Shown: positions 1 through 39,280 of the stretch, one piece after another
Layout of the letters: the number at the start of each line of letters is the position of its first letter
Position numbering within the stretch: the first letter of the stretch is position 1
NCBI GenBank assembly: GCA_016933365.1
Contig: JAFGBB010000012.1
Span: 1 to 39,280, forward strand
Direction of reading: 5' to 3'
DNA from: Candidatus Wolfebacteria bacterium
GTDB lineage: Bacteria; Patescibacteriota; Minisyncoccia; UBA6257; UBA9933
Length of the DNA: 39,280 nt
The notes under the pieces: model-generated
The model's database searches: none
The model's input: the letters and a program-made list of their open reading frames with translations, nothing else
What the model was told of the DNA's origin: nothing
Program-made: the position numbers and the translations under genes

Positions 1-1
1 A

Positions 2-124
2 ATCGGATATAAAAAGAATGACGCGATTATTCTTAATGCTGATGAGCTTTATTTAAAGTGGAATAAAGAAAAAAAACTTAAAGAAGCTTGGGATGTTAGA
101 TTTGGTCTTACAGGAGAAAAATAA
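2..124 (+). CDS. 3' end of an upstream CDS (last 40 codons only); product unknown
   Basis: Frame 2 is open from the window edge (IGYKKNDAIILNADELYLKWNKEKKLKEAWDVRFGLTGEK) and ends at TAA 122-124. A hairpin terminator follows. Confidence 0.4.
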   Translation: MGYKKNDAIILNADELYLKWNKEKKLKEAWDVRFGLTGEK

Positions 125-160
125 ACGAATTTTAAATTTTTTCGGCAAAGTTTTAAATTT

Positions 161-200
161 AAGAATTAAATTGTTGTTAAATTAATTTAATTCTTTTTTT
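161..200 (+). terminator. Rho-independent terminator
   Basis: 12-bp stem aagaattaaatt (161-172) / aatttaattctt (184-195) running into a T-run (194-200). Confidence 0.55.
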
Positions 201-206
201 TATCCA

Positions 207-235
207 TTGCTTTACTTTTTTAAAAATAGTAAAAT
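207..235 (+). promoter_or_regulatory. Candidate sigma70-type promoter placed for a leaderless transcript
   Basis: TTGCTT (207-212), 17-nt spacer, TAAAAT (230-235). The ATG at 242 lies 6 nt downstream of the -10 box. No Shine-Dalgarno motif. Confidence 0.4.
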
Positions 236-241
236 TAATAC

Positions 242-661
242 ATGGAACAAGATTCAAATATTATTAATCAATCTAATGTTTCCGAATTGCCAAAATCAGA
301 AGTGAGTGTTAGAACAATGAAATTGGATATTAAGAATTTAGAACAAGGAGGAGGTGAAATTGGCGCGCCTGAATATTTGACTTCAGAACAAGTAGGAGTA
401 AAAAAAGAAGAAAAAGAAAATAAGTTTAAAATTTCCGGATATATGGGTCCGGAAAAAGCGATTTTTTCTTCTTCTGGTCTTTCTCTTAAAAAAGAAGATA
501 TTCTCCCTAAAAAAGATGAAGTTTCTGAGGAAAAAAAATCTTTAAAATGGAAGATTTTAGGAATTATTATTATTGCTTTAGCAGTTATAGTCGGTTTTGG
601 ATTTTTGGGATATTTCGTAATTTCTAAGCTTTTTTTTCCAAATGAAATGCCTTCTGTATAA
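242..661 (+). CDS. Hypothetical tail-anchored membrane protein
   Basis: 139-aa ORF with a Lys/Glu-rich hydrophilic N-terminal part and a single C-terminal TM helix (ILGIIIIALAVIVGFGFLGYFVI). Confidence 0.7.
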   Translation: MEQDSNIINQSNVSELPKSEVSVRTMKLDIKNLEQGGGEIGAPEYLTSEQVGVKKEEKENKFKISGYMGPEKAIFSSSGLSLKKEDILPKKDEVSEEKKSLKWKILGIIIIALAVIVGFGFLGYFVISKLFFPNEMPSV

Positions 662-693
662 AAAAATCAAATTTAAAATTTAAATTTATTATT

Positions 694-1026
694 ATGGATA
701 TAAAAATTTTATTACAATTTAAAAATCAGTTAATAAAAACAGGAAATATTTTAAAAGAAAAAATAAAAGAACTTTCTAAGGTTCCGGAATTTGGCGAAGA
801 CGTCAGCGCTGATGACGAAGAAAGCAATGAGACTGAAGAATTTGGCAATCAACTTTCTGTTGCTCAAAATTACAAAGAACAATTAGCAGAAATTGATAAT
901 GCTCTAAAAAAAATAGAAAGCAAAGAATATGGAATTTGTGAAAAGTGCGGAGAAGAAATTTCTTTAGATGTTTTAGAGGTTGCTCCGGAATCGCGTTTAT
1001 GTAAAAAATGCAAGAAATTGTCTTAA
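694..1026 (+). CDS. DksA/TraR-family C4-type zinc-finger protein
   Basis: 110 aa with an acidic coiled-coil region followed by CxxC-17 residues-CxxC (CEKCGEEISLDVLEVAPESRLCKKCKK), typical of the DksA/TraR/YteA family. Confidence 0.8.
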   Translation: MDIKILLQFKNQLIKTGNILKEKIKELSKVPEFGEDVSADDEESNETEEFGNQLSVAQNYKEQLAEIDNALKKIESKEYGICEKCGEEISLDVLEVAPESRLCKKCKKLS

Positions 1027-1116
1027 GCTGCGAATTCATTTTAATTCGGAAAAATCCGAATAAAAATTATTTGTAGATATTTACGAGTTTTTATAATTCG
1101 CAGTTTTCGGGTTTAA

Positions 1117-2655
1117 GTGAAAAATTTTTCTAAAGTTTATTCAGCTGAATTAGAAGGCATTAATGCTCGGCTTATAGAAGTGGAAACCGATATAAATGTC
1201 GGACTTCATTCTTTTAATATAGTCGGTTTGGCTGATAAGGCGTTAAATGAAGCTAAAGAACGCGTAAGTTCGGCTTTAAAAAATAGCGATATTAAACCTC
1301 CGACCAGAGAAAATAGAAAAATCACGGTAAATTTAGCTCCGGCTGATATTAAAAAAACCGGAGCTCAATACGATTTAGCTATTGCTATTGGTTATCTTTT
1401 AGCGACAAAACAAATTAAAGATTTTGAAACGCGGGATAAAGTTTTTATAGGGGAACTTTCGCTTGAAGGATTGTTGCGTCCGATAAACGGCGCTTTAAAT
1501 ATTGCTCAAATGGCAAAGAAAAAGAATTTTAAATTTTTATTTTTGCCTAAGCAAAACGCTTTGGAAGCCGCTGTTATTGACGGAATTAAAATAATTCCAA
1601 TTTCTTGCCTTGAAGAATTAATAAATTCTTTGGAAGAAAGAATAGTAATTAAACCTCAACCTGTTACTGAATTTTTATCGGGTAAAAACAAATTTTTAAC
1701 GGATATTTCAGAAATTAAAGGGCAAGAAAACGCAAAAAGAGCTTTAACTGTGGCGGCGGCCGGCGGTCATCATCTTTTAATGAGTGGACCGCCCGGAGCC
1801 GGAAAAACAATGATGGCTCAAGCGATAGTTTCAATACTTCCTCCTCCTTCTTTGGAAGAAGCGATTGAGGTTACTCAAATTTATAGCGCTGCCGGTTTAT
1901 TAAAAGAAAATAGATTTTTAAATTTTCGTCCTTTTCGCTGTCCTCATCATAGCGCTTCTTCTATTTCTGTTGTTGGGGGAGGCACGGACCCAAAACCCGG
2001 AGAAATAAGTTTATCTCATAGAGGAGTTTTATTTCTTGATGAAGCGCCGGAATTTAGAAGAGATTTATTGGAGTCTTTGCGTCAACCATTAGAAAATGGA
2101 AGAATTTGTATTTCTCGCGTTAAAAATACATTAATTTTTCCGGCTAAATTTTCTTTGGTTATGGCAATGAATCCTTGTCCTTGCGGTTATTTTGGCGATA
2201 GTGAAAAAGAATGTCGGTGTAGCGCCAATGAAATTTTTCGTTATCAGAAAAAACTTTCCGGTCCCTTGCTTGATAGAATTGATATTCAGATTGAAGTTCC
2301 TCGCGTTAAGATTGAAGATTTAAGAAATAAAAATCGCGACGAAAATTTAACTCAAAAAATTAGAGAAAAAGTTGAAAAAGCTAGAAAAATTCAAAAAGAA
2401 CGGTTTTCTAAAATTAAGCCCAAAATTTATCTCAATTCAGAGTTAAGTTCAAAACAAGCGGATGAATTTCTTGATTATGACAAAGAGGCGGGTATTTTTT
2501 TAAAAAATATTATTGAAAAAGCTTTTATTTCAGCTCGGGGGTATTACCGAATTTTAAAAATTGCCAGAACAATTGCCGATTTGGAAGAATCGGAAAAAAT
2601 TTCCAGTTCTCATTTAGCCGAGGCTTTTCAATATCGGATTAGAGAAAGGGAATAA
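1117..2655 (+). CDS. comM: YifB/ComM-family Mg-chelatase-like AAA+ ATPase
   Basis: 512 aa with a GTG start. N-terminal Lon-protease-like domain (ARLIEVETDI...FNIVGLADKALNEAKERV), Walker A GPPGAGKT, Walker B VLFLDE, and a C-terminal ChlI-type helical domain. Confidence 0.9.
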   Translation: MKNFSKVYSAELEGINARLIEVETDINVGLHSFNIVGLADKALNEAKERVSSALKNSDIKPPTRENRKITVNLAPADIKKTGAQYDLAIAIGYLLATKQIKDFETRDKVFIGELSLEGLLRPINGALNIAQMAKKKNFKFLFLPKQNALEAAVIDGIKIIPISCLEELINSLEERIVIKPQPVTEFLSGKNKFLTDISEIKGQENAKRALTVAAAGGHHLLMSGPPGAGKTMMAQAIVSILPPPSLEEAIEVTQIYSAAGLLKENRFLNFRPFRCPHHSASSISVVGGGTDPKPGEISLSHRGVLFLDEAPEFRRDLLESLRQPLENGRICISRVKNTLIFPAKFSLVMAMNPCPCGYFGDSEKECRCSANEIFRYQKKLSGPLLDRIDIQIEVPRVKIEDLRNKNRDENLTQKIREKVEKARKIQKERFSKIKPKIYLNSELSSKQADEFLDYDKEAGIFLKNIIEKAFISARGYYRILKIARTIADLEESEKISSSHLAEAFQYRIRERE

Positions 2656-2668
2656 ATTTTTTTAAATC

Positions 2669-2697
2669 TTTACTTTATAAGGAAAAATCTGTATAAT
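2669..2697 (+). promoter_or_regulatory. Candidate promoter of the envelope-machine cluster
   Basis: TTTACT (2669-2674), 17-nt spacer, consensus TATAAT (2692-2697) preceded by TG. The ATG at 2706 is 8 nt downstream. No SD. Confidence 0.45.
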
Positions 2698-2705
2698 TTA
2701 AGTTA

Positions 2706-3785
2706 ATGAAACAAATAAAAGCTACAATTGGTGTTTTTATTTTTGTTGTAGCGCTTTTAATATTTTTTTTAAATTTTAAAACTTTTTCTCCAAATAAAAA
2801 CTTAATTCCCGAGTCTTTAGATAATTCAAAAATTGATTTTAACGAAGAAATTAGTTTAAAACAAGAATTTGGAAGTCCTTTTCAATGGATAGAAGATAGT
2901 CAAAAAACATCTTTATCCGCAATTAATGAATTTTCTAAAATTAAAACCGAAAATTCGCCATTTCAAAAAATAATTGAAGAAATACCATCTTTAACCATAA
3001 GCGAATTGAATTTATTAAGTTTTAATAAAACAAAATTAGTTGAAGAAACAAAAGAACTTGAAAATTATTGGGCTCAAATTTTGGAAATTTGGAACAAGGG
3101 ATTTGGCGAAGAAAAATTTGAATTAATCAAAAAAAATGAACAAGGCAGAGTGTTATCTTTAGAGGAGCTTATTTTAGAGGCTGAAAATAAAGGAATTTCA
3201 GAGGAATTGAAAATTTCTTTTGCGGCTTGGCAAGAGCTTGGTAAAAAAACACTGAAAGACTTAGAAAATGTTTCTATAAATGACGAATTGTCTTCTGCTC
3301 ATCAAGCACTAATTTCTTGGTTTAAATATCATTCCGAGATTGCGGGAAAATTCAGTAAGGAAAATTTATCTTCTGAAGAAATAAAAACTTTATCTTCTCA
3401 ATATATTGAAAAGGCAAAAACCGAACCGCTTAAATTTCAACAAGCATTATCTTTACCGGAAAAATCTTTAACTTCGTTTTTTATTAAAATAGCGCAAGCT
3501 CAAGCAGAGAATGTTTTTTATCATTTTGGCGGATTGATTTCAAGTTATGCCGATTTTTGCACTAATGGTTTTGCTATTGTCGTTTCCGCGCCTAAGGGAG
3601 GATTGCTTTGGATTTATTATCCGGCTTATATTGCTAATCCTTATCTTTATAAAATATTGGCTCCGAGTTATTATGTTTTGGGTCGGGCGATGTGGGGTCC
3701 CGGAATTTGCAATAAAGGACCTTATAATTATGGAATAGGCGCTGCTCAGATTTTGTTTTTTGGTTCTTCGGGAACACCCCTTTAA
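2706..3785 (+). CDS. Membrane-anchored extracytoplasmic protein (cluster gene 1), paralog of the next gene
   Basis: 359 aa with an N-terminal TM helix (IGVFIFVVALLIFFL). Shares the PFQWIED motif with the next ORF. Aromatic/Gly-rich C-terminus (YYPAYIANPYLYKILAPSYYVLGRAMWGPG). Confidence 0.8.
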   Translation: MKQIKATIGVFIFVVALLIFFLNFKTFSPNKNLIPESLDNSKIDFNEEISLKQEFGSPFQWIEDSQKTSLSAINEFSKIKTENSPFQKIIEEIPSLTISELNLLSFNKTKLVEETKELENYWAQILEIWNKGFGEEKFELIKKNEQGRVLSLEELILEAENKGISEELKISFAAWQELGKKTLKDLENVSINDELSSAHQALISWFKYHSEIAGKFSKENLSSEEIKTLSSQYIEKAKTEPLKFQQALSLPEKSLTSFFIKIAQAQAENVFYHFGGLISSYADFCTNGFAIVVSAPKGGLLWIYYPAYIANPYLYKILAPSYYVLGRAMWGPGICNKGPYNYGIGAAQILFFGSSGTPL

Positions 3786-3828
3786 AAACTGTTTCAAAAA
3801 CTATTTTTATTTTATATAATTAATAATA

Positions 3829-4671
3829 ATGAAAAAAGAAAAAATAGCCGCTATGATTTTAATTATTTTTGCCGGAATCGCTGGCTCTTATTTTATTATT
3901 AAAAATTCAATGCCTCAAGTTAACGAATTTGGCAATAAATTAATTTCCGAAGAGAATAAATTATCAATAAAAAACCCTATTCAATGGGTAGAAGAAGGTA
4001 TTTCAAATATAATGAATTTTATGAACGAAACAGAACAAATTGCTCAAGCGGAAGAAAATTTAACCCAATCATTTAGTCAAATACTTTCTGAGCAAATTAA
4101 ACTTAAAAATCAAAACGGATTGACTCAAAAAGATGGCGAAGTAGCTATTTCAGCGCCAAACGAAGAAATGCTTTCTCAAGAGCTTTTAGAAGAATTAATG
4201 TCTAATAATTTATCCGATGAAAATACAGAACTTTATCATCCAATGATAAATGAAAATAAATTTAAAATTTCTCAAAACGTTTCAGCGGAGAATCAAGTTC
4301 AATATTTAAAAAACCTTGAAAATATTAGTCAAAAAAAACTTGAGGGATTTAATAAAACAGACGTGGAAATTTTAAATACCATAGCGGAAACCGGAAATTC
4401 TTCCTCGGCCCGAGAATTGGCAAATCTTTATGAAGAGATGGCAAATGATTATTATACCGTAACTATTCCGGTAAATTGGGTTGATTTTCATAAGGCGCTT
4501 CTTTCTCATTTTTATTCCGCGAGTTTTGCTTGGAGAGCAATTGCTAATTTTGAAGAAGACCCTTTAAAAGCTTATTTGGCAACTCAAGCTCTTTCCGCTT
4601 TAGAAGAATCATCTTTTGGAATTCAAGTTTTAATGTCAAATGGAATATTGGAAAATAATTTAAATTTTTAA
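3829..4671 (+). CDS. Membrane-anchored extracytoplasmic protein (cluster gene 2), paralog of the previous gene
   Basis: 280 aa with an N-terminal TM helix (IAAMILIIFAGIAGSYFII). Motif PIQWVEEG is equivalent to PFQWIED in the upstream ORF, and the two share a H.ALLSHF / H.ALISWF segment. Confidence 0.8.
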   Translation: MKKEKIAAMILIIFAGIAGSYFIIKNSMPQVNEFGNKLISEENKLSIKNPIQWVEEGISNIMNFMNETEQIAQAEENLTQSFSQILSEQIKLKNQNGLTQKDGEVAISAPNEEMLSQELLEELMSNNLSDENTELYHPMINENKFKISQNVSAENQVQYLKNLENISQKKLEGFNKTDVEILNTIAETGNSSSARELANLYEEMANDYYTVTIPVNWVDFHKALLSHFYSASFAWRAIANFEEDPLKAYLATQALSALEESSFGIQVLMSNGILENNLNF

Positions 4672-4677
4672 TAAATT

Positions 4678-6267
4678 ATGTTTAAAAAATTAGTTTTAAT
4701 AATTATTATTCAGTCATTAGTTTTATCTCCTTTATTATTTATGCCTGAAAAAGCCGAAGCTCAAGAAAATTTAGGTGAAATAATTGCTAATTGGATGTCT
4801 AATTTAGGTATATTTACAGGCGTTACTCAAAGCGCCGCCAGCGCCGCGGATGCTCAACGTTCAATAACGGTTCCGATATTTGATGTGGTTGGATATTCTC
4901 AGCTTAGAGCGGTGGAAACAGCTAAGGCAGGAAAAGAAACAAAAGACAATATAGTTCAAGAATTATTCAGTATATTTTTAGAATCTTTACGAAGAAAAAT
5001 TTTAGATACAGTGGTTAATGATATTATTAAATGGGTAAATGGCGGCGAAAATGGTAAACCTCAATTTATTAGTAATTGGGGAGAATTTTTAAAAGACGCG
5101 GCTAATGAAGCAATTAGCGAAGTAGTTCTTCAAACAGACGCGGCTTTTCTTTGTTCGCCTTTTAAGGCTCAAATTCAATTTTCCCTTTTACCCGTGCCTG
5201 AATTTTCCCAATTTTCTAATAGATTGGGATGCACTTTAGACGATGTAGTTGATAATATTGAAAATTTTTATGAAGATTTTGAAAACGGCGGTTGGATTGC
5301 TTATAACGAATCTTGGCAACCCCAAAATAATTATTATGGTCAGTTATTGATGATTAATGATGAAATGAATTATCAGGTGGTAAAAAGACAGCAAGCGGTT
5401 CAGAATGAAGCTTTAGCTGGCGGAGGATTTTTATCGGTTAAAAGATGTAAAGGTGGCGGATATAGCTTTTCTCAATTAGATGCTATGGAATATTTTTCTC
5501 CGGGCTCCTCCGGAAGTTATGTAAAGGATTCAAATGGAAATTATTGTCTTCCGGAAGATATGGAAGACATTACTCCGGGAACGGTTGTGGGCGAGATGGC
5601 TTCTAAAGCAATAGGTGCTGATATTGATTATATTTTAAGCGCTAAAGAGCTTGAACAATATGTTGCCGCTATTACTAACGCGCTTATTAATCGCGTGGTT
5701 AAAGAGGGTGTTCAATGGGTTCAAGAAATTTCCCAAGAAGAAAAAGAAGAACAAGAAAAAGACATTAGCGTTTATACTAAACCTTACGAAGACGGTTTAA
5801 CTGAAATTCAAACGCAAGAAAAAGAAAGAATTATTGATGAATATGAAAAGGTGCTTAATGATCGCAACGCGGTTTTAGAATATAAAGAAGATTCGTTTTC
5901 TGTTTCAGAACAAATTTTAGCTATTTTTGAAGGACTTAAAAATAGCAGATGCGCTTTTTCCGCTATTCAAGAAAATATTGATAGCGCTAAAACCGAAATT
6001 GATAGATTAGAAACAGAAATAGAAAATATTAAAATTTTAATTGATGAGATTGAATCTTTAAAAAATGAAGCTGAAGAAACTTCTTCTGACTATCGCTTAC
6101 AAGAAATGGATACTTTAAATAATAATTATATTAAATTTCTCAATAAATATGATGATTTTATAATTCAGATTTATTCCAAGGAAGACCAAGAAGCCGCAGA
6201 AGAAGAAGCTCAAAATAAAAAAGAAGAGTTATTAAATATTCAAGAATTATTTAGCGCTTGTATTTAA
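4678..6267 (+). CDS. Secreted protein with C-terminal coiled coil (cluster gene 3)
   Basis: 529 aa with a signal-peptide-like N-terminus ending AEAQ, a central globular region with several Cys, and a Glu/Lys-rich heptad-like C-terminal third. No family recognised. Confidence 0.8.
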   Translation: MFKKLVLIIIIQSLVLSPLLFMPEKAEAQENLGEIIANWMSNLGIFTGVTQSAASAADAQRSITVPIFDVVGYSQLRAVETAKAGKETKDNIVQELFSIFLESLRRKILDTVVNDIIKWVNGGENGKPQFISNWGEFLKDAANEAISEVVLQTDAAFLCSPFKAQIQFSLLPVPEFSQFSNRLGCTLDDVVDNIENFYEDFENGGWIAYNESWQPQNNYYGQLLMINDEMNYQVVKRQQAVQNEALAGGGFLSVKRCKGGGYSFSQLDAMEYFSPGSSGSYVKDSNGNYCLPEDMEDITPGTVVGEMASKAIGADIDYILSAKELEQYVAAITNALINRVVKEGVQWVQEISQEEKEEQEKDISVYTKPYEDGLTEIQTQEKERIIDEYEKVLNDRNAVLEYKEDSFSVSEQILAIFEGLKNSRCAFSAIQENIDSAKTEIDRLETEIENIKILIDEIESLKNEAEETSSDYRLQEMDTLNNNYIKFLNKYDDFIIQIYSKEDQEAAEEEAQNKKEELLNIQELFSACI

Positions 6268-6272
6268 AATAA

Positions 6273-8279
6273 ATGAATTTTTTAAAATTTAGAAAATTTA
6301 AAAAATGGAAAGCTATTTTATTTATTTTGGTGGCGGTTGTTTTTTTCGGAATTGAAAGTTTAAAAATTACTTACGCTCAAAATGGTTTTATTGAAAGCAT
6401 TGCGACTAAAGCGATTGGTTGGGTGGCTGGGGCTATGGGTTATATTGCCGGTTATATTGCCGGAGCTGTTTTTTATATTGGGGGACTTCTTATTAATTTC
6501 GCTTTAGATTTTAATAACGCGATTTTAGGAGACGGCTCTATTGTTCATGTTGGTTGGCCTATTGTTCTTAGTTTTGCCAATTTGGGATTTGTTTTGGCGA
6601 TTATTATTATTGCTTTTGCCACTATTTTTCGCGTACAAAGTTACGCGATGAAACAAATTTTATGGAAATTGGTTGTGGCGGCGCTTTTGGTGAATTTTAG
6701 CTTGGTAATTGCCGGCGCTTTTATAAATATTGCCGATATGGCTACGGAAATTTTTATCAGCAAATCAATGCCTGAAGGAAAAACCGATTTTTCCGAAACT
6801 TTAGGAGGGTTGTTTAAGGCTCAACAATATTTAAAAGCCGATGAAATAGCGGTTGCCAATAATACGCTTGAAGGATTAAAAGAATTTGGCGGCGCGCTTT
6901 TAGGTTTTATAGCTCAAAATTTTTTTACTGCCGCGTTTACTTTTTTAGGGGCTTTAACTCTTTTAGCAATAGCGATAATGTTAATTATTCGTTATATTAC
7001 TTTGGCAATTCTTTTAATTTTGTCGCCTTTGGCTTGGCTTTTATGGATATTTCCATCCACTCAAAACTTATGGCAAAAATGGTGGAGTAATTTTTTCCGT
7101 TGGACTTTTTTTGCTCCGGCGGTTTCATTTTTTCTTTATTTGACTGTTATATCAATAAAAAATTATTCAGAATACGTTGATGTATTAATATTTAAAGGAG
7201 GAGTTGACGCCGGTAGTCAAATGTCGCCTGTTTTAAACGCGAGCATAATTGGAAATTTGGTATTGGTAATAGGTTTATTAATAGGAGGATTAATTACGGC
7301 TAATTCTTTAGGTATAGCTTTTGCCAATACAAGTTATGGTTGGGCTAAAGGCGTTGGTAAAACTTTTAGCGGTTGGGTTGGAAGAAAAGGAGTTGCGTTT
7401 GGCACCAGACCTCTTCGCGGTGAATGGGGTAGAAATATTACTGAAGGAATGCAAAAAACCGGTTTAGAAACAGGTCGTGTTGGACGATTTATGACTTCGC
7501 CAATAAGGCAATTAGGAACAGTTATTAGTGGCGCGGGAGTAAGACAAGGAGAAAGCTTGGTTAAAGATGCTGAAGGAAGATTAAATAAACGCTTTGTTAC
7601 GGATAAAAGTTTGGCAGACTCTTTTTCAACATTAAGCAGGGAAGAACAAGTCGCCGCCGTTAAAAGGCTTACTAAAAATAAGACAACAAATTTAATGGAT
7701 GAACGAGATTTAAATTATTTTATTGGGAAAAAAGACACAAAAAAAATATTTGAAAGATTTGGAGCTGGAAATGTTTATGATGATTTTGAAAAATCAGCGG
7801 GTCGCAATACTAAAATGGTAAATAGTAAATCGTCTCAAGAAAAAGAATCGGCGGCAAAAGAATTTTTTAGAGGATTTAGTCAAAAAGATTTTAGCGCGAT
7901 TAGAAAGAATTCTTTATTATCAGATGAAGATAAAGAAATTAGAATAAAAGCAATACTTGAAACTCAGCCCGGAGGTATAAGAAAAGTAATGCCTAATTTT
8001 TCAGGCAAAGATTTTGATAAATTCTTAAATACGATGAAAGAAGCATTACCGGAAGAATTAAAAATTTCAATTACTACCGGTCTTGTGGATAATAATAATA
8101 AACCAATTATGAAAGAAAAAACAGTTTCCCGAAGAGATGCGACCAAAGACGATATTTTGTCATATTTTAAAGAAAGCAACGCGGAAGTTTATAAGGTTTT
8201 ATCTAAAAGCTTTAATGATCGCTTAATGGGTTTTGAGGAATTTAGTTCTTCAGATTTCAGTTCTTCAAAAGAATCGTAA
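6273..8279 (+). CDS. VirB6/TrbL-like polytopic membrane protein with long hydrophilic C-terminal tail
   Basis: 668 aa with at least 6-7 hydrophobic segments in residues about 15-350, then about 300 hydrophilic residues. The VirB6/TrbL assignment rests on topology and position next to VirB3/VirB4-like genes, not on a verified alignment. Confidence 0.6.
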   Translation: MNFLKFRKFKKWKAILFILVAVVFFGIESLKITYAQNGFIESIATKAIGWVAGAMGYIAGYIAGAVFYIGGLLINFALDFNNAILGDGSIVHVGWPIVLSFANLGFVLAIIIIAFATIFRVQSYAMKQILWKLVVAALLVNFSLVIAGAFINIADMATEIFISKSMPEGKTDFSETLGGLFKAQQYLKADEIAVANNTLEGLKEFGGALLGFIAQNFFTAAFTFLGALTLLAIAIMLIIRYITLAILLILSPLAWLLWIFPSTQNLWQKWWSNFFRWTFFAPAVSFFLYLTVISIKNYSEYVDVLIFKGGVDAGSQMSPVLNASIIGNLVLVIGLLIGGLITANSLGIAFANTSYGWAKGVGKTFSGWVGRKGVAFGTRPLRGEWGRNITEGMQKTGLETGRVGRFMTSPIRQLGTVISGAGVRQGESLVKDAEGRLNKRFVTDKSLADSFSTLSREEQVAAVKRLTKNKTTNLMDERDLNYFIGKKDTKKIFERFGAGNVYDDFEKSAGRNTKMVNSKSSQEKESAAKEFFRGFSQKDFSAIRKNSLLSDEDKEIRIKAILETQPGGIRKVMPNFSGKDFDKFLNTMKEALPEELKISITTGLVDNNNKPIMKEKTVSRRDATKDDILSYFKESNAEVYKVLSKSFNDRLMGFEEFSSSDFSSSKES

Positions 8280-8296
8280 TTTAAAATTTTAAAAAT

Positions 8297-10240
8297 ATGT
8301 TAAAAATTTCAAGACAACAAGTATTAAATAGATGGGATACGCTTTCAAATAAATTTAAAGAAGCGTTATTTTCTGAATATAATTATGATTTTTTATTGCA
8401 AATTTGCGAAAAGCAACATTTAACAGAAGATAAAATCCGAAAAATAGCTATTTTAGTCGGGGACGTAATTTTCGGTTTTCTTCATCCGGAAGATTTAGCT
8501 AAAGAAATTAAAAACGAACTTAATATTAATCAAGAGATAGCCAGTTCAATTGCTGAAGAAATTGATAAAAAAATTTTTTTATCCATAAGAGATGAATTAG
8601 AAAAGGTTTATCAACCTCCAGTGAAAGAAACTGTTTTAGATTTAAGAAATAAAGTTGCCGGTCAATCGGAATTGAATAAAAATTCAATTGGCGATTTAAA
8701 AATTATTGAAGAAACTGAAAAAAAGGTTGAATCTTCAGAAAATAAACCAATAGAAAAACCGATTATATCTAAAGAAAAATTGCAACCGGAATCAAAAATT
8801 TCGGAAAAACAACCGCAAAAACCGATATCTATTTCTCAGAAAACTTCTTTAATAACAGATAAGATTTCACCGCTTGATTCTGAGTCTGCGATAACTCCTT
8901 CGGAAATTTTTGGAGGAGCAAAGCCGGTTTCTATTGGGGAAATTAAATCTGTTAAACCGGAAGCTTCTGAAGACGCGCCTTTAATTATTCAAAAAGAAAC
9001 GAAATTTAAACCTATTTCCGAAAGTAAAAAATCTTTAGGCGGACTATTTAATTTTTTAATAAAAGGCAAAGAAAAAGAAGAAAAACAAGCCCCTGTAAAA
9101 GCCAAAATTGAAATAGGAGGATTTAAAAAAGAAGAACAAAAAATAGGGACTACCCCCAAATTATTAGAAAAATCCATTGAAGAAAAAAAAGAACCTCTTA
9201 AGGTTAATTTTTCGTTTGGGTTTGAAAAAGAAAAAATAAAACAAGTTCCACAAAAAAATTCCTTTATTAAGTTTATATCTAATAAAATTAAAAAACCAAA
9301 AGAAGAACAATTATTTAATAAAAGTAAATCCATATCTTTGCCCTTAAATCAATCAATTGATAAAAAAGAGCAAACTTCGCAAGGTTTTAAACCATTAATA
9401 AATACGGAAATTAAATCTTTAAATCAAACAAAAAAAGATGAATTTAAGCCTTTTGTTTCAATCCCTAAAAAAGAAACGTCGTCCGCGTCTAAACAGCAGG
9501 TAAATTATTCAGAAGAACAAATATTAAATAAAACTGAAAAACTTAAAGAAAATTCTTTAATAAATTCCACTGGAAAGTCTTTTGTAAAAATAAAAAAAGA
9601 CGAGAACAAACCCAAAATAATGGATTTTTCAACGGAAATTGGAAAAGATAAAGATAAATCATTAACAAAAAATCCTTTAATCAATTTTAAAAAAGACAAT
9701 AATGATAAAATATCTATGGTAGATAAGATTGAATCGGATAAAATAAAATTCGTTAATTATGCCGATATGGGAGAAAAAAATAAGTCTCTTGAAAAATCTC
9801 AACAACAAAAAGAAATAAAATTGCCCATTGAAAAGCCTTTAAATGAATTAGTAAAAAAACCATCAATAAATTTAATTCCCAAAAAACAAGGAATAATTTC
9901 TAAATTTTTTTCTAAATTTAAAAAAGAAAAATCTTTACAAAACAAAGCTCAAATTAAACCCGAAGCGTCTGTGGCAATAGAAACAAAATCGTCCGCAAAT
10001 CCTTTAACGGAATTTAAAAAACAAAAAAACAAACCGTTTACAATAAACGAATCTGAATTATTTGAGACAAACAGGCCGGGAATTTCAAATTTATATAATT
10101 CTTATAAAGAAAAAGATGAAAAAAATGAAATAAAACCAAATGAATTTCAAAAAAAGACAGAAACCGTTTTGCCCGAAAAAAAAGAAGAAAAAAAGGAAAA
10201 GGATAACGAAGAGCTAATTGATTTAAAAAAATTTGGTTAA
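8297..10240 (+). CDS. Lys/Glu/Ser/Pro-rich low-complexity protein with ordered N-terminal domain
   Basis: 647-aa ORF. The first ~105 aa look globular (LHPEDLAKEIKNELNINQEIASSIAEEIDKKIF). The remainder is strongly K/E/S/P-biased with no hydrophobic core. Confidence 0.75.
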   Translation: MLKISRQQVLNRWDTLSNKFKEALFSEYNYDFLLQICEKQHLTEDKIRKIAILVGDVIFGFLHPEDLAKEIKNELNINQEIASSIAEEIDKKIFLSIRDELEKVYQPPVKETVLDLRNKVAGQSELNKNSIGDLKIIEETEKKVESSENKPIEKPIISKEKLQPESKISEKQPQKPISISQKTSLITDKISPLDSESAITPSEIFGGAKPVSIGEIKSVKPEASEDAPLIIQKETKFKPISESKKSLGGLFNFLIKGKEKEEKQAPVKAKIEIGGFKKEEQKIGTTPKLLEKSIEEKKEPLKVNFSFGFEKEKIKQVPQKNSFIKFISNKIKKPKEEQLFNKSKSISLPLNQSIDKKEQTSQGFKPLINTEIKSLNQTKKDEFKPFVSIPKKETSSASKQQVNYSEEQILNKTEKLKENSLINSTGKSFVKIKKDENKPKIMDFSTEIGKDKDKSLTKNPLINFKKDNNDKISMVDKIESDKIKFVNYADMGEKNKSLEKSQQQKEIKLPIEKPLNELVKKPSINLIPKKQGIISKFFSKFKKEKSLQNKAQIKPEASVAIETKSSANPLTEFKKQKNKPFTINESELFETNRPGISNLYNSYKEKDEKNEIKPNEFQKKTETVLPEKKEEKKEKDNEELIDLKKFG

Positions 10241-10250
10241 TTTAATTAAT

Positions 10251-10763
10251 ATGCAATTTCAAGTACCTCAATTTATTGAAGTTGAAAATAAAATTATTGG
10301 TCCGTTGACTATGAAGCAATTTATTTATCTTGCCGCGGCGGGAGCTTTTAGTTTTATTTTTTATTTTATTTTAGAAGTTTGGCTTTGGTTTATTTTAACC
10401 GCGATAATAGGAGGAGTCGCGGTGTCTTTAGCTTTTATTAAATATAATGGCCAACCTTTACCCAAAATAATTATGGCGGCTTTTGGTTTTTTTTGGAAAC
10501 CGAAATTTTTTCTTTGGCAAAGATTAGAAGAAAAAAGAACTGTTTCCGTGGAACAAGAAAGAAAAATTCTTGGAAAATTTTTTGCCGAAACTCCGTCGGT
10601 TAAAAAACTTTGGCAAGATTTAATGACGACAAAAAACCCGATTCCTAAAAGGGAAAGAGGATTGGGAGTTCCGTTTTTGGGAAAACAAGCAAAAGAAAGA
10701 TTTCAATTATTTAGAAAAGCGACTGGCGAACGCGAGATTGCCAGAAGAGTTGATTATAGATAA
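10251..10763 (+). CDS. PrgI-family (VirB3-like) T4SS membrane protein
   Basis: MQFQVPQFIEVENKIIGPLTMKQFIYLAAAGAFSFIFYFIL followed by a second TM helix, which is the characteristic PrgI-family N-terminus. The ORF-track start at 10233 is TTG and overlaps the upstream stop. ATG 10251 is preferred. Confidence 0.75.
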   Translation: MQFQVPQFIEVENKIIGPLTMKQFIYLAAAGAFSFIFYFILEVWLWFILTAIIGGVAVSLAFIKYNGQPLPKIIMAAFGFFWKPKFFLWQRLEEKRTVSVEQERKILGKFFAETPSVKKLWQDLMTTKNPIPKRERGLGVPFLGKQAKERFQLFRKATGEREIARRVDYR

Positions 10764-10787
10764 AAAGTATAAAAATTCAATTTTAAA

Positions 10788-10817
10788 TTGTGAATTTAAA
10801 ATTTTACATTGTATAAT
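10788..10817 (+). promoter_or_regulatory. Candidate internal promoter upstream of the VirB4 N-terminal ORF
   Basis: TTGTGA (10788-10793), 18-nt spacer, consensus TATAAT (10812-10817). The ATG at 10824 is 6 nt downstream. Confidence 0.35.
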
Positions 10818-10823
10818 ATATTT

Positions 10824-11447
10824 ATGCCTAAAGAAGCTCAATCAACCCAACAATTTGTTGAAGTGGAAGAAATAAAAGATGACGTGGTAATTTTAAAAAA
10901 CGGTTCTTTGCGTCGGCTACTTATGGTTTCCGGAATTAACTTTGAATTAAAATCAAAAGAAGAGCAGGATATTATCACTTATTCTTATCAAAATTTTTTA
11001 AACACTTTAGATTTTTCAGTTCAAATTATCATTCATTCCAGAAAGTTAAATATTGAGAATTATCTTGTTAAATTAGCTGACAGGCAAGGGGTTGAAAATA
11101 ATGAATTGTTAAAAAACCAAATTTCTGAGTATATAGAATTTATCAGGTCTTTTGTGGAATTAAACGCGGTAATGGCAAAAACTTTTTTTGTTGTTGTTCC
11201 TTACGACGCAATGTCAATATCTTCAGGAGGAAAAAAACTGCTTGGTATTTTCGGTTTTGGAAAAAATAAAACAAAATCGTCTTTAGACCAAACACTTAAT
11301 CAAAAAATAGTTCAGTTAAACCAAAGAACAGAACAAGTAATTAGCGGATTAAGCCAAATAGGATTACGAGCCGTGGCATTAGAAGGAGAGGAATTAGTTG
11401 AATTATTTTATAATCTTTACAATCCGGAATCAAAGGAGAAAAAATAA
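10824..11447 (+). CDS. VirB4/TrbE-type N-terminal domain encoded as a separate ORF
   Basis: QQFVEVEEIKDDVVILKNGSLRRLLMVSGINFELKSKEEQDIITYSYQNFLNTLDFSVQIIIHS matches the N-terminal region of Gram-positive VirB4/PrgJ/TcpF-type ATPases. ATG 10824 is preferred over the TTG at 10809. The ORF is in the same frame as the next ORF. Confidence 0.7.
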   Translation: MPKEAQSTQQFVEVEEIKDDVVILKNGSLRRLLMVSGINFELKSKEEQDIITYSYQNFLNTLDFSVQIIIHSRKLNIENYLVKLADRQGVENNELLKNQISEYIEFIRSFVELNAVMAKTFFVVVPYDAMSISSGGKKLLGIFGFGKNKTKSSLDQTLNQKIVQLNQRTEQVISGLSQIGLRAVALEGEELVELFYNLYNPESKEKK

Positions 11448-11477
11448 TTTATTAACGCATTAATTATATAATTTATT

Positions 11478-13223
11478 ATGAATGAAAATATAAAAACGCC
11501 TCAAGTTTATAAATCCGGAGAAAAAAATATCCGAGATGTAATTGCGCCGGCAGGTATGGAAGTAAATCCCGGTTATTTAAGACTCGGAAATAAATTTGTT
11601 AAAACGATTTTTATTTTTACTTATCCGCGTTATTTAGCTAGCGGATGGTTTAATCCAATTATAAATTTGCCCGAATTAATGGATGTTTCTATTTTTGTTC
11701 ATCCGATTGACACCGCAATGGCTTTAAGAAATCTTCGTAAAAAGACTGCTCAAATTGAAGCTCAACTTATTGACCGTCAAGAAAAGGGACTGGTAAGAGA
11801 TCCTGTTTTAGAGACCGGATTTCAAGATATTGAAACGCTTAGAGACCAACTTCAACAAGCTCAACAAAGAATGTTTAATATCGGAGTTTATATAACTATT
11901 TACGCTGATACATTAGAAAAACTTGAAAAACTGGAAGAAAGATTAAATTCTTTATTTGAAGCTCAATTAACTTATGCTAAACCGGCGCTTTTTCAGCAGT
12001 TAGAAGGTTTTACTTCAACCTTGCCTTTAAATTCAGATAAAATTTTAATAAATGCTCCTCTTAATTCCGGTCCGGCTTCTTCATTATTTCCTTTTGTTTC
12101 CGTGGATTTAACCTCGGATGAAGGAATTCTTTACGGTATTAATCGTCATAATAATACTTTGGTTATTTTTGACCGTTTTTCTCTTGAAAATGCCAATTCT
12201 GTTCTTTTTGCAAAATCCGGAGCAGGAAAATCATACGCTTGTAAATTAGAAATAATTCGTTCTTTAATGATGGGAGTTGATGTTTTAGTTATTGATCCGG
12301 AAAATGAATATGAAAAATTAGCAGAATCGGTTGGTGGAAGTTTTTTCAAAATATCTTTAACTTCAGAAACTCAAATAAATCCATTTGACATTCCCATTGT
12401 GCCTAAAGGCGAATCCGCGGCAGATATTTTGAAATCGCATATTCTTAATCTTGCCGGACTTGTTAAATTAATGTTGGGAAAAATTACCCCTGAAGAAGAA
12501 GCAATTTTAGATAAAGCTTTAACAGTAACTTATGAGTCTCGCGATATTACTCCTGACAAAAGCGATTTTTCAGATATTAAACCTCCTCTTTTGGAAGATT
12601 TTCAAGTTGTTCTTGAAAGTATGGAGGGAGGAGGCGGTTTAGCTAAAAGACTTGAAAGATTTACAAGGGGAAGCTATGCGGGCTTTACCAATAAACAAAC
12701 AAATATTGATATAAAAAACCGTTTAATAGTTTTTTCAGTTAGAGATTTAGAGGAAGAATTAAGACCGATTGCTATTTATATTATTTTGAATTTTATTTGG
12801 AATTTAATAAGGGCTGATTTTAAAAAACGAATTATGATAATTGATGAAGCTTGGTGGTTAATGAAATATCCAGACAGCGCGTCTTTTCTTTTTTCTTTGG
12901 CAAAACGTTGTCGGAAATATTTTTTAGGATTAACAACTATTACTCAAAATGTTGAAGATTTTTTGGAATCGCCTTATGGTAGACCAATAATTACAAATTC
13001 AGCTCTTCAACTTCTTTTAAAACAAGCGCCGGCGAATATTGATGTCGTGGCAAAAACTTTTAATCTTTCAGAAGCGGAAAAACAGTTATTACTTGAAGCT
13101 AATGTGGGGGAAGGAGTTTTCTTTGCTGGCTTAAAACATGCCGCTATTCAAATTATTGCTTCTTATTTTGAGAATAAAATAATTACCACTAAACCCGAAG
13201 AAATATTGGGAATGGATGAATAA
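11478..13223 (+). CDS. virB4: VirB4-family T4SS ATPase (central and C-terminal ATPase part)
   Basis: 581 aa with Walker A AKSGAGKSY and Walker B IMIIDEAWWL. Also has the conserved YPRYLASGWF segment and a TTITQNVEDF motif typical of VirB4/TraC/CagE-type ATPases. Confidence 0.85.
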   Translation: MNENIKTPQVYKSGEKNIRDVIAPAGMEVNPGYLRLGNKFVKTIFIFTYPRYLASGWFNPIINLPELMDVSIFVHPIDTAMALRNLRKKTAQIEAQLIDRQEKGLVRDPVLETGFQDIETLRDQLQQAQQRMFNIGVYITIYADTLEKLEKLEERLNSLFEAQLTYAKPALFQQLEGFTSTLPLNSDKILINAPLNSGPASSLFPFVSVDLTSDEGILYGINRHNNTLVIFDRFSLENANSVLFAKSGAGKSYACKLEIIRSLMMGVDVLVIDPENEYEKLAESVGGSFFKISLTSETQINPFDIPIVPKGESAADILKSHILNLAGLVKLMLGKITPEEEAILDKALTVTYESRDITPDKSDFSDIKPPLLEDFQVVLESMEGGGGLAKRLERFTRGSYAGFTNKQTNIDIKNRLIVFSVRDLEEELRPIAIYIILNFIWNLIRADFKKRIMIIDEAWWLMKYPDSASFLFSLAKRCRKYFLGLTTITQNVEDFLESPYGRPIITNSALQLLLKQAPANIDVVAKTFNLSEAEKQLLLEANVGEGVFFAGLKHAAIQIIASYFENKIITTKPEEILGMDE

Positions 13224-13264
13224 GAATTAATGGATAAGTTTTAATCTTTTAAAATTAATTTATT

Positions 13265-13618
13265 ATGGAAAATACAGAGAAAAAAATTTCATTGCCGGAA
13301 ACAATTCTTTTATTGTTATATATCGTGCCTCTTGACGGTGTTGGAGTAATTCTTCTTTTAATTGGATTAGACGATTTTTTCATTCTTGATGCTTTAACCT
13401 TTCCAGTTACTCAATTTTATTTTAGAATAAAAGGAGTAAAATCAACATATGATTTAATTGCCGGTATATTGGAATTAATCCCTTATATTGGCGCTCTTCC
13501 CATAAAAACCACGGGTGTTTTAATAACAATTTGGATGGCTAATCACCCAAAAACAACAGAATCAGTCGGTAGTATATCAAATATTATAAAAAGTAGTTCT
13601 GGAGCCGTTGTTAAATAA
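13265..13618 (+). CDS. Small integral membrane protein (cluster gene)
   Basis: 117 aa with about three hydrophobic helices. No family recognised. Confidence 0.7.
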   Translation: MENTEKKISLPETILLLLYIVPLDGVGVILLLIGLDDFFILDALTFPVTQFYFRIKGVKSTYDLIAGILELIPYIGALPIKTTGVLITIWMANHPKTTESVGSISNIIKSSSGAVVK

Positions 13619-13621
13619 AAA

Positions 13622-14320
13622 ATGATAAAACAAAATTATAAAATTTTTATTACGATAATATTCTTAATGTTTTTTGCGTTTTTAAATGTTAATGCTCAAA
13701 GTTTTTCTCCTCAATTTTTAATTTCTTGGCAGGCGCAAAATTATGCCCCGACCTGGTATCAAGGCAAAATTTTCCCCGTGAGAGGAACTCCTGTTGAGGT
13801 TAATTTTGAAATAGTTAATAATGGTAAATTAGTTGACCTTTCAGACGTTAAAATTCTTTGGTATATTAACGATGAATTGGCAAAAAATGAAAAAGACGGT
13901 TTGGGAATTAAAACTTTAAAATTTAATGTTTCTGATTATGGCGGAGGCGAAGTTGAAATAAGAATAGTTTTACCTGATTATTTAGAGGGTGAATTATTAG
14001 ATAAAATAATTAAAATTCCAATAGTAATGCCCGAATTGGTAATAAATTCTCCTTATCCTGATAATAAAGTTGAAATTGGAGAATCATTTTTTCAAGCAAT
14101 TCCGTTTTTTTTCAACATTGAATTTATTGATATTCTTTCTATAGATTGGACTGCCAATAATCAAAAATCAATCGGTTTAGCGGAAAACCCTTATTTACTT
14201 AACTTAAATATTAGTTCAGAAACCCCTAAAAATACCGAAATAAATATTTCAGCTTTGGTAAAAAGTATTTTAAATAATTTAGAATTTGCCAATAAAAGCA
14301 TTAAGTTAAACGTGAAATAA
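13622..14320 (+). CDS. Secreted protein (cluster gene)
   Basis: 232 aa with a signal peptide ending NVNAQ and a beta-rich composition. The start lies 4 nt after the upstream stop. Confidence 0.75.
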   Translation: MIKQNYKIFITIIFLMFFAFLNVNAQSFSPQFLISWQAQNYAPTWYQGKIFPVRGTPVEVNFEIVNNGKLVDLSDVKILWYINDELAKNEKDGLGIKTLKFNVSDYGGGEVEIRIVLPDYLEGELLDKIIKIPIVMPELVINSPYPDNKVEIGESFFQAIPFFFNIEFIDILSIDWTANNQKSIGLAENPYLLNLNISSETPKNTEINISALVKSILNNLEFANKSIKLNVK

Positions 14321-14328
14321 AATTTATT

Positions 14329-15168
14329 ATGATTAATAAAATAAATATTAAAAAAGATATTATTGGATTATTTGTTTTCTTTTTCCTTTTTTCTTTTCTT
14401 TTTTTTAATGTTCAAATTTCTTTTGCGGCTGATGAAAATTCAGTAATTAGCGTTAGTTGCGCCAAATATAATTATCCTTGGTGTAAAGAAATTAATGAGG
14501 GATTTGGCGCTTTGGTAAATAATTTTTATACTATTTCTTTGGGATTAGTTGGGGCTTCAGCTTTGGGAGTTTTAATTTATGGAGCGATTTTATGGACGCT
14601 TTCCGGAGCCGTAACCTCAAAACAGGACGCCTTACAATGGATTTGGGGCGCTGTTTGGGGATTAATTCTTTTAATGGGAGCGTATTTAATTCTTAATACT
14701 ATAAATCCTGATTTGATTGATTTAAAAGAACCGGAAATAAAACAAGCGACATTATCGGAAATAAAATTTTCAGGATGGAAACCAAAAGAAGAAACAACAA
14801 ATACAATAAGATATAATTTTGATGCTAAAGGCGAACAATATAATACTCGAGAAAAATGCGAAGCAATAGGTAAAAGAATGTGTGGCGATAATTTTATAGG
14901 GGCTATTTTTAATGAAAAGACGCTTTGTACGGTAGTTTGTAAAAAAGAAAAACAAGCAAGCTCTACGGAAAATGAAGAAGAAAAACCTATGCAATCATTA
15001 GAAGTTTGGGAGGGCAAAATTACGTGTAATGGAACAGGAGGGCTTGCCACTAATGATTGCAGTGGTTTTAGTCAAGAAAATTGTAATGTTAATTGTCAGG
15101 CCGAAATAAAAGATAAATGCGTTAATGGCGGGATAATAAGCTCTTCGTGTAGGATGGTGGAAAATTAA
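14329..15168 (+). CDS. VirB2/TrbC-type T4SS pilin-like protein with Cys-rich C-terminal extension
   Basis: Signal/TM segment, then a two-helix hairpin LGLVGASALGVLIYGAILWTLSGAVTSKQDALQWIWGAVWGLILLMGAYLILNTI, which resembles T4SS pilins common in CPR and Gram-positive systems. It is followed by ~140 extra residues, the last ~105 of which contain 10 Cys. Confidence 0.65.
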   Translation: MINKINIKKDIIGLFVFFFLFSFLFFNVQISFAADENSVISVSCAKYNYPWCKEINEGFGALVNNFYTISLGLVGASALGVLIYGAILWTLSGAVTSKQDALQWIWGAVWGLILLMGAYLILNTINPDLIDLKEPEIKQATLSEIKFSGWKPKEETTNTIRYNFDAKGEQYNTREKCEAIGKRMCGDNFIGAIFNEKTLCTVVCKKEKQASSTENEEEKPMQSLEVWEGKITCNGTGGLATNDCSGFSQENCNVNCQAEIKDKCVNGGIISSSCRMVEN

Positions 15169-15183
15169 TTATTTTTTTAGAAA

Positions 15184-16311
15184 ATGAAAAAAACCGTAAT
15201 CATAATTATCATTGTTTTAGGCGTTCTTGCCATGGGATCGGGTATTTATTTTGCCTGGAGAAAAACCTCTTCAATTTTAACTCCGCCCTTGGGGTCTTCA
15301 ATAGAAGGAGGCTCTTTTTCTGTAATTGAAACAGATATTCCGGAAAATTTAGCTTTAAAAATGAAAATTCTCAATGATCAACCAGCTTTAAATTATTTGG
15401 TTTTTCAGGATTCTGAAAATGGCGAATCAATCTTTTATCTTAATAATGAAGGAATGATTTTAAAAACTGAAGAAGATAAAGACGATGAGATTATAGTTCA
15501 AGAACCGATTGAAAATATTCAATCAATAAAAGCTTCAGCCGATGGCAAGAGAATGATTATTAAATCCGGAGATTTATCTTATCCTAATTTTGTGATTTTT
15601 AACGTTGAAGAAAGAATTTTTGAAGTTTTACCTGAAAATATTACATCTGTTGATTTTTCTCCGGACGCTGAAAGCGTGGCTTATTTGAAAATTAACGGAG
15701 AGAAAAGCGATTTAATCATAAAAAATCTTATTAATACAAAACAAAAAGATATTAATATAATTTCAATTTATCAAAAAGATTTTAATCTTGATTGGATTTC
15801 ATCTTCAAAAATAGTTTTAAGTCCTAAATTTTCAGCTTTTAATTTATCTTCAAATTGGATAGTTGATATTTCTAAAAAAACCATTAATCTTTGGGGAGAA
15901 GAAGCTTATGGTTTAATAACTAAATGGGCTCAAAATGGAGAAATAGGATTGCGTTTTTCTTCGCGCTTAAAAGGAAGAGAAGCATTTTTAAATTTAATAA
16001 ACATAGATGGTCAAATTCGGGCAAATATTAGTTTTCTTACTTTGCCGCAAAAATGTTTTATTGCCGACCCTAAAATTTATTGCGCTATTCCAAATTCTAT
16101 ACCGTCAAAAACGGTTTTACCTGATGATTATTTTAAGAAAGCGTTTTATTCCATAGATTCTTTTTATCAGATTGATGTTAATGAAAATTCACTTTTGGAG
16201 ATTTTTACCGAAACAGACCCCGCTATTGACGCGATAAACTTAAATTTAGTTGGAGATAAACTCTATTTTATTAATAGGTACGATAATGGTATTTATAGTT
16301 TGGAACTATAA
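15184..16311 (+). CDS. Membrane-anchored extracytoplasmic beta-rich protein (last cluster gene)
   Basis: 375 aa with an N-terminal TM helix (VIIIIIVLGVLAMGSGIYFAW). Segments such as DFSPDAESVAYLKINGEKSDL resemble TolB/PD40-type propeller blades; this is tentative. Confidence 0.75.
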   Translation: MKKTVIIIIIVLGVLAMGSGIYFAWRKTSSILTPPLGSSIEGGSFSVIETDIPENLALKMKILNDQPALNYLVFQDSENGESIFYLNNEGMILKTEEDKDDEIIVQEPIENIQSIKASADGKRMIIKSGDLSYPNFVIFNVEERIFEVLPENITSVDFSPDAESVAYLKINGEKSDLIIKNLINTKQKDINIISIYQKDFNLDWISSSKIVLSPKFSAFNLSSNWIVDISKKTINLWGEEAYGLITKWAQNGEIGLRFSSRLKGREAFLNLINIDGQIRANISFLTLPQKCFIADPKIYCAIPNSIPSKTVLPDDYFKKAFYSIDSFYQIDVNENSLLEIFTETDPAIDAINLNLVGDKLYFINRYDNGIYSLEL

Positions 16312-16326
16312 GTAAAATTTTATATT

Positions 16327-17655
16327 GTGAAACGCTTTTTTCAAAAAATATCTCTTTACGCAAGGCTTCCGGAAATGCGATTGTTCTGGTTTTTTTTGCC
16401 ATTTTTAGTTATTTTGTTGGCAATTAATATTTTTTATCTTCCTCAGATTTGGGTTTTTATCAGTTTAATTATTTTTTTGGTTTTAGGCGCTATAATTTTA
16501 GTAAACAATCTCCGTTTTGCTCATTCAAATATGGAAATAAAAATTGAACGCAATCAATTAAAAAGCATTATTTTTAATCTCAGCGATGGAGTTATTGCTT
16601 ACGACCCTAATTTTAAAATTCTTATTTTTAATCGGGCGGCTGAAGAGATTTTTAATCTTAAATCAGAAAAAATTATAAATAATTATTTTAGTCCGGAAAA
16701 AGCTCAGGAAACAAGCTTAAAATTGCTTACTCAGGTTATTTTTCCTTCTTTAGCTCCCGTTGTTGTGCGTCAATCAAGTCCTGGAATTTACCCTCAAATA
16801 ATTGATTTGTCTTTTGATGAACCTGGAATTGAACTTCGCGTTTCTACTGATAAAATTTTTGATTCTCATGGTCAGCTTTTAGGTTTTGTAAAAATTATTC
16901 ATGATAGAACCCGAGAAGTTGAACTTTTGCGTTCAAAAACGGAATTTATAGGCGTGGCTTCTCATCAATTAAGAACGCCTTTAACCGGTCTTCATTGGGC
17001 ATTAGAGTCTTTAAATAAACAAAGTCTTGAAGATAGCTCTAAAGATTTGGTTGATATGGCATTAAGCGCTTCAAGCAAACTTTTGAAAACTGTTAATGAT
17101 TTACTTGATGTTTCAAAAATTGAAGAAGGAAAATTCGGTTACAAATTTGAGAATATTGATATTATAAAATTTATTGAAGATATTATTGAAAGCATAAAGG
17201 ATTTTGCCAGACAATTTGGAGTTAAAATTTATTTTCAAAAACCGGAAGAGCAACAAATAATTGTTTCAATTGATTCTCAAAAATTATCAATGGTTTTTTC
17301 CAATTTACTTGATAATGCCATAAAATATAATGTTCAAAATGGTCAAATAATTATATCTTTAGAAAAAACCAAAGAACAACCCTATATACAGATTAGTATT
17401 AAAGATACCGGAGTTGGTATTCCTCCAGATCAATTTGATAAATTATTTACTAAATTTTTCCGAGCTGAAAATGTTGAAAGAATTTCTACCGAAGGAACGG
17501 GCTTAGGGCTTTATATTGCTAAAAATATTATTAAACGTCATGGTGGAGAAATTTGGGTAGAATCAGAGCTTAATCGGGGCAGTGTTTTTTATTTTACCTT
17601 ACCTCTTGATCCGAATTTAATTCCAGCAAAAGAAATAACTTATGGAGAAATATAA
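16327..17655 (+). CDS. Sensor histidine kinase (TM - PAS - HisKA - HATPase_c)
   Basis: 442 aa with a GTG start and two N-terminal TM helices. PAS-like LSDGVIAYDPNFKILIFNRAAEEIF, H-box ASHQLRTPL, N-box LLDNAIKYN, and G-boxes DTGVGI / GTGLGLYIAK. No response regulator is adjacent. Confidence 0.9.
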   Translation: MKRFFQKISLYARLPEMRLFWFFLPFLVILLAINIFYLPQIWVFISLIIFLVLGAIILVNNLRFAHSNMEIKIERNQLKSIIFNLSDGVIAYDPNFKILIFNRAAEEIFNLKSEKIINNYFSPEKAQETSLKLLTQVIFPSLAPVVVRQSSPGIYPQIIDLSFDEPGIELRVSTDKIFDSHGQLLGFVKIIHDRTREVELLRSKTEFIGVASHQLRTPLTGLHWALESLNKQSLEDSSKDLVDMALSASSKLLKTVNDLLDVSKIEEGKFGYKFENIDIIKFIEDIIESIKDFARQFGVKIYFQKPEEQQIIVSIDSQKLSMVFSNLLDNAIKYNVQNGQIIISLEKTKEQPYIQISIKDTGVGIPPDQFDKLFTKFFRAENVERISTEGTGLGLYIAKNIIKRHGGEIWVESELNRGSVFYFTLPLDPNLIPAKEITYGEI

Positions 17656-17692
17656 ATCATGTAGCATGTAGTATGGAACATGGGAAGCGGGA

Positions 17693-17721
17693 TTGACTTT
17701 TTAAGTTTTTTGTAATATTAT
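17693..17721 (+). promoter_or_regulatory. Candidate sigma70-type promoter
   Basis: TTGACT (17693-17698), 17-nt spacer, TATTAT (17716-17721). Confidence 0.45.
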
Positions 17722-17864
17722 TTAAATTATTAAAATGGATTATTATGAAATTTGAGCGATTTAACAATAATATTGAAAAGGAGGAAGCTATTGAAGAAAT
17801 GGTTATTGAAGGAGTTGAAGAGGAATTAAAAGAATTGGAAAACATTAAAGAAAGGAGATTAAAA

Positions 17865-18644
17865 ATGGGCTTTTTAAAAAATAAATTAAAAAGAGGAATA
17901 ATCGGTATTTCCGTGGTTTTGGCTTCAATGTTTGCCACCGAAGCTTTGGCGGGCGATTCAAGCGATTTTGACTGCGTTAGACGTAATGCGGATGATATGT
18001 TTAAAGAGTTAAAAATTGAGGAAGAAAAAATGGAGCAAAGAAAACCGTTTGGGGAGTTGTTGCGGGAACAAAAATCCCAACAAGTAGGAGAGGATGAAAA
18101 ATTTCAAACTCCTAAAAGGCCTTATAAGATTGAGGATTTATTTGAAGAATTTAAACAAATAGAAGAAAAAAAATCGTTCTCGGTAGAGGAATTTCAGGAA
18201 AACGCGAAACAACAATCGGAGAATTTGGGAAAAAATATGAAAAAACAACAAGAGGATTTTCAGAAAAATATGGAAAAACAAAGAGAAGATTTTCCGGTTG
18301 ATAAAAGTATTAAAGATTTTAAGATTGATGTCCGTAAAGAAAACGGCAAAATCAGGATTTATACAGAAGGGCGAATGCGGGGTTATACAGGAAATGAACT
18401 TTTAACCGAAGACGCTGGGAAAAAACTGTTTCAGCAAGGCGCTAGTTTTTTGACGAGGACAAGAATAAAGAATGTGAGCAGAAATTTATCGTTGCAATTG
18501 GCTGGTTATGAGGAGTTAAAAAATAAGGGCGAGGACGAAAAGGCGGAAATTTTACTTAAACATATTCATAAATCGGTTAAAATGTACGATAAAGCTTTTG
18601 GGGAAGGCATAATTGATCACTCAAAAATACCGGAATTAGAATAA
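17865..18644 (+). CDS. Secreted Glu/Lys-rich hypothetical protein
   Basis: The ORF is open from 17745. The internal ATG at 17865 is preceded by AAAGGAG (17851-17857) and begins a clear signal peptide (MGFLKNKLKRGIIGISVVLASMFATEALA). 17745 remains an alternative start. Confidence 0.65.
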   Translation: MGFLKNKLKRGIIGISVVLASMFATEALAGDSSDFDCVRRNADDMFKELKIEEEKMEQRKPFGELLREQKSQQVGEDEKFQTPKRPYKIEDLFEEFKQIEEKKSFSVEEFQENAKQQSENLGKNMKKQQEDFQKNMEKQREDFPVDKSIKDFKIDVRKENGKIRIYTEGRMRGYTGNELLTEDAGKKLFQQGASFLTRTRIKNVSRNLSLQLAGYEELKNKGEDEKAEILLKHIHKSVKMYDKAFGEGIIDHSKIPELE

Positions 18645-18648
18645 TTTT

Positions 18649-18906
18649 ATGCAACAAAAACTTCAAGAAATAATAAATAAGTCATCACTCATTGATTCGC
18701 AGAAATCCAAATGGAAAGTTTTTTTGAGTTTTGTCGGGCCTGAAGTAACCCAAAGCATATTGGATATTCTTGAATCTAATCCTGAAGAATTAAATTTTCT
18801 TACCAAGAATCTTGAGGGTAAGATTAATGCTATTGATAATCCCGACCGCGCGAAATGGAACGATATTCTTAAAGAAGAAAAAAGACATCTACGAGATATG
18901 GAATAG
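18649..18906 (+). CDS. Small hypothetical protein
   Basis: 85-aa ORF starting 5 nt after the upstream stop. No family recognised. Confidence 0.55.
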   Translation: MQQKLQEIINKSSLIDSQKSKWKVFLSFVGPEVTQSILDILESNPEELNFLTKNLEGKINAIDNPDRAKWNDILKEEKRHLRDME

Positions 18907-19086
18907 CTGATAATTTCAATTTTTTAAAGCCGTAAAGCAATTTACAGTTTTTTTATTGCTTTAATTGATATTTGCTTTTCTAAAATAATATTATTGCAAA
19001 ATAAAAATTCAATTAAATAATAAGCGAAATTCTTAAAATTATGGTAAAATAAAGATAGTCGTTAATAATTTAATAGACTATTTATT

Positions 19087-19974
19087 ATGCCTGAACTTCC
19101 CGAAGTCCAAACAATCGTAGATGATTTAAATAAAAAAATTATTGGTTGTAAAATAACCAAGGTTTGGTTTGACGTCCCAAAACTTATTAAAAAACCCAAT
19201 CCTAAGGATTTTGAAAAACAAATTAAGGACTTAAAAATTTCTATTGTTAAACGTCGGGGTAAAAATATTTTAATTTATTTAAAATTGCCAAAAGAAAAAA
19301 AACCTTCAAAATTACTTCTTATTCATCAAAAAATGACCGGGCATTTGCTTATTGGTAAATGGAATGTTCAAAACGAAGTTAAAAGCTTAATAGAAGGGGA
19401 ATTAAGCGAGAAAGTAAATAATTATATTCATCTCATTTTATATTTGGATAATGGTCAACAAATAGCTCTTTCAGATTTGCGGAAATTCGCAAAAATTTTA
19501 TTTGGAACAAAAGAAGAGATTGAATCCTTGCCTGATTTAATGCAAATTGGGCCGGAACCGCTTGAAAGAAAATTTATGTTTAGCGATTTTGTTAATTTAA
19601 TGTCTTTGCAAAAAAGAAAAATAAAACAAGTTTTAATGGATTTTAAAGTTATTTCCGGAATTGGAAATATTTATTCCGATGAAATTTTATATCAAGCAAA
19701 AATTCATCCTTTTAAACCCGCAAATAAATTAACGGAAAAAGAATTAAACGAAGTTTTTTTAGCTATAAAAAATATTTTGGGAAAAGCGGTAAGAATGAGA
19801 GGCACTTCTATTAGTGATTTTCGAGGCACCGATGGAAAGCCTGGCAATTACGCTCGCGCGCTTTTAGTTTATCAAAAAGAGGATAAACCCTGTAAACGTT
19901 GTCAAACATTGATTAAAAGGGTTAAAGTAGGAGGAAGGTCGGCTCATTATTGTCCAAAGTGTCAAAAACTATAA
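19087..19974 (+). CDS. mutM: Formamidopyrimidine-DNA glycosylase (Fpg/MutM)
   Basis: Canonical N-terminus MPELPEVQT, H2TH region (ISGIGNIYSDEILYQAKIHP) and a C-terminal zinc finger CKRCQTLIKRVKVGGRSAHYCPKCQ. Confidence 0.9.
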   Translation: MPELPEVQTIVDDLNKKIIGCKITKVWFDVPKLIKKPNPKDFEKQIKDLKISIVKRRGKNILIYLKLPKEKKPSKLLLIHQKMTGHLLIGKWNVQNEVKSLIEGELSEKVNNYIHLILYLDNGQQIALSDLRKFAKILFGTKEEIESLPDLMQIGPEPLERKFMFSDFVNLMSLQKRKIKQVLMDFKVISGIGNIYSDEILYQAKIHPFKPANKLTEKELNEVFLAIKNILGKAVRMRGTSISDFRGTDGKPGNYARALLVYQKEDKPCKRCQTLIKRVKVGGRSAHYCPKCQKL

Positions 19975-20060
19975 AGGCGGGAAAAATTTTATACCTTAAT
20001 TAACGCAAATTTTTATATATTTGAATGTAGTAAATAAAAAATGTTTAAATTTAAGTTTTT

Positions 20061-20873
20061 ATGATAATCGTTTTATATGGGCCGAATTCTTATCTCCGGC
20101 AAAAAAAATTAAATAAAGTAGTTGAAGAATATAAAAAAAAATATTCCGGTCTTTCTTATGATTATTTTGATTTAAATAAATCGGGAGAATTTCTTAAATT
20201 AAAAGAATTTAGCGGTCAATCTTTGCTTTTTGATAATAAAAAAATGGCAATTTTAAAAAATCTTTATGAAATTGACTTAAAAGAAGCAAAGGATTTTTTA
20301 AAAACATATATGAATTCAAAAGATTTTACGATTTTAATTTCTGAAGACAAGGCCTTACCTTTAGAATTTGCTTTTTTAAAGAAAAAAGCTTTTTCTATTG
20401 AAAAATTTGACAATCTTAAAGGTGATAAGTGGAATCTATTTATTCAAAAAGAAACAAGAAAACGGGGATTGGTATTTACTCCAAGAGCTTTAAATTTTTT
20501 AATTGAAGAATATAAAAATGATATATGGGGATTAATTAATGAATTGGAAAAACTGGATTTGTTTTTTATTGGAAAACCGGAAAGAACAAGTCTTGACTTG
20601 AAAGAAATAAATGAAGTTGGCGATTATCATTATAAATCACCGAATATTTTTATTTTTATAAACGCTATTATTAATAATAAAGATGTATCTCAAAAAATTA
20701 TTGCTTTAGAAAAGTTATTTATTAGCCAAGAAGAACCGGTAAAAATATTTAATATTCTTGCAAGTATGAAACGATTACCCGGAAAATTAATTCAAAAAAT
20801 GGCGCATTATGATGTTTTATTAAAATCGGGGAAAATAGGGTATGAGGATATTTTACTTTATTTGGCTTTGTAA
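20061..20873 (+). CDS. holA: DNA polymerase III delta subunit-like protein (short form)
   Basis: 270 aa. The N-terminus MIIVLYGPNSYLRQKKLNKVVEEY and overall layout resemble HolA of reduced genomes. The assignment is by resemblance only. Confidence 0.55.
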   Translation: MIIVLYGPNSYLRQKKLNKVVEEYKKKYSGLSYDYFDLNKSGEFLKLKEFSGQSLLFDNKKMAILKNLYEIDLKEAKDFLKTYMNSKDFTILISEDKALPLEFAFLKKKAFSIEKFDNLKGDKWNLFIQKETRKRGLVFTPRALNFLIEEYKNDIWGLINELEKLDLFFIGKPERTSLDLKEINEVGDYHYKSPNIFIFINAIINNKDVSQKIIALEKLFISQEEPVKIFNILASMKRLPGKLIQKMAHYDVLLKSGKIGYEDILLYLAL

Positions 20874-20890
20874 TAAATTTTAATTAAAAA

Positions 20891-20917
20891 GAGCACTTTT
20901 AATAAAGTGCTTTTTTT
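20891..20917 (+). terminator. Rho-independent terminator
   Basis: Stem gcacttt (20893-20899) / aaagtgc (20904-20910), loop taat, then a 7-nt T-run. Confidence 0.7.
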
Positions 20918-20944
20918 AATTAATAAGATAAAATTATAATTCTG

Positions 20945-21015
20945 AGCGGGTGAAGGGAATCGAACCCTCGTATCCTGCTTGGAAGGCAGGCGCACTGCCA
21001 CTGTGCTACACCCGC
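20945..21015 (-). tRNA. tRNA-Gly (anticodon UCC)
   Basis: The reverse complement folds as GCGGGTG-TA-GCAC-AGTGGCA-GTGC-G-CCTGC-CTTCCAA-GCAGG-ATAC-GAGGG-TTCGATT-CCCTT-CACCCGC-T. CCA is not encoded. Confidence 0.9.
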
Positions 21016-21089
21016 TTATTTAAGCTTTTTTATTATATATTATTTATTGCCTTTTGAAAAGAATGATGTTAATATAAACTAAAGTTAAG

Positions 21090-21692
21090 ATGATTTCTAA
21101 TTTTTATTCTAAAACACCAAAACGGATTAAATTATTAATCCTTTTTATAATTATAATCTTAATCGCTTATTTTGTTTTGCGATTTTTAGCGATTGATTTA
21201 AAAGAAGTTCCGGAAGAATTTTTAATAGCTCGGCAAGAGGCGTCTATAATTGCTTCTGAAATTGTAGCGATTTCAAGTCAATCAGCCGGTAATTTTAAAG
21301 AAATTGCTCGTCTTGATGGAGAAAAGAAATATAATGAAGCTTTAGATTTAATCTCTCAAGAATTAGAACGCAATAAACAAGCTAGAGAAAAAGCAATAGA
21401 GCTTTCACTTCAGCTGGAGATAATGACAAATAATCTTTCTCAAATTTTTCCGTCTTCGGCTTCCCAAATTGCTTTAGGAGCTATAACTTCCGAAACAACG
21501 CTTATTAGTCGTTTAATTACTTATAATGATTATCTTAATCAGCTTTTAGAAATTTTAGGGGATAAATTTTTAGGTAATGGAAATGGAGATAAAATTATGG
21601 AATTAATTGAAAAAATAAACGAAGAAGCAAGAGCAATTAATGAATTAAATGATAAATTTAATGAAGCAATGAAAGAATTTGATTCTAACTAA
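21090..21692 (+). CDS. Membrane-anchored hypothetical protein
   Basis: 200 aa with an N-terminal TM helix (IKLLILFIIIILIAYFVLRFLAI) and a helical remainder. Confidence 0.7.
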   Translation: MISNFYSKTPKRIKLLILFIIIILIAYFVLRFLAIDLKEVPEEFLIARQEASIIASEIVAISSQSAGNFKEIARLDGEKKYNEALDLISQELERNKQAREKAIELSLQLEIMTNNLSQIFPSSASQIALGAITSETTLISRLITYNDYLNQLLEILGDKFLGNGNGDKIMELIEKINEEARAINELNDKFNEAMKEFDSN

Positions 21693-21713
21693 ATCTTGTT
21701 TTAAAAATCATAT

Positions 21714-21743
21714 AAAAAACACCTTAATAAAAGGTGTTTTTTT
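21714..21743 (+). terminator. Rho-independent terminator
   Basis: Stem acacctt (21719-21725) / aaggtgt (21731-21737), extended by A/T pairs, followed by a T-run to 21743. Confidence 0.7.
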
Positions 21744-21759
21744 GTGACTTAATAATTAG

Positions 21760-21830
21760 TCGGGCCGCCGGGAATCGAACCCGATCTACCTGCTCCCAAA
21801 GCAGGCGTACCACCATCATACGCCGGCCCG
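21760..21830 (-). tRNA. tRNA-Pro (anticodon UGG)
   Basis: The reverse complement folds as CGGGCCG-GC-GTAT-GATGGTG-GTAC-G-CCTGC-TTTGGGA-GCAGG-TAGA-TCGGG-TTCGATT-CCCGG-CGGCCCG-A. Position 8 is G rather than the usual U. CCA is not encoded. Confidence 0.8.
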
Positions 21831-21940
21831 TTAAAAGATTATTTTTATATATAAATTATTCTATCAAGAAAAAGAAAAAAAAGACAGTATAATACTTATT
21901 AAATTTTTTGATTTTGTAATTCAATTTCACAAAAAGTGAA

Positions 21941-22096
21941 AATTGGCGGTGTCTGTTTGAAAATATCCGAACGGAACTCTCTAGGCTCGGTGGGCGGAAT
22001 TCTCCCCTCAAACCCCCCTTTCGCCACGCTCTCGCTGGGACGATTCTTTTTTTCGGCGGAATTTGAGGTTGTGCCAATTTCATTGGCGCGCCACCT
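21941..22096. ncRNA. Locally GC-rich, helix-forming block; candidate structured RNA of unknown class
   Basis: Composition shifts sharply within AT-rich DNA. A composite helix is possible: cctcaaa+tttcgcc pairs with ggcggaa+tttgagg (14 bp with a C6 bulge). There is also a hairpin gccaat-ttc-attggc, and ggcggaatt occurs twice. The ORFs overlapping it look spurious. The strand is undetermined. Confidence 0.35.
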
Positions 22097-22124
22097 ATTA
22101 TTTTATCTTGAACTCCTAATTTCT

Positions 22125-25100
22125 TTATTTATTAATTTTCTCTGCCCTTATAATCGCTTCATGCATCGTATCATCGCCATGTTGATAAGTTCCCAATTCT
22201 TTTAATTTAAATTTATAATCCGTATTTTTAGATAATTTTTCCAACTGCTTTAAAATTATCGGATATGAAGTAGCTTCCCTAAGCTGCATATAAATAGGAA
22301 TCGGATTATCTTTTTCTAAAAAATTTCTCTTATATTCTTCAGCAAAAACAATCAAAAGCGACCCGCCAGCTCTCTTATTGCCGTCCGAAGCCAAATCCGA
22401 AACATACAAAACTTTTTCTCCTGTTTCGTGTTCTTCTTTATTATTATATTCACTATTATTTCGTCGTCCTTCATACGCCAATATATATCCGTGAATTTTG
22501 CTATCGGAATCCTGATATTTAAAACTCATGTTCACTCTGTTCTTAGCTTCATTATTGATGTCCTTGGCAATCAAAGCATTTTCCATATTATGCAAATACT
22601 GGATCAAGCTTTCATTGTCACGATATGCCTTGCCTTCTATATAAGCGACCGGCAAACTATCTCGATAAGTTAAGAAGCTGATTCCCTTGGGCCAATTAAC
22701 GGGCATTTTAACCTTTTGTTCGCTTTCAACAACTGGAATAATTTTTTTACTAGTAACTAATTTTTCTTTAGTTTCTTTGGTTAAATCTAAAAGATATGCT
22801 TTTTCATGCAGATTATCGCTATAGCCTACCGGCGCTTCAGGCATAAAAGTATTATTTACTTCAGGCAGATGCCGTAGTGAATCGGAATACCCTTGACCAA
22901 TAATCACCTTACTTGTATCCAAATTTTGCTTGGCAGAATAATTTTTTACATATTCTTGAAAAAAATCACGATAAATTTCTTCGAGTATCTGTCCGGCTAG
23001 TGGATGATTTTTATAATTTTCCGCCAGCTCAATATTATCACAAGTAATAATGCTTGATTTATCTAATAAAACATCTTCACTTATAACCTCGTGCAATTTT
23101 GTTTCGATTGAATTAAGTTTACTTAATAACTTTGCCACATTTTCATTTATATCTTTATCTAAAGTTAAAACACTTTGTGCGATAGTACGAAAATTACCGT
23201 CGGCATTTTTCTTTTGCACAGTGAACAAAGCACAAATCGGATTAAAAGTATAAACATTATTTTTACCGCTACCAAACGGCATACAGCAGGCCGTATCGTT
23301 GCCGGCCACAACACCGTCCGGGTCGCTTTTTTTGTTAATTTTAACGCGATATTCTTCAACTTGCTGTTTCGATCTGAATTGTTCTAATTCTTCCACGACT
23401 GATTCGGGAATATTCTCCTCGCCATTTAAATATTTTTTAAAATCATAACCTTGTTTTTTAAAAAATTGGTTTAATTTAGCAAACAATTTTGAATCACTTT
23501 TTAATTCTTCATTCTCAATAATGCCCAACTTTTTTCTTAATTCTTTGTCCCTAACGCCAATTTGTCTGGCCAAATTTTCCCTAATGTCGGTTTTTCTTTC
23601 TTGTCCCACTTCATAAATTATTTCCATGGGCGTAAAGGCTTGCAAACGATCATAGCTGCCTTCAACCAGCGCATCCCTTAATTCAGTTGCGGTTAAATCT
23701 AAATTTGGAATTTCTATATAATTTGACGGCTTCTTGTGATTATGGACTTCTTCTGATGTATGCGTATCATTATTTTGTAAAAAGCTTTCTGGGTATTCCC
23801 ATAGTTTAAATACTTCTTCCATGGAAATACTCGGATGAAAAGCCAGGGTTTCTATATATTTATACAATTTGTTTTTGCCTTCCTTTTTTAAATTTTGCAA
23901 ATTATCTAGTATTTCGGTCCGGCCCAAAAGCTCGCAAATTTCCCGATATTTTTTTAAATTTTTCCACGAAGAAAATATATTTTTTGTTTCGCCCAACTCT
24001 ATCATTAAGCCTTGCAATTTTTCAATACCTGAATATTCTCTAACTTTTTCGGCTACGTCATTGAAATTATAATCAATACTGCCAACTAAACTATTTAAAT
24101 GATGATGTGCCGTGCCTTCATAATATTGGCCGTCGTCATTAGCAACTTGTGCTAAAATATTATTATAATACGTCGTCGCTTTTAATCCTGAGGCTTCATA
24201 AGACTTAATAATTTGTAAAAAATTGTGTAGTCCATCGTGACGAGTTAATTGTGGTCGTCCTAAATATTTAAACATTTTATTATAGCCAAATATGCTAGCT
24301 GCGTCCTCAAATGGTTTTATGATGTTTTCGTTGTCTTGCCAATTATGATGTTTATTTTTCAATATTTCATAAATTTTTTTATACTTTTCTATTTTGTTTA
24401 AATCAGATAATTCATCTGCTTTATTATCTATCAATATAAACTCACTTGCCATTAGCCCTTCTTTTCTGCCCTGCTCAAAAAATTCCCCATAAAAGTTATT
24501 GTTGTATTTATCAACAAGATCACCTTTACCTGCATCAATTAACATTAATGCGACTTCTTTATGATAAATAGCACTCGCCTTACTCATCCTATCCAATATC
24601 GTATCCAGCAAATCAATTTGATTATTTTCAAGCGAAAATTGTATAATTTCCCTTAGGTTAAATCTGTCAGTGTTATTAGCTATCACATTTATTTCATTTT
24701 TTTTAAATAATTCTACCGCGACTGATTTATTCAGATTGTCAAAATTGCTAATATTTTTTTCAAACATGATCTGCCACTTGTCTTCATATCTCATTCCATT
24801 TTCTTTGAATAATCCTATCATTTTCAAAGCCACTTCGGAATTTAAATTTTTTAATTTACTTATATCTAATTCCTCTCTATCTTCCATGCTCTTCATTGCA
24901 ATTTCGGAGTGATTTGCGTTTTTAAACTTATCGATATGATCAATTATAAGCTCACGATCGTACTTTTTTTCTAAAAGGAGTGGGTATATTCTATTCCATG
25001 TGGTTTCTGGTATATCTATTGAATTATCAAGCGCCATATCTATTCTTCCACATAATTCAATCATCTTTATAAGTATTTCCTCTCGATCAGAATCTCTAAA

Positions 25101-26063
25101 TTTATTTAGGCATTTAGCTACTCCGCTTGCGTTACTTCCTAATTTTTCAATAATTTTAATAACAGCATCTTTTTTAATCACTGAAAAATGTTCGAATTCC
25201 AAATCAACAACATTTTCATGCCCCGCATTTATTAGATTAATAGCTAACTCATTGTTTAAATATTGAGCTGGGCAATTTTCAAAAAATTTTGAATAATGGT
25301 CATAGCCATATTCGACGCATTTAAAAGCCAACTCACTATAATTAAGATTACTGAATTTTTTCAGAATATCATCTATATAATAATATTCTGGTGAGTCAAT
25401 AATTTTAAGTGCTATCTCTTGTTGGTTGATGTTTGAGAAAAAATTTATATTTCTAACAACAGACCCAGCATGTTTTGATTCAATAAGCTTTAAGGCGATG
25501 CCTTGATCAATTCCCTTAAAACATTCTAAATGTTCACTAACAACGCTTGCGCCAAATCCTTGATCTTCCCTGTCATTTTCAATAAGCATTTCTGCCACTT
25601 CTTTGTCAAGACAAGTGATTGTTTTAAATCTATCCCCTAAGCCCCATGCTACGGAAACCAAATCCTTTGTCTTAATTAACTCTACGACAATATCTTTTTG
25701 AACTACATCGTGAAATTTCTTGAGATTTTTCACAACATACTCTCCGGACCCAGCTCTAATGAGCTTTAACGCAATTTCTTGGTGATTAAGCTCTTGAAAT
25801 TTTTCTAAATTTTCAGCAATAAAATATTCTCCTTTAGCTTCAATAAACTTAATAGCGATATTATGATGAAATTGTATTGGTATTTCTGAAAGTATATTAA
25901 AATCAAAATTTTTATAATCCAATGCATCTATTTTTTTTCTCCACTCAACTATTTTCTCCGATTCTTTATAATCATTGGATTTTCCATTTTCAATTACTTT
26001 CCGTATTTCACCGGCTTCGTTTTCGGCTTGCTCCAAATTGTACTGTTTCGGATTTTCTAGCAT
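22125..26063 (-). CDS. Giant (1312 aa) multidomain protein with N-terminal tandem ~30-aa helical repeats, a central Cys-motif domain and a possible GNAT-like C-terminus
   Basis: Uninterrupted 3.9-kb ORF. Residues ~55-540 carry about 14 repeats of the type EIALKLI..G.G..VVKNLKKF....Q. Later features include a GNDTACCMPFGSGKNNVY motif. The C-terminal region (HGYILAYEG...VLYVSDLASDGNKRAGGSLLIVFAEEY) is tentatively acetyltransferase-like. Confidence 0.85.
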   Translation of the reverse strand: MLENPKQYNLEQAENEAGEIRKVIENGKSNDYKESEKIVEWRKKIDALDYKNFDFNILSEIPIQFHHNIAIKFIEAKGEYFIAENLEKFQELNHQEIALKLIRAGSGEYVVKNLKKFHDVVQKDIVVELIKTKDLVSVAWGLGDRFKTITCLDKEVAEMLIENDREDQGFGASVVSEHLECFKGIDQGIALKLIESKHAGSVVRNINFFSNINQQEIALKIIDSPEYYYIDDILKKFSNLNYSELAFKCVEYGYDHYSKFFENCPAQYLNNELAINLINAGHENVVDLEFEHFSVIKKDAVIKIIEKLGSNASGVAKCLNKFRDSDREEILIKMIELCGRIDMALDNSIDIPETTWNRIYPLLLEKKYDRELIIDHIDKFKNANHSEIAMKSMEDREELDISKLKNLNSEVALKMIGLFKENGMRYEDKWQIMFEKNISNFDNLNKSVAVELFKKNEINVIANNTDRFNLREIIQFSLENNQIDLLDTILDRMSKASAIYHKEVALMLIDAGKGDLVDKYNNNFYGEFFEQGRKEGLMASEFILIDNKADELSDLNKIEKYKKIYEILKNKHHNWQDNENIIKPFEDAASIFGYNKMFKYLGRPQLTRHDGLHNFLQIIKSYEASGLKATTYYNNILAQVANDDGQYYEGTAHHHLNSLVGSIDYNFNDVAEKVREYSGIEKLQGLMIELGETKNIFSSWKNLKKYREICELLGRTEILDNLQNLKKEGKNKLYKYIETLAFHPSISMEEVFKLWEYPESFLQNNDTHTSEEVHNHKKPSNYIEIPNLDLTATELRDALVEGSYDRLQAFTPMEIIYEVGQERKTDIRENLARQIGVRDKELRKKLGIIENEELKSDSKLFAKLNQFFKKQGYDFKKYLNGEENIPESVVEELEQFRSKQQVEEYRVKINKKSDPDGVVAGNDTACCMPFGSGKNNVYTFNPICALFTVQKKNADGNFRTIAQSVLTLDKDINENVAKLLSKLNSIETKLHEVISEDVLLDKSSIITCDNIELAENYKNHPLAGQILEEIYRDFFQEYVKNYSAKQNLDTSKVIIGQGYSDSLRHLPEVNNTFMPEAPVGYSDNLHEKAYLLDLTKETKEKLVTSKKIIPVVESEQKVKMPVNWPKGISFLTYRDSLPVAYIEGKAYRDNESLIQYLHNMENALIAKDINNEAKNRVNMSFKYQDSDSKIHGYILAYEGRRNNSEYNNKEEHETGEKVLYVSDLASDGNKRAGGSLLIVFAEEYKRNFLEKDNPIPIYMQLREATSYPIILKQLEKLSKNTDYKFKLKELGTYQHGDDTMHEAIIRAEKINK

Positions 26064-26071
26064 AGTTATAT

Positions 26072-26230
26072 TTACTTAATTAAATCATCAACGCCAACCT
26101 CAAGCGCTTTGGCGATTTTTTTAATATTTCAATCGTTGGATTATTTTGTTTTCCTGTTTTAATGTTAATAATCGTATTATTGGAAACATCATTAAGCCGA
26201 GGCAACATCTTTCAATTTCGCTGAATGTAA
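26072..26230 (-). pseudogene. Decayed, 5'-truncated XRE-family helix-turn-helix gene remnant
   Basis: Minus-strand translation gives HTH-like pieces in three frames. These are LHSAKLKDVASA*, then MLPRLNDVSNNTIINIKTGKQNNPTIEILKK, then (after a shift at the A7 run at 26116-26122) IAKALEVGVDDLIK*. The N-terminal part is missing because tRNA-Ser abuts it. Confidence 0.5.
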
Positions 26231-26234
26231 AACT

Positions 26235-26324
26235 TGGCGGAGGAGGTGGGATTCGAACCCACGGGGGACTTTTGATCCCCACGGTTTAGCAAACCGCTCC
26301 GTTGGACCACTCCGGCACTCCTCC
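26235..26324 (-). tRNA. tRNA-Ser (anticodon GCU), CCA encoded
   Basis: The reverse complement is GGAGGAG-TG-CCGGAGTGGTCCAACGG-...-TTGCTAA-..., with a long variable arm GGGGATCAAAAGTCCCCC, T-arm GTGGG-TTCGAAT-CCCAC, and CTCCTCC-G-CCA. Confidence 0.9.
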
Positions 26325-26399
26325 TAATAATTAATTTTAGATTATCTTATTTTAATCAATGTCGCAAGTGTTTTTAATAATGTAAATAAAGCTTTAATC

Positions 26400-26428
26400 T
26401 TGTAATAATCGCTTTTTTCTGATATTCT
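26400..26428 (+). promoter_or_regulatory. Candidate infB promoter (near-leaderless)
   Basis: TTGTAA (26400-26405), 17-nt spacer, TATTCT (26423-26428). The ATG at 26438 is 9 nt downstream. No SD. Confidence 0.4.
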
Positions 26429-26437
26429 TTAAGAATT

Positions 26438-27886
26438 ATGAGTATTGAAAAAAATAAAAATTTATTACCTCGTCCTCCTATTGTTGTTATTTTAGGGCAT
26501 GTAGATCACGGAAAAACAACTCTTTTGGACTATATTCGTCGGACAAATGTTGTTGCTAAAGAAGCCGGAGGTATTACTCAGGCAACCGGCGCTTATGAAA
26601 TAATACATTCTTCAAAAGAAGCGGGCGAATCTAGAAAAATAACCTTTATTGATACGCCTGGGCACGAGGCATTTTCTAAAATGCGTGAACGTGGCGCTAA
26701 TGTGGCTGATTTGGGTATTTTAGTTATAGCGGCTGATGAAGGCGTAAAACCTCAAACAAAAGAGGCTATTAAAATTTTACAGGAAAGTAAAATTCCTTTT
26801 ATTGTTGCTATTAATAAAATTGATAGAACTAATGCCGATATTGAAAGAGTTAAAAAAGAGCTTATGGAGGTTGGGGTTTTGTTAGAGGGTTTTGGAGGTA
26901 ATATTTCTTGGCAAGGAATTTCAGCAAAAACCGGAGAAGGAATAAACGAGCTTTTGGATTTAATAATTTTAGCTGCTGAGCTTGAAGATTTATCTTATAA
27001 TTCAGAAAAACAGGGGAGTGGAGTAATTATTGAATCTCAAATGGATAGCAGGCGAGGTTTATCGGTTTCAGCGGTTATAAAAGACGGCGCTTTAAAGGTT
27101 GGCGACGAGATTGCTACGGCTAGTGCTGTGGGAAAAATAAAAATTTTGGAAGATTTTTTAGGTAAACGAGTTAAAAAACTTTATCCTTCAAGTCCGGCTT
27201 TGATTTTAGGTTTTGAAACTTTGCCTCAAACAGGGGAAGAATTTTTTAGCGGAAAAGTAGATTTAGCTGAGATTAAAAAAAATATTTTTGAAGCAGATGC
27301 CGTAAAAGAAGAAAGTACTAAAAACACTGTTAATTTTATTCTTAAGGCTGATGTTTCAGGTTCTCTTGAAGTTCTTGCTGAGATTATTAAAAATATTTCT
27401 GATACTAAGATTATTAATAAATCAGTGGGTGATATTAATGATGGCGATATAAAATCAGCTTTTAGTTCAAACGCCGCTATTATTGGTTTTAAAGTTAAAA
27501 CCAGTAAGGCGGCGGAAAATTTAGCCAAAAATCAAGGGGTAAAAATTATTATTTCAGAAATTATTTATGAACTTATAAAAGAAGTAGAAAAAGAAATCAA
27601 AAATATGAAAGACCCTGAAATTGCCGGTGAATTGGAAATTTTAGCGGTTTTTAACGGAAAGAAAAGTAAAAGACAGGTAATTGGCGGAAAAGTAATTTTA
27701 GGGGATTTTAAAAGCAATTCCATAGTTAAAATTCAAAGAGACGGAAAAGAAATCGGTCAAGGAAAAGTAGTCAATCTTCAATGCGATAAAGAAGACACAG
27801 GACAAGTAAAAGAAGGGAAAGAATGCGGAATTTTATTGGATAGCGATGTTCCAATGAAAGCTGGAGATAAACTTATTTATTGGTAA
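26438..27886 (+). CDS. infB: Translation initiation factor IF-2 (short form lacking the N-terminal extension)
   Basis: The G domain starts almost at the N-terminus ([30 protein letters not shown]), followed by IF-2 domains II to C2. It is only 482 aa. Confidence 0.9.
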
Positions 27887-27906
27887 TAATAAAAATTTTA
27901 ATATTT

Positions 27907-27939
27907 GGCGTCGTAGCCAAGTGGTAAGGCAAGGGTCTG
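27907..27939 (+). repeat. Duplicated 5' half of tRNA-Cys (pseudo-tRNA fragment)
   Basis: 33 nt ggcgtcgtagccaagtggtaaggcaagggtctg are identical to 28013-28045. Identity ends exactly after the first anticodon base (G34). Confidence 0.85.
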
Positions 27940-28012
27940 TCCCGATATTCTCAAATATCAGTATTTTGGTGGAATATCGAGGATCCGCGATAATAACCAA
28001 AATTTTGAGATT

Positions 28013-28084
28013 GGCGTCGTAGCCAAGTGGTAAGGCAAGGGTCTGCAAAACCCTTATACGTGGGTTCGATTCCCACCGACGCCT
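28013..28084 (+). tRNA. tRNA-Cys (anticodon GCA)
   Basis: GGCGTCG-TA-GCC..GGC-A-AGGGT-CTGCAAA-ACCCT-TATAC-GTGGG-TTCGATT-CCCAC-CGACGCC-T. The discriminator U73 is as expected for Cys. CCA is not encoded. Confidence 0.9.
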
Positions 28085-28165
28085 CAAAATAGAAAGAATT
28101 GTTATTTAAGATTGATTTATAATAAATTTATTTTATTTGAATAAAAAAACTTTAGTTGTTAATTT

Positions 28166-28911
28166 ATGAATACATTTTTTCTGATTGTAATCAGCACTTT
28201 TTTAATGAGCTTAGTCGCTTGGGTAGGATTATTAACGCTTTTTTTAAAAGAGAATTTATTAAAAAAAATAATTTCTTTTTTAGTGGCTTTTTCTGCCGGA
28301 GCTTTACTTGGGGGAGCTTTTTTACATATGGTGCCTGAAGCGCTTTCTGAAAGCGAAAATGTTTTAGCGGTTTTTCTTTGGCTTTTGTTAGGTTTTTGTT
28401 TATTTTTCTTTTGGAACAATTTATTAATTGGCATCATTGTCATAAAGTTCCTTCTGAACACAAAAAACCGGTTACTTATTTAATTTTAATAGCTGATGGA
28501 GTGCATAATTTTATTGGTGGATTAGCAATTGCCGGAGCTTTTATTATTGATATAAGAGTAGGTTTGGTTACTTGGTTGGCTTGCGCTGCCCATGAAATTC
28601 CTCAAGAACTTGGAGATTTTGGAATTTTAATTCATGGCGGTTGGGCAAAGAAAAAGGCTTTACTTTTTAATTTTTTATCGGCATTAACTATTGTTTTTGG
28701 AGGCGTAATTGCTTATTTTATGTCTAGTAATATAAATATTGTTTTTTTATTGCCTTTTGCCGCCGGCAATTTTATTTATATCGCTTGCGCTGATTTACTT
28801 CCGGAAATAAAAAATGAATCAACTTCTTCTCGTAAAAAAGGTTTATTTCATTTTGTTATTTTTTTAATAGGAATATTATTGATTTTAGCCGTGAGATTTA
28901 TTGAGATTTAG
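28166..28911 (+). pseudogene. ZIP-family (ZupT-like) divalent metal transporter interrupted by a frameshift
   Basis: Two overlapping ORFs (28166-28483 and 28378-28911) together give a typical ZIP protein (FLHMVPEAL ... WHHCH ... ADGVHNFIGGLAIAGAF ... AAHEIPQELGDFGIL). The frame changes within the T-runs at about 28391-28413. This is either a true frameshift or a homopolymer sequencing error. Confidence 0.7.
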
Positions 28912-28969
28912 AAGCGTAATTTATTTACAAAAAGAAAATAAGGTGATAAATTATTAAAATATATAATTT

Positions 28970-29001
28970 GCCCGGGTGGCGGAATTGGCATACGCGAAGG
29001 A
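28970..29001 (+). pseudogene. Orphan 5' half of a Leu-type (class II) tRNA
   Basis: gcccggg-tg-gcgg-aattggcat-acgc-g-aagga gives an acceptor strand, D-arm and 5' anticodon-stem strand. The D-arm is nearly identical to the intact tRNA-Leu at 29516. No anticodon loop, variable arm or T-arm follows. Confidence 0.6.
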
Positions 29002-29007
29002 ACAACA

Positions 29008-29036
29008 TTGATAATATCTATACCTTTTAGTATGAT
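29008..29036 (+). promoter_or_regulatory. Near-consensus promoter of the HNH gene (leaderless geometry)
   Basis: TTGATA (29008-29013), 17-nt spacer, TATGAT (29031-29036). The ATG at 29043 is 6 nt downstream. Confidence 0.5.
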
Positions 29037-29042
29037 TAAATA

Positions 29043-29516
29043 ATGAAAAGACGTTCTTGGACAGAAAAACAGTTAAAAGATGCTGTTAAAAAATCTTTTA
29101 GTTACAGACAGGTTTTAAGTAAATTAAATTTGCGTGAAGTCGGGGGAAATTATGAACAGGTTAAGAAATATATAAAAGAATACGAATTAGATATTAGTCA
29201 TTTTAAGGGTCGGGGTTGGAATGCTGGATTGCGAGGGATTGGAAAACCAAGAATTCCCATAGAAAAAATTTTAGTTAAAAATAATGATTTTCAAAGTTTT
29301 AAATTAAAGAAAAGATTATTTAATGCCGGTTTAAAACCCCGGTATTATGAGGAATGTGGTTGGGCAGAAAAAACAAAGGATGGGTATTTACCGTTGGAAT
29401 TAGACCATATTAATGGTGACCGTCATGATAATAGGATAGAAAATTTACGAGTATTGTGTCCGAATTGCCATAGTTTAAAACCAACTCATCGTGGGAGAAT
29501 TAAAAAAAATAAATAG
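29043..29516 (+). CDS. HNH endonuclease (free-standing, homing-type)
   Basis: 157 aa. The C-terminal HNH motif is LELDHINGDRHDNRIENLRVLCPNCHSLK. The N-terminal helical module (FSYRQVLSKLNLREVGGNYEQVKKYIKEYELDISHF) is typical of small HNH proteins. The stop TAG overlaps the first base of tRNA-Leu. Confidence 0.85.
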   Translation: MKRRSWTEKQLKDAVKKSFSYRQVLSKLNLREVGGNYEQVKKYIKEYELDISHFKGRGWNAGLRGIGKPRIPIEKILVKNNDFQSFKLKKRLFNAGLKPRYYEECGWAEKTKDGYLPLELDHINGDRHDNRIENLRVLCPNCHSLKPTHRGRIKKNK

Positions 29517-29598
29517 GGCGAGTGGCGGAACGGTATACGCGCAACACTTAAAATGTTGTGTTCAAAAGAACATGAGGGTTCGAATCCCTCCTCGCCCA
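29516..29598 (+). tRNA. tRNA-Leu (anticodon UAA)
   Basis: GGGCGAG-TG-GCGGAACGGTATACGC-G-CAACA-CTTAAAA-TGTTG, long variable arm TGTTCAAAAGAACA, T-arm GAGGG-TTCGAAT-CCCTC, then CTCGCCC-A. Confidence 0.9.
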
Positions 29599-29626
29599 CA
29601 ATTTAAGGGTTCGTCTTGTTATATAA

Positions 29627-29664
29627 TAGAGTTTAATTCTTACCTTGGGCACGAAAAATAATAA
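29627..29664 (+). repeat. Imperfect direct repeat, copy A (upstream of hicB)
   Basis: The core gtttaattcttaccttgggca (29631-29651) matches the copy B core at about 18 of 22 positions by eye. It is flanked by tag... on the 5' side and ...ataataa on the 3' side, as in copy B. Confidence 0.55.
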
Positions 29665-29715
29665 TGAATACTAATAATATTGTGGAATTATTCTGAATAT
29701 GATAATAATGAAAAT

Positions 29716-29970
29716 ATGAAAAGGAAAAACATAAAACAAAAAAAAGTTTATAATTTTACGGCTGTTTTTGAACCCGCCAAAGAAGGCGGATACATTGTTT
29801 ATATTCCCGCGCTTCCGGGGTGCGCCACCCAGGGCGAAACTTTTGAAGAAGCGGAAATTATGGCAAAAGACGCTATTGAAGTTTATTTAAAAACCCTGCG
29901 GGCTTTAAAAGAAGAAATTCCCGTTGAGTCGGGAAAAACTATTGTCTCTAAGATTCCGGCCGTAATTTGA
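29716..29970 (+). CDS. hicB: HicB-family antitoxin (UPF0150-type, short form)
   Basis: YNFTAVFEPAKEGGYIVYIPALPGCATQGETFEEAEIMAKDAIEVYL is a typical HicB N-terminal fold. ATG 29716 is preferred over the TTG at 29680. The stop lies 4 nt before hicA. Confidence 0.8.
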   Translation: MKRKNIKQKKVYNFTAVFEPAKEGGYIVYIPALPGCATQGETFEEAEIMAKDAIEVYLKTLRALKEEIPVESGKTIVSKIPAVI

Positions 29971-29974
29971 TTTT

Positions 29975-30196
29975 ATGAAACTGCCCTCGCTTAAACCTCA
30001 AAGAGTAGTGAAAATTCTGAAGAAATCGGGATTTGAAGAAGTGAGGCAGAGCGGCAGTCATTTAATTTTAGTAAATATAACGACAAAAAAGATTATTTCA
30101 GTGCCGATTCACGTTAAAGACATTAAGAAGGGACTTTTATTAAGCATCATTAAACAAACTGACTTAACAGTGGAAGAATTTAAAAAATTATTGTAG
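29975..30196 (+). CDS. hicA: HicA-family mRNA interferase toxin
   Basis: 73 aa. LKPQRVVKILKKSGFEEVRQSGSHLILVN is the YcfA/HicA signature including the catalytic His. Confidence 0.85.
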   Translation: MKLPSLKPQRVVKILKKSGFEEVRQSGSHLILVNITTKKIISVPIHVKDIKKGLLLSIIKQTDLTVEEFKKLL

Positions 30197-30230
30197 GTTT
30201 AAGTGCTTACCCCGGGCAAATCATAATAAA
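30194..30230 (+). repeat. Imperfect direct repeat, copy B (downstream of hicA)
   Basis: The core is gtttaagtgcttaccccgggca (30197-30218). Its cccgggc+a is the exact complement (plus discriminator) of the acceptor strand gcccggg of the orphan tRNA half at 28970. Confidence 0.55.
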
Positions 30231-30252
30231 AAACCGCCTTTTGGCGGTTTTT
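30227..30252. terminator. Bidirectional rho-independent terminator (hicA / hsp20)
   Basis: aaaaaaccgcc-tttt-ggcggtttttt, a GC-rich stem flanked by an A-run and a T-run, between convergent genes. Confidence 0.8.
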
Positions 30253-30257
30253 ATGTT

Positions 30258-30743
30258 TTACTCAAATTTTACTTTTATTTTTTTAGATTTGCCTTTATTG
30301 AGTTTTGGCAGATTAATTTTTAAAACTCCATTTTTTATTGACGCGCTGGTTCTATCCGGGTCAATTTCTTCCGGAAAAATAATCTTTCGAGAAAAAGCGC
30401 CCCAATAACATTCTTGATGGATATAATTTTCTTCTCTTATTTTTTCCTTTTTTTCTCTTTTTCCTCTGATGCTGATTGATTCAGGAGTGGTTAAAATATC
30501 AATATTTTCAGGGTCAACGCCGGCAATTGTTGATTCAATTACAAAAGAGTTTGGCGTTTGATAAACATCAACGGTTAATTCTCCTTCAGCTTCTTCTAAA
30601 TAATCTTCTTCTAAATAATCTTCTTCCAAAGATTCTTCTTTTAGGGGATTATTTTTTAAAACAATATTTGGTTTAAACTCTGTTTCTTCCGCGGAATTAA
30701 TTCCGGCAAGTTTTTCAAAAAAACTTTTAGTATCTTTATCCAT
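30258..30743 (-). CDS. Hsp20/alpha-crystallin family small heat-shock protein
   Basis: The alpha-crystallin domain is LTVDVYQTPNSFVIESTIAGVDPENIDILTTPESISIRGKRE...FSRKIIFPEEIDPDRTSASIKNGVLKINLPK. Confidence 0.85.
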   Translation of the reverse strand: MDKDTKSFFEKLAGINSAEETEFKPNIVLKNNPLKEESLEEDYLEEDYLEEAEGELTVDVYQTPNSFVIESTIAGVDPENIDILTTPESISIRGKREKKEKIREENYIHQECYWGAFSRKIIFPEEIDPDRTSASIKNGVLKINLPKLNKGKSKKIKVKFE

Positions 30744-30812
30744 ATTATTTAAGGTGTATTTTTTTAAAAATATTTATGAATTATGATTATTTCGACCTAA
30801 TTTAAAGTTTCT

Positions 30813-31505
30813 TTAACGAGAAGTAAGACTTTTTATTTTTTCAAAATCCCAAAATATAAATATAGCGGCGATAATTAATAATATTAAAGGATAAATTGTT
30901 ATATCTTTTGATGTTATTATAAGATAATTAAAAAACGTGTGCAATAGAGTAGCAAATATAATTCCTTTAGCTATATTTATCCAAATTTTATTATTTTTAT
31001 TTATTAGTGATTTACCCCAATAATAACCTATTATGCCTGAGCTTAACGCGTGTAATAAAGTTGCGCCTACAAAGCGAAGAACCATTATGCTAAGAGCTTC
31101 TGATAATATGTTTACATTGTATATTACGCCAAAGTTTTCCAATAAGGCAAATCCTAAAGCGGCAATAATCATATAAATCATTGCGTCAATTGGTTCGTCA
31201 AAAAAACGACTTTTTCTAATAAGCAAATAAACAATTAAAAACTTAATAATTTCTTCAATAAAACTAAAAGAGAAAAGAGAGAAAAAACTATAACTGTCAG
31301 TTTGAAAAATTAGGAATGAATTTTTAAGTAAAATTTGAATACTAACGGCAATTATGGCGGCAAATATACCTCCGACAAAAACACGAATAATCATTTTTTT
31401 AGGTTCCGGATGAATATCTTCTTTTAGGAAAAAAAATAACCAAGCAAAAGAAGGAAGAAAACAAAGAAATATCAATAAATAAGACATAAAATTTAAGACG
31501 GCCAA
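30813..31505 (-). CDS. prsW: PrsW-family intramembrane metalloprotease
   Basis: 230 aa and polytopic. Motifs present are HPEPKK, EEIIKF (EExxK), GFALLEN, LLHALSSG and HTFFNY, all characteristic of PrsW. Confidence 0.75.
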   Translation of the reverse strand: MAVLNFMSYLLIFLCFLPSFAWLFFFLKEDIHPEPKKMIIRVFVGGIFAAIIAVSIQILLKNSFLIFQTDSYSFFSLFSFSFIEEIIKFLIVYLLIRKSRFFDEPIDAMIYMIIAALGFALLENFGVIYNVNILSEALSIMVLRFVGATLLHALSSGIIGYYWGKSLINKNNKIWINIAKGIIFATLLHTFFNYLIITSKDITIYPLILLIIAAIFIFWDFEKIKSLTSR

Positions 31506-33658
31506 TCTTCAATCATTAATAATTTTTTATTTTTAATTTGAAGTTGTTGCCATATTTCTTCTGTTATAAAAGGCATAAAAGGATGAAGAAGTTTTAAACA
31601 GGTAGTCATAATTTTCATATTAACACTAAAAGCGGTCGCGCGGTCAATAAGATTTTCAGAGTTTAATTTTTCTTTTGAAGATTCAATTATTTTATCGGCA
31701 AAATTATGCCAAATATATTGATAAATTTCTTGAGCAGCTAAATGGAATTTATAAGAATCCATATATTTAGTTATTTTATTTTGAATGATTTTTAATTGTT
31801 TTAAATTATTTTTATCTTTTGTTGTTAAACTTGGTTTAATATTTTTAAATTCCGGTTCATATTTAAGCGAAATAAATCGCGCTATGTTCCAAATTTTAGT
31901 TGTAAAATTCCGATAACCCTTAATTTTATCTTCGGAAATTATAGGGTCGTTTCCCGGAATAGCGTTTGTTATTAAAGACATACGAACCGCGTCAGTTCCA
32001 TAAGTTTCTGCTATATCAAGGGGATCAATAACATTTCCTTTTGATTTAGACATTTTTTGTCGGTTTTTATCGCGGACTAAACCGTGAAGATAGACGGCGC
32101 GAAAGGGGACGTTGTTAGTGCGATATATTCCAAATATTATCATTCTTGCCACCCAAAAGAATAAAATATCCCAGCCGGTTTCCATTACGTCGGTAGGGTA
32201 AAATGTTTTAAAATCTTTTTTATTTGGATAGCCAAGAGATAAAAAAGGCCATTGACCTGAAGAAAACCAAGTGTCAAAAACATCTGTTTCTTGAATGAAT
32301 TTGGTTTTTTGACAATTAGAACATTTAAGAGGTTTTGTTTTTGATATAATCCATTTTTTACAATTTTCGCATTGATAAGCCGGTATTCTGATACCCCAAA
32401 CAATTTGACGAGAAATGTTCCAATCGTGGAGATTTTTCATCCAATGAAAAAAAACTTTTTCAAATCTTTTGGGAATAAATTTTATTTTTCCGCTTTTTAC
32501 GGCTTTTACTGCGTTATCTCTTAATGAATTACCTCCACTTTTCGGTTTTTCTGTCATTTTTATAAACCATTGCATCATAATTCTCGGCTCAATAGTTGTG
32601 CCGCATTTATAACAAACAGCAACTTGGTGTTTGTAATTTTCCGGTTCCTTAACAAGATTTGTTTTTAACATTTCTATTGCTTTTTGGCGAGCTTCATTTA
32701 TTTTTAAACCGGCAAGTTTTGGTCCGGCTTTTTCATTCATTTTTCCAAATTGATCAATTATAGAATAAGGATGTTTTATTTCAATTTCTTTTTGGTGTTT
32801 TTGCCAAATTTCAAAATCAACAGGGTCGTGAAACGGAGTTATTTTTAAAGCGCCGGTGCCGAAGCTTAAATCAACGGAAGAATCCGCTATTATTGAAATT
32901 TCTTCTTTTGTAAGAGGGTTAATGGCTTTTTTACCGATAAAATTTTTCCATTTTGATTTGGGGTTTACGGCAATGGCAATATCGGCCGGAATAGTTTCTG
33001 GTCTTGTGGTCGCGATTTCTATAAAATTTTTGGAATTAGCAATACGATATTTAATATAATAAAGTTTATCGTTTCTCTCTTCGTGTTTTATCTCTAAGTC
33101 GGAAAGCGTGGTTTGATGTTTTGAGCACCAATGAATTGGTTTTTGCACTCGATAAATCAATCCGTCTTGATAAAGTTTTTTAAAAGTTTCTTGAGTTTTT
33201 TCAATAATATCTTTGTCTAAAGTAAATTTTTTTCTTGACCAATCGCAACTTGCGCCTAATTTTTTAAGTTGACGCTCCATATTTTTTTTATTGCTAAGAG
33301 TAAATTTTTTTATTTCTTTATAAAGTTGTTCGCGAGGAATATTCCAAAAAGAACGGCCTTCTTTCTCTATTTTTTTATGATAAACTACTTGAGTTTCAAA
33401 GCCGGCATGGTCGGCGCCCGGAAGCCATAATGTTTTTTTTCCTCTCATTCGTTGGTAACGAATCATCATATCTTGCAGGGAAATAAAAAGAGCGTGACCA
33501 AAATGAAGAGCGCCATTGGCGTTTGGCGGCGGCATTATAATTGTAAAAGTTTTATTTCTTTTGCCCGGCAATTTATCCGGATTAAAATAACCTGATTTTT
33601 CCCAAAGTTTATATATTTTATTTTCTATTTTTTTTGAATCATAAAGTTTGTTTTTCAT
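31493..33658 (-). CDS. valS: Valyl-tRNA synthetase (short form, 721 aa)
   Basis: Class Ia motifs PPPNANGALHFGHA (HIGH), PGADHAGFETQ and KMSKSKGNVIDP (KMSKS). Only ~180 aa follow KMSKS, so the C-terminal coiled coil appears absent. The 3' end overlaps prsW by 13 nt. Confidence 0.85.
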   Translation of the reverse strand: MKNKLYDSKKIENKIYKLWEKSGYFNPDKLPGKRNKTFTIIMPPPNANGALHFGHALFISLQDMMIRYQRMRGKKTLWLPGADHAGFETQVVYHKKIEKEGRSFWNIPREQLYKEIKKFTLSNKKNMERQLKKLGASCDWSRKKFTLDKDIIEKTQETFKKLYQDGLIYRVQKPIHWCSKHQTTLSDLEIKHEERNDKLYYIKYRIANSKNFIEIATTRPETIPADIAIAVNPKSKWKNFIGKKAINPLTKEEISIIADSSVDLSFGTGALKITPFHDPVDFEIWQKHQKEIEIKHPYSIIDQFGKMNEKAGPKLAGLKINEARQKAIEMLKTNLVKEPENYKHQVAVCYKCGTTIEPRIMMQWFIKMTEKPKSGGNSLRDNAVKAVKSGKIKFIPKRFEKVFFHWMKNLHDWNISRQIVWGIRIPAYQCENCKKWIISKTKPLKCSNCQKTKFIQETDVFDTWFSSGQWPFLSLGYPNKKDFKTFYPTDVMETGWDILFFWVARMIIFGIYRTNNVPFRAVYLHGLVRDKNRQKMSKSKGNVIDPLDIAETYGTDAVRMSLITNAIPGNDPIISEDKIKGYRNFTTKIWNIARFISLKYEPEFKNIKPSLTTKDKNNLKQLKIIQNKITKYMDSYKFHLAAQEIYQYIWHNFADKIIESSKEKLNSENLIDRATAFSVNMKIMTTCLKLLHPFMPFITEEIWQQLQIKNKKLLMIEDWPS

Positions 33659-33685
33659 AATTTATTATTCAATAATATTTTTAGA

Positions 33686-34720
33686 TTAACGTATTGTTTC
33701 AATATAAATTTTTGTTTTATTTGGGTCTGATTGAGATAAATCCGCTTTAGGAATTTCTTGAGTTAATAAATTTATATGTTCTCTTGTTTCAATTCCGAAA
33801 TAACCCGAAGCAGGCAAGAGGCCTTCTTTTTTTTGATACTCAATTAAAGCGTTTTTAACTGATGTATTGAAATATCCCGTGGGAGTTCCGCTTAAAAATC
33901 CTTGTTTTTGTAAAAACTCTTCAAGTTTTTTAACTTCTTCTCCGTTAGAGCCGAGTTCAAGATTTGAAGTAAAAACATAAGACCAATCAGGTTCGGTTTT
34001 TATTAAAGAAACGCTTTTAGGGAAATTGATTTTAAACGATTTTTCTCCAAAAGCCGGTATGTTTTCAATTTCTGTTTTTGAAGCGCTAAGTTGAATATTA
34101 TTTTGATTTAATAAAATTCCAATAATTCTAACCTTTGAAATTCCAAATGGATTATTATTGTTTATAAATCCGCTTACAATTGCTCCGGTTCCATTATCGT
34201 TTGCCGGTTCGGTTTTTATTCCTCTTGTTTGAATATTGGGTTTGGGAAAATTATTTGATTCTTTCCAATTAATATCGGAAAAAGAAACAATAATGTTTTT
34301 AATTTTTTCAAATTCAATTTCCGTGGGTTCAAAAATATATTTTATTTCACCACTATAGATAAATGATTTATTGGTTATTTTTTTAAGTTTAAGGTTGTTT
34401 TCTCCATAAATATCAAAAGAATAATTAAAAGAGTCGGCCGCCCAATTAAGATTAACATTTGTTATTTCAGCTAAAATTATTGTTTGTCCGTCAGCGGAAA
34501 AATATTTTGTTCGCGAAGCTTCAAGCGGGACCAGTGTTTTAATTTCGCAAGGAAGGCAGGGCCCTCCGCAATCAATACCTGTTTCTCCTTGGTTTTGACG
34601 ATTATCAAAACAAGTAGGGGAGGCTTTAAACCAAAAAGAATAAATAATAAAAATAATAACAAAAAGAACGATTAAATAACCTCCTCCAAAAAGAATTTGT
34701 TTTGATAAATTTTTATTCAT
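33686..34720 (-). CDS. Membrane-anchored protein with C-terminal peptidoglycan-binding domain
   Basis: N-terminal TM helix and a Cys-rich stretch (CFDNRQNQGETGIDCGGPCLPC). C-terminal PG_binding_1-like repeat GSNGEEVKKLEEFLQKQGFLSGTPTGYFNTSVKNALIEYQKKEGL. Confidence 0.75.
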   Translation of the reverse strand: MNKNLSKQILFGGGYLIVLFVIIFIIYSFWFKASPTCFDNRQNQGETGIDCGGPCLPCEIKTLVPLEASRTKYFSADGQTIILAEITNVNLNWAADSFNYSFDIYGENNLKLKKITNKSFIYSGEIKYIFEPTEIEFEKIKNIIVSFSDINWKESNNFPKPNIQTRGIKTEPANDNGTGAIVSGFINNNNPFGISKVRIIGILLNQNNIQLSASKTEIENIPAFGEKSFKINFPKSVSLIKTEPDWSYVFTSNLELGSNGEEVKKLEEFLQKQGFLSGTPTGYFNTSVKNALIEYQKKEGLLPASGYFGIETREHINLLTQEIPKADLSQSDPNKTKIYIETIR

Positions 34721-34797
34721 TGATTTATTTTAATAATATCAAAAAAATTAAAAAGTAGAAAGAAGTAAATTTTTTGTAACAAAAAACCGTATTGATA

Positions 34798-34909
34798 TCC
34801 CGGCAAATCCTACTTTCCCAGCTAAAAGCTAGTATCATCGGAGTAATAAGGTTTCACTATTGTGTTCGGAATGGGAACGAGTGTTTCACTTATTACTTAA
34901 TTACCAGGA
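34798..34909 (-). rRNA. rrf: 5S rRNA
   Basis: The reverse complement is tcctggtaa...gttcccattccgaacacaatagtgaaac...gggaaagtaggatttgccggga, with a conserved loop and helix I pairing. It is flanked by a 16-nt inverted repeat (aaaaaaccgtattgat / atcaatacggtttttt). Ends are approximate. Confidence 0.85.
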
Positions 34910-35025
34910 AATCAATACGGTTTTTTAAAATTACCAATAAATTATTCAAATCCTCAACCCGGTAGTTTATAAATAAACGCTGGGTAGAGACAAAATGACT
35001 TATTAGTACTTCTTGGCTAGCTGAC

Positions 35026-35096
35026 GCAATCCATAATTTTCAACTCGTAATCAATAACCGAAGTTATTAATCATTTGTCGTTAATTATTTTTTGCG
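35026..35096 (-). other. Extra ~70-nt AT-rich insertion in the 3'-terminal domain of 23S rRNA
   Basis: About 70 nt lie between the gtaagcactgcgaagtgtattgcttac hairpin and tcagctagcc...gtactaat and have no E. coli counterpart. They contain the hairpin aataac-ttcg-gttatt. Confidence 0.5.
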
Positions 35097-35181
35097 TAAG
35101 CAATACACTTCGCAGTGCTTACACCTGAAGCCTATCAACGTGGTAATCTTCCACGAGTCTAAGACGCCTAATCTTAGGAGG

Positions 35182-35214
<33 letters not shown>

Positions 35215-35355
35215 CTGCCGAACATAGCTACCCGGCACTTCACCTGGTGGTAAAGCCGGTAGACCAGAGGTTCGTTCAGCCTGATCCTCTCGTACAAAGG
35301 CCAACTTCCTTCAAGCGTCAACGCCTGCAACAGATAGAGACCAACCTGTCTCACG

Positions 35356-36060
35356 CATACAATTTATAATTGTTTAATCCGCTATTACTAACGGTATGGA
35401 CTATACCATCACCCTTTTTAATTTTTTAGGGGGACGACGTATTATAGAAAATAGAAATTTTCTATCCGGTTTTTTAAAACCAAGTCTCTACGGGGTAATG
35501 TATGATTTACGTTTTTTAGAGTAATTTAACTCTCTAAAAATATCTATAAGCTTAAGTAAATTTTCAAAATCTTTTTGATTTTTTACTTTTTCTTTCTTTT
35601 TTAAAATTTTTATCAACAAATCAGCTTGTTTTCTTTTAAGAATTAAAAATGGTTTGATTGATTCAATCAATTTAATAATAGATTTTTTACGATTAACTGT
35701 ATATTCCAGAATTCCATCTTTTCTTTCTCTCATTATTCCTAAATTAAGAAAAGAGAATATAAGCTCAAAATTTTTTCTATTTTTGTTTGATTGAAAAAAA
35801 ACTATATAAGGAGCAATTTGAAATCCATACCGATAAGTTGGATTTGGTTTAGCTTTTACATAGATACTTCCATCGCCATCTAATAATCCTGCAAGATAAG
35901 CTTTATTTGTAGACGAAAAAACTTTAGTCATAAGAATTCATACAAAACTTCCCTCGGTATTATCCTAACATATGACAGGTTAAAATACAATATATATTTA
36001 GGATTTCACCGATATGAGTCGTCTTTTTCATTTCCGATTACTCGGAAAAGCCGCCAATTG
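35356..36060 (-). mobile_element. Group I intron in 23S rRNA at E. coli position U2593/C2594
   Basis: The exons rejoin to gggttcaaaccgt|cgtgagacaggttgg (E. coli GGGUUUAGAACGU|CGUGAGACAGUUCGG). The 5' exon ends in U, which can form a U.G pair in a P1 helix (ccgt/gcgg). The intron ends in G and contains a LAGLIDADG ORF. Confidence 0.8.
35488..35931 (-). CDS. Single-motif LAGLIDADG homing endonuclease (I-CreI-like), intron-encoded
   Basis: 147 aa. YLAGLLDGDGSIYVKAKPNPTYRYGFQI and KPFLILKRKQADLLIKIL...LNYSKKRK parallel I-CreI (YLAGFVDGDGSIIAQIKPNQSYKFKHQL; QPFLKLKQKQANLVLKII...LNDSKTRK) as recalled from memory. Confidence 0.85.
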   Translation of the reverse strand: MTKVFSSTNKAYLAGLLDGDGSIYVKAKPNPTYRYGFQIAPYIVFFQSNKNRKNFELIFSFLNLGIMRERKDGILEYTVNRKKSIIKLIESIKPFLILKRKQADLLIKILKKKEKVKNQKDFENLLKLIDIFRELNYSKKRKSYITP

Positions 36061-36135
36061 ACGGTTTGAACCCAGCTCGCGTGCCACTTTAATTGGCGAA
36101 CAGCCAAACGCTTGGGACCTTCTCCAGCCCCGCGC

Positions 36136-36166
<31 letters not shown>

Positions 36167-36191
36167 GGTCGTCGCTAGGAACGCTCGGACC

Positions 36192-36229
<38 letters not shown>

Positions 36230-38160
36230 ATCTTCAATCTTTCTATAAAGAATTGTCGGGTCACTAAGCTCTGCTTTCGCATCGGCGCGGCTTGTAAGCC
36301 TTGCCGTTAAGCCGGCTTTTGCCTTTACACGAAAAGCGCGATTTCCATCCGCGCTTAGCCGACCTTAATAGACTCCTCCGTTACTTTTTAGGAGGATTCC
36401 GCCCCAGAAAAACTACCCACCAGACACTGTCCCCAAACGTTTTTTCCGTTTAGGTTAGACCTTAAAATTTTAAAGATGGGTGTTTCATTGGCGGCTCCAC
36501 TTTGACCGAAATCAAAGCTTCAAAGCCTCCCCACTACACTACGCATTAAAACCCTAAGACCAATATCAAGCTATAGTAAAGCTCCCGGGGTCTTTTCGTC
36601 CCGTTGCAGGTATCCCGCGTCTTTACGGGAATCGCATTTTCACCGAGCTCCTCGTTGAGACAGTTCCCCAGTCGTTACGCCTTTCGTGCGCTTCAGAACT
36701 TACCTGAAAAGGAAATGCGCTACCTTAGAACAGTTATAGTTACCGCTGACATTGACGAGGGCTTCACCCACTCAGCCTTGTTTTACAAAATGCAAAACAA
36801 GACCGGCAGACTTGACCTTCTCGCATCGGTCAGGCGTCACCCCCTATACATTCTCTTACGAGTTCGCAGGGAGCTGTGTTTTTGTTAAACAGTCGCCAGG
36901 GATACTTTCGCTGCGGGACATAACATCTTTATACTTGCGTATAAAATTGCATGTCCAGATCTTATTGCTAACTTACGATCGCTTTTTTGCCGAGTTCCTT
37001 AACGAGGAATCACTCGTTCCCCTGAGGCTACTCGCCTCATCCACCTGTGTCGGTTTTCGGTACGGATTCCGTTAACCAATTTCTTAGAAGTTTTTCTTGA
37101 AAGGCTCTTCAGAAGAATTAATCAGACAAAAGCCTGATTTTTCCCCAATACCCGAATATTGAAATTGAATTCAGTTCACCGGATTTGCCAAATGAACTAT
37201 TCTCGGTATTAGCGATGTCAAACCAATAAGACACTCTTCTTTATTTCCTTTGTCACTCCATCGATGTTTAACGGAAGAACTGGAGTATTAACCAGTTGTC
37301 CATCGATTACGGCTTTCGCCATCACCTTAGGGCCGCCTTACCCTCCGTTGATTTACATTGCGGAGGAAACCTTAGATTTGCGGGGTGCCGTTTTCTCAAC
37401 GGCATTGTGGTTACTCATGCCAACATTCTCTCTTCTAAACACTCCACCCGTCCTCACGGATCGGGCTTCAATGCGTTTAAAATGCTCTCCTACCATTTTT
37501 TATATAATAAATTACATAAAAAATCCGTGTCTTCGGTAATTTGCTTAGCCCCGATAAATTTTCGGCGCAACCCGCCATTCCGTCCGAAGACGGATTCGAA
37601 TAGTGAGTTGTTACACACTCTTTAAAGGATGGCTACCTCTAAGCCAACCTTCTATCTGTCTTTAGCGGATTACTGCCTTTCACACTTAGCAAATATTTAG
37701 GGACCTTATACGACGGTCAGGGCTGTTTCCCTTTTGAACATGGAGCTTAGCCCCCACATTCTGACTACCCCGTTAGATAAAACCGGTATTCGGAGTTTGA
37801 TTGAGTGGCCGAGCTTTCGCCCTGTACCACTCATCCAGTGCTCTACCCCCGGTTCACCGTTAGCGGGGCGCTAGTCCTAAAACTATTTCGGAGAGAACCA
37901 GCTATTGCCAGGCTCGATTAGCTTTTCACTTCTTACCTCAGCTCATCCAAAGATGTTGTACAATCTACTGGTGCGGACCTCCCTTCGACTTTCGTCGAAG
38001 TTCATCCTGGCCAAGGCAAGCTCGCCTGGCTTCGGGTCTATTTTTTACCCTTTTTATTTCGCGCTTTTAACACTTGGTTTCCCTTTGCCTCCGTCCCGTA
38101 AGACTTAGACAAAGGATAAAAAATAACTCGTTGGCTCATTCTTCAATAGGCACAGTATCA

Positions 38161-38318
38161 CCCATTGCTTCGCAATGGGAATTTCTAATTTCTAAATCCT
38201 AATTTCCAATAAATTTATTAATGATTTAATGCTTAAATTTAAAAACATTATTTCATTGAGATTTAATTAGAAATTTAAAATTTGAAATTCGGAATTCCGA
38301 ATTGCGAAGCAATTCGGG
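38161..38318 (-). other. AT-rich intervening-sequence-like insertion in 23S helix 25 region
   Basis: About 158 nt with no E. coli counterpart are inserted where E. coli has the short hairpin GCACGCUUAGGCGUGU. The insertion is bounded by cccattgcttcgcaatggg (38161-38179) and ccgaattgcgaagcaattcgg (38297-38317). Their 13-nt cores are mutually complementary. Confidence 0.65.
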
Positions 38319-38376
38319 CTTTACTTCCTTGTAAGCATATGGTTTCAGGTACTATTTCACCGGCTTTACCAGCCTG

Positions 38377-38413
<37 letters not shown>

Positions 38414-39056
38414 ATCATCAAATGTATTTAGCCTTACCGGATAGTGCCGGCAGATTCCTCCGAAGTTTTCTGTCCTCGGAGTACTCAAGAACAAGAAAAT
38501 TGGTTGTTTCATTTTCGCCTACAGGGTTTTCACCTTCTTTGACAAGCCTTTCCAGGGCTTTTCGGCTAATAAAACAATTTATAACCAATTTTCCGTTTAT
38601 GTTCCCGCGGGAAATTTTCGCGGAAACATAAACAGAAGTTTTCCAGTCTTACTACCCCAGCTTATAAAAATATGCTGGTTTGGGCTCTTCCCTTTTCACT
38701 CGCCGCTACTTGGGGAATGTGCGCGCAAAAGCGCGCGTTTTTTTCTTTTCCTCCGCTTACTAAGATGTTTCAATTCAGCGGGTACGCTCTCCGATTTAAA
38801 ATCGGAGTAATTACGGTTTACGTAATTGGGTTTTCCCATTCGGAAATCCCCGGATCACAGATTGCTAAGCATCTCCCCGAGGCTTATCGCAGCCACGCCA
38901 CGTCCTTCATCGCCATTTGATGTCAAGGCATCCACCATACGCCCTTAATTTACTGTCTCTACCCGGCGCTCGTTTTTTTATTAACCGGGTTGAGGATTTA
39001 AATAATTTTTCTCCATATTTAATTTTCAATGGACAATCGTTTCAGGAAAAGCAGGT

Positions 39057-39083
39057 AATAAAAAGCCGCGTTAATCGCGGCTT
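39057..39083 (-). terminator. Terminator-like hairpin upstream of the 23S leader
   Basis: On the minus strand, aagccgcg-attaa-cgcggctt is followed by TTTTTATT. It lies between the candidate promoter at 39158-39185 and the 23S processing stem. Confidence 0.4.
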
Positions 39084-39157
39084 AAATTGACAAATGAAAA
39101 AATTGCCGATTTATTAGCCGCTTTTTGTTTTTGTTAATTTCATCATATTCATAAACA

Positions 39158-39185
39158 AGTATAAAGAATTGATTTAACTTGTCAA
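39158..39185 (-). promoter_or_regulatory. Candidate promoter reading toward the 23S-5S unit
   Basis: On the minus strand: TTGACA (39185-39180), 16-nt spacer, TATACT (39163-39158). Confidence 0.45.
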
Positions 39186-39240
39186 GTGTTTTTGGTAATC
39201 TACACACACATATTGCACTTTTCTGGTAACCTGGGGGTAT

Positions 39241-39280
39241 ATGAAAACAATGCCCAAATTAACAAAAGAAGAAAAATACA
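39241..39280 (+). CDS. 5' end of a CDS running off the window (MKTMPKLTKEEKY...)
   Basis: The ATG at 39241 is preceded by ctggggg. The frame is open to the window end, which is too short to identify. Confidence 0.3.
   Translation, partial: MKTMPKLTKEEKY

Follow-up and report, generated by a model that had tools for sequence, protein, structure and literature searches.

The gene cluster at positions 2706-16311 of the forward strand is very probably a Patescibacteria type IV secretion system (T4SS), chromosomal and inherited vertically, which comes from monoderm conjugation machinery of the MPF-FATA type and would have a non-conjugative, host-linked role. The window analysed (39,280 nucleotides) is the entire 39-kb contig, and the organism is a Candidatus Wolfebacteria MAG of the class Paceibacteria. 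Nearly all ultra-small Patescibacteria (CPR) carry a chromosomal, relaxase-free T4SS cluster like this one. Since the Patescibacteria T4SS was published in 2023-2025, the locus is a further example rather than a discovery. The initial annotation had been correct in recognizing a T4SS, and its four hallmark calls survived testing. Its idea of a stripped-down, non-conjugative apparatus serving attachment, uptake or delivery is the published view (PMC12102498, PMC10633639, PMC12857230). Incrementally new are a TolB-like β-propeller protein, a very large family of secreted helical proteins and five other unnamed genes, either conserved or lineage-specific.

The component set formed by VirB4, TrsD, PrgI/VirB3, VirB6 and a VirB2-like pilin, chromosomal and without relaxase, has been described in 2,417 Patescibacteria genomes by Quiñonero-Coronel et al. 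2025 (PMC12102498), in a dataset that includes Wolfebacteria genomes (loci L010 and L025 of this work). In Saccharibacteria, the T4SS is essential to Southlakia for its growth as an epibiont (Wang et al. 2023, PMC10633639). A pilus acting as a conduit for uptake has been proposed (review PMC12857230; preprint 10.64898/2026.06.21.733656), and the role of the T4SS has also been termed 'completely unknown' (PMC11665869).

Cluster layout and core T4SS components

Twelve plus-strand ORFs of at least 100 aa were found within 2706-16311 in the ORF listing of the window. Thirteen had been claimed initially, and a 13th fits in none of the spacers, which are in order 43, 6, 5, 17, -8, 45, 30, 41, 3, 8 and 15 nt. 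The tight same-strand packing described earlier stands, with spacers from -8 to 45 nt, and the largest spacer of about 60 nt, said to precede the VirB4 N-terminal ORF, is obtained if the latter starts at ATG 10824. The conserved module covers 11 genes at 3829-16311, leaving outside the ORF at 2706-3785. By hydropathy, a single N-terminal hydrophobic segment occurs in the proteins of 359, 280, 529, 232 and 375 aa, and a hydrophobic hairpin or multiple TM segments in the PrgI-like, 117-aa and pilin proteins; hydrophobic segments are absent from the K/E-rich 647-aa protein, TrsD and VirB4. This agrees with the earlier statement that all the proteins have a signal peptide or TM segment except the ATPase pieces and one disordered protein.

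The VirB4 ATPase (11478-13223, plus strand) is of the monoderm CD1110/MPF-FATA type. It matched NCBIfam conju_CD1110 with 375 bits (cutoff 325) and Pfam P-loop_TraG with 90 bits, besides AAA_10 and DUF87, and its Walker A (AKSGAGKS) and Walker B (IMIIDEAW) motifs are intact, so that the call is firm. It is 51-92% identical to the VirB4 of its best 80 relatives, all of them in Patescibacteria-type loci: 60-92% in loci labelled Wolfe-, Jorgensen-, Lipton-, Harrison- or Colwellbacteria (60-86% for those with a name); loci labelled Gracilibacteria, Berkelbacteria or Magasanikbacteria show 51-54%.

The ORF at 10809-11447 (plus strand; alternative start ATG 10824) had been labelled as the N-terminal piece of VirB4. 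It is actually the known free-standing VirB4 N-terminal-domain protein TrsD. The split is conserved at the interdomain linker, and the two parts are fused elsewhere: fusion was seen in 12 relatives, the remainder being split at the same linker. The ORF matched NCBIfam TrsD over its full length (profile positions 9-200 of 201; 38.5 bits, below the cutoff) and aligned also with the N-terminal ~200 residues of VirB4 models; an orthologue is annotated as PF26593 TraC-like, and identity among relatives is 36-82%. The TrsD and VirB4 ORFs share a reading frame with two in-frame stops between them, and the sequence comparison indicates that this separation is conserved rather than the result of gene breakage. 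Among the T4SS components of Patescibacteria, TrsD is the most abundant, and Southlakia depends on it as an essential protein (PMC12102498). Directly upstream of TrsD/VirB4, here and in 39 of 42 relatives, lies the gene for a PrgI/VirB3-like small membrane protein (10233-10763, plus strand; alternative start ATG 10251), a firm call with 41.4 bits for Pfam PrgI (cutoff 27).

The VirB6/TrbL-like polytopic membrane protein (g04; 6273-8279, plus strand; 668 aa, product 100% identical to JW698_00940) has a TM domain with at least six TM segments by hydropathy (residues ~1-400), followed by a hydrophilic C-terminal extension. The protein itself is sub-threshold in sequence, with no direct Pfam match and a weak match to NCBIfam CD3337/EF1877, and the assignment is supported by its orthologues and its fold. 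Orthologues matched Pfam TrbL (16-23 bits) and TrbL_4, and PF19590 (TrbL_3) is precomputed for many of them. With the AF2 model of residues 1-416 (pLDDT 81, pTM 0.73), the top seven Foldseek matches in the PDB were chains of the R388 TrwJ/VirB5-TrwI/VirB6 stalk, VirB5 and VirB6 being undistinguished; the best match had a probability of 1.00 and a modest E-value of 5.7e-3.

The VirB2-type pilin (14329-15168, plus strand) consists of a signal peptide, a two-helix hydrophobic core (residues ~59-125) and a C-terminal extension (~140-279) that contains 10 of its 12 Cys. Its own match to Pfam T4SS_pilin (17.5 bits, profile positions 5-71 of 71) does not reach the cutoff of 26.6; the call is firm at family level, as 39 of 40 positional orthologues, ranging from 99 to 514 aa, matched that profile (best E 8.4e-12).

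Accessory proteins of the cluster

The remaining proteins are all encoded on the plus strand. The g01 ORF (2706-3785) encodes a 359-aa N-terminally anchored or secreted protein, by hydropathy, which is 100% identical to JW698_00925 and gave no match in Pfam or NCBIfam. Only 19 homologues were found among 5.8 billion proteins. In three relatives (L161, L162 and L163), the gene immediately 5' of the g02 orthologue is a g01 homologue, and none occurs in L081, where KsgA adjoins g02. Going by this distribution, g01 is an accessory gene confined to a narrow lineage, at the cluster's 5' edge. The conserved module starts with g02 (3829-4671), a 280-aa protein anchored by an N-terminal TM segment, with syntenic orthologues in 18 of the 42 relatives that have at least 8 kb upstream, and without match in Pfam, NCBIfam or PDB sequences.

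The next protein, g03 (4678-6267; 529 aa, 100% identical to JW698_00935), has a signal or anchor segment and is predicted to be all-helical. It shows invariant residues C159 and C185 and the motifs NGGW and PQNN. Its family is very large, the profile matching 2,782 clusters (50% identity) at E<=1e-30; where named, the homologues are called 'hypothetical protein', and none bar one has a Pfam domain. The AF2 model has a pLDDT of 67 with a confident C-terminal helical bundle, and yielded no significant Foldseek match in the PDB. The 647-aa g05 product (8297-10240), which lacks TM segments, contains 35% of K+E+D, with a long low-complexity K/E-rich tail that varies among relatives and an N-terminal helical domain (~105 aa) kept in 23 of them; no match was found in Pfam or PDB.

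Downstream of VirB4, g09 (13265-13618) encodes a small 117-aa protein with multiple hydrophobic segments, whose motifs KKISLPE, KGVK and ELIP..ALP are conserved in 29 syntenic orthologues; no member of the family has a Pfam match. The g10 product (13622-14320), a 232-aa secreted protein according to its signal-like N-terminus, probably has a beta-sandwich fold, with weak immunoglobulin-type matches in the PDB (E 0.05) and one BiPBP_C match; orthologues occur in 30 of the 47 relatives with downstream flank. The last gene of the module, g12 (15184-16311), encodes a 375-aa TolB-like beta-propeller protein with an N-terminal TM anchor. The profile of 33 orthologues matched TolB chains in the PDB (E 6.5e-9), beta-propeller Pfam matches are scattered among the members of the family, and the gene is syntenic in 30 of 47 relatives.

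Genomic context and functional interpretation

The module keeps its colinearity in Wolfe-, Jorgensen-, Lipton- and Harrisonbacteria, and at least nine of its 11 genes occur in the same order in half of the 28 relatives with sufficient flank on both sides (14/28). Upstream lie DksA and the competence helicase ComM (1117-2655, plus strand), a Mg-chelatase-like AAA+ protein that matched Pfam Mg_chelatase (311 bits), ChlI and Mg_chelatase_C. ComM is not part of the machine, but it is linked to the T4SS in some lineages. The downstream flank contains a histidine kinase, Fpg, HolA, tRNAs, IF-2, LeuRS and rRNA. The GC content is uniform, about 30% along the window.

The DNA-processing module reported initially as absent was confirmed to be so across the contig and 10 kb upstream in the relative L081. 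Relaxase, T4CP, VirB11, VirB8/9/10 and lytic transglycosylase families were not found in the 40 ORFs scanned, i.e., nearly all those of at least 100 aa in the window, which covers only the 39-kb contig of the MAG. A relaxase or coupling protein just outside the cluster was looked for in the 10 kb upstream in L081, which encode VanY, a P-type ATPase, GreA, a pseudouridine synthase, L19 and KsgA; relaxase, T4CP and integrase were found neither there nor on the contig. An ordinary ICE, or what is left of one, is a very improbable reading of the cluster; its relaxase, oriT and coupling protein would then be encoded at another place in the genome or have been lost recently. It is true that the VirB4 family is named after ICE/conjugative-transposon ATPases (conju_CD1110), that T4CP homologues are far from virB4 in many Patescibacteria genomes (PMC12102498) and that the view here is one contig of a MAG. 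However, the same gene order and housekeeping neighbourhood recur in several Paceibacteria candidate phyla, VirB4 identity tracks taxonomy, there is no compositional island, and in the 2025 survey relaxases occurred in only 103 of 3,035 genomes, only 15 of those relaxases being near virB4 (PMC12102498). It is scarcely credible, either, that the locus is decaying, with a VirB4 broken in two and a non-functional system. The two in-frame stops would fit such a reading, but the position of the split in dozens of lineages, the 12 fusions, the high conservation of both parts, the intact ATPase motifs, and the abundance and essentiality of TrsD stand against it.

A DNA-uptake machine functionally comparable to H. 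pylori ComB or archaeal Ced, feeding recombination or nucleotide salvage, is a possibility, though an unlikely one as formulated. It would explain the adjacent ComM, which directly precedes the cluster here and occurs in the 10 kb upstream in 12 of 42 relatives; comF, recG and radA adjoin the T4SS in class ABY1, and DNA or macromolecule import has been proposed (PMC12102498); Patescibacteria lack nucleotide synthesis (PMC11665869). On the other hand, the linkage to ComM holds in some lineages only, with KsgA, a TrpR-like gene, UvrD and others intervening in relatives, and in Southlakia the T4SS is essential while ComEC-dependent transformation is not (PMC11665869). Similarity to Ced is at P-loop level only (CedB 34 bits, cutoff 700; CedD 19 bits, cutoff 600), and no DNA-binding component was identified. 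Also rather doubtful is a system for export of effectors or proteins, or a purely adhesive pilus, that manipulates or holds the host cell. Given the missing coupling protein and relaxase, Wang et al. 2023 prefer protein export or some alternative role (PMC10633639), and the variable Cys-rich surface domain of the pilin suits adhesion. Nevertheless, the cluster contains no candidate effector and no T4CP-type substrate receptor, and adhesion in Patescibacteria is already credited to type IV pili (PMC12102498).

Considering the cluster as a non-conjugative, host-linked T4SS, VirB4, assumed to form a hexamer with TrsD, would have PrgI and VirB6 as its docking partners in the cytoplasmic membrane, and would power the extraction and polymerization of the Sec-dependent, VirB2-type pilin into a short pilus or conduit. 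Through the wall, this conduit may be scaffolded by g02, g03, g10 and g12, which are anchored or secreted proteins; the roles of these four, g05 and g09 are inferred from synteny and predicted localization only. The pilin's variable Cys-rich C-terminal domain would be exposed along the filament to make contact with the host. In support of an epibiotic or host-dependent way of life, the machine would not conjugate but transfer macromolecules between host and symbiont, and we lean towards uptake (host nucleic acids or other molecules) rather than effector export.

Comparison with known systems

With the H. pylori ComB and archaeal Ced systems, the Wolfebacteria locus shares the character of a relaxase-free machine with a VirB4-family ATPase, used or proposed for import, and the proximity of competence genes (here ComM). 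ComB differs in having VirB7-10 homologues, and Ced is formed by CedA/A1/A2 and the CedB ATPase, to which the locus shows weak P-loop similarity only; import by Patescibacteria is a proposal. With the VirB systems of R388 and Agrobacterium (MPF-T), the locus has in common the VirB2-type pilin, the VirB3/VirB4 pairing and a VirB6-like fold (best PDB matches to R388 stalk chains 8rt9, 8rtd and 7o3v, with only modest E-value), but VirB1, B5, B7-B11 and D4 were undetected and the envelope is monoderm.

The monoderm conjugative systems of the MPF-FATA class (C. difficile CTn2 of CD1110 type, E. faecalis pCF10 Prg/Pcf, S. aureus pGO1 Trs) have the same VirB4 family, PrgI, TrsD and a VirB6-like polytopic protein, and also lack the outer-membrane core VirB7/9/10. 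Unlike them, the locus is not on a mobile element, carries neither relaxase, T4CP (PcfC/VirD4), VirB1-type hydrolase nor PrgB-type adhesin, has no detected VirB8-like protein, and includes a VirB2-type pilin.

The closest systems are the Patescibacteria T4SS (PMC12102498), alike in the MPF-FATA VirB4, separate TrsD, PrgI/VirB3, VirB6 and VirB2-like pilin, in the absence of a nearby relaxase or coupling protein and in the chromosomal housekeeping context. The experimental prototype is Southlakia epibionticum SEML1_0006-0019 (PMC10633639). The Saccharibacteria locus has a six-pilin array and, downstream of virB4, genes for peptidase and lysozyme, whereas the Paceibacteria-type locus of Wolfebacteria lacks a hydrolase and has a single pilin, whose Cys-rich tail is long. 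It lies beside ComM and rRNA genes, with no dnaA or dnaN in the window. Compared to the published Patescibacteria T4SS, it has its own conserved accessory set, for which no name was found in that literature: g02, g03, g05, g09, g10 and the TolB-like g12.

Layout of the cluster and its type IV secretion hallmarks

At about 30% GC, the window is AT-rich chromosomal DNA that contains 23S and 5S rRNA genes, five tRNA genes and many housekeeping genes, with rRNA, tRNA and housekeeping genes on the flanks of the cluster. Twelve plus-strand ORFs were counted in 2706-16311, instead of the thirteen claimed in the initial annotation, with spacers of -8 to 45 nt between them. Scans for promoter-like sites (96; shuffled DNA, 76 ± 9) and terminator-like sites (15; shuffled DNA, 11 ± 4) were uninformative in such AT-rich DNA, and the latter gave no intergenic terminator. 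The envelope-type character attributed to the cluster proteins was borne out by hydropathy. One N-terminal hydrophobic segment was found in each of the proteins of 359 aa (g01, 2706-3785), 280 aa (g02, 3829-4671), 529 aa (g03, 4678-6267), 232 aa (g10, 13622-14320) and 375 aa (g12, 15184-16311), the 668-aa protein g04 is polytopic, and the PrgI-like, 117-aa (g09, 13265-13618) and pilin proteins display hydrophobic hairpins or multiple TM segments. The K/E-rich 647-aa protein (g05, 8297-10240) and the two ATPase-related ORFs were without a hydrophobic segment. The products g01, g03 and g04 are 100% identical to JW698_00925, JW698_00935 and JW698_00940, 'hypothetical proteins' of a Candidatus Wolfebacteria MAG.

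The VirB4 ORF (11478-13223, +) scored 375 bits, against a cutoff of 325, with the NCBIfam model conju_CD1110 ('VirB4-like conjugal transfer ATPase, CD1110 family'), the second-best NCBIfam model being that of Mycoplasma ICE VirB4. It also matches Pfam P-loop_TraG, AAA_10 and DUF87, and its ATPase motifs are intact (Walker A AKSGAGKS, Walker B IMIIDEAW). The PrgI/VirB3 ORF (10233-10763, +) reached 41.4 bits, over the Pfam PrgI cutoff of 27. On these profile matches, the PrgI and VirB4 assignments are considered firm. The putative VirB2-like pilin (14329-15168, +) gave 17.5 bits to Pfam T4SS_pilin over the whole profile, under the cutoff, while 39 of 40 positional orthologues match the same profile (best E 8.4e-12), so the assignment is taken as firm at the family level. 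A C-terminal extension behind the pilin core contains 10 of the 12 cysteines of the protein, and whole-protein length in relatives runs from 99 to 514 aa.

Concerning g04 (6273-8279, +), no Pfam match was obtained for the copy of the window. Its orthologues match TrbL (16-23 bits) and TrbL_4, and PF19590 (TrbL_3) is precomputed on many of them. An AF2 model of residues 1-416 (pLDDT 81, pTM 0.73) was compared with the PDB by Foldseek, and each of the seven best matches was a chain of the R388 TrwJ/VirB5-TrwI/VirB6 stalk complex (probability 0.92-1.00), the first of them with E 5.7e-3, probability 1.00 and a TM of about 0.44. Since each hallmark has its profile, orthologue or fold matches, the four that had been proposed (VirB6-like protein, PrgI, VirB4 and pilin) are all supported.

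Immediately upstream of virB4, the ORF at 10809-11447 (+) gave a full-length match to the TrsD/TraD model with 38 bits, under the NCBIfam cutoff of 200. Several VirB4 models were also matched in their initial ~200 residues, and one of its orthologues carries PF26593 (TraC-like). Two in-frame stops lie between this ORF and VirB4 in the window, and a reading of the pair as a broken virB4 pseudogene was weighed. In twelve relatives, TrsD and VirB4 form a single protein of ~770-800 aa (loci L065, L054, L059, L057, L055, L066, L060, L062, L020, L018, L024 and L019, at about 9300-11750 in each). In the unfused loci, which include the lineage of the window and most other lineages, the split falls at one common linker, after ...YNLYNPE..EKK. 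The fixed position of the split and the fused form of those relatives led to rejection of the pseudogene reading, and the ORF is the known free-standing TrsD, a VirB4 N-domain-like protein. With twelve loci fused and the others split at the same linker, fusion and fission have taken place in Paceibacteria, either several times or deep in the tree.

Taken together, the profile matches indicate a virB4 of MPF-FATA affinity (the monoderm conjugative T4SS class) with TrsD adjoining it and, nearby, a PrgI/VirB3 homologue, a VirB2-like pilin and, on converging weak evidence from orthologues and the structure model, a VirB6-like polytopic protein. These are features of the published Patescibacteria-clade T4SS.

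Conservation of the module and its unnamed genes

In a scan of one genome per species, 80 loci were retrieved, essentially all from Patescibacteria MAGs. These best 80 relatives by VirB4 (51-92% identity) all have a Patescibacteria-type locus, a few of the MAGs being labelled otherwise by their depositors. For loci whose titles name Wolfe-, Jorgensen-, Lipton-, Harrison- or Colwellbacteria, VirB4 identity was 60-92%, and it was 51-54% for those titled Gracilibacteria, Berkelbacteria or Magasanikbacteria. The synteny check advised by the initial annotation revealed an 11-gene module (3829-16311) that is colinear across several Paceibacteria lineages, in the order g02-g03-VirB6-g05-PrgI-TrsD-VirB4-g09-g10-pilin-g12. 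At the sensitivity of tblastn, at least nine of the eleven genes are kept in 14 of the 28 loci with sufficient flanks, and all eleven in 4 of 28. The remaining gene, g01, is a lineage-specific add-on: its family has only 19 members in a collection of 5.8 billion proteins, its homologue, where present, lies directly 5′ of g02 (L161-L163), and in other relatives its slot is occupied by KsgA or other genes.

Six conserved genes of the module (g02, g03, g05, g09, g10 and g12) belong to nameless families. The g12 family profile matches PDB TolB chains (E 6.5e-9) and its members show scattered propeller matches in Pfam, so that profile search predicts a membrane-anchored TolB-like beta-propeller. 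The g03 family is very large (2,782 clusters at 50% identity, E<=1e-30), and g03 has invariant cysteines. Its AF2 model is helical and of moderate confidence (pLDDT 67), with a confident C-terminal bundle, and Foldseek gave no PDB fold match beyond helical bundles; a VirB5-like or hydrolase reading of g03 is therefore unsupported. As to the others, g05 consists of a conserved N-terminal domain of ~105 aa and a disordered tail, and g09 is small, with multiple TM segments and conserved motifs. No family name emerged for the g09, g10 and g12 families when every member was scanned with Pfam. Profiles of g02, g03, g04, g10 and the g05 N-terminal domain were also compared with PDB sequences, where the matches were limited to coiled coils, weak immunoglobulin hits or chance similarities.

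Genomic surroundings and the missing DNA-processing module

The lack of a DNA-processing module was upheld by the Pfam and NCBIfam scans of the contig and by Pfam upstream of a related locus, L081. Pfam was applied to 40 ORFs of the 39-kb contig, almost its full set of ORFs of at least 100 aa, and NCBIfam to 10 of the 12 cluster ORFs; neither detected a relaxase, a VirD4/TcpA-type coupling protein, VirB11, VirB8/9/10 or a VirB1-type hydrolase. In both scans, VirB4 was the only FtsK/HerA-type P-loop protein of the window. A VirB1-type hydrolase or VirB8-like protein (PrgL/TraM) had no Pfam, NCBIfam or PDB-sequence match in the scanned cluster proteins. The structure models covered g03 and g04, and a divergent VirB8-like fold may still be present among g02, g09 and g10.

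The initial annotation had considered that a relaxase and a coupling protein might lie just outside the window. The window is the whole contig, and the outside flank was therefore viewed in relatives. In L081, whose ComM is 84% identical to that of the window, the 10 kb upstream contain VanY, DUF5658, a P-type ATPase, GreA, a pseudouridine synthase, L19, a small membrane protein, DksA and ComM, and ComM is followed by a TrpR-like gene, KsgA and then the cluster. Ten L081 ORFs around ComM were scanned with Pfam, eight of them from the upstream 10 kb and two from between ComM and g02, and no relaxase or coupling protein was detected. An ICE was considered and rejected, as neither gene was found in the window or upstream in L081. 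Within the 39-kb contig and L081, the locus is at a chromosomal site, with no associated relaxase or coupling protein, as in the Patescibacteria-clade T4SS.

Directly upstream of the T4SS, the window encodes a DksA/TraR-type zinc-finger protein and ComM, a competence-associated AAA+ helicase (694-2655, +). In Wolfebacteria-type relatives that were retrieved with ComM, the cluster is again preceded by this pair together with a small membrane protein, and among 42 related loci ComM lies upstream in 12. What separates ComM from g01 is a variable region. In another relative (L163, 1-9053), genes for an M23 peptidase, a UvrD helicase, a PaaX-like regulator, KsgA and an fn3/PG_binding protein lie between ComM and the g01 homologue, and a tyrosine-recombinase gene is found at the contig edge. 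On the other side, a PAS-domain histidine kinase (16327-17655, +) follows the cluster on the same strand after a 15-nt spacer. The closest Wolfebacteria relatives keep it at this place in 8 loci, and it may therefore act as a regulator of the cluster or share a transcript with it; a response regulator was not observed in its vicinity.

Further along the contig, a LAGLIDADG homing-endonuclease ORF (35488-35931, Pfam 44 bits) is in the ~1.07-kb spacer between the 23S rRNA (35983-38958, end-to-end match) and the 5S rRNA (34798-34908), on the minus strand (34798-38958) and outside the matched 23S; the contig has no 16S gene. A ZIP zinc-transporter gene (28166-28911, +) is divided between ORFs 28166-28483 and 28378-28911, which overlap in different frames; the latter spans only profile positions 165-321 of 323. 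The gene is either frameshifted, a pseudogene or misassembled. A 1312-aa ORF (22125-26063, -), with an N-terminal half of ~35-residue helical repeats ('EIALKLI...'), had no Pfam match at E<=0.1 and no hydrophobic segment visible in its sequence. An HNH endonuclease ORF (29043-29516, +) ends exactly at the start of tRNA-Leu(taa) (29516-29599).

Possible working of the machine and relation to known systems

Direct observations are the list of parts, the intact motifs, the predicted localisation, the synteny and the lack of DNA-processing genes nearby, and established T4SS biology suggests how the parts could work together. VirB4 with TrsD would dock on PrgI and VirB6, extract the Sec-inserted pilin from the membrane and polymerise it. 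Passage through the wall would be scaffolded by anchored or secreted accessory proteins, and host contact would be made via the variable pilin tail. As to cargo direction, we lean, with low confidence, to the uptake of host macromolecules. A more ambitious reading, which we hold to be rather improbable, is that the Paceibacteria-type locus represents an undescribed wall-spanning T4SS architecture with a host-recognition pilin, importing host DNA or RNA to ComM-type processing. The architecture would comprise g03 as a secreted, disulfide-bonded helical family, g02, g09, g10, the g12 propeller and a cytoplasmic g05 with its disordered tail, and it would be completed by the pilin with its fused, variable, Cys-rich host-recognition domain. 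If true, the machine would be the main feeding organelle of these bacteria.

The stripped-down T4SS-like machine described in the initial annotation was confirmed as an observation and its interpretation is supported, but the system had already been published. What is added here is a clean Wolfebacteria example, the definition of a Paceibacteria module of 11 genes and starting points for annotating the unnamed genes. The latter are concrete targets for structural and genetic work, a member of the Paceibacteria/Minisyncoccota being now cultivated. This Minisyncoccota parasite, of the OT8-Mc4 co-culture, feeds on host RNA and displays tubular structures that may be T4SS pili (2026 preprint, bioRxiv 10.64898/2026.06.21.733656).

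Among known systems, archaeal Ced and H. pylori ComB differ from the window in their component sets (CedA/CedB, or ComB2-4 plus ComB6-10): CedB scored 34 bits (cutoff 700) and CedD 19 bits (cutoff 600), in the P-loop region only, and no VirB7/9/10-like proteins, as in ComB, were found in the window. Conjugative MPF-FATA T4SS of ICEs and plasmids have a relaxase (MOB)/oriT and a VirD4/TcpA-type coupling protein, whereas the window has no relaxase family match and no such coupling protein. With the Patescibacteria-clade T4SS, in contrast, the locus shares composition and context. In that system, as described by Quiñonero-Coronel et al. 2025 (PMC12102498), VirB4 occurs in 2,417 of 3,035 genomes as a clade nested in MPF-FATA. 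Its commonest partner is TrsD, and genes for PrgI/VirB3, VirB6 and VirB2-like pilins are found in the vicinity of virB4. The system is located on the chromosome, with hardly any relaxases and seldom a T4CP gene close by, and it has been proposed to import DNA or macromolecules. In the accessible part of that dataset, the Wolfebacteria genomes of two of our related loci (L010 and L025) are marked VirB4-positive. For the Saccharibacteria locus, pilins were noted, with coupling protein and relaxase missing, and Tn-seq found the T4SS essential for epibiotic growth (Wang et al. 2023, PMC10633639), a requirement for host-dependent growth shown only for Southlakia epibionticum. The role of the Patescibacteria T4SS was called 'completely unknown' in a 2024 perspective (PMC11665869), while a 2025 review suggested a pilus conduit for uptake and counted these systems as 'perhaps the most exciting newcomers' (PMC12857230). 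Of the members recently added to the T4SS superfamily, this system is regarded as one of the most interesting. The locus of this Wolfebacteria MAG is a further member of the published system, and not a new kind of system.

Follow-up and report, generated by a model that had tools for sequence, protein, structure and literature searches.

The Patescibacterial protein JW698_01025 as a candidate modular acyltransferase with an acidic repeat arm and a predicted tandem GNAT module

The longest open reading frame in the window (the whole stretch of DNA analysed, 39,280 nucleotides of the Candidatus Wolfebacteria contig JAFGBB010000012.1) encodes a 1312-residue protein deposited at NCBI as the hypothetical protein JW698_01025. 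We propose, with confidence that is evenly balanced, that it is a modular acyltransferase in which an acidic repeat arm for targeting is joined to a tandem GNAT module. The genomes of Patescibacteria are tiny, and no function has been assigned to most of the proteins specific to this lineage. JW698_01025 is not an orphan among these; based on sequence comparison, it is a member of a large family without a name that is found almost only in Patescibacteria.

The reading frame is complete (1312 aa plus stop; 22125–26063 on the minus strand, as are all features given with coordinates below), begins with ATG, ends with the stop codon at 22125–22127, and is a real gene. It had been described in the initial annotation as the largest in the window, and the second-longest indeed reaches only 721 aa. 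An assembly chimera, a concern raised at that stage, is ruled out because orthologues in other assemblies span the full length; P0002 shares 53% identity across residues 1–1309, and the full architecture of JW698_01025 is common to the orthologues. The DNA of the gene is not itself tandemly repeated, and assembly collapse is therefore no worry. A promoter-like site, TTAACA and AATAAT separated by 17 nt (26140–26168; consensus match only), lies upstream of the start codon. Downstream are tRNA-Pro(UGG) (21759–21830) and, after it, a terminator-like hairpin (21714–21742), which together (21714–21830) are possibly the end of the transcription unit.

The constant module of the family, which in JW698_01025 covers residues ~560–1312, consists of a helical domain followed by two predicted GNAT-fold domains, and is C-terminal in single-module members. 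The phyletic distribution, which the initial annotation had listed among the points to check, comprises at least 578 representative clusters at E value ≤1e-3, and 352 at E value ≤1e-30, nearly all labelled Patescibacteria. The named members, all 'hypothetical', are from Wolfe-, Komeili-, Kerfeld-, Falkow-, Magasanik-, Buchanan-, Morani-, Doudna-, Berkel-, Gracili-, Peregrini- and Peribacteria. In some genomes the family accounts for several percent of the coding capacity. Sequence searches of Pfam, NCBIfam, PADLOC, PHROGs and the PDB gave no match for any part of JW698_01025, in agreement with the initial view that most of it could not be placed in a known family, and 26–34 family members per domain were also without a Pfam or NCBIfam match.

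The N-terminal 66 residues (25866–26063) are hydrophilic, lack a signal peptide, and include a leader-like motif, M.E....YNLEQAxxEAxxIxKVxxxG...Y, which is also present in some members with other repeat types (P0002, P0018, P0033, P0194, and P0196). They are followed by approximately 16 repeat units of 28 residues (residues 67–526; 24486–25865). An iterated HMM identified 12 significant and about 4 degenerate units, the non-significant ones being degenerate or carrying short insertions. The consensus, KEIALKLIEAGQGEYVAENLDKFQGLDH, or KEIALKLIEAGxGxxVAxNLxKFxGLDH as a pattern, agrees with the signature first noted; the array and its signature thus stand, while the period of 30–35 residues originally given is replaced by one of 28, the lag at which BLOSUM autocorrelation peaks. 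This repeat is present in 60 of the fetched proteins, and each unit is probably a helix-loop-helix. The array of JW698_01025 carries a net charge of -18, and a poorly conserved linker (residues 527–571; 24351–24485; column conservation 0.17–0.41) joins it to the constant module. The protein has no profile match to HEAT, ARM, TPR, ankyrin, PPR, or Sel1. A match to the AIM2 PYD is marginal (E value 0.003). The homologues yielded only scattered sub-threshold fragments of Sigma70_r4_2, GIPC1_GH2, and Hairy_orange, together with one Ank and one Arm_3 (E value 0.03 or worse).

Across the family, the N-terminal arms are built from 28-, 33-, 34- or 39-residue repeats in differing copy numbers, and within an array it is chiefly positions 9, 11, 13, 14, and 17 of the repeat that vary. 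In some genomes, the repeats are near-identical apart from a few loop residues. A single 728-kb contig carries six paralogues whose modules are 81–96% identical (92–96% among five of them) and whose arrays are different; in these arrays, pN is 0.52 at four positions, as compared with a mean pS of 0.28 and a pN of 0.13 elsewhere. Of 189 members, 96% have an acidic arm, the median being -4.6 charges per 100 residues and each regular repeat carrying about -3. In the mechanism proposed here, the variable acidic arm would form an alpha-solenoid that recognises its target via the hypervariable loop residues.

Such an arm would resemble the TAL effectors and the TALE-like, PPR, PUF, ankyrin, and ARM binders in its tandem short units (helical by inference here), in the near-identity of repeats in some genomes with variation at few loop positions, and in that the paralogues of a genome vary in how many repeats they carry and which. 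TALE repeats have a two-residue variable loop and a basic surface, and bind DNA. In contrast, the unit of JW698_01025 has 28 residues rather than 33–35, the arrays are acidic rather than basic, no sequence match was found in the PDB or Pfam, the arm is fused to a predicted enzyme module, and the array in the window is old and degenerate. An identity as TAL-effector-like repeats was rejected on the basis of the period, the acidity and the absent sequence match, which leaves the loop-focused variation as the one analogous feature. A related reading takes the GNAT folds for pseudoenzymes and JW698_01025 for a scaffold or programmable binder that acts by binding only; in its extreme form, a TALE-like, code-bearing arm would bind nucleic acid. 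In favour of this, the canonical GNAT motifs are degenerate, and both the near-identity of repeats outside a few loop residues and the differing repeat number of paralogues recall the TAL effector families. However, 70 residues of the family are at least 95% conserved, many of them polar and on active-site elements, the acidity of the arms (96% of 189 members, about -3 per regular repeat) is unfavourable for binding DNA or RNA, and the arrays have no sequence match to TALE, PPR, PUF, HEAT, ARM, TPR or ankyrin models. We regard pure binding, in either form, as highly improbable.

A bolder extension of the proposed acyltransferase would treat the 28-residue arrays as new code-like recognition repeats that aim a tandem-GNAT 'writer' at varied host targets, probably basic proteins or polymers, with the four loop positions under diversifying selection and the arrays shuffled among near-identical paralogues. 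Taken as a whole, this extension is distinctly unlikely; if true, it would make the family a Patescibacteria analogue of TAL effectors in logic, albeit enzymatic and not DNA-directed.

The constant module begins with an all-helical conserved domain of ~325 residues (residues 572–896; 23376–24350), the helices of which are predicted by AlphaFold with a pLDDT of 80–90. Residues conserved across the family include H609, D610, Q639, D643, W700, and G802. The His-rich segments remarked upon initially are present as GTAHHHLNS and HTSEEVHNHKKPSN, and the family alignment identifies them as conserved motifs, not low-complexity sequence. The loop NDTHTSEEVHNHKKPSNYIEIPN (residues 764–786; 23706–23774) is predicted to be disordered (pLDDT 33–40) and includes the near-invariant K778-P-S-N781, in which K778, P779, S780, and N781 are each at least 95% conserved. 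No relative of the helical domain was detected in the PDB or Pfam.

The C-terminal domain, GNAT-2 (residues 1113–1312; 22128–22727), had been called GNAT-like from its beta-alpha pattern and KRAGGS segment, and the AlphaFold model bears this out. The predicted order of secondary structure elements is canonical (b1-a1-a2-b2-b3-b4-a3-b5-a4-b6-b7), with D1223 on beta4, K-R-A-G1233-G-S at the start of alpha3, and R1262, T1265, S1266, and Y1267 at the start of alpha4. Foldseek aligned 183–198 columns of this domain with Naa10, EctA and a polyamine acetyltransferase (probability 1.0; TM 0.5–0.6). GNAT motif A, Q/R-x-x-G-x-G/A, is the pyrophosphate-binding loop between beta4 and alpha3; within the corresponding K1230-R-A-G1233-G-S only G1233 is conserved (≥85%). 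The sole PDB profile match, to the GNAT 4e0a, is weak (E value 1.3), and its alignment falls exactly over beta4-alpha3.

The preceding region, initially described as an unassigned Cys-motif domain, is according to the structural model a second GNAT fold, GNAT-1 (residues 897–1112; 22728–23375). Modelled alone, it has a pLDDT of 84.7 and a pTM of 0.85, and the top 50 Foldseek matches in the PDB are all GNAT folds (best E value 4e-4; probability 0.99–1.0). The C-terminal ~415 residues are thus predicted to be a tandem GNAT. The core strands of the GNAT-type beta-sheet and alpha3 are present in the GNAT-1 model, alpha4 is missing, and a loop takes the place of the alpha1-alpha2 segment. Strand beta4 bears an invariant D1009-N1010-x-E1012, there is no conserved Gly at the motif A position, and the CoA motif is absent. 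The near-invariant loop KSDPDGVVAGNDTACCMPFGSGKNNVYTFNP (residues 911–943; 23235–23333), with the pattern KSDPxGVxAGNDTxCCMPFGSGKNNVYTFNP, is modelled at low confidence. It holds the most conserved stretch of the family, the Cys motif VAGNDTACCMPFGSGKNNVY (residues 919–938), in which at least 95% of 197 members share Cys927 (codon 23283–23285), whereas Cys926 is replaceable. The rise in GC reported initially for this stretch is confirmed (48%, as compared with 32% over the full gene; among 60-nt windows this is the 97th percentile), although it is located at 23250–23309 rather than at 23270–23320. In P0009, P0010, P0014, P0015 and similar relatives, the protein stops after a GNAT-1-like domain and GNAT-2 is lacking; there, GNAT-1 must therefore act, or bind the donor, alone.

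The model of residues 545–1312 (pLDDT 75.9) matched single GNATs with a probability of 1.0 and a TM to target of 0.5–0.6; the PDB matches listed by Foldseek are almost entirely GNAT folds, with weaker matches to the tandem GNATs NMT, MAB_4324, and 3n7z, and the best match in BFVD is a viral NMT. As neither the whole protein nor its parts matched the curated GNAT profiles (Pfam Acetyltransf_1/7/10, NCBIfam), membership in the superfamily rests on predicted folds, for which Foldseek gives E values of only 1e-3 to 4e-4 and TM values of 0.4–0.6. A profile-profile comparison of GNAT-1 with GNAT-2 was not significant. Both domains share the predicted beta-sheet core of single-domain GNATs (Naa10, RimI, EctA, dopamine N-acetyltransferase, AtaT/TacT), and GNAT-2 has in addition their full strand and helix order and, where alpha3 begins, a Gly-containing loop. 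In contrast to those enzymes, motif A is partial in GNAT-2 and absent in GNAT-1, GNAT-1 has a 30-residue invariant Cys loop for alpha1-alpha2 and no alpha4, there is no sequence match, and the domains end a protein of 1300 residues.

Tandem-GNAT enzymes divide the work between their halves, one binding the donor and the other shaping the acceptor site. Like N-myristoyltransferase, MshD, Eis-like 3n7z, and MAB_4324, JW698_01025 would have two successive GNAT folds in one chain, and we infer the same division of labour for its module. GNAT-2 is the likely donor site, because its fold is still canonical and its pyrophosphate-binding loop partly preserved, whereas the Cys927 loop and the D-N-x-E strand of GNAT-1 may build the acceptor site or hold an acyl intermediate bound covalently to Cys. 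The module would then move an acyl group, probably acetyl from acyl-CoA, onto the target captured by the arm. The superposition on the tandem enzymes is globally poor (367–462 model columns aligned with NMT, 3n7z, and 7q3a; TM 0.18–0.25; probability 0.3–0.7; rmsd 15–21 A), sequence similarity is absent, the proposed donor half is C-terminal, and the helical domain and repeat arm are additional. Catalysis is favoured by 70 residues that at least 95% of 197 family members have in common. Many of them are polar and located on GNAT active-site elements, namely C927, D1009, N1010, and E1012 in GNAT-1 and D1223, G1233, R1262, T1265, and S1266 in GNAT-2.

The donor need not be CoA-linked. The tandem GNAT might act like the dupli-GNAT aminoacyl-tRNA transferases (FemX, MprF, L/F-transferase, Ate1) or use another activated donor, the nucleotide or phosphate part of which would be bound by the GSGKN/Cys loop. 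GNAT-1 has no CoA pyrophosphate motif and no alpha4 but is conserved more strongly than any other part, it occurs alone in related proteins, and its invariant G931-x-G933-K934 may be likened to a phosphate-binding turn. Moreover, one homologue is directly upstream of MraY-MurD-FtsW-MurG-MurC-MurB, although this neighbourhood of the dcw cluster was seen at a single locus. CoA-type features are, however, kept in GNAT-2, and neither Pfam (FemAB, MprF, DUF2156, ATE) nor the top 50 Foldseek matches of both models (FemX, MprF, L/F-transferase, Ate1) provided a hit to this class, which was consequently rejected as an assignment; transfer from such donors in the broader sense is improbable.

Among the best structural neighbours of GNAT-1 are the tRNA-acetylating toxins AtaT, TacT, KacT, and GmvT as well as the toxin 7byy. 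The arm might sense a phage component and free a GNAT toxin that aborts infection, e.g., by acetylation of aminoacyl-tRNA. A variable sensor on a constant effector is a layout typical of defence proteins, and the closest orthologue has a small XRE-type HTH gene 6 bp upstream. That gene was seen at this one locus only and has no counterpart upstream of JW698_01025, a PADLOC search gave no match, no antitoxin or partner gene is conserved, the genes sit among housekeeping genes rather than in defence islands, and the structural matches are to generic GNATs with no specific similarity. Type II GNAT toxins are small (~170 aa) and encoded beside a cognate antitoxin; an assignment to AtaT/TacT/KacT was rejected given 1312 aa, no conserved neighbour, and likeness at the level of the fold alone. 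We consider a role in immunity to have a low probability.

Bacterial acetyltransferase effectors are known to acylate host proteins, and JW698_01025 might likewise be sent to the inside or the surface of the episymbiont's host cell, where the solenoid would bind host proteins and the GNAT module acylate them. The near-complete restriction of the family to Patescibacteria, the expansion in one genome of copies with near-identical modules and different arrays, the diversifying substitution at loop residues, and the occurrence of many members on short contigs, as with variable genes that are hard to assemble, are in keeping with export, as are the PrgI and VirB4-like genes in the window. Against it, JW698_01025 has, as had been stated from the outset, neither a TM helix (maximum Kyte-Doolittle 19-residue average 1.11) nor a signal peptide. 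Its N-terminus is hydrophilic, and no such helix or signal was apparent by eye in ~70 family N-termini. The T4SS-like genes of the window are 9 kb away and separated from JW698_01025 by a histidine kinase, Fpg, and tRNA genes. Among ~57 homologue loci, T4SS genes within 6–10 kb do not recur, a co-occurrence that the initial annotation had proposed to check, and no neighbour family is present at more than 4; the homologues lie next to housekeeping genes, among them RRF, HPF, SecA, the Mur/dcw cluster, and PheRS. The earlier suggestion of a host-interaction or effector-type protein thus found no direct support, and we judge export to be unlikely, though still worth serious attention.

The 28-residue repeat, the helical domain, and the Cys-loop GNAT merit curated profile models. 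The GNAT assignments, together with the invariant residues C927, D1009, N1010, E1012, D1223, R1262, T1265, and S1266, make the question of activity testable by mutagenesis. If the module does transfer acyl groups, these episymbionts would possess a major system of protein modification that has so far gone unnoticed, and the family would be a candidate route by which they may manipulate the proteins of their hosts or their own.

The longest ORF of the 39,280-bp Candidatus Wolfebacteria bacterium (Patescibacteria) contig, whose GC content is about 30%, is indeed the one that the initial annotation had singled out as by far the largest. It runs from 22125 to 26063 on the minus strand and encodes 1312 residues (NCBI entry: hypothetical protein JW698_01025). 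An assembly chimera or collapsed repeat is ruled out by the homologous protein P0002 (53% identity), which is colinear with it across residues 1–1309, and by the lack of any DNA-level tandem repeat within the gene; the homologues P0003–P0007 have the same layout. The gene sits between tRNA-Ser and tRNA-Pro, adjoining IF2. A promoter-like site lies upstream, and on the same strand tRNA-Pro and then a terminator-like hairpin lie 3’ of it. The adjoining GTPase gene (26438–27886, plus strand) encodes only 482 residues and is assigned as a short IF2 because it clusters with the Pfam IF-2-domain genes of a related contig; presumably the extended N-terminal part usual in bacterial IF2 is missing.

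Residues ~560–1312 are conserved as a single block. A profile of this constant module, searched against 1.84 billion representative proteins, matched 578 clusters with an E value of 1e-3 or better, and 352 when the cut-off was tightened to 1e-30. The ~750 residues are covered in full by nearly all of them, and the module is C-terminal in single-module members. Seventy residues are kept in at least 95% of the 197 members aligned. Named members are all hypothetical proteins from Patescibacteria lineages. In species-representative genomes, the motif [AL]GNDTxCCM occurs at 50 loci, from Parcubacteria/Paceibacterota lineages, Berkel-, Doudna- and Nomurabacteria, and Gracili-, Peregrini- and Peribacteria; a few lie in automated assemblies labelled Gammaproteobacteria, Bdellovibrionales or Bacteroides, labels that we consider doubtful. 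The complete ~750-residue module occurs three times within the single ORF of P0141 (7703 aa) and twice within that of P0017 (5715 aa); such giant ORFs are either genuine fusions or the product of read-through across tandem paralogues. Examined for domain fusions, the longest members (P0054, P0091, P0140 and P0090) showed no Pfam domains.

The domain-by-domain profile searches advised at the outset gave neither an end-to-end nor a partial match to any curated family. No part of the protein, as single sequence or as profiles, was matched in Pfam, NCBIfam, PADLOC, PHROGs or PDB sequences, and scans of 20–34 family members per domain gave the same result. Profiles of the Cys domain, the last domain, the helical domain and the triple repeats yielded nothing significant against PDB sequences, nor did these regions against Pfam, member by member.

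The AlphaFold2 model of residues 545–1312 (pLDDT 75.9, pTM 0.69) opens with a helical region and continues into two alpha/beta domains, and its Foldseek matches in the PDB are almost exclusively GNAT acetyltransferases. Single-domain matches (Naa10, EctA and a polyamine acetyltransferase; probability 1.0, TM to target 0.5–0.6) cover 183–198 columns, the length of the last domain, GNAT-2 (residues 1113–1312). Weaker matches to the tandem GNATs NMT, 3n7z and MAB_4324 extend over 367–462 columns, and NMT is also the best match in a viral structure library. The modelled GNAT-2 has the canonical order b1-a1-a2-b2-b3-b4-a3-b5-a4-b6-b7, with D1223 on beta4 and R1262, T1265, S1266 and Y1267 at the start of alpha4. 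This fold bears out the GNAT-like C-terminus originally proposed. The KRAGGS segment pointed out at the time opens alpha3 as K-R-A-G1233-G-S, the place equivalent to the CoA pyrophosphate site of GNATs.

The preceding Cys-motif domain (GNAT-1, residues 897–1112), previously left unassigned, also adopts a GNAT fold in its model. Modelled alone from a 34-sequence alignment (pLDDT 84.7, pTM 0.85), it has only GNAT folds among its top 50 PDB matches, including dopamine N-acetyltransferase (E value 4e-4), the toxin 7byy, Kre33/NAT10, RimI, AtaT, TacT, KacT and GmvT. Since both domains match GNAT folds, the C-terminal ~415 residues are, on these models, a tandem GNAT. No significant internal duplication was detected between the two with hhalign, beta4-alpha3 alone lining up. 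GNAT-1 differs from a usual GNAT in that alpha1-alpha2 are replaced by the near-invariant loop KSDPxGVxAGNDTxCCMPFGSGKNNVYTFNP, which is modelled with low confidence and in which Cys927 alone is conserved family-wide, Cys926 being replaceable by N or R. It is also peculiar in an invariant D1009-N1010-x-E1012 on strand beta4, and it has neither helix alpha4 nor a CoA loop motif. These absences would suit a transferase of the dupli-GNAT type that does not use CoA, an enzyme that we regard as improbable.

For the helical domain (residues 572–896) no relative was detectable by Foldseek or in PDB sequences or Pfam. Its loop at 23706–23774 on the minus strand (residues 764–786) is predicted to be disordered (pLDDT 33–40), yet is near-invariant family-wide (H768...K777-K778-P779-S780-N781-Y782), and may serve in partner binding or in self-modification. 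That the protein as a whole is a purely non-catalytic binder we consider very improbable.

The N-terminal part is a repeat array. The repeat signature described in the initial annotation matches the consensus KEIALKLIEAGQGEYVAENLDKFQGLDH, obtained with an HMM iterated over homologues, but the proposed period of 30–35 residues does not hold: over the first 600 residues, autocorrelation is highest at a lag of 28. The iterated HMM finds 12 significant and about four degenerate units in residues 67–526, each probably a helix-loop-helix judging from sequence. The repeat matched no Pfam repeat family, and in the PDB only helices from the pyrin domain of AIM2 were matched, marginally (E value 0.003). 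The net charge of the array is -18.

Across the family this arm varies. The 28-residue repeat is present in only 61 of the 215 members fetched, the remaining arms consisting of 39-, 34- or 33-residue repeats or of long non-repetitive, helical-looking extensions without Pfam domains. Of 189 members, 96% have an acidic arm, which argues against nucleic-acid binding; speculatively, such arms would be suited to basic, Lys-rich targets. In regular arrays variation clusters at positions 9, 11, 13, 14 and 17 of a 27-column profile, which presumably correspond to the loop between the two helices and the opening turn of the latter one. Six paralogues occur on one contig (ENA ERZ25070786 ctg150230c; 728 kb, GC 58%), three of them in tandem (7004–15086 of the homologue locus L005). 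Their modules are 81–96% identical (92–96% within a group of five), but the 28-residue arrays are of different lengths and contents. For 14 in-register repeats from this locus, a crude, small-sample estimate gave a pN of 0.52 at positions 10, 12, 13 and 16 of the 28-residue unit and 0.13 at the remaining positions, with a mean pS of 0.28, which suggests diversifying selection at those four. In behaviour, the set resembles TAL-effector gene families.

In the relatives P0008–P0015, the 28-residue repeat is joined to other C-terminal tails ending in a GNAT-1-like domain without GNAT-2, with motifs such as GEDTYCCM...VMDNIEAN, GNYCPCCICID...VIDNIEAN and GHIADACW...IRGxNPxxN; a profile of these tails recovered only 18 short unannotated fragments. 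The precomputed Pfam labels of P0009 and P0011 (NgoMIV_restric, Sigma70_r4_2, ACCA) might indicate a restriction-nuclease or a sigma-factor fusion. On re-scanning they fell on short sub-fragments within the repeat array, with no independent stretches, and were rejected as repeat artefacts.

An N-terminal motif, M(P/L)E..(Y)N(L)E(E/Q)A..EA..I+.KV.SG.A..Y..AE, is found in the window (25866–26063, minus strand) and in the homologues P0002, P0018, P0033, P0194 and P0196, ahead of arrays of differing repeat types; other members instead begin with the zinc-ribbon-like motif CPQCGGIHEPGNC. The former may serve in targeting or export. An exported, host-directed effector, as first suspected, is compatible with an acylating enzyme and differs from it in location only; we consider it possible, at clearly lower probability. 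In agreement with the original reading, the protein has no signal peptide or TM helix (maximum Kyte-Doolittle 19-residue average, 1.11). A PrgI-family protein and a VirB4/TraG-type ATPase (10233–13223, plus strand) belong to a same-strand run of large ORFs, those at 2706–10240 and 13265–16311 having no Pfam match. The PrgI and VirB4-like genes of this T4SS-like cluster lie 9 kb from the gene and are separated from it by a histidine kinase, Fpg and tRNA genes; in other genomes the cluster is not linked to the gene.

Homologue surroundings are varied and housekeeping, e.g., RRF-RseP-HPF-[gene]-SecA, NifU-NifS-[gene]-MraY-MurD-FtsW-MurG-MurC-MurB, or near PheRS. Clustering of 430 ORFs from 56 homologue loci and the window revealed no neighbour conserved in more than four loci, a number reached by histidine kinase and SecA; relatives without GNAT-2 have no conserved partner gene either. 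In the closest orthologue, P0003, a 79-aa XRE-family HTH gene (7755–7994 of its locus, L001) ends 6 bp upstream, where the window has tRNA-Ser instead. A sensor-effector immunity protein would be in keeping with a variable arm, and is unlikely in these housekeeping surroundings.

Elsewhere in the window, a 147-aa LAGLIDADG homing endonuclease ORF of the I-CreI/I-MsoI type (35488–35931, minus strand; PDB phmmer E value 8.5e-35) lies between the 23S (35983–38958) and 5S (34798–34908) rRNA genes, apparently free-standing in the spacer and not inside an Rfam-detected intron. An HNH endonuclease ORF (29043–29516, plus strand) ends exactly at the start of tRNA-Leu(UAA) (29516–29599). The ZIP zinc-transporter ORF (28378–28911; 177 aa) covers only the C-terminal half of Pfam Zip (165–321 of 323); the remainder may be encoded by the overlapping ORF 28166–28483, in which case 28159–28911 would probably hold a frameshifted or split gene.

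GNAT folds and repeat-guided enzymes are kinds already known, while the family, the Cys-loop GNAT, the helical domain and the 28-residue repeat were not found described in a full-text literature search or in family libraries. The best-supported reading, to which we give roughly even chances, is that of a modular enzyme in which an acidic, evolvable solenoid arm would recognize a target and the tandem GNAT module would acylate it. GNAT-2 would be the probable acyl-CoA site, and GNAT-1 might form the acceptor site or carry the acyl group on Cys927 as an intermediate.
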